NCBI GenBank assembly: GCA_002269645.1
Contig: NIVC01004424.1
Location: 1 to 46,531, forward strand
From: Macrostomum lignano
Lineage: Eukaryota
Reading direction: 5' to 3'
Length of the DNA stretch: 46,531 nt
The translations under genes were made by a program, and so were the position numbers. The notes under the pieces were generated by a model. The model worked only from the letters and a program-made list of their open reading frames with translations. It was not told the origin of the DNA and searched no databases. This document shows positions 1 to 46,531 of the stretch, piece after piece (the stretch's first letter is position 1; each line of letters starts with the position of its first letter).

Positions 1-120
1 AGGGAGAGGAGACAGGGAGAGCGGAGATATGAGGGAGAGGAAAGAGGGAGACAGGGAAGGAGGGAGACAGGGAGAGGGAGATATGAGGGAGAGGAAAGAG
101 AGGAGATAGGGAGAGGAGAC
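1..120. repeat. Degenerate purine-rich (GGAGA-type) tandem repeat, running off the window start
   Basis: Almost only A/G, with recurring blocks gggagag, gagacaggga and gatatgagggagaggaaaga. Confidence 0.8.
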
Positions 121-976
121 ATGGGTAATACAAGCCATAGCAGTATTGTATTCTGATTCCACACAGACTGCTGAATAGCAAACTCCTCAAACCTTTCTCC
201 ATTGCAATCGGCAGAACCTGCAGATTAGTGGCTGCCGCACCAGCAGCTGCGGAAGCATACGCCACTAGCAGAGGCGTGCCCGCTGCCCATAAAGCACCCA
301 ATGTGGCCTGCCTGGTAGCTGGTTAATGCTTTAATAAAGACAGCGTCACCCTGCTTTGTAAATATGCTGTCTGAAATAATAAAAATTAATGATCGATTTA
401 AAGAGTCTTGCACTAAAATAGTTATCAATTTTTTTATGTTTAAATAGTTACATTTGTGTATGACATAAATTACCATATAAGTTAATTTTTATCCTAAATT
501 TACTCAAAAAAGGGAACTATATTCTGCTATAGACATTCAAGACTTAAAAGATTTTAAAGGCTAATAAATATACAAAAAATCTGACATAGCAAGCTGGTTT
601 ATTATAGATTTTTTCTTAATTGATTTCTAAGCTTATCATTTCAACTTACAGATGATGTAATAATTATGAGACAATATATAGATAATATAATAAAGATGCC
701 TAAGTTTATCATACAAAGCATAAAATTTTTCTAGGAAGTACTGGCCTCTAGGTGATATAATCTATCTCAATATGATTTATATGGCCCAATTTTTCTATCT
801 TAGTGGTCTAGTGTCTAATAGTTATAAGGATTTACAATATTGCTATAGACTTGTCTAGGCTGCCTTTTAATTTGTAAGGGCTGTCCTAGTCTAAGGCCTT
901 GCTTGACTGCCAGTGGATGACACTATTCTAGTGATTAAGACTGTCCTATTATATAATGTCAAGACCTATATGCTAA

Positions 977-1609
977 TATGAGGTGTGTCCCAAAAGTTCC
1001 TAAAATTTCTATCATTACTCGACAATTATTGAGCATATCTTCACATCCTTGGTGTTAAATGAAAGATGAATTTCTCATTAAAATATAGCTATTTGAATCA
1101 CGTCAATATGTCTAACCATCTCTTTGCTACACATAAAAATGTTTGCAAAGGTTGGTACTAGGGTCACACATCCTTAAGAGCCTTTTGAAAAAAAACAATG
1201 ATATTCATAAAACAGTGAAGAAAAGAAATATGGGATAATTTAAACAGCAACATTGATTAAATCTCAAGTTAGTCAGCAGTAGGAAAAGTTCAAATGTATA
1301 TTTACTCATCCAACTCAGCCTGTGGCTTTTCAATTGTAGTTGCCATCCAAATGCATACATTTCTGCCACCTGGATCACATGGCATTGATGGCCTTGGCAA
1401 ATGTAGAGCAAGGCATTTCATAGAGGATGACATGGCAAATGAGGCTTTCAAGTTCACTTCAGTTTTTTAAAAACTGGGCCACAAAGAAGTCTTTTCATTT
1501 GGGGTAATATTGCAAAATTGGCAGGCACCATATCTGGCAAGTATGGCAGATGAGACAGCAACTCAAAGTTGAACTGCTCAATCTTCTCCATCGTCTTTCC
1601 TGCTATATG
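977..1609 (-). mobile_element. Degenerate Tc1/mariner element, 3' part (transposase C-terminus plus probable right TIR)
   Basis: Minus-strand 1609-1454 reads HIAGKTMEKIEQFNFELLSHLPYLPDMVPANFAILPQMKRLLCGPVF, a decayed form of the mariner HPPYSPDLAPxDF...LK..L.G..F motif. About 1400-1330 reads KAINAM*SRWQKCMHLDGNY, matching the mariner C-terminal RW.KC...G.Y. The sequence ta+tgaggtgtgtcccaaaagt at 977-998 resembles a mariner TIR with TA target. Confidence 0.8.
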
Positions 1610-1980
1610 GGGTCTATCAGTAAGGGTAATACTTTTCTATGGTGCACTAAGGCTCTTAGTTTTAGTGTTTTAGTTTTAGTGTAGTTTTAGGATAAATAGC
1701 AAGAGTAACCATGAGTGTCTTATTAAGGCTAAATTCCTTGTTATCTAATTAGTACTATATCTATATTCAGTGCAAAAGTTAACATGATCTGTTGCATCAT
1801 ACAGAGCTATAATTTTAGATCTCATGTTATATAGTCACAAATTTTCAATAGGGCACATCGTAAACCACAGTAATATTTTGTCTAGGCCCTACTTGTCATT
1901 ATATTCTCTTATAACTAACTAGCTTAACTGATTAATATTATACATTTTATTGTATTTAGGGATAGAATGATATAAAAAAT

Positions 1981-3194
1981 GGGTCTATGAAATTTGCTAG
2001 CAAGAAATTTGCTTGCCAAAATCTGCTAGCTGAAATCTGCTAGCCGAAATTTGCTAGCAGGAATTTTGCTGGCCAAAAGTTGCTAGCAGGAATTTTGCTA
2101 GCAAGGATTTAGCTAGCCAAAATCTGCTAGCAGGAATTTGCTGACCAAACTTCTTGCAACCGGCGTCAAAAGATTGCTTGTTTTCTGGCAATGGCAATGT
2201 ATTGTTTTACCTAAAAAAATCCACAGAAGTGGGTAAAAATCCCAAATATTTTATAACTAAAAGCATCAGCATCAGTTCAAGTGTTTGGAAAGTCAGTTTG
2301 TCATTGTGGGGGACAGAATACTCTCAAGTCGCAATCAGATAGCTTGTAGTTAGGACAGTAGTTGAATTCCTTATTGAACTGTCATGGCTAAATGTTAGTA
2401 GAGAAGGCTATAAAAAGTTTTTCCAGAACACTGTATATTTGCTATGTACATTGAGCCCTATCACCTGATCGTTGGTCTAGGGTAATGAGTGAGTGAGTAG
2501 CACAAACAACAGAAAAAGCTGACAAACTTCACATGCCTACAGTTTATGTTCTAACTGGGGTACAAAGTTGAGACTTTATATTTAGACAGAGAATGAGTCA
2601 ATGAAGAATTTTATCAAGTTTAAAGTCAATCGCTGTATGTGGAGCAAACTTATGGCAGCTGAAAGTTAGTTAATTTTAAACCCCCTTCACACATCTCTCC
2701 AGTGGTCAAGAAGGAGAGAGGCGGAGGTTGGGGTGGCTGTCTTGCTGACGAAAAGCAGACTAACTTTAAAAAAACAGTGTTGTTAGGAATTAACTTCGAG
2801 ACTCAAAAATTTCTACACGATTGTCAAAATAGTTGAAAATTGGATTGTGTCCAATTTGAAGAGGATTGGTAAAGCTGTAAAGGTAAAAGTGGAATGACGC
2901 TATAGAGGATTTATTGAAATTCTTGCAAAACTGGACAAGCAAATTGTCTCTAGCTAATTACAACTTCCTGAGTTTGGCCAGCCAAATTGCTGCTTGCCGG
3001 TTTTGGTTGGATTCCTGCTAGCAGATTTTGGCTAGCAAAATCCTCCCTAGCAAAATTCCTGCTAGCAAGCTTCGGCTAGCAAATTTTGGCTAGCAGATTT
3101 TGCTAGCAAACTTTGGCTAGCAGATTTTGGCAAGCAAATTTCTTGCTAGCAAACTTTGGCTAGCAGATTTCCTGCTAGCAAATCTCGTACTCCC
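1981..3194. mobile_element. Old non-autonomous TIR element (Mutator-like MITE/foldback) with inverted subterminal GCTAGC arrays
   Basis: The left end gggtctatgaaatttgctagc pairs with the reverse complement of the right end (gggagtacgagatttgctagc). Arrays 1990-2160 and 2970-3185 are inverted copies (e.g. ttcctgctagcagattttggctagc). A-rich flanks taaaaaat/aaaaaaat may be a TSD. Confidence 0.7.
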
Positions 3195-4899
3195 AAAAAA
3201 ATCCTTTAAAGGAAGGCCAAGCTATATTAAGCATTATAACCCAATGGCCAATATTGAAAAATGGACCATGTATATCTATAAGTCAAAAACATATGGCCCA
3301 AATCTTTTTGGCCATGCCTAAGAAAAATGGCCATGGCTCCCTTGGCTACCCCTTTAGATCTACTATTAGACATGGTTATAAAAGTTTATTCATTTTTAAT
3401 TAAAAATGTTTTACACTACACTTAATAAAACTAAAACATGCAATATTGTAGGCCTAATTAAAAAACATTAGGCTTATATAACATAAGGACATTTAGTTTT
3501 ATTCAATAAATATTATTTTGTAGTATATTGGATATTGATGATTTTTCATAAGACTGTATATAAAATAATAAATAAATTATAAAATTTTTATTCTATAACA
3601 AAATGTATCATACTCATAGCCATAGGCCCTATTTTAAACCTAAAAATAAAACTTCAAATAAATTATTAACATATCTTAGGCCTAGTTAGACTTAGGCCTA
3701 GGCCATACTTCAGAAGATATACTGCAATAGTAATGTATATTACTATTAGAAATTCAAATGCTAGGTCTACTATATTAGCTATTTTAGATGAGTAATTTAT
3801 GACTACAAAAAGTTATAAATGATACTGACATCAAGGTTTTTACATAAAAATAGGGCCTAATATAGAGCCCTAGGGTCCTAAGCCTAAGGACCTAAGCACT
3901 TAGCACTATAGATAGATAGGCCTATGGTGGTTATTTAAGAATAAGAGCACATGTTTGTTATATTTAATAGTATTGACAAATAAAATTATATTTTAGGAAC
4001 TAGCAATAAATTATATTATTGAACTACCTCTCTTGACTCTCGTCTCGACTTAACTGAAAGACCAAAAAGCTAAAAAACCAAAGGCCAAAGCCGAAAGGGT
4101 TTAGGCCTAAACATTTTTAAAATTGCAAAATCGCTACGAGTCTAGGAAAAATTGATGGATTTTGAATTGCAGCGCCTTTCTATGAAACAACTTTCTTGTC
4201 GTTATCGATATCCAACCTTTAAACAACGGATAAAGCAGCTGTAAGCAGCTATAAGCTGCTATAAGCAGCTGTCAAATCCTTCCAAATCAATGCTCAGCTC
4301 GGCCGGAAAAGCTAAAAATCAGCGTGCAATAAAAGTAATTTTTAAACTGTCTAACAATGGGCGTCGACGGTTGGCACTTTGGCACAGTTAGACGCCTCAA
4401 TGCTAAGACCTCAGCCAAGGGACACTTAGAACTTTGGTGTTGCACAGCCAATTTCTTTCAGCTGTGCATCCTAGAGTCTTGTTGTTATCTATTCAATGAT
4501 CAAACTTTCTTTGTACATGTACTATACTATTCTCATATTTTTTCTTTATTCTAGGTCTACTTAAGCTATAGCCTATACTAGGCTTTACTCATTTTGGTAT
4601 TTTAATTGGGTTGATATAATTGTACTATGCCTATTATTATCTTATTTGTGTCTTGTTTTTCTAAGTGTCAATTAGGCCTAGGTCTATTAGCCTATAAGCT
4701 TGTTTCCTATAATAATACCCATTTTCATCTTCACTTATAATATAGGCCTTAATTATAAATAATGTAGAATTGTGTCTGCATTATTTATAGATCATACCAA
4801 GTATACCTAGGCCTAGTCCTACCTAAGCCTAAGTAAGGAAATAAAAAATAATAAAAAAAATAAAAAAATTATATCTAAAAGGAAAAGTAATATATATTC

Positions 4900-5460
4900 T
4901 TAGATCCTTAGTTGCTAGGTTGCCTCACCTTCCTAGATGCTTAGTTGCTAAGCCACCTTCAATCCTCAGTTGCTAAGCCATCTTAGTTGCTAGGCTGTCT
5001 ACAACTCTTCTAGATCCTGGGTTGCTAGGCCATCCCACTTTCCTAGATCCTAAATTGCTAGGCTAGGCCCCCCTACTTTCCTAGATCCTGAGTTGCTAGG
5101 CCATCCTAACCCCACCTTCCTAGATCCTGAGTTGCTAGGCCACCCTAATTGCATCTTCCTAGATCCTAAATTGCTAGGCCCCCCATCCTACTAGATCCTT
5201 GGTTGCTAGGCCACCCTCAGGAGGCACCCTCCCAGATCCTCAGTTGCTGGGCCACCCTCCCAGACCCAGATCCTCAGTTGCTAGGCCATCCTCCCATATT
5301 CCTCAGTTGCTAAGCCAGCCTCCTAGATCCTCAGTTGTTGGGCCAGCCTCCTAGATCTTCAGTTGCTAGGCTACCCTCCAGATCCTTAATTGCTGGGCCA
5401 GTCTCCCAGATCCTCAGTTGCTAGGCCACTCTACCAGATCATTAGTTGCTAGGCCATAGA
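4900..5460. repeat. Degenerate minisatellite, ~28-35 bp unit cc(t/c)agatcctcagttgctaggccac
   Basis: About 16 imperfect copies, C-rich yet with no CG dinucleotide. Confidence 0.9.
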
Positions 5461-5699
5461 GGTTTAAGTGGGTTCATAAAAATTCTTTAAAAAATCATAA
5501 AAATTCTTACAGCAAACACTTAAACAGAAGTTACAATATATGTACCTGCGCCATTTTATAAAGTGATGGCTTCCTCAGACCTCAGTGTCATGTAAGATTC
5601 TTCTATTCTAACTTAGTTGTCTACAAATCATTTGAATATAGACTACTATTATCAGTAGTAGATAAAGCGTCATTCCACTCTACTCTTAATTCGATTCAT

Positions 5700-5748
5700 G
5701 AGTCTGTCTTTCTGTCTTAGTGTTTGTCTTTCCGTCTGTCTGTCTGCT
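5700..5748. repeat. Degenerate (TGTC)n microsatellite just upstream of the F-box ATG
   Basis: Seen directly: gagtctgtctttctgtc...gtctgtctgtctgctga. Confidence 0.7.
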
Positions 5749-5791
5749 GACTACTGTACAATAAAATCAAAAAAACTTTCCAGCGCACCAT

Positions 5792-7877
5792 ATGGCAGCC
5801 GCCAAGCCAAAAGTCTCCAACCCGCTGAGCCTGAGCCTGCCAGACCGGGCACTCAGCGGCATCCTGCGCTGCCTGGACCTGCGCAGCCTGGCCGCCTGTC
5901 GTCTCGTCTGCCGCGCCTGGCTGTCTCGCATCGACGCTTTTTGCAGCGGCGGCGCCTGCGTTGGTGGTGGCTTGTTGACCGCTGGTCGCGCCGTCCGTCA
6001 GCTGTGCGGCGGCGGCAGCAGTGCAAAATCGCCGACCGCCTGGCAGGCGCTGCAGCTGTCTAGACGGTGCAGCTTGGTGTGCTCCACGCTGAAAGAGACG
6101 GACGTGCAGTGCGAGGAGGAGCTGCTGCCGAGCCTGCCGGACCTGCAGCTGCTGCCCATGGTGAGTGCTCGGCGCTCGCTCACAAATCAATGCTGCAATA
6201 TTGTGTGGCTATAAGAAACGAACCAGAAAATGCGCAGCTGGAAATTTAAACTACTTATAGTAGGTTTCAGTCTACCATGGGGGCCATGGATTTTATGGTG
6301 GGGGGGGGCAAAGTAAGGAATTCTACATGACTAAGTTCCTACATAATTTTGAGAATCGGTGTTGTTAGCACTCGTTTTGGCGCCGCAGGCACTTATTTTA
6401 GCGCCACAGACATTCATTTTAGCGCCTCAGGCACTCATTTTAGCGCCGGAGACACTGAGACACTCATTTTAGCGCCGGAGACACTGAGACACTTATTTTG
6501 GCGCCCCAAAGCAAAATTATTGATTTCCATAGCATTTAAATGTCCCTCCTATAGCTTTCACTCGGTGGGGAGTCGGGGACATGCCCCCCCCCTGTCCCCC
6601 CGGTGGCGACGCCCCTGCGTGAAAGTGAATGACTCTTGTACTTGAGGTCCCAAGTTCGAGCCCCTATGCTCGTCGCAAAGTTTCCTACGTAACACCGTTT
6701 GCAGTCGGACAAGGGCGGCCGCGGCCGCCTGATGCTGCGAACTCGGATGCTGGACCGTGGCCGCTGCCGCCTTATCAATCGGCTACTGAAAGTGCCCCAA
6801 ATACCCGAGGATGCCGAGTGCAGCTTGAAGTTCTGCGCCACCTCCTGGATCGGTCTGGTCATCTGCCGCTTCAACGATGGCACATGCGTGGTGACGCTGC
6901 CGCTGAGGCCTGGCGACGGCGGACTGGGCGGAGACGAAGTGCTGACCCAGGCGGTGATCAGCCCGCCTATATCCGGCATTTTCCCTGTTGTCATGGCAAC
7001 GCACAAGTGCGCCAAGTGCGGCCAAGACCAGCTGCTGGTCTACAGTATGAGCTTGGCTGCGCCCCAGCTCAGCCTGTGGTCGCTGCCGCCCGCCGCCGAC
7101 TCGTTCGGCAGGTCGCCGCAAGTCATCGGCAAGCCGCACAGCGTCCTGCAAAGTGGTGTCGTGGGCAGCGATGAAGAGGCCCTGCGGATGCTGCAGGTGG
7201 CGTCGCCTGTCGAGTCGGAGTTTGCCGTGTTCGCCGTGATGAACAGCAACGATGAGGACACTCTGACCACCGTCAGCTTCGTCCGCGCCGGGTGCCGCCA
7301 GCTCAGCCTCCTCCGCAGCCGCATCAGCCTGGGCGGAGACGAGTGCGGCTTCATCACGGACTCCAGCGACGGCGTCCTCGTCACCATGGTGATCGACGGC
7401 CTTCGCCGACGTCGTGGACAGGCTCGCTGTCAGCTGAGACTCCGAGTGACTCGTCACGTGCTGGCCGGACCGAAGTGCACTGTGTGTCCAGAGACCTTCC
7501 TGTACAACTGCCCGATGCCGTCTGCTGAGGTGCCCGAATCCCAGCCTAAGCTAATTGGCCACGGCAGGCAGCTGCTGTGCGTGACCTTCATGGTGCCGCA
7601 CTGCCTGGCTCTGTATCGGCCGAGCTGTCCGCAGCCTCCGGTCGTCATCGACCTGCCCAACGACCAGCCGTTGCACTTTCTGTGGCCGGTCGGCAACTGG
7701 CTGAACTGCGGCATCGACCCGGAGCGGCAGAGCTGCCCGCTGCTGGTGTCAGCTGGCATGGAGCGAGATGAAGCAAACAAACAGAGCCACCTGCTGAGCT
7801 TGAGCTTCTCTAAGGATGCTCCGCAGTCAGCTGTGTGGCAGCGGACTGTGCAGTTTGGCAGCTCGGTTTCTGAGTAA
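5792..7877 (+). CDS. F-box protein, two exons (5792-6160, 6705-7877), ~513 aa, C-terminal domain not recognised
   Basis: N-terminal LPDRALSGILRCLDLRSLAACRLVCRAW fits the F-box consensus. Donor ATG|GTGAGT at 6161 and acceptor tttgcag|TCG at 6704 are both phase 0 and join the 140-aa and 392-aa ORFs. Codon usage is GC-rich, and a paralog lies at 9876-11546. Confidence 0.85.
6265..6620. repeat. Repeat/MITE-like insert in the F-box intron, with a tandem cactcattttagcgcc array (6370-6510)
   Basis: Five to six copies of ttttagcgcc, flanked by G/C-run segments (ggtggggggggggcaaag; gtccccccggtggcgacgcccctg) typical of small non-autonomous elements. It is absent from the shorter paralog intron. Confidence 0.45.
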
Positions 7878-8204
7878 CAGCTTTGATTTATTTGTTGACA
7901 TTTGGTTTCAGACTTTGTGCCCAGTTTACTAATTCATCTGCAAGCATTTGACAGGTCTGTTTGATCTATTTTTAGCATTAATTATATCCAATCTGCCCTG
8001 CATTTTATCAAGTACAATAATTTTTTAGACAATTTGTTTGTCACTTGAGTCTCGACTTTTTTTACTATAATTTTTCGCTGTCGCTTTGTTGCTTTGGCTT
8101 AATTTTAACTCGTTCGTTATTAAATATATAAAAAATAGGCGAATTCTTCGCTTTCTCAAAAATCGTTCTGAGTTTTATACTCTTATTCAATTTTTAGACG
8201 TTGC

Positions 8205-8650
8205 TCTTCATACCTTCTCCATCCCCACAGTCACAAATCATTTAGTTCCCCATCCCCACAGTCACAGATCATTCAGTTCCCCATCCCCACAGTCACAAAT
8301 CATTTAGTTCCCCATCCCCACAGTCACAGATCATTCAGTTCCCCATCCCCACAGTCACAAATCATTTAGTTCCCCATCCCCACAGTCACAAATCATTTAG
8401 TTCCCCATCCCCACAGTCACAAATCATTTAGTTCCCCATCCCCATCCCCACAGTCACAAATCATTTAGTTCCCCATCCCCACAGTCACAAATCATTTAGT
8501 TCCCCATCCCCACAGTCACAAATCATTTAGTTCCCCATCCCCACAGTCACAAATCATTTAGTTCCCCATCCCCACAGTCACAAATCATTTAGTTCCTCAT
8601 CCCCACAGCCACAAATCATTTAGTTCCCCATCCCACAGTCACAAATCCCT
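8205..8650. repeat. 31-bp minisatellite tttagttccccatccccacagtcacaaatca, about 14 copies
   Basis: Direct tandem repetition. Confidence 0.95.
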
Positions 8651-8790
8651 ATCCTTCAAATCCCCATCCTGCAAATCCCGATCCTGCAAATCTCCTTCCT
8701 GCGGATCCCCATCCTGCAGATCTCTATTGTGCAGATTCAGGAAGAACCTGTTTCTCAGTTCACGGGACTGTCAGTACTGGAGGCGGAAAT

Positions 8791-9188
8791 GGGATAGCAA
8801 CGTTTGCCAGCCGACGTTTGCCAACGGGACATTTGCAGGCGGTAATTGGTTTTATAGAATTATGCCGCGTTCTAGTGGGCAGTTGTTTGTTAGTAACCTG
8901 TACTAGTGAGCAGTTTTTTGTTATGAATAGTAACCTGTATATTTAGTAGCAGTAGTAGGGAGCGAGGTGGGGTTAGATTAGTGCTATGTCCGCAGTTTTC
9001 AAATTGAAGTACATGTAAGCCTAGAGAGGGCAGAATTCTTTAACCGATTACTGTCTGTAAATGTCCGGCTGTCAAACGTCAGCTGGCGAACGTCGGCTGG
9101 CAAACGTCCCGCTGGCAAACGTCGGCTGGAAAACGTCGGCTGGCAAACGTCCCGCTGGCAAACGTCGGCTGGAAAACGTCGTAGACCC
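8791..9188. mobile_element. Mutator-like MITE (398 bp) with 9-bp TSD
   Basis: TIRs gggatagcaacgtttgccagccgacgtttgcc and RC gggtctacgacgttttccagccgacgtttgcc. Flanks ggcggaaat (8782-8790) and ggtggaaat (9189-9197). Internal 15-bp repeats ggcaaacgtcggctg. A 9-bp TSD with G-rich termini fits the MULE superfamily. Confidence 0.8.
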
Positions 9189-9875
9189 GGTGGAAATGAT
9201 TGATACTTTTCTGGAAGAAGCGTCCACATATACAGCTTTGACTGACCAAGATCTGGATGAAATTGCCAAGATGGAGGACACGGGAAGCCATCACTTATCT
9301 GCCGTACGAGTTCCTCAGTCGATAGCGCTTTACCCACTGGTCTCAAAGCAGTAGAAGATCCGGCTTGCGCATCAGGGATGTCAACTTCTTCCAGTTTCTA
9401 CCCGAAAAACTCATCCATCAGGCCAAATTCCAACTCTTGATCCATTGTCTGAGCCTTCTTATTAGGCAAATAAAAAAAGTCGTTTTATTGGGAGTGAAGA
9501 TTCTGCGGGGCGTTCTAGACACCCATACTCTACAGCGAGGACGATGATAATTGAATGTCCATTGCATGAAGTAGGGATTCTTGGCGTAGTCTAAGATTAA
9601 ATTAATGTAATGGATTCCTCAGAATACACTGTCTGTGGCAGAAAGCGTATTCTGAAGAGTGTTGATCTTTTACTGACGTACACAAAAACATCGGCGTCCT
9701 GAAAAGCCAAAATGAAATCGTCTAGGGCAATAGTCGAATATAGTCGTGGTACAATTGTCTTGGGTCGCTATCGCAAGTAGCAATAAGGAGAAATCAAAGA
9801 ACTGAACAACAAGCAATAACGTTCTTCAACAAGTATTTGCACCCGTAGACAAAGAGATTCTTCTAACCTTGAGCG

Positions 9876-11546
9876 ATGCAGCAGGACTTCTTGCATCAGC
9901 GCATGCCGGACCACGCGCTCAGCTGCATTCTGCACCGCCTGGACCTGCGCAGCTTTGCCGCCTGTCGCCTTGTCTGCCGGAGCTGGCACTGTCGAATCGA
10001 CGACAGCCGCGTTCTGGAAGCGGCCCGGACCTCCTGGCACCTGTGCGCGATGTTAACCGGCGGTCAGGCTTGGAAGGTGGCCACACAGAGAGGCTTGGTG
10101 TGCTCGGAGCTGGAGGAGAGGGTCGTGACCTCCGAGGACGAGCTGGTGCCCATTCTAGAGGACCTGGAGCTGCTGGCATGGTGAGTTCCTGAAGCCATGC
10201 AGGAAGTATTTATTTACCTAGTTTAAACTAGCACTATACTACAGTATAGCTAGTTTCGTCATTGCAACGACAGAGGTCATAGAGAAGTCATGCATAGCTG
10301 GAATCCAGGGCCGTCATAGCATAGTATCGATCGGGGTTCATAGCTGGTCCCCGAAATCCACTTGCAGCATGATCAAACGGGTACGGAGGCCTGCAGATGT
10401 ACACCAGGATGCTGGACTGCCGCATGCTGCATCGAACTTTCCGAGTGCCCCAGGTGTTCGCTGATGTCAGCTACATGACGCGATACTGCTCCACCTCTTG
10501 GGTGGGCCTGGCACGGTGCGAGCGAAATGGAGTCTATGGAGGCGTGCTGGCGGTGCCTTTGAAGCCGGGCAGAAGCGGCCTGGGGAGAGATAAGCTCTAA
10601 TTCAGGCTGACATTAGAGTAATGATTACAACCTCCATGGCTTATGACGTTGTCATGGCAACACACAAGTGCCCCACCTGCGGGGACACACAGCTGCTGCT
10701 ACTGAACAGTTTCTTGGTGGACCAGCTGAAGCTGTGGTCGCTGCCGCCCGCTGGCGTCTTCGTGCCACCGCCTGTGCTGACGCAGCCGCACAGCGTCCTG
10801 CACGACGTCACAAATGACGCCGGCAACGAAGAGGGGCTTCGGCTGCTGCAGGTTGCGTCGCCCGTCGAGTCGGAGTTTGCCGTGATGAACAGCAACGAGT
10901 GCGACACTCGGACCACCGTCAGCTTCGTCCGCGCCTTTTGCCGCCAGCTCAGCCTCATCCGAAGCCGCATCAGCCTGGGCGGAGACGAGTGCGGCTTCAT
11001 TGCGGACTCCAGCGACCGCGTTCTCGTCACCATGGTGATTGACAGCCTTCGCCGACGTCGTGGGCAGACTCGGCGCTAGCGGAGACTTCGAGTGACTCGT
11101 CACGTGCTGACTGGGCCGAGCTGCCAAGTGCAGGCTGAGACCTTCTTGTACAACTGCCCGATGCCGTCCGCTGAGGTGCCCGACTCCCGTCCCGAGCTGC
11201 TTGGCCACGGCAGGAAGCTGCTGTGCGTGACCTTCGTTGAACTGGAGCGCCTGGCTCTGTACCGGCCGAGTTTCCGCAGCCTCTGGTCGTCATCAACTTT
11301 TCCCACCCACTCGATAATTCATATTTCTCGTGGCCAGTTGGAGACTGGCTTGACCGCGGCATGGACCCTGAGAGGCAGAGCTGCCCGCTGCTGCTGGTTT
11401 TGGGGTTTCAGCCTTTTTCTCCAGGCACCGACCAGCTGGTCTCCGTGCCCAGCCACCTGCTGAGCTGGACCTGCGCCAAGGAGATCCCGGAGACCGCCGC
11501 TGTGTGGCAACAGGCCGTGCGGCTTGGCAGCTTCGGGTCCGAGTGA
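9876..11546 (+). pseudogene. F-box paralog pseudogene (exons ~9876-10180 and ~10368-11546)
   Basis: Colinear with 5792-7877 (MPDHALSCILHRLDLRSFAACRLVCRSW; LQVASPVESEFAVMNSN; ETFLYNCPMPSAEVP). It carries a 1-nt loss at the exon 1 end, 1-nt losses near 10590 and 11272, and a CAG->TAG stop at 11077-11079. Confidence 0.85.
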
Positions 11547-11719
11547 CGGACTGCTGCATCTGAGTCTCCATTTACCAATTAAAGTTGTTTTTTGTTAATA
11601 ATAATAGCAATAGATTATTACACCTACCCCAGTTGGACCAGATGTGCAACCGACAGCTCAGCCACAGTTATTGCGCGGCGCATTTGAAGGCTGCTTTTGG
11701 CTGTGTCAGTTCGCACACT

Positions 11720-11886
11720 CTCAATTACCCCAGCTAATGCCAGTACAGCTGGGTGAACTGCAGCAATGCAGAGTTAAGCAAGTGTCTTGCTTGCTTAAGG
11801 ACACAAACTGTTTCAGTGGGATCGAGAATCGAACCCCCAACCTTCAAGTCGCGAGTCCGACGCTCTAACCACTAGGCTACAATCCC
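11720..11886 (-). mobile_element. tRNA-derived SINE
   Basis: The minus strand starts gggattgtagcctagtggttagagcg (A-box) ... ggttcgattc (B-box), followed by tgtgtccttaagcaag...acacttgcttaac...cacccagctgta, which resembles invertebrate SINE central domains. Confidence 0.75.
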
Positions 11887-14800
11887 TTTTTTGTTTGTTG
11901 AATAGGGATTTAACCCCAGTGATACATTTTTGTGACCCTGCTTTTTTTAGCTACCGTCAGCCACGCGGTTTACCGTACTCTCTCCTCAACCCGTCAGCTT
12001 TTTTTCCTCTGCAGCAGCCAAACTGACATGTTTGTAGCCGCGCCTTCTAGCCGCACCAAAAAGTAAAACCTATGCCCTAATGATAATTTTTATCAGAAAC
12101 TATACTTCTAGATGATCTAGAAGTAGATTATGATCCTAAATGAATGCCCCAAAACTTTTTTTGATGTTCGAGAAAAATTAGGAGTAAAAGTTTGTTTTAG
12201 GGCGGCTGAAGGGCCGCAGGCTGGAAGGGGGCTAGAGAATTTCATATGCATTTCAGATGTTAAATTACATATTTTACTCGTAATGGATGGCCCAACCGAT
12301 TACAGAAAGCAAATAAGTGAATAACCCCCAAATAGGATAACGACCGAAGTGACACCGTCACATGTTTCTATGGCGACCTAGCGTGTCTGATATTTAATTT
12401 AAGGCACGCAAATATTTAATTAACTATTTTTTGGAACGCACTACACACATGTGCATGGCTCTAATGAAGTGAACTGAATTATTTAACCCTGATCTACTGA
12501 AAAGATCAGAAAAAAATACTTCTGTCAGTACCTCTTAAATGACAAGCAAGTACACAAGTTAGGATATGCTACAAATGAAAAAAAAGAGTCAGAAAAGAGC
12601 TCACTGGTGTAGCTAAAATATATGAAGTCATGAATAGCTAAAACAGTTATGCAAACTGAAACAGACATATCAGCAGTGTAATAAATCCGCTTTTCTTTTC
12701 TTTTGTTTATTCATTTACTGTCTTTTTAATTTCCTATTTAATTAGCATTTAATTAATATTTAATTAGTTTCCTATCTAATACCTATTTAAATCGTCGCTA
12801 TTCGTTTAACGTAAATTTCTTTCGAAGTTCGTTTTTGTTCATTTTTCGTTCGTTTTTCACGCTTTGAAATATTGCGCGCTTGCAAAATACTATATCTTTT
12901 TACAAAAAACGCTCTTTCAAATACCTTAATAATTTTACAAATATCGTAACTCACATCGTAACTCGTGTAAAAATTTAACCTTTTGAACAAATTTAACCTT
13001 TTGAACTTAATCGTAATTAAACAACTAATGCTAAAATAACTTAAATACACAGAAATATACTGGCCAAACAGGCTTCTTGCCTGAGCCAACTTACTACTAC
13101 TACTACTACAATGATGTCAATTTTAAATTTTTTGTATGTCACTTTTAAGCCTACATATGAAGGTACAATATTAATTAAAAATTAATGTCAGCCTACTGCT
13201 AGTGTTAAATTTAATACGATATTAACCTTACCATCTAGCTTTGTCTGTGCGTCAGTCAATCTTCGTTTATATCACTAGACCTACAGAATCAGATAGGCTC
13301 GGCTGGGCCTGGGTCTATAAATTTGAATATTATGTTTCGATTGAATTGTTGTCAAATTTTACTGGTGCTCATAAATACGTCTACTCAATAAATTGTTTGG
13401 TTTTCAGTTTTCATTAATAATTCAGTTTTCTGTAAAAGTTGACATCATTGTGTAGGTTTAAAAACTAAATCATAAAAATTCTAAAGATTCCTAGGCCTAT
13501 AATAAGCAGCATGTCATGCTAGTGTTTGCCCTTGCCTTTTTGTACATTGTGTATGTTCTCTTGTTTATTATGTGCATTTCCCACGATTTTTATGCAGTAA
13601 TTGTGTGTAACTTGTATTAATTATTATTTGCTTCCAGTTCTTTACTTTATTCTGGTTAACTTTACATGAATTTTTGCCTATTACAATTAATGTCTTCAGC
13701 TTTTTCTTAACAGCTGCAGTAATCTTTGTAAATTGAATTTGTTTTGTATTAGTTGCTTTTTGGTATTTTTCTCTAGCACTGCACTTTATTGATTATTAGT
13801 CTTTTAGTGATCGCTGTAGTGTTTTTGTGCAGCATTCTTTGTGCTTTAATATCAATTTGAATTCATTTCTGTCTTTATATTAAAATACTTTTCAAAATGA
13901 AGCTTTAAATTATGCCGTGAAGTGATTTTAATAGGCAAGCTATATAAATTTAAATTAGCTATCTGAATGACTTGAAATAATTTTTATTCATTCTTTAAAC
14001 TTCAAGGACTTTTCTAGAGACAAGTTTAGTTGTTTAGCTAATTTATGTTTTAGCCTATCAGGACTCAGCACAGAAGCAGCCATTCAGAAGCAGTTGTGGC
14101 ATGCAGGAGACAATTTGTGCAGTCTATCTTAAGAAACACTTGTGAAATCTTATAAGATCCTTAAAACTTTCTTGCGAAATCTTGTCAGATCTTATCAGAT
14201 CTGCAAAAAAACTTCAAGTCAGATCTTATATTCTCTTAGCAAAAATCATAGGAAATTTTAAGTAAGATCTGTCAAGTTTGCTCAAGTCATTGTCAACTAG
14301 GGATTGTTGTTGAGCCACAAATGTCTGGGTAGGTTATTTGGTTGTTCTCAAGTTTAAATACACTTATCAATAAGATATGTGCTACCGGTTTTGAACTTAG
14401 AGTTGATTTTGTGTCCTTAACTCGGGTTGTATTTAACAGTAGAAAGATCACACTGTTTTTCCCCATGGGGAAAGACCACGGGGTGTATTACAAATGCACA
14501 CGACCCATTTCACGATAGCTCGCAAACCGAATTACTGATTTTCGTAAAATTCCACGATATGGATCAAAATTTTCGGCCTTTTCCGACGAACTAACTTTCA
14601 AAGTCATCCAACGTCACATCCGTCGAGATATTCAACGATTCTTGTCGAAGACACTGGTGGCAAGGACAACCAACACTACACTGTATAAACCTTTATTGTG
14701 AATCCATATTGGCTCAATAATCTGGGTTCATCTGTCTTAGAGCGTAGAGGCCTTTGTTCTCAGCATACCAGGCACCAGGGCCCCCTTCATCTCCATCTGG

Positions 14801-15579
14801 AGCATCGGCGGCGACCGTCGGGACCTTCAACAAAAGCACCCGATTGGCATCTCAGAGACGGCTGCGTTCCCAAAACTGAAATGGAAGAATCCTCTTCTGC
14901 ATGCAGCATTCAGTCAGTAGACATAATCAGTGAATGAAATGGACGATGGTGACCCTCTAGGCTGACCTGTAGACATACAGGCGACCTTCGGGACCTTCAA
15001 CAGTGCCACCACGCGGCCCCGACGAGCTGACACCGCCAGCATGGTGATTTTTATATCAAGGCATGTCATGTCTGCACATTATGCAATGGTCCTGCACCAT
15101 GTTCAGCACTGGTACACTGGACGACCTTCGGGACATTCAACGGAGTGCCACCAAGAGGGCCAGACAAGCTGGCACCCCCACCATGCTGAACATAGTGCAG
15201 GACCATTCTTCTAGTCTTTCTATTGTTAACTGTCTTGATAAACTTTCTTACTATCCCTGTGTGCTCTTTTGAATAATGTAGTCATTAGAGTTGTTCTAGT
15301 TGTCAGTTAATTTCCTTTTTTATTTTTTTAATCAAACGTTTCCAAACACATAAGCATTTATTGTTATTGGTTACATCTCTTGGTTTAGTTGACTTGGCTT
15401 TATCATTTCTTTGATTTATTATTTATTCCGAAAGATTTTGCTTGTAGGCTGTCAATGACGGTGGCTCCCAGTTTCTAAGATTTTTTAACGACGTTAAGGA
15501 TTCTGTGTTGTAATTAACTAACGCGAGTTCATTTTTAAAGACTGATAACAGCTCCCTCAAAGAGTAGCTTGAATCCGCC

Positions 15580-16740
15580 GTCTGCAGATCCCCATTAACC
15601 CATCTGCAGATCCCCATCATTCCATCTGCAGATCCCCACCATTCGATCTGCAGATCCCCACCATTCCATCTGCAGATCCCCACCAACCCATCTGCAGATC
15701 CCCACAAACCCATCTGCAGATCCCCATTAACCCATCTGCAGATCCCCACCAACCCATCTGCAGATCCCCATTCATCTGCAGATCCCCACCATTCCATCTG
15801 CAGATCCCCATTAACCCATCTGCAGATCCCCACCAACCCACCTGCAGATCCCCACCAACCCATCTGCAGATCCCCACCAACCCACCTGCAGATCCCCACC
15901 AACCCATCTGCAGATCCCCACCATTCCATCTGCAGATCCCCACCAACCCATCTGCAGATCCCCACCATTCCATCTGCAGATCCCCACCAACCCATCTGCA
16001 GATGCCCACCATTCCATCTGCGGATCCCCACTAACCCATCTGCAGATCCCCACCAACCCATCTGCAGATCCCCACTAACCCATCTGCAGATCCCCACCAT
16101 TCCATCTGCAGATGCCCACCATCCCATCTGCAGATCCCCACCATTCCATCTGCAGATCCCCATTAACCCATCTGCAGATCCCCACCATTCCATCTGCAGA
16201 TCCCCACCATTCCATCTGCAGATCCCCACAAACCCACCTGCAGATCCCCACCAACCCATCTGCAGATCCCCACCATTCCATCTGCAGATCCCCACCAACC
16301 CATCTGCAGATGCCCACCATCCCATCTGCAGATCCCCACCATTCCATCTGCAGATCCCCATTAACCCATCTGCAGATCCCCACCATTCCATCTGCAGATC
16401 CCCACCATTCCATCTGCAGATCCCCACAAACCCACCTGCAGATCCCCACCATCCCATCTGCAGATCCCCACCACTCCATCTGCAGATCCCCACCAACCCA
16501 TCTGCAGATGCCCACCATCCCATCTGCAGATCCCCACCATTCCATCTGCAGATCCCCATTAACCCATCTGCAGATCCCCACCATTCCATCTGCAGATCCC
16601 CACCATTCCATCTGCAGATCCCCATTAACCCATCTGCAGATCGCCATTAAACCATCTGCAGATCCCCACCATCCCATCTGCAGATCCCCACCATCCTATC
16701 TTCAGATCCCCACCATCCCGTCTGCAAATCCCCAATTCCC
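15580..16740. repeat. 22-bp minisatellite ccccaccattccatctgcagat, about 52 copies, partly in a 198-bp higher-order repeat
   Basis: Direct repetition. The variant gatgccc recurs at 16001, 16111, 16309 and 16507, the last two spacings being 198 = 9x22. Confidence 0.95.
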
Positions 16741-17044
16741 CGACAAGGACAACTGAAGTTACGTTATTTAAGTTGTCGTTGTTCCCCGACCCTATCCCAT
16801 TCCATCTTTTATGAAAAAAACCTACATAGTGACTGAAATAGTTTATAAACACATATACCCATGACTGCTAATATAGTTAGTGAATATGTAATTATGTAAA
16901 CTATTTTATATTGTCATTAAGTTGACTTTAAAAGCATTACGATCTGATTTAGATATGATGCTCCCTCCTTTTTGACCACCTGGTAATTAAAAGCATTACC
17001 TTATTGCTTATAGTCTACATATTAAATACGCATGAAAAAGTTTG

Positions 17045-17061
17045 TACTTTTTTATTTCCAG
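17045..17061 (+). promoter_or_regulatory. Polypyrimidine splice acceptor (cis or trans-splice) upstream of the ParB-like ORF
   Basis: tacttttttatttccag| lies 46 nt upstream of aaaaATGgcg at 17108. Confidence 0.4.
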
Positions 17062-17229
17062 CATCAATAGCTGCAAATATTTTCATTCCTTCGATAATTT
17101 ATGAAAAATGGCGGCTGCTGCAGCTTCTGAATCGTCTACCGGTACACCTGAACAAATAAAAGAACTGCGTAACTGGCATGGCAGTCAGAACAAAATGTTC
17201 GTGAACACCCTCCGACGGGTGCATATACA

Positions 17230-17970
17230 ATGTACAACATTTCGGATTCGAATTGGGAAAGAACTTACGCTATCGATTGGTTGGAAGCAATTTTGAAATT
17301 GAAAAGAGAAGGCCATTTCTACATTGACTCATTTAAATGGGTAGACGTGCTAAAAGTATACCACTTCGATACAGAAGACCGAAACAAGCCAGCAGATCCA
17401 GCAAGACGAATAGCAGAGCATGATGAAAGTTTCGAAAAACTTAAAAACCGGGTTGCTAATCAGGAAGAAATCCCTCCTGTTAAACTATATCCTTCTACTG
17501 GCGAGCATTCGGACCAGTATAGTCTAATTGATGGAAGGCACCGGATTGCTGCCGTTCACCATCACGGATATCAATTCATTTTAGCTCTAGTGGAGGACAT
17601 TCCATCGACGGATATATCAGAGATGACACTGCTGTTGACTAAACAATATCAATTTTGGCTCGATTACTCATACGTGTGCTCAGTGGCGCTTACGATTGGT
17701 GAGGAAATTCTTAGAAAATGTAGGATATTAGGAAGGGATGTCGGAATTTTACCAAATGAAACAGAAGTAACTGTTAATGTGTGCAGTCGTAACTGCGAGA
17801 ATAAGTTTCGCATTAAGTTGGCTCAAGCTGTGGATAATTATGACCCGAAGAAAGCCGAAAAAATTCAAGTCTTCTTTGCGACGTGCAAAGGGTCTGCCTG
17901 GAAATTCAGCTGTGATTCTGTTGAAGGAGTGGCTAATAATCTGGCTTACAATATATGCAAAAAAGTTTAA
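17230..17970 (+). CDS. Intronless protein with ParB/sulfiredoxin-like N-terminal domain (246 aa; possibly ~287 aa from ATG 17108 across a 1-nt indel)
   Basis: IPPVKLYPSTGEHSDQYSLIDGRHRIAAV matches the ParBc core P.I.V...Y.(L/I)IDG.HR..A. The 741-nt ORF is open within AT-rich surroundings. Confidence 0.7.
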   Translation: MYNISDSNWERTYAIDWLEAILKLKREGHFYIDSFKWVDVLKVYHFDTEDRNKPADPARRIAEHDESFEKLKNRVANQEEIPPVKLYPSTGEHSDQYSLIDGRHRIAAVHHHGYQFILALVEDIPSTDISEMTLLLTKQYQFWLDYSYVCSVALTIGEEILRKCRILGRDVGILPNETEVTVNVCSRNCENKFRIKLAQAVDNYDPKKAEKIQVFFATCKGSAWKFSCDSVEGVANNLAYNICKKV

Positions 17971-19365
17971 CTTAAGGTTGTGTGGCAGGTGTAGCTGTGC
18001 TTAATGTTCTACCCTAAAAGATCCCACCGATTTGTCACCAAGATGTAGCAGGTATGATTTTACTTATTTGTTCTGTCTCTAAGCTATGACTCTTTCTTGG
18101 CAAATTCCTAAGTTCACTCGATTTCTTAGAAATCTCGTGGTAGCTGTGAGTGTCCGAGCGGTAAGACACTGTCTAATTCCCTAAACTAGTTCGAAAGTAT
18201 TGCGTTCTCCGAGGATCAAGGGTGTCCAGCGGCAGCTATCCCACTAAAAATTTTAACCTACTAATACCTTTACGGTTTGTAAATCCTAATGCCTATAATC
18301 ACCTAGCGCCTAATGTGACTATTAGCCTGCACGGCTTTCTTAGGGTGCTCACGATCTCAGTAATTCCCTACTTTCAAGCAATTACTCTGGGTCTCCACGA
18401 TCTCAAGTTTCCCTATTCTGGGTCTAGATGTTGTGCAAATATATTTTTATAGTTTAGTTTAAAGCCGGACTAATAAATATCGAGGTTTCCTTTTGCAGAT
18501 GGGTTAATTACATAAACTCTGGTCGTATGAATGTATGCGCTGCTAAAATGCTCTAAATACAATTATTTAATGCTTATAATCAATGTTAAACTGTGTCCAT
18601 GGTATTGCGCCCAAGGACTTACTCAAGTAACATATATATATAGTTGTCCTTGATTGAGCCCTTGTTTTTTGTTAATTATCTACTGTTGTTATGTTGTTAT
18701 GTAGGATTTTAATGTTTTTTTAGTTTCTATGTAAATTTTTTCAAATTTGTACTTATCATTTATTTTATTAATTTAACTATCTTTTTGTTAATTGTTTGTT
18801 TTTAATTGGTTTCTTAGGTTTAAATAAACTATTTCTTGTTAAAATTTAAATTGTACTTTTCACGCGATTTTCTTAATTACCCTTGCGTGTACGAGCTACT
18901 TTAGTCCGTGTCACCAAATCTATTAAAACAAACAAAAAATCAATTAAATAAGTTCCAACTCGTACGTTGATTGTTAATAAAAATAAAATAAAACTCTAAA
19001 ATGTAGTGTTCTTCGTTTGTTAGTTATTCTTCTGGCGTCACTGAGAAGCTTCTTGATACTTGTATAGGAAGTCCATAAGGCTCTCTCATTTTAACTGCAT
19101 AACTGCATAACTATACTGTATCTATACCCATGCTACGCTTTGCAAACTTTTTTACTCCTAACGTAAAAGATAAAAATTAAAGCAACGATTAGCACTTAGC
19201 TATTCACTCAGTCTAAGTATCACGATAATAATTACGTACATGTACGTGTGATAATTAAAGTTCAATTGCGATTTGCAGGATGCATATTGCAATCCCCGTG
19301 CAAAATTTAAAAAAACTTTCGAGCAATACACTTTCAAGAAAATATCCCTACCGAAATTGCTACAA

Positions 19366-20326
19366 CAAAACAACAACAACAACAACAACAAAATACGCGA
19401 CCCAGCATGCACAGTCACAGTTAGAGCAGGGCGCGTCAGATGGCGCGCCGCAGAGCCTGGGAGCGAACAAAGTCCGCTTCGTTGGCAGTGTCGGGCGCCC
19501 CAGCGTCGCACAGCAGGCAGTCCACGTATCGACGGGTTCGGGCCTGACCCCGCCTGAACGGGCCCTGCAAGGTGAGCAGCAGGACGTCCTGAACGGGTTG
19601 GGGGCAGTAGCCCTCGGCCCGGATCACGTGACCCGCCAGTTGAGGTCGCCGCCGGCGCAAAATGATGGACGGGCGCTGCAGCTTGGCCCGATCGTACAGG
19701 ACCTCGATCCCGACGCTCTCGTCAGCTCGAAAGGCCGCACGGAGCAGCCCTGAGTGCTCCGAGTCCAGCTGCCGCTCCAACGTAGCCGTCAGCGTCCACG
19801 TCTCGGCGTTGTATTAGCAGGACGGTTTCGACCACTGCCTGCCACAGCCGAGCCCTCTGGTGGTCGGGCAGCGCTTCGGACTGGAGGACGGCTGGGATCG
19901 AACGAAAGGCCGCCCAGGCAAGTCCTCTGCGCCGCCGGAGGTCCTCTTCCACGTGGGGCACCAGACCGCCGAGGTAGGTGAACCGCTGGCAGCGTGCGAG
20001 CCTGGTCGTCTGCCCGTCTGCGCCGCGGCACGTCAGGTCCGCTGGAATGTCGGCCGGCACAGTCAGCACCTCGGTCTTCAGCGTGTTGACGATCAGACCG
20101 ACGCTCGATGCCACCTCGACCAGCCTGTCGATCTGGCGCTGGGCGCCTTCAACGGACGAGGACAGGAGGGCGAGGTCGTCGGCGTAGCCAAGCACGCTTA
20201 GGCGCTTTTCGCCGTGGCGGTGACCGATGCGTCTGCGCAGCAGGAAGCCGTCATTAGCCGAGGGGAGTCCGAAGCACCCAGTCCAGAAGCAGCACGAAGA
20301 GGAACGGCGCTAGCGTGTTCTGTTCT
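19366..20326 (-). mobile_element. 5'-truncated RTE-like LINE (RT C-terminal half) with (TTG)n tail and 13-bp TSD
   Basis: TLAPFLFVLLLDWVL, LGYADDLALL, RFTYLG and LLYNAETWTL (with one frameshift near 19810). Tail caacaacaac at 19366-19390. TSD gaaattgctacaa at 19353-19365 and 20327-20339. Confidence 0.9.
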
Positions 20327-20653
20327 GAAATTGCTACAAAAAGGCAATTCAATGTTCATATTCAACACGAAACTTCTAAAAATTTGAGAAACAATTCGCT
20401 TGCAAGAATCGCGAGATTTTCGTGGTGTCCAATTGCAATTCTTGGTAATTCTGCGCAATTTTATTTGTCTAGTGTTGTCACAAATTATGAGGAAATATTT
20501 TTACAGAGGCTTAACTTATAATTATAAATTATGATCATGCTTTACAATATATAGCTTATACATTAAACTCGTTTTCATTACATTATACATTATCAGTCAG
20601 GTACATGTCACAAAAGCGCCAATATGTTGCATGTACACTATACAATGAAGAGT

Positions 20654-21231
20654 CTAACAAATGCCTCCAAGACTTAACGAAAGCTCATATTCCATGCCGC
20701 CGCCACTGTTCAAGTGCTTGCCCAGCTGCAGAGGATGGTTAATCTCAGTTATCTGTCGCGGCCACTCAGTCTTGACAATCCTGATGGAGCTGTCCGCAAT
20801 TACTCGTCGTGGCGGCAGCTCGTCGAACTCCATGGATCTCTCGCCAGCTTTGAGACAGTTAATCAAGCCGCCAAGTTCTTTGTCCGTCTGTATGTGACCT
20901 ATCCGTGTACCGTTGTCGATGATAAACATCAATTCGCCGATGTACAATTGGACAGTAGTGCGACTATACTCTGTAGCTGCGATGGTGACTTTATGAATAG
21001 TTAGCCACCACCATTCGATGTTGTCTGGGCACAGAAAGTCAGCAACTGCTACAGCTGGAAGTAATTGAAGACAGCCCAGCAACACCAGCAATGGACAGGA
21101 GCCGCACAATGCAAGCTGCACGATTTTAGTAGGCTGGAATGTTGTCACTGATATATAATATATTGCATTGGTCCATAAATATATTTGAATTCTACCCAAA
21201 AAATCAGCACCAAAAACGCTATACTTACCAT
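20654..21231 (-). CDS. Secreted-family member A, ~160 aa; exons 21231-21229 (ATG) and 21133-20654
   Basis: ATG|GTAAGT donor and attccag| acceptor, phase 0. Hydrophobic signal LLVLLGCLQLLPAVAVA, then CPDNIEWWW and C-terminal LGKH...MEYE...GGIC. TATA-like element upstream. Confidence 0.75.
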
Positions 21232-21280
21232 ACCAAAACGGCAAATGAGTGGCAATGAGAAACTTGCGTCTATGAAGCGA

Positions 21281-21293
21281 CTTTTATATATAT
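21281..21293 (-). promoter_or_regulatory. Probable TATA box of secreted gene A
   Basis: Minus-strand atatatataaaag about 50 nt upstream of the ATG at 21231. Confidence 0.5.
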
Positions 21294-21639
21294 CTACTGA
21301 TAAAGGTGGAGTGGTATACACTAGAGCGATGTCGAATTCATAAATAAAATTTGTCTAATCGATTGTCTATGGCTTTTGTACGAGTACATTGTATCGAATG
21401 TACTTGTCATATGTGCGTCTAGAAATATCAAGCAAACCTACGTTGACCACTAAAGTTCCACTAAAAGTGTTGTTGTAAAAATTTATCTCGAAAAAAATTT
21501 CTCTTGTTCTCTCTTCTTTCAAAGTCGTTTCGAAAGAAACAGAAAGCAAATATAATCAGTTTATGTTAGACTTCAACTTAGTTCGCAACACAGCTTATAA
21601 AACAAAAATTTAGAAGCAAAAAAGCAAAGTCTCGAAGGA

Positions 21640-23073
21640 CTAGGATTCCGTGTAAATGCGAAGAAGAAATTCCAATCGCTTGCCATTCAGCGGCGATTCA
21701 GTCTGTGGCACCACCGTGTAATCACCTGGCGGCAGGGACACGCGGAACACTACCGAGCGCTGGTTGTCTTCGGGGTGTTGAGCCACCTGGTACACGGGTC
21801 GCCTCAGACAGTTAGCCCCTTTATAGATGTCAACAGCTTTGACAGAGAATCGTCGCTTTTCTAGCGGAATGTTGCGCTGCCCCGGCTCTTCCAGACTGAT
21901 CACAACGGTGGCAACTCCGTCCTGATTGCTTCCATCGCAAAAATTTGTCAGGAACGTGTTGTCCTCGAAGAATTCGTCAATTTTTTGACCTGGATACCAC
22001 TCTCCGTAGATGTACTTGCCGTTCCACTCGGCTCCCGTCACGCCGTTGTCCAAATTTCTAGCCAAATGCAAAACTGTCAGGAACTCGAAGAACTTCATAA
22101 AGTCGGACAGCTCCATCCAGTTCTCACCGTCGTCCTGCTTCACTAATCCAGCTAGCTTCATCTGCTCGGGCGTCCACCTGGGATCATTGTCGTTCCATTT
22201 GCCGCGCCATTCAAATTCGCTTAGCGGCCCCCAGGGATTGCAAATCCGGATCAGATCCACCAGCTTGCCATTGTGTGGGATCTGCACTGTGCCTGTGACG
22301 ATGTATTCGTGACCGGACGTCAATCCGAGGCTCTCGAGGTTTTCGCCCAGAATTTCGGTGTGGGTAGCCGCACCAGCGGACAGTTTTTTTGATAGGCAAT
22401 ACTTAATGTTCTCCAGCACCTTTGCCCCGTCCTCCCGCTTGAATGGGATCAACTCGCACACTCCACCAGTGAGGTCGGCCATGGCCTCCAGCTCGAGCCC
22501 GCCAATTAGAGACTCATAGCATCCGTGCAGCTTAGCTAGCGCCTTCTCCAACAGGCAGACCCAGTACTCGCCCTCGTGCGCCGCGGCGTACACAAGCTGG
22601 CCGTCCTTGGTCGGCAGTCTATCGTCCACCATGATCTCCACTTCGCGTCCAAATGGTCGGAAGCGGAACCGGAAGGCGCCGCAGTAACCTGCACCGCTCA
22701 GTGTCTGGTCAGGAAGGATGACCTGGGACAGTAGGTCCGGTCTCTGCGTGATGGCAGCAACAGCAGCCAAGATCCAGCAGTTCTCCAGTTCGCCTTGATT
22801 TATATCAAATCGAGAGAAACCATCTTTGACGAACTCCGGGTCAGCGTCGAGTTCTTTAGGTCGCAGCCACTTGTAATTGAGCTTCTTGTGAGCATAAGTT
22901 AGAGAAGTGTCGTCGGCCGGAAATTCCGGATCTTCAAACAGCCTTTTGCTAGCTCGAAGCTCCCGGATTATCTCATTGTTCTTTTCAACGTTCAGAGTTA
23001 TAAAATTAGTCGTTGACACTCGAAATTGAGAGCAGCTTGCAGTAGAAGGTCTCCAAAACGCCTCTTGCTGCAT
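21640..23073 (-). CDS. Intronless atypical calpain (CysPc + domain III, no penta-EF-hand), predicted active; ~477 aa from ATG 23073
   Basis: FEDPEFPA, DINQGELENCWILAA (Cys), VDDRLPT, WVCLLEKALAKLHGCYESL, GHEY (His), ICNPWG (Asn), and a C-terminal EFLLRIYTES typical of the end of domain III. Confidence 0.9.
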   Translation of the reverse strand: MQQEAFWRPSTASCSQFRVSTTNFITLNVEKNNEIIRELRASKRLFEDPEFPADDTSLTYAHKKLNYKWLRPKELDADPEFVKDGFSRFDINQGELENCWILAAVAAITQRPDLLSQVILPDQTLSGAGYCGAFRFRFRPFGREVEIMVDDRLPTKDGQLVYAAAHEGEYWVCLLEKALAKLHGCYESLIGGLELEAMADLTGGVCELIPFKREDGAKVLENIKYCLSKKLSAGAATHTEILGENLESLGLTSGHEYIVTGTVQIPHNGKLVDLIRICNPWGPLSEFEWRGKWNDNDPRWTPEQMKLAGLVKQDDGENWMELSDFMKFFEFLTVLHLARNLDNGVTGAEWNGKYIYGEWYPGQKIDEFFEDNTFLTNFCDGSNQDGVATVVISLEEPGQRNIPLEKRRFSVKAVDIYKGANCLRRPVYQVAQHPEDNQRSVVFRVSLPPGDYTVVPQTESPLNGKRLEFLLRIYTES

Positions 23074-23661
23074 GACGTTTGCCAGCAAAACTACTAATAA
23101 AATCTGTACAAAGATTAGAAAAAGAGAAGATTATCTCTATTCTCTTTTGAATCAGGGCCGGGTCTTCTTGAACCCGAGTTCCAAGTTATTTGCACATTTA
23201 AATGGGTAAAAAATAGATTTTTCACTGGGAAACCGTATAGTCTATGGGAAAAGTCAATCAATTCTATGCAGTAGAACATACGTCTAAACCATTTTAAAAA
23301 TAGCAAAAAACACAAAATATGAACATAAAATAAACGCAGAGCAAATCAAGTTTAGATGGTGTGAATTGATCACATCCCAGATTAATGCGAGTATAGATTT
23401 ATTGATATTGCAGAATACACCAGGTACAATAGTACGACCTACATTGTATAATTGGCTACATTGTATAATTTACCAGCTACGAGTATATCTGTTACTGGAT
23501 AAATTAGCTCTAATGTTAAAGAGCAACTTTGTATTTTAACCTTTGCAATAACCTTTGCAATTCACAGACTGTGACAAAAACAAACGAAACCGATTTTGAT
23601 TCTACGAAGTTAGATTGAACGATTTAAACAAAAGGCGTGCATATAGTCGTGTATAAACAAT

Positions 23662-25855
23662 ATGTATTAGGACGCAAAGGGAAGGCCCCAAGCGCGCACG
23701 CGTTCGCAGAACAGCTAGGTGGGAGGGGCAGGCAGCAGCAGCCTAAGGGATCAGCTCAAGCGCCTGCAGGTCAGCGATGAGGCAGTCCTAAAGGCAGTGG
23801 CCCAGCAGCATCTGACGGCGACGGCGCAGGGTATCTCTCAGGGACTTCCAGCGCGGGCCATCAGAGCGTTGGTCGGCAGGCGCTCCGGGTCCAGGGCTGG
23901 CTTTCGCAACTCGGTCAACGGCACAGCCTCCATGCTGTACAGGAGGATCGGCTCGACGGCCGCGAGGAACAGGCGCACCTTCAGGTCGTCTCTGGCAGCT
24001 GAATTGAAGACGTTCCTGAGGAGGTGCGCGGCGCGCCATAGCCTGATTTCTTCTGTAGGAGACAATCGCATTGGGATTCATTACCAGGGCGCCGAGATAC
24101 CGCGGAAGTCCTCGCACACCTCGATGCGGTCTCCATTGGGCAGCTTAAGGGTTGGGACGGTATTCATGCCCACGTGCAGCGCCTCCGTCTTGTGAGCAAT
24201 TACCAGCAGCCCAACACGGGCGCCCTCGTCGCAGAGCCTTGTAAGAGCTCGCTGGGCAGCAGCTGGAACGCGGCAGAGCAGTGCGATACGCGAGAGAGGG
24301 AAGCGAAACAGCAGGGTGTCTGGAGCTTCGGCGTGGGCCCAGCAAGTAGCTGTCATCCTCGCGGAGGGACCGACGAAGCACGTAGTGCATAACCACGGGG
24401 AAGAGCAGAGTAGCCAGCGTGTCACCCTGAAGGACGCCTGGGCTGGTGCCGAATTCTTCTGTGGGGCCATCGCTCGACATGACAAAAGCCCTGGAGTCGT
24501 GGTAGAGGTCCCTCACCGCGCTCACCAGCGCAGCATGTACGCCATAATGAGATAGAAGCCACGCCTGGACACCGAGTCAAACGCCTTGCGATCTAAGCGC
24601 CATCTGAGCGCCTGGGACACGCCTCCTTTGCCGAAAAAGACAGGCGGCTTCACTTCATCTGCGTCTATGCTCCAACGGCTTCCCGGACCAGCGAAGATCC
24701 ATCCGTGACAGAAGCCCTTTACGACACTCTGGGCTGCATGCTTGATTCCATCCCTGCTCATGACGATCTATCATTGTTGCTGGTGACTTTAACTCGCTAT
24801 CCAGTTTTATCCAGGCCAGAGATCTGATGGCTGTCAATGGCACCATGCGACAGCGCTTCAGCAAGCTTCCAATTTTATTTGGCCCCAACGGGCGAACCAC
24901 TCGGCTGAACTGGATTTTCTGCCCAACTGCCCTGAGGGTGCGCAGAGTCCTCAACATCCGCCCCGACTGCGTTCAATCTGATCACCGCCTGATGGCCTGA
25001 TCTGCACTGGCAGAGACTCCCGCCTGCGCCACCTCACCCGCTCTGGGCCGACCTGAGAAACCCGGACACGCGGCAGGCCTTCCTACTGCTTACCACTACT
25101 CCTGCTCTAGCCCAGTCCTTCGAGTCTTTCCATCACGCCGTCGAGGATGCTGCAGCGCTTCTCCCACGGAGACAGGCAAACCCTCCAAAGGCCCTGTGGG
25201 ACCGCAATTGCATCATCTCCCAGGCAAGGCGGCATGTGCAGAGCACTGCTGCACTCCACGGCCGTGACAGCAACCAGGCCAGTGCTGCCAGGGACGAGCT
25301 GCAGTGCATCTACGCCCAGCGGACTGAAGCCTGCCTGCATCAAAGAAGCTGTGAGCGAAATCCAACTCGCCACTGACAACTGCCGCCATAGTGCTGCCTG
25401 GAGAGCCATCAACCAGCTGACTGGCAGGAAGCCCAGGCCTAACACCATCGTTGGCGCTGATTCCACCGAGAACCGCAAGGCCCTGCTGGCCACCCACTAC
25501 CGCGAGGTGCTCAACGCGCCCGCTCCAACTGCGCCTCTTCTGCCGATCCCAGCTCTACTTCGCTCCAGCTCAGCCAGGCCCTTCAACACCGGCCCCATCA
25601 CTGTAGGTGAAGTTGACCGAGCACTGAGGACCATGCGAGCTGATGCTGCCGCTGGGGTGGATGCCGTCCCTCCCAGGGTCCTGAAGCTGCCCGAGCTCAC
25701 TCCAATCTTCACCAACCTGCTGAACAAGCACTGCAGCCTTGGAGGCAACGAGGCCGCCTCCTGCCCAGCCTCAATCAGCTGCTGCTGAGCTTCCAAAGCG
25801 GCTTCTACCCGGACAGGTGGACAGATGAGCAATTCACAGTATTCCTTCATCCATG
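23662..25855. mobile_element. RTE-like LINE with 5' inversion: minus-strand RT 3' half (~23662-24591) plus inverted plus-strand APE/linker (~24592-25855)
   Basis: Minus strand: RKAFDSVSRR, GVLQGDTLATLLF, VEPILLYSME. Plus strand: SERL, FICVYAPT, IVAGDFNS, GPNGRTTRL, SDHRL, FNTGPITVGEV, QSGFYPDRWTDEQ. Many frameshifts. Confidence 0.85.
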
Positions 25856-26051
25856 ACCGTAGCTACGAGTATGTACATTTTTATTTTTAGTTTTTGTTTA
25901 ACACGCGAACTTCCATATAGTCTTTGATGTAAAGCCAGAATGCCAATGGGAAGCGAAACTTGTTAGTCTTAATTAACGAACCCAAAACTTGTGTTTAGAA
26001 TCAAGATCTTTCATTCCTCGACTTTGTCGTTTTTCGTTAAAAAGACCAATA

Positions 26052-26638
26052 ATGGTAAGCGCTTATTTGCTCCAGTGACTAAACTGTATTGATGCCTGTA
26101 TGTCTTCATTCATTGACGCAATCAGTTTCAATTTCAGGCTCAGCACAAGTTGCTGAAGAGATCAACAATATTTGCTCTCATCGTCATTCATCTATACTTG
26201 ATAATTACGCCATCAAACAAAGCCTTAGGCAGACGAAGAGATCAAGAAGAGTTGACCTACTGCAAAGGCAAAATGCGCTGGTGGGTCATAGTCAGACAGA
26301 GGGTGACACTGTTCGCTAGCAACTTCGGCGGCGCCAAAGCTTACGTGTATTTCAACAGGATTTTGCCTCCCAGTGGCTTACTACAATGGCACAGTTATGA
26401 AATGAGACGCCATGTTGCTCCAAATATGGGCGCAGATGTGGTGTTCCTGGATAAAAATCACTACATAGTGCCAGCTTATAGCTACTATCGACTGCGTCGA
26501 ATGGCCAGGCTTCGTAAAGGCTCATTCAACGAGATCAATGGTCACCTGCTGCTTGGTAGTCACGTTCACATGTACCACTACATGAGGTACGAATACACTA
26601 CCGTAGACGGTGGCAGCTGTGGCGACACATTCACTTAG
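26052..26638 (+). CDS. Secreted-family member B, ~167 aa; exons 26052-26054 (ATG) and 26138-26638
   Basis: ATG|GTAAGC donor and atttcag| acceptor, phase 0. Signal IFALIVIHLYLII, then CKGKMRWW and LGSH...MRYE...GGSC. AATAAA at 26810. Confidence 0.75.
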
Positions 26639-28012
26639 TTCTCTGGAGATTGAAGAGCTTAGACTAGCTTGTACTGTCTAAATTTCTTCTGGGAGTCTTT
26701 CTTGAGTGCGCTTTGAGTTATTCGCAAAAAATACATTTAGTATATGAAAATTCAAAACTTTCAATTTTATTAACTCATTTTTGAGTTTCGATTGTTAATT
26801 TTCATTTGAAATAAAACGGATCAGTTTGGAGACACTTCGATTTTGTAGCTACTAGTTGTGTCAGACTTTTGCTGATATTTGTAGAGATGCATTAAGTGTT
26901 ACATTTAGTACTTATAATCTTACAGTATTATAGAAAGAAGCTGTTTTCTTCCATAATCCTTTTAAAGATTTTAGTACATTAGGCCCCAATCTCTGCTAAG
27001 AAAAAATGCTATTGCTTTTGATAGGAGGCAGATCCAGTGTTCATCTTTTGATATGTTGTGCATTTCTTATTGCTCTATCGATATTCATAAAGCTTTTCGT
27101 TCAGAAATAGTTTTAAAGGCAGCTTTCAACGGAAAAATACACTACGGAGATAAGAAATTTCACGATTTTCAACACTAAAACAGAGATTGGGTCTCTTAAC
27201 AGTGTCAGAGAAAGTTCTAATCACACTATTTTGTGCCCCACATGCTGCTCTAACGACGCATTAATCGATTTTTCATGTTAAATTGGTCTGGTCATTATTT
27301 CAAATGTTTTTTAATTGATTTAGATTTAGAATTCCTTGGTTAACATGTTGCAGATTGTGCATTTTGTTCGAGAAAATCTTTTTTTTCTCACAAGGGAGTC
27401 AATTTTCTTACTGCCACATATTCTTACATGTACTGCTTCATTAAATTTGTGCAGGATCGAGGTCTGCGGTACCCTGACACAAAGCCTTCGGCGAATTCAT
27501 TCAACAATAGCACTGAAGAAATTTTTGCTCATTCCGCTGACTGCTGAGTAGACGATCACACGGTGTGTTCAGCGGCCCTGACCTTCTAATCGTCAGGAAT
27601 GTACACTATACTCTCTGTGGAGACTGGCCCTCATTGTTGTAAAATGCACGACAACCCCCAGGCGGATGTTGCCCTCCCCAGCATGAACACTTTAAATAAA
27701 TTATCTTCAGACACTCGTTAGATAAACAATGAAAAAGTAGCATATTTTTCGAGATTTTAAAATTAGAAACTTGCAAACTAGAATAAAGTACGGGTCTTTC
27801 GAAAAAATGCTGTGATGGTCAGAAGTTGTTGCAAGAAACTGAAATAATGTTATAGCAGTGAGAGCATTCAACTCAAACTATTTGTTTATGGCATTTCCCT
27901 ACAAGCAAGATGAAGCAATCGGTTGAAGTTATTTGCTTAGTTAGATCAAATCGGAAGTTTAAATATTAGGAGACTATTGTCGTCATAATTAATCTTAGTA
28001 GCTTTTAGAAAC

Positions 28013-28498
28013 ATGGCACTGCGATCAAGCAGTTTGCTGCGAGCATTGCTGCTGCTCAGTCAAACATTCAGTTTTGCTTGGCCCACTGACACCTCAGTCA
28101 GGCATTGCAGAACGAATTCGCACTGGTTGAGATTTAACCTCATCAGCCTGGAGCTTTGGCCCGATCCGGCATCAATCTCGGCGCCAAAGGCGAGCCTGAC
28201 CTATACAACATTATTCAAATGGAGCAGCCTTGACGACAAGACCTACCTGAAATTGGAACACCTCCCACTGCCAGATCCAGCCGAGATCAACGGAGTGTAC
28301 TATTTTAAGCTGAACCAACGACAATACAGATCGGTCAGAAGAAGTCTCGCCAACTTGACCGTCAGTTACAATTCGATGTCTGGGCAGGTGAATCGTTACC
28401 TGGAGTTCCCGATCGAAATCGGCAGTCAAAGATTTCAAAATTACTGGATTTCAATTATGTACTTTTCGGCATTTGGCGGTGTTTGTCCTCTCTGTTAA
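28013..28498 (+). CDS. Secreted-family member C, 161 aa
   Basis: Signal MALRSSSLLRALLLLSQTFSFA, then CRTNSHWL and C-terminal IGSQ...GGVCPLC with the same spacing as the other members. Confidence 0.75.
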   Translation: MALRSSSLLRALLLLSQTFSFAWPTDTSVRHCRTNSHWLRFNLISLELWPDPASISAPKASLTYTTLFKWSSLDDKTYLKLEHLPLPDPAEINGVYYFKLNQRQYRSVRRSLANLTVSYNSMSGQVNRYLEFPIEIGSQRFQNYWISIMYFSAFGGVCPLC

Positions 28499-28767
28499 TT
28501 TTTTTGGGTTAACGCGCTCCATCCCGAGTGCTACTTAAAGTATATGACTTCTTTGCTGCAATCTGTAAACATACAATCGTATAGTCAGATATATCAGATA
28601 TATGTTACAAGTCATTTCAACCCTCTGGGGGGCACCAAAAGAAATTCACAAAACGTTCATTAAATAAGCTGCCAAGTTCTGAAGAATTTCTAAATAACTT
28701 AATAGTAGATTAGCAATGTCCTCATAAAGTTTAGCCATTGTCTTATTTGTCTGAATGCTTGAAATAT

Positions 28768-28917
28768 TGTAGCGGGTCGCCATCACAAACCCGAAATATC
28801 ATAACTCCGAAAACCAAAATAGCGGTTTGCGTTGCTAACACTGCCGGAGTTATGATTTTTCGGGTTTATGATATTTGAGGTTTATGGTATTTCGGGTTTG
28901 TGATGGGCGTTGCTACA
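28768..28917. mobile_element. 150-bp hairpin MITE with TGT...ACA ends
   Basis: tgtagcgggtcgccatcacaaacccgaaata pairs with tatttcgggtttgtgatgggcgttgctaca. No clear TSD. Confidence 0.6.
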
Positions 28918-28997
28918 TGTAAATCGGTATTCGAAGTTGTGATTTTTCGGGTTTGTGATGCTCCCCATTGTTCTAGTTAAAAATCCATTTTCTGATG

Positions 28998-29573
28998 TCA
29001 TTTCTGTGGTCTATCGCTCGTGATGATGTGGTGCTTTGTGTCATGTTTAACTTTGGTGGCCGGAGGTAGCCGCCCTCCTTCGACGTACGTGAAGGTGCTG
29101 CGGTAACGATCGATGAGTGCGCGTACACGAGGATCGCAGTGGTCTGGATACGCCAGCGACACGGCGAGTTCATCGAGGTCCACTGCGGTAACCGGCAGAG
29201 ATGGCGTATGTAGTCTCGTTGTAGGGTCAACTAGTCGACGCCCCTTGCAGTCGACGATCAATTCGAAATGACTGAGGAAGTCGTACCCCAGGATAGGTTG
29301 CACGACGGATGCGACCAGGAACGTCCAGCGGAATTCACGACGGAGTCCTCGGATGTTGACGTCGAGCGAGATCTCTCCAGCGACCGGTATCGATGCACCG
29401 GTGGCGGTGGTCAGGCGAAATCCGGTCTCCTGAAGGTCCCGGTGGAATTGCTTCTGCGGAATTATCGACACTGCTGCGCCGGTATCGAGCAGGAACGGGT
29501 AGTACTTGCTGTCTATCTTGATATCCACCACCAGGAATTTCTTGCTCGCCGCCGGGGATGATGCACTGCTCAC
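28998..29573 (-). CDS. Gypsy aspartic protease and start of pol (truncated)
   Basis: FLLDTGAAVSII, ILGYDFLSHF, IVDCKGRRL and HHIIT. Confidence 0.85.
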   Translation of the reverse strand: MSSASSPAASKKFLVVDIKIDSKYYPFLLDTGAAVSIIPQKQFHRDLQETGFRLTTATGASIPVAGEISLDVNIRGLRREFRWTFLVASVVQPILGYDFLSHFELIVDCKGRRLVDPTTRLHTPSLPVTAVDLDELAVSLAYPDHCDPRVRALIDRYRSTFTYVEGGRLPPATKVKHDTKHHIITSDRPQK

Positions 29574-29596
29574 TGCGGCAGGTTGGGCAGTGCCCT

Positions 29597-30496
29597 CTAG
29601 TTTGACGGCTGACGTGTCGGAGAGGCTGACCTGGACTGTGCAGGTGTCTTTTCGTGAGTACTCAGAATTCGCGGCCGCCTACCACCCAAGGCGGACGGGA
29701 AACGACACCACGGTCGGCAGGTAAGCGCGCGTTCACCGTAGTAGATGTGGGCCCGGCAGACGACCGGACGCTGTCCTGGCTTGAACGGGGTGACGCTTGT
29801 CTGTGGCTGCAGTTGTCGGCGTGGCGGTTCGTCCCGTCTGGAGTTGATAGTCGGCGGTGGCGTCGGCTGTACAGCGCTGACTGAGCTCGCCGAGCTCTGG
29901 TAGCTGACCATGAAATCAGCGATTTCAGCGAGCTTATCTGGCGATTCCTGCTGGAAGCCTGATAGTGCGACTCGTAGCTCACTGGGCAGGCAGCGGATGA
30001 GAGTCGCCTTGAGCATGTCGGAGCAGGAGCCCATGCCGCACTGAGCCATCTTGGCGCTGAGCTTCTTGACGAAGATTGAGGGCTTGTCGCCACCTAGATC
30101 GGACGTGGCCAGGATCTCGTTGATCTTCTCCTGCTGACTCTTCTGCAGAAGGTTGGAGATGGCGGCTTTAAGCGGCTCGTACTGTCGAGGCGTTGATGTC
30201 GTGATCAGCATCGACGAGATATCCTCCGGCAGGTGCGCAACCAAGTAGTGGTACTTGGTCTCGTCCGAAGTTATGCGCGCTAGGTGGAATTGCGACTCTA
30301 GGGTCCGGAACCAAGCTTCCGAATTGTTCCGGTACAGCGGCGGAACCTTAACGGACACGGCGGACACGCTTGGCTCAAGTATCGGTGGTGTATGTTGAAC
30401 AGGTAGCTGCCCAGTGGGGTTGAGCACCGGGGCCTGGTTGTTGTCGGCGGCTGCTGCGGCCTGCTGCGATAGCTGCGGATCGCTTTCGTCGGCCAT
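29597..30496 (-). CDS. Gypsy gag
   Basis: VKVPPLYRNNSEAWFRTLESQF, LGGDKPS, LPSELRVAL and C-terminal CRAHIYYGERALTCRPWC, typical of Gypsy gag. Confidence 0.85.
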   Translation of the reverse strand: MADESDPQLSQQAAAAADNNQAPVLNPTGQLPVQHTPPILEPSVSAVSVKVPPLYRNNSEAWFRTLESQFHLARITSDETKYHYLVAHLPEDISSMLITTSTPRQYEPLKAAISNLLQKSQQEKINEILATSDLGGDKPSIFVKKLSAKMAQCGMGSCSDMLKATLIRCLPSELRVALSGFQQESPDKLAEIADFMVSYQSSASSVSAVQPTPPPTINSRRDEPPRRQLQPQTSVTPFKPGQRPVVCRAHIYYGERALTCRPWCRFPSALGGRRPRILSTHEKTPAQSRSASPTRQPSN

Positions 30497-30515
30497 GACG
30501 ACTCACCGGACCAGT

Positions 30516-30906
30516 TGTAGCGACTGTAAAATGAAAAAGGTAGAGCTAGGCGGTGGTTCGCCCTTGTTTGCTTCTTTGTTTGGCACTTGAGTTTCTCGAA
30601 TATCCAAAGAGGCTTGGAGCAGATGCTGGTTTAGCTACTGTATATTTATACTTAATTGACCTTCCGGAAATTTCTAGAATCATTTTAGTGCGGTAAAACA
30701 AACTGTATAGTAAGTATCGTACGTACGGTATTCATATTTTGTATGATGATGAATTACAGTAAATAAATATTTATTGAGTAGAAATATTTACTACGAGATT
30801 AGAAATAGCTAGATAAAGAATATTCTAGAATTTAACTGGTACTGTATTGCAGAAATTTCGGGAAGTAAACATCATACGGTATAGAACTTTCGCGAAGGTC
30901 ACTACA
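30516..30906 (-). repeat. Gypsy 5' LTR (391 bp)
   Basis: Ends tgtagcgac (30516) and gtcactaca (30906), adjacent to the PBS. Confidence 0.75.
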
Positions 30907-31092
30907 GTTACACAGTCAATAAGCAATATTAAGTGAATATCATTAATAACTTTAAACATTTAACTATACCTTTACCAGTTTTGTGATGCCGTATGCAGTT
31001 AAGCGCTGCGTTACCCTTAGGTTAGCAATAAAGGTTTAGTACAATAGCAGAATCTTCAACAGATAAACAAGACAACAGCACTATAACAAAAG

Positions 31093-31421
31093 TTCACCAA
31101 CACTTTAGTTCCCCAGCACTTTAGTTCCCCAGCACTTTAGTTCCCCAGCACTTTAGTTCCCCAGCACTTTAGTTCACCAGCACTTTAGTTCACCAGCACT
31201 TAGTTCCCCAGCACTTTAGTTCACCAGCACTTTAGTTCACCAGCACTTTAGTTCACCAGCACTTTAGTTCACCAGCACTTTAGTTCACCAGCACTTTAGT
31301 TCACCAGCACTTTAGTTCACCAGCACTTTAGTTCACCAGCACTTTAGTTCACCAGCGCTTTAGTTCTCCAGCACTTTAGTTCACCAGCACTTTAGTTCAC
31401 CAGCGCTTTAGTTTTCCAGCA
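31093..31421. repeat. 16-bp minisatellite accagcactttagttc, about 20 copies
   Basis: Direct tandem repetition. Confidence 0.95.
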
Positions 31422-31597
31422 CCGATAAACTGAACTGGCTTTGTTGAAATTAAGTTCGACATTTCCCTACTTTACTGGAAAACCCATACTTAACGTGTCA
31501 AAAGCAAGTAGTGCAAGGAGCAGTGCAAGTCCCAATGCAAATCCAGAGTGAAAAAAAAACACTTTTGCCAGCATTTCCACCGGTAGATATTCAACAT

Positions 31598-31837
31598 TTA
31601 TCCGCGCTTTTTGAGATATTGAGCAACACATGAGGATCTGACATGGAGTAGTTCGTATCCAGATTTTAGGAAAATCAATGTCTTTGAACCATGAGCTCTA
31701 TAGCATTGGACACTCAGATAAAAAGTATCTGGACTTTTTACCATTACGCCATATACTCGTAATGGAGCATTGGGGTGGCAAAGTGCCAAAATGACAAAGA
31801 AAAAGTCGAAAGCTACCGTCAATAAAATAGTTTTCAT
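31598..31837 (-). CDS. Possible 79-aa signal-peptide ORF of unknown function
   Basis: Hydrophobic N-terminus MKTILLTVAFDFFFVILALC, starting 32 nt after the stop of member D. No family motif. Confidence 0.25.
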   Translation of the reverse strand: MKTILLTVAFDFFFVILALCHPNAPLRVYGVMVKSPDTFYLSVQCYRAHGSKTLIFLKSGYELLHVRSSCVAQYLKKRG

Positions 31838-31869
31838 TCAAACAGTTAGTTATTTACCAGTTAGCGCAG

Positions 31870-32574
31870 TTATTTCAAGCAGATTGGACACAAGCCACCT
31901 TTTCTTGTATGGTATGTGTAGGACATATTCTTAATGCTTACAGTGTGATAACCAAGAAATATCTTCACTTTCATTCTGACCACTTGACCGGACCAATCAA
32001 TCAGCGAGATTCGCGCGTAACTGTCCGCCAGAACAAAGAAAATATTTTTCTTGCCGTTCATAAAAGTCCAACCATTGAAAGAGCGCTTTTGTTCCAGACG
32101 CATTCGCTGCTTGGTGTAGCGCACCAACGTCAGTGTGGAGTGCCTGTCGTCGTTCTGATTTGAAACTTCATAAAACTCCACGTAAGCTGCATCCGTATAG
32201 GAAATTTTGGATTTAACGTAGAGAACATGCGCAACGAGCATCCAGTATTCGGTACCATCCTCACAGATCTCGTGCCCCAGAACATAACTAGCCGGCAGCA
32301 AGATGGACTGAGATACAATGATTGCCACCAGTATACGGAGTATTGTGATCATGGGCGACGACATCTGAGTGGATTGGTAAAACAATGGGTGGCTTATTGC
32401 CTATGCGCGTGAAGCTTTGAGGTAATATCAGGCTATTTTAGTACATCGGCATGCGTTTATTGTCGAGTTTCAGGCTTATGGTAGACTATGGCATGTTGTT
32501 GAATCGTTAATACTTGTTAGACTTTGTTCTGAATTTCTATTATTCTGCAACAGACAGAAGAGAAAACTTACCAT
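31870..32574 (-). CDS. Secreted-family member D, ~165-177 aa; exons 32574-32572 (ATG) and 32364 (or 32400)-31870
   Basis: ATG|GTAAGT donor with two in-frame acceptors. Signal ITILRILVAIIVSQSILL, then CEDGTEYW and FLGYH...MSY...GGLCPIC. Confidence 0.75.
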
Positions 32575-32877
32575 CGCAAACAGCGGCACTGACCCTGGGT
32601 GTGTCTAAAAAGCCTAAGCATTGCTGATTCCTTAGCGTTGGTTTCTTTTAGAAGTTTACCCATAGAACATGTAACTTCAGCGCGTTTTTCCAATCTACTC
32701 TAATCTGCTACATGGCAGGTGATTCCTTTAAATTTCAATCAAAAGTCTAATTTAAATTATAATTGAAAATGAAACTATAATTTAACAAAAGGCGAAAACT
32801 TTATTTGGTAAATGAAGGAACAACTGAGGGAACGTAAAAGCAAGTTGAAATTCAATCCTTGCTAACAATACCAAGGA

Positions 32878-34263
32878 TCACGTGAACACTCGAAGCAAAA
32901 ACTCCACCCTGTTGCCTTCAATCAGGGTCTCAATGCGAGGAATGACAACATAATCGCCAGGTCGCAGACTTGCTCTTGAAACAAATTGTCTTTCCAACTC
33001 CGTTCCCGTGAATCGCATCAAAGGTTCGCCTTCGGGCAACTTGCCCGGATAAATTTCAATGATTTTCTTGGCGAATTCCGAGCCATCAGGGTACAGATGG
33101 CGTCGTTCACCCTCTTCCAAACTGATAATGACGTACGCCGACCCATCCGGATTTGCTGACGCACCGGAAACGGTAAAGCTGAAGCGGTCGTCATGATAGA
33201 ACTCATCCGGACCCTGGTTCATCGTCCACGCTCCGTAGACCTTCTTGCCAGTCCACTCTGACCCGGTCACGCCGCAGTCTAAATTTCTGGCCAAATGAAG
33301 AATTTGAACGGACTCAAACATTGGCACGAAATCAGAAAACTCAATTGTAGTTTCACCTTCTGTAGCATTGGCTTGCAACTGGTACCAGTCGGATGACAAG
33401 CGGGTATATTCTTGATCTAGCAAAGCTCTTCTATAATCCAAAATCTTCACAACATCGATTGAACTGCCGTCCCGTGGAACCTGAGCAGTGCCGCTAATAA
33501 TATAATGGCCTCCTGGCGGCAGGTTGGGCAATTTTTTCATGCATTTTTCAGCGTCATCGCTGCTTTCATTGCGTGCACAGAACGCTTCAACGATCAGTTC
33601 CCGTTTTAAAGCTGACTGCAATATTTTCAGTAAATCGTCCACCTTGATTTCTCTTACATAGATCTCTTCGCAAACTCCACCAGTGAGTAGTGGCAATAGC
33701 TCTAACGATGCGCAAGTTGGTACATCTTCGTATGAGCCGAACAGCTTAGCAAAAGCCTTCTCGAGTAGGCACAGCCAGAACTGGCCACGGTGAGTTCCGG
33801 AAAACGCTAGTTCCCCGTTTATAGTAGGGAGCCGATCGTCAATAGTGAGCTCAAATTCTTGGCCAAATTGGCGAAAGATGAAGCGAACAGAACCGTCATA
33901 GTTCTTGCCGTGCAGTGTCTGACCCGGTGGAATAACGCTGTGTAAGAGGTCCTGCCGATTTCCGATTCGGGCTAGACATAGTAATAAGCAATAGTTGGCA
34001 CTTTGACCTCTGACGTTCGCGTTGAATCCCGACCCGACGTTAACGTCTCCGACCTCGAACAGTAGTGCTGTGCCATTTCCGGTCATTTCGTGCGGCCTTA
34101 GCCAGACTAAAGGTTTAGAATGGTATCTTCCTGATGTCGAATGGGCCTGATGCTCATCATCCTGTCCAGCATGTACAGAACTGTAATCGGCTGGAAATTC
34201 CGGATCTTTAAGCGGCTTTTCTCCGGGTTTCAGCTTTTTAAACGCTTTGAAAAGTCTCTTCAT
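32878..34263 (-). CDS. Intronless calpain-like protein, predicted catalytically inactive (461 aa)
   Basis: LKDPEFPA, IDDRLPT, WLCLLEKAFAKLFGSYE and EFLLRVFT are colinear with calpain A. Triad positions read RGQSANYC (C->Y), GGHY (H->G) and LDYR (N->D). Confidence 0.88.
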   Translation of the reverse strand: MKRLFKAFKKLKPGEKPLKDPEFPADYSSVHAGQDDEHQAHSTSGRYHSKPLVWLRPHEMTGNGTALLFEVGDVNVGSGFNANVRGQSANYCLLLCLARIGNRQDLLHSVIPPGQTLHGKNYDGSVRFIFRQFGQEFELTIDDRLPTINGELAFSGTHRGQFWLCLLEKAFAKLFGSYEDVPTCASLELLPLLTGGVCEEIYVREIKVDDLLKILQSALKRELIVEAFCARNESSDDAEKCMKKLPNLPPGGHYIISGTAQVPRDGSSIDVVKILDYRRALLDQEYTRLSSDWYQLQANATEGETTIEFSDFVPMFESVQILHLARNLDCGVTGSEWTGKKVYGAWTMNQGPDEFYHDDRFSFTVSGASANPDGSAYVIISLEEGERRHLYPDGSEFAKKIIEIYPGKLPEGEPLMRFTGTELERQFVSRASLRPGDYVVIPRIETLIEGNRVEFLLRVFT

Positions 34264-35149
34264 TTTTTCAGTAGAGTTGGTTTAGTCAAACATACTGTCG
34301 TATCTACCTCGATAAGACTACGAGATAAGAATGAATAGACAACAAGCTTTTATCAAAATTTAGTCTATGGAAATACGAGTATCACATTTAACTGGCGCTC
34401 GCTAAGGTCCCGGGTTCGATTCTGCAGTTTGCGAACAAAAACGTACCATTATACCAGTCAATCTTCAAACACAAGGTGTGTACCTGCCTGGCAATGAGAT
34501 GAGCAATGAGCTAAAGTACTAAAACAAAATGCTAAGTTTGTCAGTAGCTACAATATTAAGATTCATTTTTCAGTTTACCGAGCATAATCAAACAGCCGCT
34601 TCAAGTCAGTATAATTGACGCCACAAGCTAGATGTAAAATTGTCCTTGGTTGCTGCGAATGATTCTCCAGCAAACTTCACCGTTTCATCCTAGTGGTAAC
34701 AGAAACGTCGGTAGGTTTAAAAAACGCTTGGCAACATGCCATCAGCTTACAACTCAGAAGTCACAGCTCGGGTTCTACAACTGAGGAGTTGAAACAATCA
34801 AGTTTTAAAGGCTGTCAATCGAGTGATGCTGACGCTCCAAAGCGATGAAGAGCGGACAGTGCAAGATGCTGTTGAACCGATGTTAAGGTCGGGCAACGTG
34901 AACTACCGCGGCTGCAGGCAGTGAACGGAAGGTGCCAGCTACTCTGCTCTTCACAACTGGATGAAACTGTTCATCGGCCGCCCAGCCACTCTGAATGACC
35001 TCCAAAGCAGCCCTGCAGAACGCAGTGGCCTTGTCGTTCGTTAACTTTGTCCTACCTCGTTTACCTTGTCCTACATTCTCAACTCTTACCTGTTGTTCGA
35101 CCTAACTTGTTCTTAGTTTAAACATGCAGGGATCTTAGAGCCGTCAGCA

Positions 35150-35270
35150 TGGTACCCTCAGGGCATGGCTGCTTTTCTCGCTACCGCTTCCTTCAGGGCA
35201 GGGTAGAGCGATGCTTCTTTTGTCGCTCAGGCAGTGAAAACGCTGAGCACTTTATCTGCCACTGCCCCCG
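35150..35270 (+). mobile_element. Non-LTR retrotransposon C-terminal zinc-knuckle remnant (R1/I-group-like)
   Basis: SGHGCF...CFFCRSGSENAEHFICHC gives C-x2-C-x8-H-x4-C preceded by GHG. Confidence 0.5.
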
Positions 35271-36579
35271 GTCTTCACCAGGGCCAGGCTCACTCAACTC
35301 GGGCCAAACCTGGTTTTCCCTGACGTTTGCGGGTTCGAGAGCATACCGCTGCTCGCCCGGTACCTCAGGGACACGGGACGAGCTGAGTTCTTCTCCACCG
35401 CCGGTGAGGAGGACCGCGCGGCAGGTGAAATCGACGGGTCCCCCTGAGAGACATCACTTTGATGGAAAACATTGGTCGCCAGTGGCCAGCGAAATGGGCG
35501 GCGCGCCTCCTCCGCCTAGCGTTGCCCCCTGCAGCTGAGTCAACTCTATTGACGAGTAGATCGACCCATTGACAATAGAATAGAATTGTACACAATCACC
35601 CGGGAGAACAGCTAAACTGACAATTTATCCCAGAATAGCGTCAAAAGAGAAAACGCAGAATGCGGTCTGTTTTCCGAAATTTGCGCATCATACAGCGCAT
35701 ACAGCGTCCCCGTTTTATCTGTTGCTTTAGCTATTAAAAGCATCGCAGTTTGTAATGCAACAACTGTGTAAAAATACCTACCTTGTACCTAGTTGCATTG
35801 GTATAAAATGAATAATGAAAAGTTAATGAATAATAATAGCCTAATCGATTCGTTTTGGCCGAAAAATAAGCTTCTTTAAGCTTCGTTGCTTCTCTCTGAC
35901 CGCTCGCCCTGTGACTGTATTGTTTTGCTAACTTTCTAACGACGGCAAACCCAAAACAGAAATTATATGCGCAAATCTAAAAAGCAGGCATTCCGTCACG
36001 CTAGACGCCTCGGGTAGCTGCAACACCCACTGAGTTTGTTTATTTCTTCTCAGCAAATTTTGTGGTTTTTGCGAGTCAAAAACGAACAAAAAAGTTTTAA
36101 AGACATTTAATTTAAGCTACTCGACAAGCACTTTGATTTGCGATACTCGCCAAGTTGGAGGTTCCTTGCGATCTTTTCAGCAGCCAAGTTTACAGAAAGT
36201 TTAAACCGCATGCATAAGGAGAGTAATCTTTGCTGCAAGTGAAAGCGACGTGAACTTTTAGCCATTTGTGCTGTTGCGTGCAAGGTGAAGGTGTTAAATT
36301 ACAACCTTAAACAGGTATGCGTTGTACGAGACTGCAAAAATTTCGAGTGTATTTTGTATTCAGGATTCAAATTGTCGTGGGAGCGAATGCAGGTTTAAAT
36401 TTGCAATGATTTTGCAAGAACAGAAAGGATGAGAGCGCAAAGTTATTTCCAAACTGGTTCGGTCTTAGCTTAGAGCTACATGTAGGTCGCAACTCTGTCT
36501 AACAAAAATGAAATATTCTGTCTGAAATACCAGTACTATCTAACAGGTGTCTACCATTCTGCCTAGCCGGTGTGTGAGG

Positions 36580-38228
36580 GATTATCTTGTCTAACAGATG
36601 TGTGACACTATCCTGTCTAACAGATGTGTGACACTATCCTGTCTAACAGGTGTGTGACACTATCCTGTCTAACAGATGTGTGACACTGTCCTGTCTAACA
36701 GGTGTGTGACACTGTCCTGTCTAACAGGTGTGTGACACTGTCCTGTCTAACAGGTGTGTGACACTATCCTGTCTAACAGGTGTGTGACACTATCCTGTCT
36801 AACAGGTGTGTGACACTATCCTGTCTAACAGGTGTGTGACACTATCCTGTCTAACAGGTGTGTGACACTATCCTGTCTAACAGGTGTGTGACACTATCCT
36901 GTCTAACAGGTGTGTGACACTGTCCTGTCTAACAGGTGTGTGACACTATCCTGTCTAACAGGTGTGTGACACTATCCTGTCTAACAGGTGTGTGACACTA
37001 TCCTGTCTAACAGGTGTGTGACACTGTCCTGTCTAACAGGTGTGTGACACTATCCTGTCTAACAGGTGTGTGACACTATCCTGTCTAACAGGTGTGTGAC
37101 ACTATCCTGTCTAACAGGTGTGTGACACTATCCTGTCTAACAGGTGTGTGACACTATCCTGTCTAACAGGTGTGTGACACTATCCTGTCTAACAGGTGTG
37201 TGACACTATCCTGTCTAACAGGTGTGTGACACTATCCTGTCTAACAGGTGTGTGACACTGTCCTGTCTAACAGGTGTGTGACACTATCCTGTCTAACAGG
37301 TGTGTGACACTATCCTGTCTAACAGGTGTGTGACACTATCCTGTCTAACAGGTGTGTGACACTATCCTGTCTAACAGGTGTGTGACACTATCCTGTCTAA
37401 CAGGTGTGTGACACTGTCCTGTCTAACAGGTGTGTGACACTATCCTGTCTAACAGGTGTGTGACACTGTCCTGTCTAACAGGTGTGTGACACTATCCTGT
37501 CTAACAGGTGTGTGACACTATCCTGTCTAACAGGTGTGTGACACTGTCCTGTCTAACAGATGTGTGACACTATCCTGTCTAACAGGTGTGTGACACTATC
37601 CTGTCTAACAGGTGTGTGACACTGTCCTGTCTAACAGGTGTGTGACACTATCCTGTCTAACAGGTGTGTGACACTATCCTGTCTAACAGGTGTGTGACAC
37701 TATCCTGTCTAACAGGTGTGTGACACTATCCTGTCTAACAGGTGTGTGACACTATCCTGTCTAACAGGTGTGTGACACTATCCTGTCTAACAGGTGTGTG
37801 ACACTATCCTGTCTAACAGGTGTGTGACACTGTCCTGTCTAACAGGTGTGTGACACTATCCTGTCTAACAGGTGTGTGACACTATCCTGTCTAACAGATG
37901 TGTGACACTATCCTGTCTAACAGGTGTGTGACACTATCCTGTCTAACAGGTGTGTGACACTATCCTGTCTAACAGGTGTGTGACACTATCCTGTCTAACA
38001 GGTGTGTGACACTATCCTGTCTAACAGGTGTGTGACACTATCCTGTCTAACAGGTGTGTGACACTATCCTGTCTAACAGGTGTGTGACACTGTCCTGTCT
38101 AACAAGTGTGTGACACTATCCTGTCTAACAGGTGTGTGACACTATCCTGTCTAACAAGTGTGTGACACTATCCTGTCTAACAGGTGTGTGACACTGTCCT
38201 GTCTAACAAGTGTGTGACACTATCCTGT
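36580..38228. repeat. 26-bp satellite ctaacaggtgtgtgacactatcctgt, about 63 highly homogeneous copies
   Basis: Direct tandem repetition. Variants are cacta/cactg and cagg/caga/caag. Confidence 0.97.
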
Positions 38229-38994
38229 GAAACAGTCGTGTGTGTGTTGCACTCTATCATGTGTATCACTTATGCACTGTAAAAAAGGTGCGAAAGTTAG
38301 ACACAGTACAAAACACTTAGAAACTGTGAAAATATTCAGAATAAAATTATACGTTAAGTCACTAATTTTTTTGAACTCATTCAGAATTCCCAAACACAGC
38401 CGAGATCTCGGTTCTGAAAAGAGCTGCTCGAATAATGAATGACTCATGCCGGTAAACGCAAGCTTATATGCATACATGTCTACACATGTAAACATGCAGT
38501 CAGAATTGCCGAAAATTCGGGTTTATAAAGACGCGAATTAATGCCAAGCCATGGAAACTTGATCCGTTTCATTCGCAATATTATATATGTGCAGCATTGG
38601 CGGAGTGCTGTGACAGGCTCTGCATGCATGCGGTGTAACTCCGCGGGTGCCAAAAGAAAGTGGTTTTCTCTGACAGTGTTCCCCCGCATGCCTGCTGTTG
38701 CTACCAGCTTCTGGAGTCATACAATCCAATTATATTATTAGCTTTTTCACCTGTGGTCGAATCGGAGAAGCTCTTGACTAAGCAATTAGGTTAAAAAAGC
38801 AAGCCGGTCGCCCAGGAGTCGAACAGGCTCAGGCCAACACTATAAAGAATGAAATGTTGCCATTTTAGCCCTAGAAATTGCGTAGAATCCTAATTAATAA
38901 AAAACGCCTACGGCCGCTCTCTTTCTGCCACGAGCAACTTCTCGAAAGTTAGGAAAACTCTGCAGACAAAAAAGCCCAGCGCCTGGACAAAGTT

Positions 38995-39837
38995 ATGGAC
39001 ACCACGCCGATCTATGCGGCGTCCGATGTGGAACGACTGAAACTGCAGGACGCATATGGCTACGCCACCTACAGGGGTAGGCGGAGTCACGGCAGAGTTC
39101 AAGCCACCGCTATCAACTTCCTGCCACCGTCGATGGAGAATCAGGAGTCATTGAAACAGTTCCTAATGTCGCCTCAGTCGGCGGCTTGTCGGCGAAGGCT
39201 GTCACGAGACCAGTTCGGACGTAGTTCGGTTCGAGTGTCGTCTAGGAGGCACGGCTCAGGTATTGAAGCCTTTGTAGCTTCTCTTGCGGAAGCTGAGGCA
39301 CCCAAGGATGAGTCATCACTGGCGACAGAGACCGGCGATCAAGAGGTGGCGATAAATCATCAGCAGCCGCATCAAGTGCTGGTTGAAGCTCAGATGAATG
39401 GTGCGCTTCTTTTTATTCATTGGTTAAGTTTTTGAGTGACAAGACACGTGAGTGAGTGAATGGCACCCTCGACCTGAAGTAACCCCCCCGCTCATAAATC
39501 AGAATCTGAAGCGTGACCTCAGCAAGGAGTTAGAGTCATTATCGACCCTGAAGTGATCTCATTTGAAGCTGTAGGGACCCCTTAAGTCTCTAGCGACTTA
39601 AAAATAAAGATACAGTAACCCCTGAAGCTGAATTGGTTTTTTTCTGCTGAATATTCCATTGCCAGGACCAACCACTGCTCACCAAGAGCTGCCAGATCTT
39701 ACAGAGGAAGCCGACACAGAGGATGACATTCTACCAGCCGTCATTGCAGCCGGGATGTCTAATAAAAATTCAGCAGAAGTTCACACAACAAAACCACCGT
39801 CTCCGTCACCACCACTGCCTCGGCAACTGCCACAGCC

Positions 39838-39906
<69 letters not shown>

Positions 39907-40542
39907 GCCCATCTCTCCACCACCAAAGCCACTACCGAAGCCAGTCATTGCCGCGGGCAGTCGAGGCGCCGTGATGTCTCCAACGACTCGACACTCGTAT
40001 CACGAGGCGATGGAAGCAATCGCGTTTATCGACGATCTTGGCTGCTCGTCTTCCAGTGGTTCGGCGAGGTCATCGACGTCAACTCTGCGCAGAGCGGACG
40101 GCAGCGCCCAGCTGCCTCTTCCGCCGCCGCCGAAAAATTTTGAAGATGATTATCAGGTGAGCACTGTCTGAAAATGATGAGATTCTATCCTGAGAAATAC
40201 TGCCGTTTTGTATTATTTTACAATATAATATATGATTACATAATCGAAATAACACACTGAAGCGATCAAGAAAAACTGTCTGCCTTAAAATCAAAAAGTT
40301 ATTATCTTTTTGAAATACATGCATATCAGATAATGTGATAGCCAGGTTTGCTCAGTGTGGTCACACTCAGTGAGTGAAGGTTTTCATTAGCAGCGCCCAT
40401 CTAACAGTCATTTCTAATCATTTCACAGTCGAAACTATCGAACCAGAAGAGCGAAACGCTGCCTGTGTTTCCAATGTCCACTGAACAAACCGAGGTGCAC
40501 CCACCGCGTCAGTTGTCGTTCGTTAAACTGCCTTCGCAAGAT

Positions 40543-40579
<37 letters not shown>

Positions 40580-43573
40580 CGCAGTCTTCAAAGTCTCCCA
40601 TCACCTATCTTCCAAAGCCAATCTATCGATCGGAGAAGTTTCTCGACTTGTCGGCGCCGCATCCGTTGTCGACTCAGCCGTATCAGCTGCCGCCTCCGAA
40701 GCCGCTCCCATCATCTGGGAGTCCGTGCGTCAGTCGCAAAGCCAAATCTGTGCTGGTGCAGAGAGCCACAGCAACAACAGCGGCAACAGCAACGGCCCCT
40801 GATTCAGCTGCTCTCAGCAGCTCGGCAGCTTCTGGATTGTCTGGATTTCCGGCCTCAGCAAAATCAATCGATTATCGATCCGAAGGAGAGGATGACGACA
40901 CGAGAAACGGATGTAGACAGGTTTGAAAACGGTGCTATACATGGTCACTACAAGTGTATATCACAATACACTGTACACAGCTATCCTGTACACTGTTCAG
41001 TTTTATGATGTCAACATTGCAGTCGGGAGCTCTCATCTCTGTCGGAATTGACACCTGTGGCGGAGTTGGCGGCGAAGGCGAGCGTCCAGCAACATTTTCG
41101 GCCTCCTCGCTGACCACCTACGCTTATAAGAAGGCTCTAACGCCTTACCTATTCGAGCCGTTGCTACCCGAGGGTAATCGAATATTGGGAATAGTCGTGG
41201 CCATAGACATTGGCTCCACGTGCAGCGGTTACGCTTACAGTCTGCACCCGGATCCGGAGAGCGTGCGCACGATGCACTTGATTGAGAAAGGCTACACAGG
41301 AGTCAAGTCGCACAAGATTCCTTCCGCTCTGCTGCTGGATTCTAGGCATAATTTTCATTCGTTCGGCTATCGAGCCAGAGAGTTTTATTATCAGTTGGCT
41401 CGACGGGAGACGCGTGACTGGCTGTTCTTCGAGGGATTCAAGCCCAGGGTGGGCCCGAATTCGGTGAGTACAACATGGCATTGATGCATTTAGGAGACGT
41501 GATCTTGACGTAAGAGCGTCTTGACGCAAACAACCAACCAAGCCTTAAAAAAATCGAAATCGCACAGAAACTCAGTCACTCGTGCATGGTCACGGCTGCT
41601 AACGGGGTCAGCATCCCCCTGCTGGAGGTCATGCGGCACTGCTTCGCATTCTTTCGCGAGCGCGCCCTATCGGAACTGCGCGTCCTGCTACCGGCGGGAT
41701 TTCAACTGCGATCGCGCGACATTCACTGGGTGCTGCCGGTGCCGTCGCACTGGCCGGTTGGCGGGCTGGACTTGGTGAGGCGAGCAGCGTTAGAGACCGG
41801 CTTTGCCGAGCAGAAAACTCGACTCATCAGCGAGGCCGAAGCGGCGGCAGCGTTTTGCTCAGCCGAGCTGCTTATTGGAAGCGGTGGTGGCGTTGGCGGC
41901 GGCAACGGCCTGTGGTGGAGCTGCCAGCCCCAGGTGGTCGAGTGGGTGCGCAAGAATCGCCAGGAAGCCAGATCGCTAACGAGTGCAACTTCAAACTCAA
42001 ATGACAATGAAGCGAACAGGGAAAATGGAGACGAAGGTACGAAATTTTACCGCAGCAATGCGAAAATTTACCGTACGCCAAGTTGCTTCATTTCTAAGAA
42101 AATCGAATTTCACGTCTTTCAACTTCAGTTGTACATGATTGGATAGTAACTTTTTAATTCATGACAGGATTCGAAGGCGTCCTCGAGCTCATAGTTGACT
42201 GCGGTGGAGCAACGACGAACCTGGCGGTGCAGCGGTGGGACCGAAAGGGCGAATACAAGTTCATTGCCCAGCGGGGCATGTCCAGCGGAAGTACTGGTGA
42301 GGTTTTTGAGTCTCTCGCATGAAAATGATTTTGAAACCTCTTCAAAACCTTTGGACTTGAAACCACCTTAGATCCTCAGTTTCTGGGTCAAAGTCACTAT
42401 TCTAAAGATTCTTGAGCGTTTTACAGTGTTTAAGCTTCATTTTCCTGGGCAGTATTGCATATCTAGCTGCTCTAAAACCTAAAATCCGAAAACCTCACAG
42501 AAGTTGACGACGCGTTCGTGAACCTTCTCAACGACATCTTCGACAGCGAGTTCGTGTTCGCATTCCGATCGCAGTGCCCCCTCGGCTACCTGGAGCTGCT
42601 CAATGCGTTTGAATCGCGCAAGCAGATCTGCTCACTGTCCAGGGATTCAGCCGCTTTTCTCAACATACCGCTGCCGTTCTCAATGATCAGCTTTCACAAG
42701 GAATTCAAAGTGAGTAGGTTGTTTAACAATTGACTTATTAAGTAATCTTGGGATTACTTGTCATTGCCCATATCAGAGAGGACACCTCTTTAAAGTTGAC
42801 GCCCCGGACTTTGGCTTGGGAAAAATGGAGACTGTAAGAAAACTAACCTGCTCATAAGAGGCCGTACCTAGTGGCCCAGCACGGCGCTCTTATCTGCCAG
42901 CGGTCCAGACTCGATTCCAAGTGCAGTCACATTAATTTGGGGCTAAATTGGAATCTCGGCTTGGCTCTGCTCGTGCAATTAACGGCCTTGAGGGCCAAAC
43001 CCGAAGGCACAGTGAAGTGTGCATGCTTAACGATAAGTAATTTCGCTGTACACTCCTGTGTGTGTGTGCCTGTGCGTATGACTGCGTACGTATCCACACA
43101 TTTGTGAGCCTGCTCAGGGGAGTCGGCGGAATGGGCAGTAATGCCTCTGGCCGTTTGTGAGACAATATCGCTTAAAGTGCATCACAGTGCACTCAGCCCC
43201 TGCCTCTAATAATAATTATTAATAATTAAGCTGCTCATCCTCCTGCCCCAACCCCGCCAACAGTCTTACGGAGTCGATCAGGCGATACGCGACTTCGCGG
43301 ATCCGGAGATCCTGTGGACCAGCCAGGGCATGCTGAAGATCAGCCGAGAACGAATGGCGCAGCTTTTCTGCCCCACCGTCAACCGGATTCTCCGACAGAT
43401 TGGTGAGCTGCTGGAGGCTCATCGCGGCATCCAAGTGCTGCTACTGGTTGGCGGCTTTTCAAAGTCCGAGATCCTTCGCCACGAACTGGTGCTGGCGTTT
43501 GAGAACAAGCTGCGGATACTCATACCGCATAATCCTGATACCGCCAGTCTCAAGGGTGAGTAGCGGTAGCTAA

Positions 43574-43659
<86 letters not shown>

Positions 43660-43660
43660 A

Positions 43661-43747
<87 letters not shown>

Positions 43748-43756
43748 GTGTCTGTG

Positions 43757-43839
<83 letters not shown>

Positions 43840-43864
43840 GTGTCTGTCTGTCTGTCTGTCTGTC

Positions 43865-43927
<63 letters not shown>

Positions 43928-44698
43928 TCTTTTCTATCTAGTCTTTGTCCTAGCGTATTAGCTTTAACTTATTTTTTCAAAGTCAGTTTCTTGGTTAGTG
44001 AAACTATCACAACTGGAGGTCATTAGTGCCAGTGTCAGCCTGTGTTAGTCATTCCTGCCTCTCTATCTGTCCTATTTTTAATCATTGTCCGTGTTTTACC
44101 TCCGCCAATCAAATCCGCAACGCCAGGCGCCGTAATCCGCGGCTGGCACCCACTCAACGTGCTCAGCCACAAGACCAAATACACCTACGGTCTGTCCATT
44201 CTGCGCCGCCACGATCCCGAGATTCACCCGATGGAGAAGCGGATCACCAGGAACGGTCGCGACTGGTGCCTCGACGTGTTCGACCCGCTAGTCCTGGCCA
44301 ATCAGGAGCTGGGCGAGGAGACTCGCATCACACGGCAGTTCACCGCCAGCGGCGGTCAGCAGCAGGACCACCTGACCGTCACCGTGTTCCGAACGACCTC
44401 GGAGGACGTAGCCGCCCGGTTCACCACCGACCCCGGTGTGGTGGCCTGCGGCACCGTGCAATTCAACTTGGCGTCGGCGGCTAATGCTGAGGAGTCGAAT
44501 CGAGGCCAATCGACAGTCAGGAAGGCCAACAACGACGGAGCCGGCAATGTCGCGCACCGGAGGATGATCGAGGCGACATTCGTGTTTAGCAGCGACGGGC
44601 TGCGCGTGGTGGCGCAGGATGCCGCTACTCAGAAGGCAATCAGCGCCGACTGCAACGTCGATGTGGAAATTGACATCGAGGAGTCACCGCTAATCTGA
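38995..44698 (+). CDS. HSPA12: HSPA12-type atypical Hsp70, 9 exons, ~1166 aa: 38995-39400, 39666-40156, 40429-40920, 41023-41463, 41568-42036, 42168-42296, 42501-42709, 43264-43555, 44127-44698
   Basis: All junctions are GT-AG and phase-compatible (sum 3501 nt). Motifs [76 protein letters not shown] and TYGLSIL match HSPA12A/B. The first three exons are less certain than the Hsp70 part. Confidence 0.85.
39842..39904 (+). repeat. (CAG)21 encoding polyQ
   Basis: Pure CAG run in frame in exon 2. Confidence 0.95.
40543..40578 (+). repeat. (CAG)12 encoding polyQ
   Basis: Pure CAG run in frame in exon 3. Confidence 0.95.
43575..43927. repeat. (TGTC)n microsatellite in intron 8 of the HSPA12-like gene
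   Basis: About 350 bp of near-perfect tetranucleotide repeat. Confidence 0.97.
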
Positions 44699-46114
44699 GC
44701 TCTGTAGACGGGTTCGAGTTTTACAAGCTTGAAACATGAGCTCCAACATGAAAGGGGTGTGCAACAGTGGGTCTGGGATAGGATGTTTCAAGGGCGTTTC
44801 CAGTCAGCAGTTGCAGTCGTTTTGATCCCAAGCTTAAATTAAAATCCCCTATCGGGCTTGCGAAAGTGGCATGATATTTGTTTTAGTTATTAAATACGGG
44901 TTGCTAAATTTCAAACTCGTGAAACAAACACTGGACTTGAGCTGGCATTCGTAGAAAAAAGATTGTTCATGTTGATTTCATGGACTGTACTGGCAGGTAC
45001 ATGTGCTAGTAGGTGACTTTCAGGGTCAACAGCTAGTGCGCCTTGAAATGGATTGACAAAATCTGGAGATTTTTAGTCCTGTAAAACTTAATTGCAGCCC
45101 TATAGAAGCTGGAAAAGATCATAACACTCAGACGAGAATATTGTTTGTCTGTCGTAATATTTTAGTAACATTTCTTATTTTATTTGCTATAGCTACTCAA
45201 GTTCAATTTGAACTGAAGTCTCTTGTACATGTATGTTTCTTTGAGTAGAAAATAGAGCTATAGAATATAATTTCTTTGAATGAAGGACTTCAGTGAAGAT
45301 CAGTAACAGTAAGAGTTCATTGAGGCCTTTATCATCATGTTTTACCAATTGATATTGTTCCTATGAGACTGCAGCTGCTGGTAATTCATCCGGTTTAAGT
45401 CCGCCTCGCTAAATACCCACATTATCTGGTTATTTCTGCAGTAACCACACAAAACACAAGAACTCATCCTTACTTATTTAAACAAAATACGGCATCGAGT
45501 TACAACAAATAATTTAAACAGTAAACTAATTTCAAGCAGTCAAGCGTAGTACAGTACACAAATACATGTATTATCCCATTTGTTTATAAGCTTGTAATGA
45601 TCACAGTGTACTCGTAATGTTATACTTGCATAAATACTACTATACTAACATTTTAACTAGCTATAGCATGTATGGTTGGACCAAGAGCTGCTTCAAGCAA
45701 TATTTATGTCTAAAAATTCGAAACTATGATTTTTATTAAATTCTGCTTTCGCATGGATCAAAAATAGATTTGTTTAAAAGAACCAAAAAAATATTCTCTT
45801 TTCAAGTGCTGATTTGGATACCATTTTGTTGCTAGCTACCACTACTTGTAGTAGTTCGTCTCAGTTAAACACGAGTTTTGTTTTAATAAAGTATAACTAA
45901 ACAAATTTAAATAGCTACTGTTTCACACCATCGTTCAAAAAGCTTCAATCTAGTGCCTTCTGAGTTTTAAATGTGACATTATAAGCCGAAATGAGCTTAG
46001 GAAGTTAATAATGATGTGTTCTTTAAAAATATTATATAGGTAAAATCAAACAACCCGTTCTCGTACACACATCGCGGAATTCCTGCTACAAACTGCTTTA
46101 ATTATATATTATAC

Positions 46115-46531
46115 AAAGTATAGGGACGCAAAGATTATGGTAGGCGTCTTGCGCGCACGCGCTCGCAGAAGAGACGAGAAAGACAGTTTTTGACAGATTG
46201 TGGGGTCAGGCTTGTAGGTCAGACTCTAGCGTGGCGGTCAGCGTGGTGGTCCGGCCTTGGCCCCGTCGGAGACGCTCGGTTGGCTGATGCAGCAGGGTGA
46301 GCGCCAGCGGGTTTTGCTCCCTCTGCCATAGCTGAGGAAGCAGTGGCCGACGAGCATTAGCCGGCGCCGCTGGAGTGGCACTGAGCTGAGGCACGCGGGC
46401 TCTCGCCATCAGCAGGTCCGTCGGCAGCCGCTCGGGGTAATGGATGCCAAGGGCGAACCGCAGCAGCGATCGGTAGGCAGCGTCCAGGGCTCGAGACCTC
46501 GAGTCGGTCATTGGCACTGCCTCCAGTCCGT
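46115..46531 (-). mobile_element. 3' end of an RTE-like LINE, running off the window
   Basis: ALDAAYRSLLRFALGIHYPERLPT and QNPLALTLL parallel the other copies. The 3' UTR motif is shared with 23670-23710. Confidence 0.8.

What the first reader, a model, noticed from the sequence alone, without database searches (positions are those of the whole stretch)
17230..17970. Bacterial-style ParB-like domain in an animal genome
The motif IPPVKL...YSLIDGRHRIAA is the ParB N-terminal (CTPase/nuclease-fold) signature. Eukaryotic sulfiredoxins instead have F(G/S)GCHR with a catalytic Cys, which is absent here. The ORF is intronless, has an unrecognised Cys-containing C-terminal half, and is embedded among clearly eukaryotic repeats. 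Inference: a horizontally acquired or virus/transposon-borne gene with possible nucleotide-binding or kinase-like activity.
Basis: partly seen in the sequence, partly recalled or inferred. Interest (0 to 1): 0.72.

Follow-up and report, generated by a model that had tools for sequence, protein, structure and literature searches.

The report
Fast-evolving ParB-fold gene in a flatworm
The ORF belongs to a real nuclear gene of the flatworm Macrostomum lignano that encodes a very divergent ParB-type nucleotide-binding domain joined to an unknown tail. Its two genomic copies differ about ten times more than the DNA around them, which points to rapid adaptive evolution, not to recent transfer from bacteria or viruses.

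Summary
ORF 17230..17970 (+, 246 aa) exists and carries the quoted motif. Its only profile matches are to the ParB N-terminal (ParB-CTPase/Srx) fold. They are below the curated cut-offs but reproducible: three family members each hit PF02195 and TIGR00180, and a family profile hits ParB/Spo0J/Noc structures (E 7.6e-5).

The window is contig NIVC01004424.1 of the Macrostomum lignano assembly Mlig_3_7. The ORF is only the main body of a gene spanning 17108..17970. A collinear sister contig holds an intact 276-aa copy, and relative to it the window copy carries one frameshift.

The family is tiny. It comprises the two M. lignano copies and one relative (32-36% identity) from an unidentified AT-rich organism. 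No relative turned up in 1.84 billion proteins, IMG/VR, metagenomes, GTDB genomes, phages or plasmids. Recent horizontal transfer and carriage by a virus or transposon are therefore unsupported.

Most striking, the two copies are 55% identical in protein inside flanks that are 98-99% identical. The frames stayed open (p <= 0.0002 by simulation), and dN/dS is about 3 in the unknown C-terminal half.

My best reading is an orphan NTP-binding ParB-fold protein with a diversifying C-terminal module. It is neither a partition protein nor a sulfiredoxin.

The parts
17108..17970 (+). ParB-fold gene of M. lignano, window copy, intronless. It is interrupted by one frameshift relative to the intact 276-aa sister copy, so the start codon and the 246-codon main body (the finding's ORF 17230..17970) are in different frames. 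There are no premature stops in the main body.
   Evidence: ORFs. The intact sister ORF is L002:16312..17142(-). Homology to P0001 and to the sister copy extends upstream of 17230. Start context is A at -3 and G at +4 in both copies.
17395..17634 (+). ParB N-terminal (ParB-CTPase/Srx) fold, residues 56-135 of the main ORF
   Evidence: PF02195 E 4.3e-4, profile positions 17-91 of 95. TIGR00180 E 1.3e-4. Family profile against PDB: 4umk E 7.6e-5, 6t1f 4e-3, 7ol9 6.5e-3. The sister copy and P0001 hit the same models independently.
17428..17481 (+). Box I-like (C-motif) helix plus loop, S67-V84, ending in the E-E-I-P-P-V loop/strand
   Evidence: Aligned to the corresponding helix-loop-strand of ParB/Spo0J/Noc. 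The motif definition comes from PMC12704722. The assignment is by alignment only.
17533..17544 (+). Box II P-motif GxxR (G102-R-H-R105), inside the invariant D-G-x-H-R-I-A-A-V string
   Evidence: It is the only GxxR in each of the three family members and lies at the homologous position. It aligns with the G-E-R-R of ParB structures. The Arg of this motif is essential for NTP binding in the fold (PMC12704722).
17638..17967 (+). Lineage-specific C-terminal module (residues 137-246) with 6 Cys shared by the two M. lignano copies. No known relative; dN/dS is about 3.
   Evidence: No Pfam or PDB relative. Omega 2.97, bootstrap 95% CI 1.46-8.5. Alignment.
17014..17970 (+). Hyperdivergent island between the two homeologous contigs (74-85% nt identity, against 97-99% on both sides). 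It ends at the stop codon.
17046..17061 (+). Polypyrimidine tract followed by AG, 47 nt upstream of the start codon: a possible trans-splice or 3' splice acceptor (inferred, not shown)
   Evidence: Read directly from the sequence. A similar pyrimidine tract plus AG occurs in the sister copy. Trans-splicing is common in M. lignano (PMC5730564).
15581..16734 (.). Neighbour: 22-nt satellite (about 52 copies) immediately upstream, shared with the sister contig

Best explanation
The finding is the main body of a genuine, intronless nuclear gene (17108..17970) of the flatworm Macrostomum lignano. The full-length product, seen intact on the sister contig at 276 aa, has three parts.

(i) A short conserved N-terminal segment.
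(ii) A highly divergent ParB-CTPase/Srx fold with a Box I-like helix-loop and an invariant Box II P-motif (D-G-x-H-R-I-A-A-V). By analogy with all characterised members of the fold, it most probably binds a nucleoside triphosphate through the motif's Arg.
(iii) A lineage-specific C-terminal module of about 110 aa, containing Cys, with no known relative.

The protein lacks everything that makes ParB a DNA-partition clamp (ParA-binding motif, Box III, HTH, dimerisation domain), and it lacks the sulfiredoxin Cys. I therefore read it as an 'orphan' ParB-fold NTP-binding switch or enzyme whose C-terminal module contacts a rapidly changing partner. The gene evolves extremely fast under selection that keeps it coding: the two homeologous copies have diverged about 10-fold more than their flanks, with dN > dS in the C-terminal module. 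That speed also explains why no relatives or donor lineage can be recognised.

The window's own copy has one frameshift separating its start codon from the main body. It may be a recently disabled copy, an N-terminally shortened product from the ATG at 17230, or a residual assembly error.

Shown here: the gene model, the fold-level homology (sub-threshold but replicated), the genomic integration, the restricted distribution, and divergence with a preserved frame. Inferred: NTP binding, partner recognition by the C-terminal module, and a role in some genetic or sexual conflict.
For: Fold. PF02195 is the only Pfam hit of all three members (E 4.3e-4, 6.2e-3, 0.14). TIGR00180 is hit by all three, through the N-terminal part of the model only (E 1.3e-4, 5e-6, 4.1e-4). 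The family profile against PDB gives ParB/Spo0J 4umk at E 7.6e-5, ParB 6t1f and Noc 7ol9. All annotated weak tblastn hits in plasmids are ParB/RepB N-domains. Each member has a single GxxR at the homologous site.

Real host gene. The window is M. lignano contig NIVC01004424.1, and a collinear sister contig, NIVC01001642.1, carries an intact 276-aa copy at the same position. A relative, P0001, exists in a second organism (E 1.3e-9 against 1.84e9 proteins; pairwise E 3e-35 with the sister copy).

Selection. The median identity of 250-bp bins across 21 kb is 0.992 (minimum 0.925), but 0.74-0.85 over the gene. The subgenomes normally differ by 1.4-2.4% (PMC10733133). The 162 substitutions placed at random create 7-8 stops on average, and zero stops occurs in <= 0.02% of replicates. 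All 5 indels in the main ORF are in-frame. Omega is 1.34 overall and 2.97 (CI 1.46-8.5) in the C-terminal half. Differences by codon position are 66/51/45.

Not ParB proper and not Srx. There is no ParA motif, GERR, Box III or Srx Cys, no HTH or other domain, and no Srx chain among the PDB hits.
Against: Every profile hit is below the curated family cut-off (20.7 against 26.3 bits for PF02195).

No usable structure model could be obtained (pLDDT 38-39), so the fold has not been confirmed in three dimensions.

No expression evidence is available here. Neither M. lignano copy appears in the protein collections, which do hold annotated M. lignano proteins, so the gene has escaped annotation and may be weakly expressed or not expressed.

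The window copy carries a frameshift.

Overall omega is not significantly above 1 (CI 0.91-2.09).

Silent sites (9.8% at four-fold sites) and the non-coding 5' leader (27%) are also more diverged than the flanks (2.4%). Positive selection alone does not explain this.

No shared canonical poly(A) hexamer lies near the stop.
Confidence: 0.55

Rival explanations
1. The divergent island reflects different ancestry, not in-situ adaptive change. One or both loci were overwritten by ectopic gene conversion from unseen, diverged paralogs of a multigene family. Alternatively, the two copies descend from old allelic lineages kept by balancing selection and captured at polyploidisation, with recombination having homogenised the flanks. 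This rival is compatible with the gene being functional and concerns only how the divergence arose.
For: Four-fold degenerate sites at conserved residues (5/51, 9.8%) and the non-coding 5' leader (23/86, 27%) are significantly more diverged than the immediate flanks (10/417, 2.4%). The island boundaries are sharp, within tens of bases. Both copies are derived relative to the outgroup P0001 (22 against 14 changes, not significant).
Against: No third copy was seen in the 46.5-kb window, in the 21-kb sister locus, or beside a paralogous calpain locus. dN exceeds dS in the C-terminal half, and differences cluster in codons (40 multi-hit codons and 122 identical), which needs selection as well. The rest of the genome could not be searched with these tools.
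Confidence: 0.35
2. The gene was acquired horizontally and recently from a bacterium, phage or eukaryotic virus, or it is cargo of a transposon or integrated virus.
For: The fold is overwhelmingly prokaryotic, phage or plasmid-borne, and apart from sulfiredoxin it is rare in eukaryotes (PMC12704722). The gene is intronless. Its GC3 (0.37-0.38) is lower than that of the neighbouring calpain ORFs (0.49-0.63). Retroelement fragments lie nearby. The sequence is closer to ParB/Spo0J/Noc than to Srx.
Against: There is no relative at E <= 1e-3 other than P0001 among 1.84e9 representative proteins. Nothing was found in IMG/VR, JGI metagenomes or GTDB genomes by peptide patterns. None of 133 loci seeded with the family's most conserved core showed extended similarity. 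Phages gave no match and plasmids only noise-level ParB cores. There are no flanking terminal repeats or second copies; the one weak inverted repeat has an arm inside a window-only insertion. The position is the same in two homeologous contigs, so the gene predates their split. The neighbouring calpain ORFs are intronless too.
Confidence: 0.1
3. The locus is a decaying pseudogene or an unexpressed relic ORF in both copies, and the ParB similarity is a fossil without present function.
For: There is one frameshift in the window copy. Overall omega is close to 1 (1.34, CI 0.91-2.09). Neither copy is in the annotated protein collections. No conserved poly(A) signal was seen.
Against: Neutral decay cannot outrun the neutral flanks ten-fold. 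It would also have introduced about 7-8 stops and out-of-frame indels, yet 246 and 276 codons are open and all 5 indels are in-frame (p <= 0.0002). Motif residues are invariant across three members at 28-57% identity.
Confidence: 0.12
4. The gene is a vertically inherited, highly diverged paralog of animal sulfiredoxin that lost its catalytic Cys.
For: Sulfiredoxin is the common eukaryotic member of the fold (PMC12704722). The P-motif has H-R in the positions where ParB has R-R. The protein has no HTH.
Against: No sulfiredoxin chain appears among PDB hits up to E = 10 with either the single sequence or the family profile, while ParB, Spo0J, Noc and SbnI do. The best NCBIfam models are ParB/RepB/Spo0J. 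The position of the Srx Cys holds R/I/I and is not conserved.
Confidence: 0.05

Closest known systems
ParB/Spo0J/Noc N-terminal CTPase domain (Pfam PF02195, TIGR00180; PDB 4umk, 6t1f/7bm8, 7ol9, 1vz0)
   Same: These are the best and only consistent profile and PDB matches. The alignment covers the Box I helix-loop-strand and the Box II GxxR P-motif over about 80 residues.
   Different: All scores are below the curated cut-offs. The motif is G-x-H-R and not G-E-R-R. There is no Box III, no ParA-binding motif, no HTH and no C-terminal dimerisation domain. The protein is eukaryotic and nuclear-encoded, with no ParA or parS context.
Sulfiredoxin (Srx), the usual eukaryotic member of the fold
   Same: It is a eukaryotic, small, HTH-less protein built around one ParB fold, with His-Arg at the end of the P-motif.
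   Different: The catalytic Cys is absent and its position is variable (R/I/I). No Srx structure appears among the sequence hits. There are extra conserved N-terminal and C-terminal modules.
Free-serine kinases SerK / SbnI (ParB-fold ATP/ADP-dependent enzymes)
   Same: They are HTH-less ParB-fold enzymes. There are weak core hits: NF053625 at E 3.3e-3 over residues 94-132 and SbnI 5uje at E 1.4.
   Different: The score is 16.6 bits against an equivalog cut-off of 380. Only the roughly 40-residue P-motif region matches, and there is no similarity outside it.
Orphan ParB-like proteins fused to lineage-specific domains, including the DndB, GmrSD_N (DUF262) and DUF6551 branches (survey in PMC12704722)
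   Same: The architecture logic is the same: a ParB fold lacking Box III and the ParA motif, fused to a lineage-specific module. The exact D-G-x-H-R-I-A-A-V core string occurs in prokaryotic and viral proteins of these branches. Many of them act in genetic-conflict systems.
   Different: There is no extended similarity to any of 133 such loci (best E 0.009). The flatworm proteins have no Pfam hit to DndB, GmrSD_N or DUF6551. The host is an animal.

Membership tests
ParB N-terminal / ParB-CTPase fold (Pfam PF02195) | Score at or above Pfam's gathering threshold (26.3 bits) | tested here: not met
   20.7, 17.0 and 12.6 bits for the window ORF, the sister ORF and P0001. It is nevertheless the only family hit for each.
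ParB N-terminal / ParB-CTPase fold (Pfam PF02195) | Box II P-motif GxxR with conserved Arg | tested here: met
   There is a single GxxR per protein at the homologous column (GRHR / GIHR / GIHR); G, H and R are invariant. It aligns to the G-E-R-R of ParB structures.
ParB N-terminal / ParB-CTPase fold (Pfam PF02195) | Box I (C-motif) helix plus loop preceding the strand | tested here: inconclusive
   Residues 67-84 align to that element in 1vz0, 6t1f and 4umk, but there is no reliable 3D model to confirm it.
ParB N-terminal / ParB-CTPase fold (Pfam PF02195) | Three-dimensional ParB/Srx fold | tested here: inconclusive
   AlphaFold2 models have pLDDT 39.2 and 38.3, too poor for a fold search.
ParB N-terminal / ParB-CTPase fold (Pfam PF02195) | Binding of CTP, ATP or GTP | not testable with these tools
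   According to PMC12704722, nucleotide specificity cannot be predicted from sequence or from AlphaFold3.
Canonical ParB/RepB/Spo0J partition protein (TIGR00180) | Full-length match above the cut-off (58.45 bits), including the HTH part | tested here: not met
   21.8, 26.4 and 20.1 bits; only profile positions of about 13-94 of 186 are matched.
Canonical ParB/RepB/Spo0J partition protein (TIGR00180) | ParA-binding motif (L/F/I)G(K/R)G(L/F/I) | tested here: not met
   Absent in all three members.
Canonical ParB/RepB/Spo0J partition protein (TIGR00180) | Box III (E-N-x-x-R type) P-motif | tested here: not met
   There is no such string after Box II in any member. The one 'ENKFR' in the window copy lies in the C-terminal module and is not conserved.
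Canonical ParB/RepB/Spo0J partition protein (TIGR00180) | parA partner gene and parS context | tested here: not met
   The neighbours are a satellite, retroelement fragments and calpain ORFs.
Sulfiredoxin | Catalytic Cys in the G-G/S-C-H-R motif | tested here: not met
   No such string is present; the position holds R, I and I.
Sulfiredoxin | Sequence similarity to solved Srx structures | tested here: not met
   No Srx chain appears among PDB hits at E <= 10.
SerK / SbnI free-serine kinase (NF053625) | Equivalog-level match (380 bits) | tested here: not met
   16.6 bits over 39 residues for the window ORF; no hit for the sister ORF or P0001.
Mobile-element or viral cargo gene | Terminal repeats, target-site duplication, adjacent transposase/integrase/capsid genes, several copies | tested here: not met
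   No second copy in the window, no credible flanking repeats, the same position in two homeologous contigs, and no IMG/VR relative. Genome-wide copy number is not testable with these tools.

The most novel reading that the evidence does not exclude
Animals, or at least macrostomid flatworms, possess a previously unnoticed non-sulfiredoxin ParB-fold NTP switch or enzyme that has been recruited into an evolutionary arms race such as sexual conflict, self/non-self recognition, a selfish toxin-antidote-like pair, or defence against mobile elements. Its unknown C-terminal module would act as a diversifying specificity determinant, kept as hyperdivergent homeologs or alleles inside otherwise near-identical DNA. 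This would be a eukaryotic parallel to the orphan ParB-fold fusions of prokaryotic conflict systems.
Probability: 0.2. Interest if true: 0.8.

Novelty: new variant of a known kind. Interest (0 to 1): 0.5.

Why it matters
According to the latest survey (PMC12704722), the ParB-CTPase fold is represented in eukaryotes essentially by sulfiredoxin. That survey used the Pfam gathering cut-off, which this family fails, so it would have missed it. A second, architecturally new animal family would extend the fold's known range. It would also offer an example of how quickly such a domain can drift out of recognisability.

Separately, a roughly 1-kb island with 23% nucleotide and 45% protein divergence, inside 98-99% identical homeologous DNA and with the reading frame preserved, is a clean candidate for diversifying or balancing selection. 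It occurs in a neopolyploid model flatworm with good public genomic and expression resources.

The finding is also a caution against reading 'bacterial-looking domain, intronless, no homologs' as horizontal transfer.

Tried and rejected
1. Structure prediction was tried twice, with a single sequence and with a 2-sequence alignment. Both gave pLDDT of about 38-39, so no fold search was run.
2. The word-indexed protein search with the window ORF and with P0001 found nothing new.
3. In the exhaustive search, P0002 and P0003 are repeat or low-complexity artefacts (one has a repeated 'DLADGRHEL' unit) and were discarded.
4. Peptide-pattern scans of viral, metagenome and prokaryote genome collections gave no relatives. 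A DNA-pattern scan for the conserved core gave 133 loci, none of them related beyond the core.
5. Exact-product look-ups of the window ORF and of a calpain ORF returned nothing. A look-up of a paralogous calpain locus found no additional family member.
6. PADLOC defence models gave no hit.
7. A hypermutation (deaminase-type) explanation for the island was rejected. The substitution spectrum is balanced, with 74 transitions and 88 transversions.
8. A short intron as an explanation for the frame change was rejected. The sister copy and P0001 read straight through the corresponding stretch in one frame.
9. The organism behind P0001 (Logan assembly of SRR12274743) could not be identified. The accession is in no searchable paper. 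A nearby accession is an Iridian Genomes invertebrate genome skim, which is only a hint.
10. The weak inverted repeat 16835-16855 / 18815-18835 was rejected as an element boundary, because its right arm lies inside a window-only insertion that is absent from the sister contig.
Full report
1. THE OBSERVATION

It carries I-P-P-V-K-L (residues 81-86) and Y-S-L-I-D-G-R-H-R-I-A-A (residues 97-108). It has no sulfiredoxin-type G-G/S-C-H-R string and no ParB G-E-R-R string.

Against Pfam its only hit is PF02195 ParB_N (E 4.3e-4, 20.7 bits, residues 56-135, profile positions 17-91 of 95). This is below the gathering score of 26.3. NCBIfam gives TIGR00180 ParB/RepB/Spo0J (E 1.3e-4) and, much more weakly, the SerK, Noc and RepB models. 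PHROGs gives a 'ParB-like partition protein' family (E 3.6e-5). PADLOC gives nothing. A single-sequence search of PDB gives only Spo0J, ParB and Noc, at non-significant E-values.

2. WHERE THE WINDOW COMES FROM

The neighbouring ORFs are two calpains (Peptidase_C2 E 6.6e-87 and 2.5e-38) and a gag-like (DUF7041) plus aspartic-protease pair. The closest named calpains are from Macrostomum lignano. An exact-product look-up shows that the window is the whole 46,531-bp contig NIVC01004424.1 of GCA_002269645.1. That assembly is the Mlig_3_7 assembly of M. lignano (PMC5730564). It was built from PacBio reads with Canu and polished with Pilon. The 'animal genome' part of the finding is therefore correct: the host is a free-living flatworm.

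3. A SISTER COPY GIVES THE GENE MODEL

The same calpain protein lies on a second contig of the same assembly, NIVC01001642.1 (locus L002). The two contigs are collinear over about 21 kb. At the corresponding position L002 has an intact 276-aa ORF (L002:16312..17142, minus strand of the locus). It is 55% identical to the window ORF.

That ORF starts about 40 residues further upstream, with an ATG in a good context (A at -3, G at +4). In the window, the equivalent start codon is the ATG at 17108. It has the same context and a stop two codons upstream in its frame, but it lies in a different reading frame from the main ORF. Similarity to relatives also continues upstream of the ATG at 17230 in the main frame.

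The window gene is therefore 17108..17970, and relative to its sister copy it carries exactly one frameshift. Its main body has no premature stop. A short intron is not a credible alternative, because the sister copy and the outside relative read straight through in one frame. Given the PacBio origin of the assembly, I cannot tell whether the frameshift is real or a residual single-base error. All comparisons used the pieces as they stand.

A pyrimidine tract followed by AG at 17046-17061, 47 nt before the start codon, could be a trans-splice acceptor. Trans-splicing is frequent in this species. This is inference only.

4. HOW GOOD IS THE ParB ASSIGNMENT

An exhaustive HMMER scan of 1.84 billion representative proteins found a single true relative, P0001. 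It is 281 aa, with E 1.3e-9 and 32% identity to the window ORF, and a pairwise E of 3e-35 with 36% identity to the sister ORF over residues 3-190. The two other hits are repeat artefacts.

With three members the assignment can be replicated. PF02195 is the only Pfam hit of each member (E 4.3e-4, 6.2e-3, 0.14). TIGR00180 is hit by each (1.3e-4, 5e-6, 4.1e-4), always through the N-terminal-domain part of the model and never the HTH part. A profile of the three sequences raises the PDB matches to significance:
- Helicobacter ParB/Spo0J 4umk, E 7.6e-5;
- Caulobacter ParB 6t1f/7bm8, E 4e-3;
- Noc 7ol9, E 6.5e-3;
- SbnI, at noise level.

Even the noise-level tblastn hits in plasmids are all ParB/RepB N-domains.

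In the three-way alignment the string D-G-x-H-R-I-A-A-V is invariant. It contains the only GxxR of each protein. This aligns with the Box II P-motif of ParB, whose Arg is essential for NTP binding across the fold (PMC12704722).

I conclude that the ParB-CTPase/Srx fold is well supported at the sequence level. The family nevertheless fails every curated family cut-off, and I could not confirm the fold in three dimensions. Two AlphaFold2 runs gave pLDDT 39 and 38, so I ran no fold search.

5. WHAT IT IS NOT

It is not a partition ParB. It has no ParA-binding motif, no Box III, no HTH and no dimerisation domain, and there is no parA gene or operon context.

It is not sulfiredoxin. The Cys position holds R/I/I, and no Srx structure appears among PDB hits up to E = 10.

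It is not SerK or SbnI: 16.6 bits against a 380-bit cut-off.

The C-terminal 110 residues match nothing. Six Cys are shared by the two M. lignano copies, but only two align with Cys in P0001, so a conserved metal site is not established.

6. DISTRIBUTION AND THE TRANSFER HYPOTHESIS

Apart from P0001, no relative was found anywhere:
- the word-indexed 5.8-billion-cluster collection;
- IMG/VR, JGI metagenomes and 185,579 prokaryotic genomes searched by peptide patterns;
- phages and plasmids;
- 133 viral and metagenomic loci retrieved with the family's most conserved core as a DNA pattern (best E 0.009, core only).

The carriers of that core string are GmrSD_N, DndB and DUF6551-type members of the wider ParB superfamily. 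The core is therefore generic to the superfamily and is not a trace of a donor.

P0001 comes from a 1,075-bp contig of a Logan assembly of SRR12274743, with 28% GC. I could not identify the organism.

Around the window gene there are no terminal repeats and no second copy. The gene occupies the same position on both contigs. Contamination, chimeric assembly and recent transfer or insertion are thus excluded or unsupported. An ancient acquisition hidden by fast evolution remains possible. The lower GC3 of the gene (0.37-0.38, against 0.49-0.63 for the calpains) is compatible with that, but it is weak evidence.

7. THE UNEXPECTED PART: A HYPERDIVERGENT ISLAND

M. lignano is a neopolyploid with three subgenomes that differ by 1.4-2.4% in SNPs (PMC10733133). 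The two contigs fit this. Across 62 well-aligned 250-bp bins outside the gene and the satellite, the median identity is 99.2% and the minimum 92.5%. The four bins over the gene are 74-85% identical.

The island starts about 90 nt before the start codon, near 17014, and ends at the stop codon. Identity is 97-99% directly on either side.

Within the 236 aligned codons of the main ORF:
- there are 162 nucleotide differences, distributed 66/51/45 over codon positions 1/2/3;
- transitions number 74 and transversions 88, with no deaminase-like bias;
- Nei-Gojobori dN is 0.289 and dS 0.216;
- omega is 1.34 overall (bootstrap CI 0.91-2.09), 0.94 in the first 140 codons, and 2.97 (CI 1.46-8.5) in the C-terminal module.

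This is not decay. Placing the same 162 substitutions at random creates 7-8 stop codons on average and leaves the frame open in at most 0.02% of 5,000 replicates. All five indels in the main ORF are in-frame. Differences also cluster: 40 codons have two or more changes and 122 have none.

So both copies diverged while being kept protein-coding, with an excess of amino-acid change. This is the signature of diversifying selection. What selection alone does not explain is that four-fold sites at conserved residues (5/51, 9.8%; p = 0.016 against the flanks) and the non-coding leader (23/86, 27%; p = 4e-12) are also more diverged than the flanks (10/417, 2.4%). That suggests deeper ancestry of the island, through old allelic lineages or conversion from unseen paralogs. 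I carry this as the main rival for how the divergence arose. It is not exclusive of selection.

8. MECHANISM, WITH STATUS OF EACH STEP

Shown:
- a host-integrated, intronless gene;
- a replicated though sub-threshold ParB-fold N-terminal domain with an intact P-motif;
- a novel C-terminal module;
- fast, frame-preserving divergence.

Inferred from the family's established biochemistry (PMC12704722): the domain binds a nucleoside triphosphate through Box II and the Box I loop. Which nucleotide cannot be predicted. The Box I loop is Pro-rich and hydrophobic, a weak trend reported there for ATP binders.

Inferred from the selection pattern: the C-terminal module is the part that meets a changing partner, and nucleotide binding or turnover regulates or powers that interaction.

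Speculative: the arena of the conflict, whether reproductive, self/non-self, or against mobile elements.

The window copy itself may be disabled or N-terminally shortened. The intact sister copy is the better representative of the gene.

9. COMPARISON WITH WHAT IS KNOWN, AND NOVELTY

The closest known things are the ParB/Spo0J/Noc N-domain by sequence, and by architecture the 'orphan' ParB-fold proteins fused to lineage-specific domains described in PMC12704722. That survey states that in eukaryotes the common representative is sulfiredoxin. It searched with PF02195 at the gathering cut-off, which this family does not reach. I therefore rate the finding as a new variant of a known kind: a known fold, with a new architecture, a new host range and unusual evolutionary dynamics.

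10. VERDICT

Interest is 0.5. It is a real non-Srx ParB-fold gene in an animal, sitting in a sharply bounded hyperdivergent island. The finding is limited by the lack of expression and structural evidence and by a family of only three sequences.

Noticed in passing
window 15581-16734: A 22-nt satellite (about 52 copies, 88% matches) lies directly upstream of the gene and is shared with the sister contig. It generates long spurious ORFs on both strands, for example 15423..16625 (-) of 400 aa.
   Followed up: partly
window 36539-38244; 8215-8647; 31091-31422; 43574-43927: Further tandem arrays: a 26-nt unit x 65.6 copies (96% matches), a 31-nt unit x 13.8, a 16-nt unit x 20.8, and (CTGT)n x 89.
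   Followed up: no
window 21640-23088 (-) and 32878-34263 (-): Two uninterrupted calpain ORFs (Peptidase_C2 plus Calpain_III, without EF-hand domains). The first encodes a protein 100% identical to one on the sister contig. The nearest named relatives are M. lignano calpains at only 51% and 40% identity.
   Followed up: partly
window 28998-30496 (-): Gag-like (DUF7041) and retroviral-type aspartic-protease ORFs of an LTR-retroelement fragment. No reverse-transcriptase or integrase ORF was seen among the larger ORFs nearby. The stretch 27250-30750 is 100% identical between the two contigs, more alike than the surrounding DNA.
   Followed up: partly
window 19722-20195 (-): A GC-rich ORF with a weak match to the C-terminal end of reverse transcriptase RVT_1 (E 9.6e-5). 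It is probably a truncated non-LTR retrotransposon about 1.3 kb downstream of the gene, and it is present on both contigs.
   Followed up: partly
window 18203-18991: A segment of about 790 bp present in the window but absent from the sister contig, AT-rich with an A-rich right end. It is probably an insertion in the window or a deletion in the sister. It contains the right arm of the only inverted repeat that brackets the gene.
   Followed up: partly
between window 21496 and 21498 (L002 11576-13578): The sister contig has about 2 kb of extra sequence here, just downstream of the calpain ORF, that the window lacks.
   Followed up: no
window 11817-11886 (-): An Rfam tRNA match just above the gathering score (32.6 against 29 bits) that ARAGORN does not call. 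It may be a tRNA-derived repeat or a degenerate tRNA.
   Followed up: no
window 17014-17107: The 94-nt leader upstream of the start codon is as diverged between the two contigs (27%) as the non-synonymous sites of the gene, although it is apparently non-coding. This is unexplained.
   Followed up: partly
L001 (Logan SRR12274743 contig, 1075 bp): The only outside relative is an uninterrupted 281-codon ORF on a 28%-GC contig from an unidentified sample. Its last roughly 90 residues do not align with the flatworm C-terminal module.
   Followed up: partly

What the first reader, a model, noticed from the sequence alone, without database searches (positions are those of the whole stretch)
20654..32574. 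Cluster of four highly divergent, unrecognised secreted ~160-aa proteins
Four small genes (A 20654-21231-, B 26052-26638+, C 28013-28498+, D 31870-32574-) each have a signal peptide, an N-terminal C-x5-[WY] (CPDNIEW, CKGKMRW, CRTNSHW, CEDGTEY) and an ungapped C-terminal block [LI]G-x-[HQ]-x6-[MI]-x-[YI]-x6-GG-x-C. A and B share 13 of 30 residues in EIN..L.LG.H......M.YE......GG.C. The middles are barely alignable. Inference: a lineage-specific, fast-evolving secreted family closed by one N-to-C disulfide, e.g. reproductive, adhesive/mucus or immune effectors. I do not recognise the family.
Basis: partly seen in the sequence, partly recalled or inferred. Interest (0 to 1): 0.82.

Follow-up and report, generated by a model that had tools for sequence, protein, structure and literature searches.

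The report
Flatworm testis-region secreted beta-sandwich family
Four real, very divergent paralogous genes in the flatworm Macrostomum lignano encode small signal-peptide proteins with a predicted beta-sandwich fold; two are published as testis-region transcripts, so this is an undescribed but ordinary kind of lineage-restricted reproductive gene family.

Summary
The window is a whole contig of the Macrostomum lignano genome (NIVC01004424.1). Deposited transcript-based models confirm A, B and C, including the ATG-only first exon of A and B. D is unannotated.

Leave-one-out HMMs recover A, B and D strongly and C weakly. All 12 ORF copies on three sister contigs are intact, with pN/pS 0.24 (p = 8.5e-5).

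A search of 1.84 billion representative proteins found one outside relative, a 153-aa protein from an unidentified sequencing run. Pfam and PDB sequence searches found nothing.

AlphaFold models of B and D (pLDDT 77 and 82) give the same nine-strand all-beta fold. Its best Foldseek matches are C2 domains, and none is significant (TM 0.4-0.5).

Wiberg et al. 2021 list A and C as 'Testis region' orthogroups in 9-10 Macrostomum species, with dN/dS 0.28 and 0.38. The adjacent calpain is listed the same way.

Best reading: a genus-restricted family of secreted proteins from the male gonad region, spread by local duplication partly together with a calpain gene. The disulfide, the secretion and the exact role remain untested. 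Interest is modest.

The parts
21229..21231 (-). Gene A, coding exon 1: the start codon only (ATG|gtaagt), followed by a 95-nt phase-0 intron (21228-21134)
   Evidence: Sequence. The deposited partial protein P0006 reads ...CRFG-M-PTKIV... across this splice.
20654..21133 (-). Gene A, exon 2 (with exon 1: 160 aa; Mlig004263.g1 here, Mlig015125.g1/g2 on sister contigs). Signal peptide, then CPDNIEW ... LGKHLNSGGGMEYELSLSLGGIC.
   Evidence: 'Testis region' orthogroup OG0015154_1, 9 species, dN/dS 0.279. 8 synonymous and 5 nonsynonymous differences among the three copies.
26052..26054 (+). Gene B, coding exon 1: the start codon only (ATG|gtaagc), followed by an 83-nt phase-0 intron (26055-26137)
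   Evidence: Sequence. The deposited 167-aa protein P0001 equals the spliced model.
26138..26638 (+). Gene B, exon 2 (167 aa in total; Mlig010399 family). Closest window member to the outside homolog P0008 (32% identity).
   Evidence: AlphaFold model pLDDT 77.4, pTM 0.72, nine beta strands.
28013..28498 (+). Gene C, single exon, 161 aa (Mlig010834.g1 family); the most divergent member
   Evidence: 'Testis region' orthogroup OG0017754_1, 10 species, dN/dS 0.384. Leave-one-out score 12.8 bits; 0 of 2000 shuffles reached it.
31870..32364 (-). Gene D, main ORF from an internal ATG, 164 aa. Not present in the deposited annotation.
   Evidence: Intact on all three sister contigs. Best-connected member: A-D 6e-8, leave-one-out 4.9e-9. 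AlphaFold model pLDDT 82.3, pTM 0.75.
32572..32574 (-). Possible ATG-only first exon of D (ATG|gtaagt). In-frame acceptors end at 32401 (catag|GCA) and 32365 (ctcag|ATG).
   Evidence: Sequence only. No transcript model, so unverified.
21640..23073 (-). Calpain-like gene 1 (477 aa, Peptidase_C2 + Calpain_III; Mlig005293 family), directly upstream of A on the same strand. Part of the same testis-region cluster.
   Evidence: Pfam 6.6e-87. 'Testis region', 18 species.
32878..34263 (-). Calpain-like gene 2 (461-aa ORF), directly upstream of D on the same strand. 37% identical to calpain 1. Catalytic Cys replaced.

Best explanation
A, B, C and D are real protein-coding paralogs of a family restricted to Macrostomum or its close relatives.

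Each encodes a signal peptide followed by one domain of about 125 residues. That domain is predicted to fold as a nine-strand beta-sandwich. The only two invariant cysteines sit at its very start and very end, which fits a disulfide that ties the termini together.

The genes lie in a 14-kb cluster with two calpain-like genes. The two small genes that each sit just downstream of a calpain (A and D) are also the most similar pair. The cluster therefore most likely grew by duplication of a [calpain + small gene] block plus further local duplications giving B and C. Retrotransposons inserted later.

A, C and calpain 1 are expressed in the testis-containing body region.

Inferred mechanism: the proteins enter the secretory pathway of male germline cells or testis cells. 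They then act as small, stable binding modules on or around sperm, for example in Golgi-derived granules, on the sperm surface or in testis fluid. They evolve under purifying selection at the elevated rate typical of reproduction-related genes.

Shown: homology, coding constraint, transcript-based models for A-C, and the testis-region annotation for A and C. Inferred: secretion, the disulfide, the fold, and any sperm-related role.
For: Organism and copies. The window is M. lignano contig NIVC01004424.1, with two sister contigs carrying the same locus.

Homology. Motifs, Cys spacing and N-terminal hydrophobic regions.

Transcript support. The deposited annotation is transcriptome-based and contains A, B and C, with the ATG-only exon spliced as predicted.

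Coding constraint. All 12 ORF copies are intact, with 17 synonymous against 14 nonsynonymous differences, pN/pS 0.24, binomial p = 8.5e-5.

Outside homolog. P0008 has the same architecture over its full length, E = 4e-6 against 1.84e9 proteins.

Fold. Two independent AlphaFold models (B and D) have the same strand order in register.

Expression and rates. Wiberg et al. 2021 Table S1 lists A and C as 'Testis region', with dN/dS 0.279 and 0.384. Calpain 1 is also 'Testis region'. In situ work has largely validated that class as gonad-expressed.

Block duplication. The calpains are 37% identical and A-D is the best small-gene pair.
Against: No expression annotation was found for B, and no transcript model exists for D.

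'Testis region' is a body-slice annotation, not a cell type. Brand et al. 2020 note that a specialised gut epithelium lies in that region.

In that study signal peptides were not enriched among testis-region orthogroups, so secretion plus testis expression is unremarkable.

The AlphaFold models rest on alignments of six sequences. For B, two of the five models failed (pLDDT about 40). No coordinates were available, so the Cys-Cys distance could not be measured.

The tight calpain-to-A spacing (0.4 kb) is not kept on the sister contigs, where it is about 2.4 kb. Physical linkage need not mean functional coupling.

C is only weakly linked by sequence.
Confidence: 0.65

Rival explanations
1. The domain is a very divergent member of the C2/PLAT-like beta-sandwich superfamily. 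It would then work as an extracellular lipid- or membrane-binding module. This concerns ancestry and biochemistry, and is compatible with testis expression.
For: For both models the best credible Foldseek PDB matches are C2 domains (a stand-alone C2 domain 3w57, PLC-beta, PLC-epsilon, NEDD4), with probability 0.97-1.0 and TM 0.40-0.53.
Against: No match reaches E <= 0.001, and rmsd is 5-8 A. No Pfam C2, PLAT or ML hit even at E <= 1. No PDB sequence hit at E <= 10. The invariant residues are only Cys, Gly and Ser, with no conserved Asp cluster for Ca2+. Small beta-sandwiches match each other weakly by default.
Confidence: 0.2
2. The proteins are secretions of non-gonadal tissue lying in the same body slice, for example specialised gut epithelium or gland cells. 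Their function would be digestive, mucus or immune rather than reproductive.
For: Positional RNA-seq resolves body regions, not cells. Brand et al. 2020 acknowledge a specialised gut epithelium in the region. A signal peptide suits gland products.
Against: In situ tests showed that most tested testis-region transcripts are gonad-expressed, and the class overlaps strongly with germline-FACS genes. The neighbouring calpain carries the same annotation. The gene IDs were not found in the supplement text held for the seminal-fluid screen, which drew its candidates from tail-region transcripts.
Confidence: 0.12
3. The small genes and the calpains form a functional pair, for example a co-transcribed unit or a protease with its modulator or substrate, rather than merely sharing a duplication history.
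For: Two independent same-strand [calpain -> small gene] pairs 0.3-0.4 kb apart. Calpain 1, A and C share the testis-region annotation. M. lignano has many polycistronic precursor transcripts. D is missing from the annotation, as would happen if it sat in the calpain-2 transcript.
Against: The calpains have no signal peptide, whereas the small proteins do, so they occupy different compartments. An AATAAA follows calpain 2, and a TATA-like box precedes A. The A-calpain spacer is about 2.4 kb on the sister contigs. B and C have no calpain partner. There is no sequence relation to calpain domain III.
Confidence: 0.08
4. The ORFs are chance or decaying ORFs between transposons, and the similarity is an artefact.
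For: The cluster is interrupted by reverse-transcriptase and gag/protease fragments. D is unannotated. C is barely alignable.
Against: Significant leave-one-out recovery. 12 of 12 intact copies with an excess of synonymous change. Transcript-based models. Orthologs in 9-10 species with dN/dS below 0.4. Confident structure predictions.
Confidence: 0.03

Closest known systems
Macrostomum 'testis-region' reproduction-related orthogroups (Arbore et al. 2015 positional RNA-seq; Brand et al. 2020, PMC7336406; Wiberg et al. 2021, PMC8662610)
   Same: A and C are literally two of the 643 testis-region orthogroups analysed there. Their dN/dS values (0.28, 0.38) sit in the range of neighbouring testis-region entries.
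   Different: In those tables they are anonymous rows. I found no text linking A, B, C and D as one family, describing D, the fold, the Cys pair or the calpain linkage. No main text mentions the gene IDs.
C2 domains (PLC, NEDD4, synaptotagmin type beta-sandwich)
   Same: Size (about 125 aa), all-beta sandwich, and best structural matches for both models.
   Different: The matches are not significant. There is no sequence similarity and no Ca2+-binding aspartates. These proteins carry signal peptides and a terminal Cys pair, whereas C2 domains are mostly cytosolic modules of larger proteins (own knowledge).
Macrostomum lignano seminal fluid proteins from prostate gland cells (Weber et al. 2018, PMC5977470)
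   Same: Small, signal-peptide-bearing, taxon-restricted reproductive proteins of the same animal.
   Different: Those come from tail-region (prostate) transcripts. A and C are testis-region, and the gene IDs were not found in the supplement text held for that screen.
Clustered small sperm or seminal beta-sandwich protein families in other animals, such as nematode major sperm proteins and mammalian spermadhesins (CUB domain). Recalled from general knowledge; a lead, not a test.
   Same: Small single-domain beta-sandwich proteins tied to the male germline or ejaculate and encoded by local multigene clusters.
   Different: No sequence or significant fold match to MSP or CUB appeared in any search here. 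MSP lacks a signal peptide.

Membership tests
One homologous family comprising A, B, C, D | Each member is recovered by a profile built from the others, above all unrelated ORFs | tested here: met
   Leave-one-out against 519 window ORFs: D 4.9e-9, A 3.5e-5, B 7.7e-4; C is the top non-member but at E = 0.51. With P0008 added: 38-47 bits for A, B and D, and 12.8 bits for C; 0 of 2000 shuffles reached the real score.
One homologous family comprising A, B, C, D | Shared architecture: signal peptide, C-x5-[WY], C-terminal LG-x-[HQ]...GG-x-C block, fixed Cys-Cys spacing | tested here: met
   Regex and hydropathy. Spacing is 119-126 residues in all four and in P0008.
Classical secreted proteins | Cleavable N-terminal signal peptide and no other membrane anchor | tested here: inconclusive
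   Hydrophobic N-terminal cores (Kyte-Doolittle 1.55-3.2), small residues at -3/-1, and no later hydrophobic 19-mer above 0.95. SignalP and experiments were not available.
   They are the only Cys invariant across all five sequences. A, C and D carry a third Cys.
C2 domain (Pfam PF00168) | Sequence match to the family HMM | tested here: not met
   No Pfam family at E <= 1 apart from two chance-level hits, CpcD and DUF1489.
C2 domain (Pfam PF00168) | Significant superposition on solved C2 structures | tested here: inconclusive
   C2 domains are the top hits for both models, but at E about 0.01-0.1, TM 0.40-0.53 and rmsd 5-8 A.
C2 domain (Pfam PF00168) | Conserved acidic Ca2+-binding loop residues | tested here: not met
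   The invariant columns are only C, G, S, G, G, C.
Calpain domain III (PF01067), i.e. derivation from the neighbouring calpains | Profile-profile similarity to domain III of the two adjacent calpains | tested here: not met
   hhalign probability 0.1%, one aligned column.
Macrostomum testis-region reproduction-related genes | Differential expression in the testis-containing body region in positional RNA-seq | tested here: met
   Published table: Mlig015125.g1 (A) and Mlig010834.g1 (C) are 'Testis region'. B was not found in the stored, truncated table. D has no gene ID.
Macrostomum prostate seminal fluid proteins | Tail-region / prostate gland expression | tested here: not met
   A and C are annotated testis region. 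The IDs are absent from the supplement text held for Weber et al. 2018.

The most novel reading that the evidence does not exclude
The family is a new beta-sandwich fold with no detectable relatives outside macrostomid flatworms. Its products would be sperm-associated secreted proteins acting in sperm-female or sperm-sperm interactions in a hermaphrodite under strong sexual conflict. In this reading they are functionally tied to the co-duplicated calpain and pseudo-calpain genes, forming a male-germline two-gene module.
Probability: 0.1. Interest if true: 0.55.

Novelty: new member of a known kind. Interest (0 to 1): 0.3.

Why it matters
M. lignano is a model for sexual selection in hermaphrodites, and it can be manipulated by RNAi and transgenesis. 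A defined four-gene family of secreted proteins from the testis region gives a concrete target for asking what taxon-restricted male reproductive proteins do. It also comes with a confident fold prediction and orthologs across the genus. The work adds an unannotated gene (D) and shows that two published anonymous orthogroups are paralogs. Beyond that field it is one more orphan reproductive gene family. It does not open a new kind of biology.

Tried and rejected
Word-indexed protein searches with profiles of four and then five sequences returned only the query genes.

The exhaustive HMM search added a single protein, P0008. Its run, SRR29421764, could not be tied to an organism. Its 1.7-kb contig carries no other gene.

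The metagenome scan could not use the family alignment because it is too divergent. With P0008 alone it found nothing.

Pfam, PDB sequence profiles, Foldseek against PDB for two models and Foldseek against viral structures gave no significant match.

I considered that the small proteins derive from calpain domain III, which is C2-like. hhalign rejected this.

tblastn found no further family members or calpain remnants in the window.

The gene IDs were absent from all searchable main texts. They were also absent from the stored supplements of Wudarski 2017, Grudniewska 2018, Brand 2020 and Weber 2018. Some of those files are truncated, so absence is weak evidence.

An operon reading of calpain-to-A was considered and down-weighted, because the spacer differs by about 2 kb between sister contigs.


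Full report
**Where the window comes from.** An exact-protein look-up of gene C places the window as the complete 46,531-bp contig NIVC01004424.1 of assembly GCA_002269645.1. That accession is the Mlig_3_7 genome of the free-living flatworm Macrostomum lignano. The same locus occurs on two further contigs, NIVC01001642.1 (L001) and NIVC01002721.1 (L004). This is expected for a neopolyploid genome. The window is eukaryotic. It holds retrotransposon fragments, satellites and mostly intron-poor genes.

**Checking the observation.** All four genes are at the stated places.
- A is ATG 21231-21229, a 95-nt intron, then 21133-20654 on the minus strand.
- B is ATG 26052-26054, an 83-nt intron, then 26138-26638 on the plus strand.
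- C is 28013-28498 on the plus strand, a single exon.
- D is an ORF 32364-31870 on the minus strand, with a possible ATG|gtaagt mini-exon at 32574-32572.

The deposited transcript-derived protein for B is identical to my spliced model. For A, the partial model from this contig reads ...CRFG-M-PTKIV... across the junction, and the sister-contig copy (97% identical) starts MPTKIV. The annotation of this assembly is built from RNA-seq and transcript assemblies. D is not in the deposited annotation.

The motifs check by regular expression: CPDNIEW, CKGKMRW, CRTNSHW and CEDGTEY, plus the ungapped block [LI]G-x-[HQ]-x6-[MI]-x-[YI]-x6-GG-x-C. A and B share 13 of 30 residues in that block. The distance between the N-terminal and C-terminal Cys is 119-126 residues. 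All N-termini have a hydrophobic core with small residues at -3/-1. Nothing later looks like a membrane span.

**Is it more than chance?** Pairwise BLASTP gives A-D 6e-8 over the full length, A-B 1e-4, C-D 7e-5 and B-D 7e-4. A-C and B-C are not significant.

I built an HMM from three members and searched all 519 window ORFs of at least 40 aa. The fourth member was always the best non-training hit: D 4.9e-9, A 3.5e-5, B 7.7e-4, C 0.51. Using mature sequences plus the outside homolog, leave-one-out scores are 38-47 bits for A, B and D and 12.8 bits for C. None of 2000 shuffles reached the real score.

C is therefore the weak link. It is supported mainly by its C-terminal block, its Cys positions, its size and its location. 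No further members or remnants exist in the window.

**Are they genes?** All four ORFs are intact on all three contigs. The differences among copies are 17 synonymous and 14 nonsynonymous. That gives pN/pS 0.24, with binomial p = 8.5e-5 against neutrality. A, B and C have transcript-based models.

Two independent AlphaFold runs were done with six-sequence alignments. B gave mean pLDDT 77.4 and pTM 0.72. D gave 82.3 and 0.75, with all five models at 70 or above. Both show the same nine-strand all-beta architecture, in register relative to the conserved Cys.

**Relatives.** Two word-indexed searches of 5.8 billion proteins found only the genes themselves, named 'hypothetical protein BOX15_Mlig...'.

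An exhaustive HMM search of 1.84 billion cluster representatives found exactly one more protein, P0008, at E = 4e-6. It is 153 aa and comes from a 1.7-kb genomic contig of run SRR29421764. It has the same layout: a signal peptide, VCPSGTEWW, and IHGNLQLGQHVHEDGDIKYEYTTRVAGRC. It is 32% identical to B. Its organism could not be identified.

Pfam, the PDB sequence profile search and metagenome scans were empty.

Foldseek against PDB gave no match at E <= 0.001 for either model. The best credible matches for both models were C2 domains, at TM 0.40-0.53 and rmsd 5-8 A. The viral structure library gave nothing. Calpain domain III is itself C2-like and calpains are the neighbours, so I tested a profile-profile relation to it. 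There is none.

**Expression and evolution from the literature.** Table S1 of Wiberg et al. 2021 (PMC8662610) lists the following:
- Mlig015125.g1 (gene A) as orthogroup OG0015154_1: 'Testis region', 9 species, dN/dS 0.279, tree dS 7.1.
- Mlig010834.g1 (gene C) as OG0017754_1: 'Testis region', 10 species, dN/dS 0.384, tree dS 5.3.

The neighbouring calpain 1 (Mlig005293.g2) is also 'Testis region', in 18 species, and has the highest whole-worm expression of the three.

That annotation comes from positional RNA-seq of body fragments. In situ hybridisation has shown that most tested testis-region transcripts are gonad-expressed. The authors do note that a specialised gut epithelium lies in the same slice. 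B was not found in the stored (truncated) table, and D has no identifier.

**Genomic logic.** Reading the minus strand, calpain 2 (34263-32878) is followed by D, and calpain 1 (23073-21640) is followed by A. B and C lie head-to-tail on the plus strand between them. The two calpains are 37% identical, and A-D is the closest small-gene pair. This fits an old duplication of a two-gene block, with the small gene diverging faster.

The spacers are young and variable. A 1.9-kb gag/protease retroelement piece (28991-30907) is absent from L004. The A-calpain 1 spacer is 0.4 kb here but about 2.4 kb on the sister contigs. I therefore read the linkage as shared history and probably a shared testis-active neighbourhood, not as an operon.

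**What it most likely is and does.** This is a genus-restricted family of small proteins with signal peptides. Each has a single beta-sandwich domain, probably pinned by an N-to-C disulfide, and is expressed in the male gonad region.

The most likely role (inference) is as stable extracellular or granule-stored binding modules associated with sperm or testis fluid. Their rate of evolution is typical of reproduction-related genes. Selection on them is clearly purifying.

Alternatives, each with an explicit test in the report sections:
- A very divergent C2/PLAT-type lipid-binding module. This is compatible with the main reading.
- A product of non-gonadal tissue in the same body slice.
- A functional pairing with the calpains.

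**Novelty and verdict.** The kind of thing is familiar: a taxon-restricted, gonad-region, secreted gene family in an animal where hundreds of such orthogroups are already catalogued.

What I could not find described in the searchable literature:
- A, B, C and D form one family.
- D exists.
- The shared ATG-only first exon.
- The predicted fold and terminal Cys pair.
- The co-duplication with a calpain.

Interest is modest.

Noticed in passing
window 32878-34263 (-): Calpain-like gene 2 has lost the catalytic Cys (NCW in calpain 1 aligns with NYC), and the His/Asn regions are degenerate. Yet the 461-aa ORF is intact on three contigs with pN/pS 0.20. It is a likely pseudo-protease under constraint. 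The deposited model is only 304 aa and spans 985 nt, which implies a 70-nt intron that would truncate the protein.
   Followed up: partly
window 21640-23073 (-): Calpain-like gene 1 (Mlig005293 family) keeps the catalytic motif. It shows 12 synonymous and 0 nonsynonymous differences among the three copies. It is a published 'Testis region' orthogroup in 18 Macrostomum species.
   Followed up: partly
window 28991-30907: This retroelement piece carries a gag-like ORF (DUF7041, 29597-30496) and an aspartyl-protease ORF (28998-29573). It is present here and on L001 but cleanly absent from sister contig L004. It is a recent insertion between genes C and D.
   Followed up: yes
window 21276-21500 versus L001 1105-3342 and L004 1346-3285: There is an indel of about 2 kb between gene A and calpain 1. 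The spacer is 0.4 kb in the window and about 2.4 kb on both sister contigs. A's upstream region, including the TATA-like box at about 21290, lies at the edge of this break.
   Followed up: partly
window 21229-21231, 26052-26054, 32572-32574: Three of the four paralogs begin with a coding exon that is just ATG, followed by gtaag (phase-0 intron). Deposited models confirm this for A and B. C and the outside homolog P0008 lack it. I did not check whether such start-codon introns are common in this trans-splicing species.
   Followed up: partly
window 15581-16734; 36539-38244; 8215-8647; 31091-31422; 43574-43927: Satellite arrays: 22 nt x 53, 26 nt x 66, 31 nt x 14, 16 nt x 21, and (CTGT)n x 90. 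The 22-nt array creates spurious 200-400-aa ORFs on both strands.
   Followed up: yes
window 19722-20195 (-) and about 23700-25850: Reverse-transcriptase and LINE-like ORF fragments flank A and lie between calpain 1 and B. These segments are GC-rich (about 58%) compared with about 38-45% around the small genes.
   Followed up: partly
window 6699-7877 (+) and 10621-11079 (+): Two GC-rich paralogous ORF segments share strings such as VVMATHKC.(K/T)CG..QLL and LQVASPVESEFAV. Neither has a Pfam match. They may be copies of an unclassified repeat or a duplicated gene.
   Followed up: no
window 17230-17970 (+): An intronless 246-aa ORF has a weak, sub-threshold ParB N-terminal domain match (E = 4e-4). 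This exact sequence is not in the protein collection.
   Followed up: no
window 39659-40926 (+) and 40954-42146 (+): ORFs with long CAG-encoded poly-Q runs are followed by ORFs with no Pfam hit at E <= 0.01. These are probably exons of a larger unannotated gene.
   Followed up: no
L003 1-1723 (Logan SRR29421764 contig): This contig holds the only outside homolog of the family. It is a single-exon gene in AT-rich flanks containing short inverted-repeat-like sequence. The source organism is unidentified.
   Followed up: partly

What the first reader, a model, noticed from the sequence alone, without database searches (positions are those of the whole stretch)
20654..34263. Duplicated two-gene cassette: calpain followed by a secreted-family gene
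Active calpain A (stop 21640) lies 409 nt upstream of the ATG of gene A (21231). Dead calpain B (stop 32878) lies 304 nt upstream of the ATG of gene D (32574). All four are on the minus strand. The proteins are deeply diverged, so the linkage is old and retained. Inference: a co-regulated or operon-like protease/partner module, with an active and a pseudo-enzyme version flanking two further family genes.
Basis: partly seen in the sequence, partly recalled or inferred. Interest (0 to 1): 0.75.

Follow-up and report, generated by a model that had tools for sequence, protein, structure and literature searches.

The report
Flatworm calpain plus small-secreted-gene cluster
In a Macrostomum lignano (flatworm) contig, two short calpain genes, one active and one catalytically dead, are each followed by a member of a tiny orphan family of secreted beta-sandwich proteins; this looks like an ordinary lineage-specific duplicated gene cluster, and nothing found here shows an operon or a protease-partner system.

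Summary
The window is the whole contig NIVC01004424.1 of Macrostomum lignano.

- **Calpain A** (21640-23073, minus strand) keeps the Cys/His/Asn catalytic triad.
- **Calpain B** (32878-34263, minus strand) has Tyr/Gly/Asp at those positions.
- **Spacing:** each calpain lies 409 or 304 nt upstream of a same-strand small gene, gene A or gene D.
- **The family:** genes A, D and two plus-strand genes (B, C) form a real but very diverged orphan family of 160-167 aa. Shared features are a hydrophobic N-terminus, one Cys near each end of the mature protein, and a C-terminal GGxC motif. In A, B and D the first coding exon is only the ATG.
- **Fold:** AlphaFold models give an all-beta sandwich. Its best, weak structural matches are C2 domains.

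Duplication of a two-gene segment is the simplest history. However, the arrangement alone has P = 0.10 by chance, the small-gene tree is unresolved, and another calpain (P0002) is closer to A than B is.

Nothing found supports an operon or a partner module. The calpains have no signal peptide while the small proteins do. The small genes carry their own 5' exon and cis donor. An AATAAA lies between calpain B and gene D. Sister contigs carry a 2-kb transposon between calpain A and gene A. Genes B and C have no upstream calpain, and a third calpain locus has no family gene. Transcript data are needed to settle it.

The parts
21640..23073 (-). Calpain A, a single-exon CDS of 477 aa. It has a CysPc protease core plus a C2-like domain III, no PEF/EF-hand domain and no signal peptide. 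The catalytic Cys/His/Asn are intact.
   Evidence: Pfam hits; alignment; identical to database protein P0001. There are 12 synonymous and 0 nonsynonymous differences from the copy on contig NIVC01002721.1.
21232..21639 (-). Spacer between calpain A and gene A, 408 nt. It has no canonical AATAAA or ATTAAA. A TATATAA motif lies at 21290. The empty site of a 2-kb TIR transposon present in the sister contigs lies at 21497|21496.
20654..21231 (-). Gene A, 160 aa. Exon 1 codes only the ATG (21231-21229), followed by a 95-nt intron (21228-21134) and exon 2 (21133-20654). It has a hydrophobic N-terminus and ends in GGIC.
   Evidence: NCBI protein P0122 (97% identical sister copy) has the same M|PTKIV junction.
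26052..26638 (+). Gene B, 167 aa. Exon 1 codes only the ATG (26052-26054), followed by an 83-nt intron and exon 2 (26138-26638). No calpain lies upstream of it.
   Evidence: Matches P0121.
28013..28498 (+). Gene C, 161 aa, single coding exon. It is the most diverged family member and ends in GGVCPLC.
28998..30496 (-). Retroelement fragment (gag-like DUF7041 plus retroviral aspartyl protease ORFs) lying between gene C and gene D.
   Evidence: Pfam.
31870..32574 (-). Gene D, 165 aa as inferred. ATG at 32574-32572, then GTAAGT, a 207-nt intron and exon 2 (32364-31870), which itself begins with ATG. No gene is called here in the public annotation of either contig. A 98.8%-identical intact copy lies on the sister contig.
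   Evidence: AlphaFold model pLDDT 81.9.
32575..32877 (-). Spacer between calpain B and gene D, 303 nt, with a canonical AATAAA at 32805-32800, 73 nt after the calpain B stop.
32878..34263 (-). Calpain B, an uninterrupted 461-codon ORF with a CysPc-like core plus domain III. The catalytic Cys, His and Asn are replaced by Tyr, Gly and Asp. The public annotation calls only a 304-aa product (33279-34263) using a 70-nt intron.
   Evidence: The ORF is intact in the sister contig, with 5 synonymous and 5 nonsynonymous codon differences.
23719..25850 (.). GC-rich stretch of overlapping broken ORFs between calpain A and gene B. It looks like decayed repeat or retroelement sequence, but no Pfam family reached its threshold.
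   Evidence: ORF list; Pfam found only a sub-threshold DUF7158 match.

Best explanation
This is a lineage-specific gene cluster in Macrostomum lignano built by local duplication. An ancestral segment carried a short, PEF-less calpain followed about 0.3-0.4 kb downstream by a small secreted-protein gene. That segment was most likely duplicated in tandem, giving calpain A + gene A and calpain B + gene D. Two more copies of the small gene (B, C) arose in inverted orientation between the pairs.

After duplication, calpain A stayed an active cytosolic protease under strong purifying selection. Calpain B lost all three catalytic residues but kept its fold and open reading frame, so it is a pseudo-protease. 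The small genes diverged very fast, as orphan secreted proteins usually do.

Each small gene is inferred to be an independent transcription unit. It has a 5' exon that contributes only the AUG, a short phase-0 intron, and then an exon encoding a signal peptide and a roughly 135-aa beta-sandwich, possibly closed by an N-to-C-terminal disulfide (inferred only from the two conserved Cys).

The calpain-to-small-gene adjacency is therefore inherited from the duplication. It is not maintained by a functional coupling.

- **Shown:** the gene content, catalytic status, gene structures, family membership, and selection on calpain A.
- **Inferred:** the order of duplications, independent transcription, secretion, and the disulfide.
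For: - **Identity and origin.** The window is contig NIVC01004424.1 of GCA_002269645.1. The nearest calpains are M. lignano paralogs. The four M. lignano calpains form a 99% bootstrap clade.
- **Same layout twice.** Order, strand and spacing (409 and 304 nt) match, and both calpains are intronless.
- **Small genes are one family.** This rests on the profile hit to P0124 at 9.7e-11, BLASTP A-D at 2.5e-7, the shared ATG|GTAAG first exon in A, B and D, the conserved N- and C-terminal Cys and the GGxC end.
- **Selection.** Calpain A shows 12 synonymous and 0 nonsynonymous differences between copies. The calpain B ORF is intact in two copies. The small genes show mixed ratios: 8/5, 3/3, 2/2 and 2/2.
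- **Different compartments.** N-terminal hydropathy is 1.45-3.08 for the family against 0.31 and -0.52 for the calpains. The AlphaFold model shows an N-terminal helix, then a disordered linker, then a beta domain.
- **Independence of the small genes.**
  - They have their own cis donor upstream of the first acceptor.
  - AATAAA lies after calpain B.
  - The annotated CDS of gene A on this contig is 5'-partial and starts at 21288, about 350 nt after the calpain stop.
  - Genes B and C have no upstream calpain.
  - The sister copies tolerate a TIR transposon inside the spacer.
Against: - Co-duplication is not proven. The small-gene tree has no resolved node.
- P0002 is closer to calpain A than calpain B is, so at least one further calpain duplication occurred.
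- The arrangement has P = 0.10 under random placement.
- Two of the three published M. lignano operon criteria are met: same orientation, and repeat-adjusted distance under 1 kb (PMC8629364).
- The exon-2 acceptors of genes A and B fit the trans-splice motif [T/C]TNCAG.
- The flatworm SL ends in AUG. SL trans-splicing onto exon 2 would therefore encode the same protein, so an operon cannot be excluded from sequence alone.
- No expression data could be retrieved.
Confidence: 0.6

Rival explanations
1. The two pairs are true SL-resolved bicistronic operons. The calpain promoter drives a pre-mRNA that includes the small gene. The downstream cistron is released by SL trans-splicing onto the exon-2 acceptor, and the SL's terminal AUG supplies the initiator Met that exon 1 otherwise supplies.
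For: - The pairs are in the same orientation with spacers of 304-409 nt, below the 1-kb operon threshold used for M. lignano.
- The SL ends in ATG with donor GTAAG.
- Flatworm SL AUGs can act as initiators, and cis and trans acceptors are widely shared.
- The acceptors of gene A (TTCCAG) and gene B (TTTCAG) fit the trans-splice motif.
- No canonical poly(A) signal lies between calpain A and gene A.
Against: - A strong cis donor (ATG|GTAAGT) lies upstream of the acceptor in both A and D, which favours cis-splicing.
- AATAAA follows calpain B.
- The gene D acceptor (ACTCAG) does not fit the motif.
- Gene D has no gene call although calpain B has one.
- Gene B has the same ATG-only exon structure without any upstream calpain.
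- The 2-kb transposon sits in the spacer in the sister copies.
- The modal intercistronic distance in M. lignano operons is about 100 bp.
Confidence: 0.13
2. The adjacencies are coincidental. Calpains and small genes were duplicated independently within a duplication-prone, repeat-rich region and ended up next to each other twice.
For: - Random placement gives the pattern with P = 0.10.
- The small-gene tree does not pair A with D.
- The calpain tree does not make A and B sisters.
- The region holds retroelement fragments and tandem repeats.
- There is no non-coding similarity between the cassettes.
Against: - Order, strand and spacing are the same, and both calpains are intronless.
- A-D is the best within-locus BLASTP pair and the only one aligned over almost its full length.
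- One segmental duplication needs fewer events than independent ones.
Confidence: 0.2
3. The pairs form a functional protease/partner module. The C2-like small protein would be a substrate, regulator or membrane-targeting partner of the adjacent calpain, with the dead calpain B + gene D acting as a regulatory or decoy version.
For: - The linkage is retained across deep divergence.
- Models of two family members retrieve C2 domains as best structural matches, and calpains themselves use C2-like domains.
- The dead calpain keeps an open frame.
Against: - Predicted compartments differ: the small proteins are secreted and the calpains cytosolic.
- There is no sequence relationship between the family and calpain domain III (hhalign probability 0.1%).
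- C2 similarity is weak: TM 0.31-0.49 normalised to the query (0.48 at most normalised to a stand-alone C2 target), best E 7.8e-4 and 8.9e-3.
- Two family members have no calpain neighbour, and one related calpain has no family neighbour.
- The pairing occurs at only one locus.
Confidence: 0.05

Closest known systems
Non-classical (PEF-less) calpains and catalytically dead calpain homologues such as mammalian CAPN6 and Drosophila CalpC (from general knowledge of the family)
   Same: Both proteins have a CysPc core followed by a C2-like domain III. Calpain B has substitutions at the catalytic residues while the fold-defining motifs and the ORF are kept.
   Different: The proteins are only 461-477 aa, with no EF-hand, C2(T) or other C-terminal module. 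They are intronless. They belong to an M. lignano-specific clade whose nearest outside relatives are classical calpain A/B types.
[quoted passage not shown]
   Same: Neighbouring genes on the same strand with a spacer below 1 kb. The exon-2 acceptors of genes A and B fit the trans-splice motif.
   Different: The downstream genes carry their own 5' exon and cis donor. The spacers are 3-4 times the modal operon spacing. AATAAA follows calpain B. SL usage is unknown here.
C2 domains, including extracellular ones such as the perforin C2 (PDB 4y1s) and the Jagged-1 N-terminal C2 (PDB 4cbz)
   Same: The predicted fold is an all-beta sandwich of similar size. C2 domains lead the Foldseek hit lists for two independently modelled paralogs.
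   Different: No Pfam or PDB sequence match. TM-scores stay below 0.5 and E-values are marginal. No conserved acidic calcium-binding cluster stands out among the invariant columns, which are Cys, Gly, Ser, Gly, Gly and Cys.
Flatworm SL 3'-terminal AUG used as an initiator (Cheng et al. 2006, as cited in PMC12582326)
   Same: In genes A, B and D the first coding exon supplies only AUG and is followed by GTAAG, the same junction as in the SL RNA.
   Different: The exon-1 sequences show no significant similarity to the SL beyond ATG|GTAAG (shuffle p = 0.29-0.95). They are ordinary cis exons, and no SL gene lies in the window.

Membership tests
Calpain (Peptidase C2, CysPc) | Significant match to the calpain catalytic domain profile | tested here: met
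   PF00648 matches calpain A at 6.6e-87 and calpain B at 2.5e-38, both over nearly the full profile.
Calpain (Peptidase C2, CysPc) | Catalytic triad Cys-His-Asn present (active enzyme) | tested here: met
   Calpain A has Cys in ENCWIL, His in SGHEY and Asn in CNPWG. This row is for calpain A only.
Catalytically dead calpain (pseudo-protease) | Catalytic residues substituted while the calpain fold and ORF are kept | tested here: met
   Calpain B has Cys>Tyr, His>Gly and Asn>Asp. It is a 461-codon open frame with a domain III match and is intact in the sister contig.
Catalytically dead calpain (pseudo-protease) | Purifying selection on the protein, as opposed to a decaying pseudogene | tested here: inconclusive
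   There are 5 synonymous and 5 nonsynonymous codon differences between two copies, too few to separate relaxed constraint from neutrality. Long-term ORF retention at 40% identity to A argues for constraint.
Classical calpain | C-terminal penta-EF-hand domain | tested here: not met
   No EF-hand Pfam hit in either protein; both end right after domain III. Outside relatives carry EF-hand domains.
M. lignano SL operon (PMC8629364 criteria) | Adjacent genes, same orientation, repeat-adjusted distance under 1 kb | tested here: met
   Spacers of 409 and 304 nt on the same strand. The sister-copy spacer is about 2.4 kb only because of a 2.0-kb TIR element.
M. lignano SL operon (PMC8629364 criteria) | Downstream gene is SL trans-spliced | not testable with these tools
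   No RNA data were available. Gene identifiers were not found in the searchable papers or supplements.
M. lignano SL operon (PMC8629364 criteria) | First acceptor of the downstream gene is not preceded by a cis donor (outron configuration) | tested here: not met
   ATG|GTAAGT donors lie 95 and 207 nt upstream of the first acceptors of genes A and D.
C2 domain | Sequence-profile match to C2 | tested here: not met
   No Pfam hit at E <= 0.1. The profile search of PDB sequences found nothing relevant.
C2 domain | Eight-stranded beta-sandwich superimposable on known C2 domains | tested here: inconclusive
   The models have pLDDT 74.5 and 81.9. C2 domains top both Foldseek lists, but with TM 0.31-0.49 and best E-values of 7.8e-4 and 8.9e-3.
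Orphan secreted family (genes A-D, P0124) | Mutual homology of the four window genes | tested here: met
   BLASTP A-D 2.5e-7, A-B 4e-4, D-C 3e-4. The profile recovers an outside member at 9.7e-11. A, B and D share the intron position.
Orphan secreted family (genes A-D, P0124) | Cleavable signal peptide / secretion | tested here: inconclusive
   There is a hydrophobic N-terminal stretch in all five members, and the model shows an N-terminal helix and disordered linker before the domain. No dedicated signal-peptide predictor or experiment was available.

The most novel reading that the evidence does not exclude
Genes A, B and D could be 'dual-entry' genes. Exon 1 contributes nothing but AUG and is followed by the same GTAAG donor as the SL RNA. 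The same protein could then be made in two ways: from the gene's own promoter by cis-splicing, or from read-through transcripts of an upstream gene by SL trans-splicing onto exon 2, with the SL's terminal AUG taking the place of exon 1's. For genes A and D that upstream gene would be the adjacent calpain, which would make the calpain pairs facultative operons. It would also describe a mechanism by which flatworm genes move in and out of operons without changing their coding sequence.
Probability: 0.1. Interest if true: 0.6.

Novelty: new member of a known kind. Interest (0 to 1): 0.25.

Why it matters
If the ordinary reading holds, the locus is a tidy example of how a lineage-specific cluster forms. 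A segment duplicates, one enzyme copy becomes a pseudo-enzyme, and the linked secreted genes diverge until they are almost unrecognisable.

It adds three things to the Macrostomum annotation:
- a gene with no gene call in the public annotation (gene D);
- a corrected full-length model for the dead calpain;
- a small orphan family with a predicted C2-like beta-sandwich fold.

It would matter more only if transcript data showed that the ATG-only first exons are interchangeable with the AUG-ending spliced leader, because that would give a concrete mechanism for facultative operon membership in flatworms.

Tried and rejected
- **Small gene derived from calpain domain III, or a split CAPN5/TRA-3-like calpain-C2 gene.** Rejected. 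hhalign of the family against a domain III alignment gave probability 0.1%. The nearest outside calpains are classical A/B types. Every family member, including the calpain-free genes B and C, starts with a hydrophobic signal-like segment.
- **Exon 1 derived from an SL RNA gene.** Rejected. There is no significant similarity to the 35-nt SL beyond ATG|GTAAG, and no SL copy in the window at up to 3 mismatches.
- **More family members or calpain relics in the window or fetched loci.** None found. An HMM search of six-frame ORFs found only the four genes and their sister copies. tblastn found only the two calpains.
- **Wider homologs.** Two word-indexed searches and one exhaustive HMMER search gave only the M. 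lignano copies plus one 153-aa protein from a 1.7-kb Logan contig of run SRR29421764, whose organism I could not identify. The two other profile hits, P0125 and P0126, are repetitive proteins with 9-10 short matched stretches and were discarded.
- **Expression or annotation evidence.** The gene identifiers and 'calpain' were absent from the main text of the searchable library and from the supplements of three M. lignano papers.
- **TATA-like motif at 21290 as evidence of a separate promoter for gene A.** Not used. The annotated 5'-partial CDS on this contig already starts at 21288, which overlaps the motif.
- **Gene trees as a test of co-duplication.** The calpain tree is informative. The small-gene tree is saturated.
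Full report
**Where the window comes from.** Calpain A is identical to database protein P0001. An exact look-up places P0001 on NIVC01004424.1, a 46,531-bp contig of assembly GCA_002269645.1 (Macrostomum lignano), so the window is that whole contig. The same locus is present on at least two more contigs: NIVC01001642.1 (71 kb) and NIVC01002721.1 (146.5 kb). These are collinear with the window at about 94-98% identity across the calpain/small-gene region. That fits the duplicated large chromosome described for the sequenced DV1 line (PMC8629364).

**Checking the observation.** Both long minus-strand ORFs are calpains.
- Calpain A matches Peptidase_C2 at 6.6e-87 and calpain B at 2.5e-38. Each also has a domain III match.
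- They are 40% identical.
- A keeps the catalytic Cys, His and Asn. B has Tyr, Gly and Asp at the aligned positions.
- Neither has EF-hands or a hydrophobic N-terminus.

At 21231 and at 32574 the ATG is followed at once by GTAAGT. Splicing to the next good acceptor (21133 for A, 32364 for D) continues the frame into a hydrophobic leader and a roughly 135-aa domain. Plus-strand gene B has the same structure: ATG at 26052, GTAAGC, an 83-nt intron. NCBI proteins P0122 and P0121 confirm the junctions for A and B. Gene C is a single exon. The stated distances of 409 and 304 nt are right.

**Are the four small genes a family?** Pairwise identity is low (about 16-35%, depending on pair and aligned length), but several lines agree.
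- BLASTP gives A-D 2.5e-7 over nearly the full length, A-B 4e-4, D-C 3e-4 and D-B 3e-3.
- A profile of the four, scored against 1.84 billion representative proteins, recovers only the locus copies plus one outside protein. That protein is P0124, 153 aa, E = 9.7e-11, from a 1.7-kb Logan contig of run SRR29421764.
- P0124 shares the CPxxxEWW, LQLGxH and YEYTT motifs and the terminal Cys.
- All members have a hydrophobic N-terminal stretch.
- Each has one Cys shortly after that stretch and one in a C-terminal GGxC motif.

No Pfam, PDB-sequence or further database relatives exist. The family is real, tiny and orphan.

**What the small proteins look like.** AlphaFold2 on the shallow alignments gave usable models.
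- Gene B: pLDDT 74.5, pTM 0.63. The model has an N-terminal helix, a disordered linker, then about ten strands.
- Mature gene D: pLDDT 81.9, pTM 0.75, all-beta.

Foldseek against the PDB put C2 domains at the top for both models. These included a perforin-type C2 (3w56/3w57) and the C2 domains of PLC, Nedd4, cPLA2 and PI3K-C2. The matches are marginal, with best E-values of 7.8e-4 and 8.9e-3 and TM-scores below 0.5. I therefore describe the fold as a C2-like beta-sandwich and treat it as tentative. A profile-profile comparison with calpain domain III, which is itself C2-like, found nothing. There is no evidence that the small genes derive from the calpains.

**Was a two-gene cassette duplicated?** The two pairs share order, strand and spacing, and both calpains lack introns. 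One segmental duplication is the most economical history. The tests that could prove it are weak, however.
- Random placement of two calpains and four family genes in a six-gene cluster gives this pattern with P = 0.10.
- The small-gene tree has no node above 41% bootstrap.
- In the calpain tree the four M. lignano proteins form a 99% clade. P0002 pairs with A at 99.5%. B is sister to that pair at 84.5%, on a long branch.
- That topology is compatible with an early A/B split followed by a dispersed copy, but it does not require it.
- DNA similarity between the two cassettes is limited to collinear stretches inside the calpain coding sequence.

**Is it an operon or a co-functioning module?** Published criteria for M. 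lignano operons are: same-strand neighbours, a repeat-adjusted distance below 1 kb (mode about 100 bp), and an SL trans-spliced downstream gene. The first two are met. The third cannot be tested here. The sequence evidence leans against an operon.
- Both downstream genes have a consensus cis donor upstream of their first acceptor. This configuration is expected to give cis-splicing rather than SL trans-splicing.
- AATAAA lies 73 nt after the calpain B stop.
- The gene D acceptor (ACTCAG) does not fit the trans-splice motif.
- Gene D has no gene call on either contig, while calpain B does.
- Gene B has the identical ATG-only exon structure with no calpain upstream of it.
- In the two sister contigs a 2.0-kb element with 200-nt terminal inverted repeats (96% complementary) sits in the calpain A-gene A spacer, at window position 21497|21496.

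Linkage is also not general.
- A third M. lignano calpain of the same clade (P0003, contig NIVC01000528.1) has no family gene within 10 kb.
- The outside family member has no calpain in the 978 nt upstream of it.
- The calpains are predicted to be cytosolic and the small proteins secreted. This makes a direct protease-partner relationship unlikely.

**Selection.** Between contig copies:

| Gene | Synonymous | Nonsynonymous |
|---|---|---|
| Calpain A | 12 | 0 |
| Calpain B (codons) | 5 | 5 |
| Gene A | 8 | 5 |
| Gene B | 3 | 3 |
| Gene C | 2 | 2 |
| Gene D | 2 | 2 |

Calpain A is under strong purifying selection. Calpain B keeps an intact frame in both copies. Its counts, and those of the small genes, are small, but they are consistent with relaxed constraint in the dead calpain and the secreted genes. 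That calpain B keeps a 461-codon open frame and the fold motifs at 40% identity to A argues that it is a pseudo-enzyme and not a pseudogene.

**One speculative point worth keeping.** The M. lignano spliced leader ends in ATG and its donor is GTAAG. Flatworm SL AUGs can serve as initiators, and cis and trans acceptors are often shared. Exon 1 of genes A, B and D supplies only AUG. SL trans-splicing onto exon 2 would therefore encode exactly the same protein. The exon-1 sequences are not SL-derived. Still, this structure would allow a gene to be expressed either alone or as a downstream cistron. I rate this at about 10% and flag it for transcript-level testing.

**Verdict.** The 'duplicated cassette' is a reasonable but unproven history. 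The 'operon-like protease/partner module' is not supported by anything I could test. This is a new instance of known kinds of things: a tandemly expanded lineage-specific cluster, a dead calpain, and an orphan secreted family.

Noticed in passing
window 21496-21497; L001 11574-13580: Insertion polymorphism. Sister contigs NIVC01001642.1 and NIVC01002721.1 carry a 2.0-kb element with 200-nt terminal inverted repeats (96% complementary) and no long ORF, probably a non-autonomous DNA transposon. The window has the empty site.
   Followed up: partly
window 33279-34263: The public annotation gives calpain B a 304-aa product using a 70-nt intron; two GT..AG candidates fit, at 33480-33411 and 33356-33287. 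That model truncates the protein before domain III. The unspliced 461-codon ORF aligns with calpain A to its end.
   Followed up: partly
window 31870-32574: Gene D has no gene call on this contig or on the 71-kb sister contig, although its ORF is intact in both copies (98.8% identical). It is either an annotation gap or a sign of low expression.
   Followed up: partly
window 21229-21231, 26052-26054, 32572-32574: Three of the four family genes have a first coding exon that consists only of ATG, followed by GTAAG. This is the same junction as in the M. lignano SL RNA, whose leader ends in ATG.
   Followed up: partly
window 17230-17970 (+): An intact 246-aa ORF in an AT-rich stretch has a sub-threshold match to the ParB N-terminal domain (E = 4.3e-4, 20.7 bits against a cutoff of 26.3). 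Its identity is unknown.
   Followed up: no
window 6699-7877 and 10621-11463 (+): Two GC-rich ORF regions encode clearly related proteins of unknown function with no Pfam hit. Shared motifs include VVMATHKC..CG, LQVASPVESEFAV and RISLGGDECGF. This is a second local duplication in the contig.
   Followed up: no
window 15581-16734; 36539-38244; 31091-31422; 8215-8647; 43574-43927: Large tandem arrays: 22-nt unit x 52.6 copies, 26-nt unit x 65.6, 16-nt unit x 20.8 (lying between the retroelement fragment and gene D), 31-nt unit x 13.8, and (CTGT) x 89.5. The 22-nt array creates long spurious ORFs on both strands.
   Followed up: no
L006 979-1440 (Logan contig SRR29421764_182325): This is the only family member found outside M. 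lignano: 153 aa, with no intron after the ATG. It is closer to genes A and B than those genes are to D or C. The source organism was not identified.
   Followed up: partly
window 19722-20195 (-), 28998-30496 (-): Retroelement debris flanks and interrupts the cluster: a reverse-transcriptase fragment just beyond gene A, and a gag-like DUF7041 plus aspartyl-protease fragment between genes C and D.
   Followed up: partly
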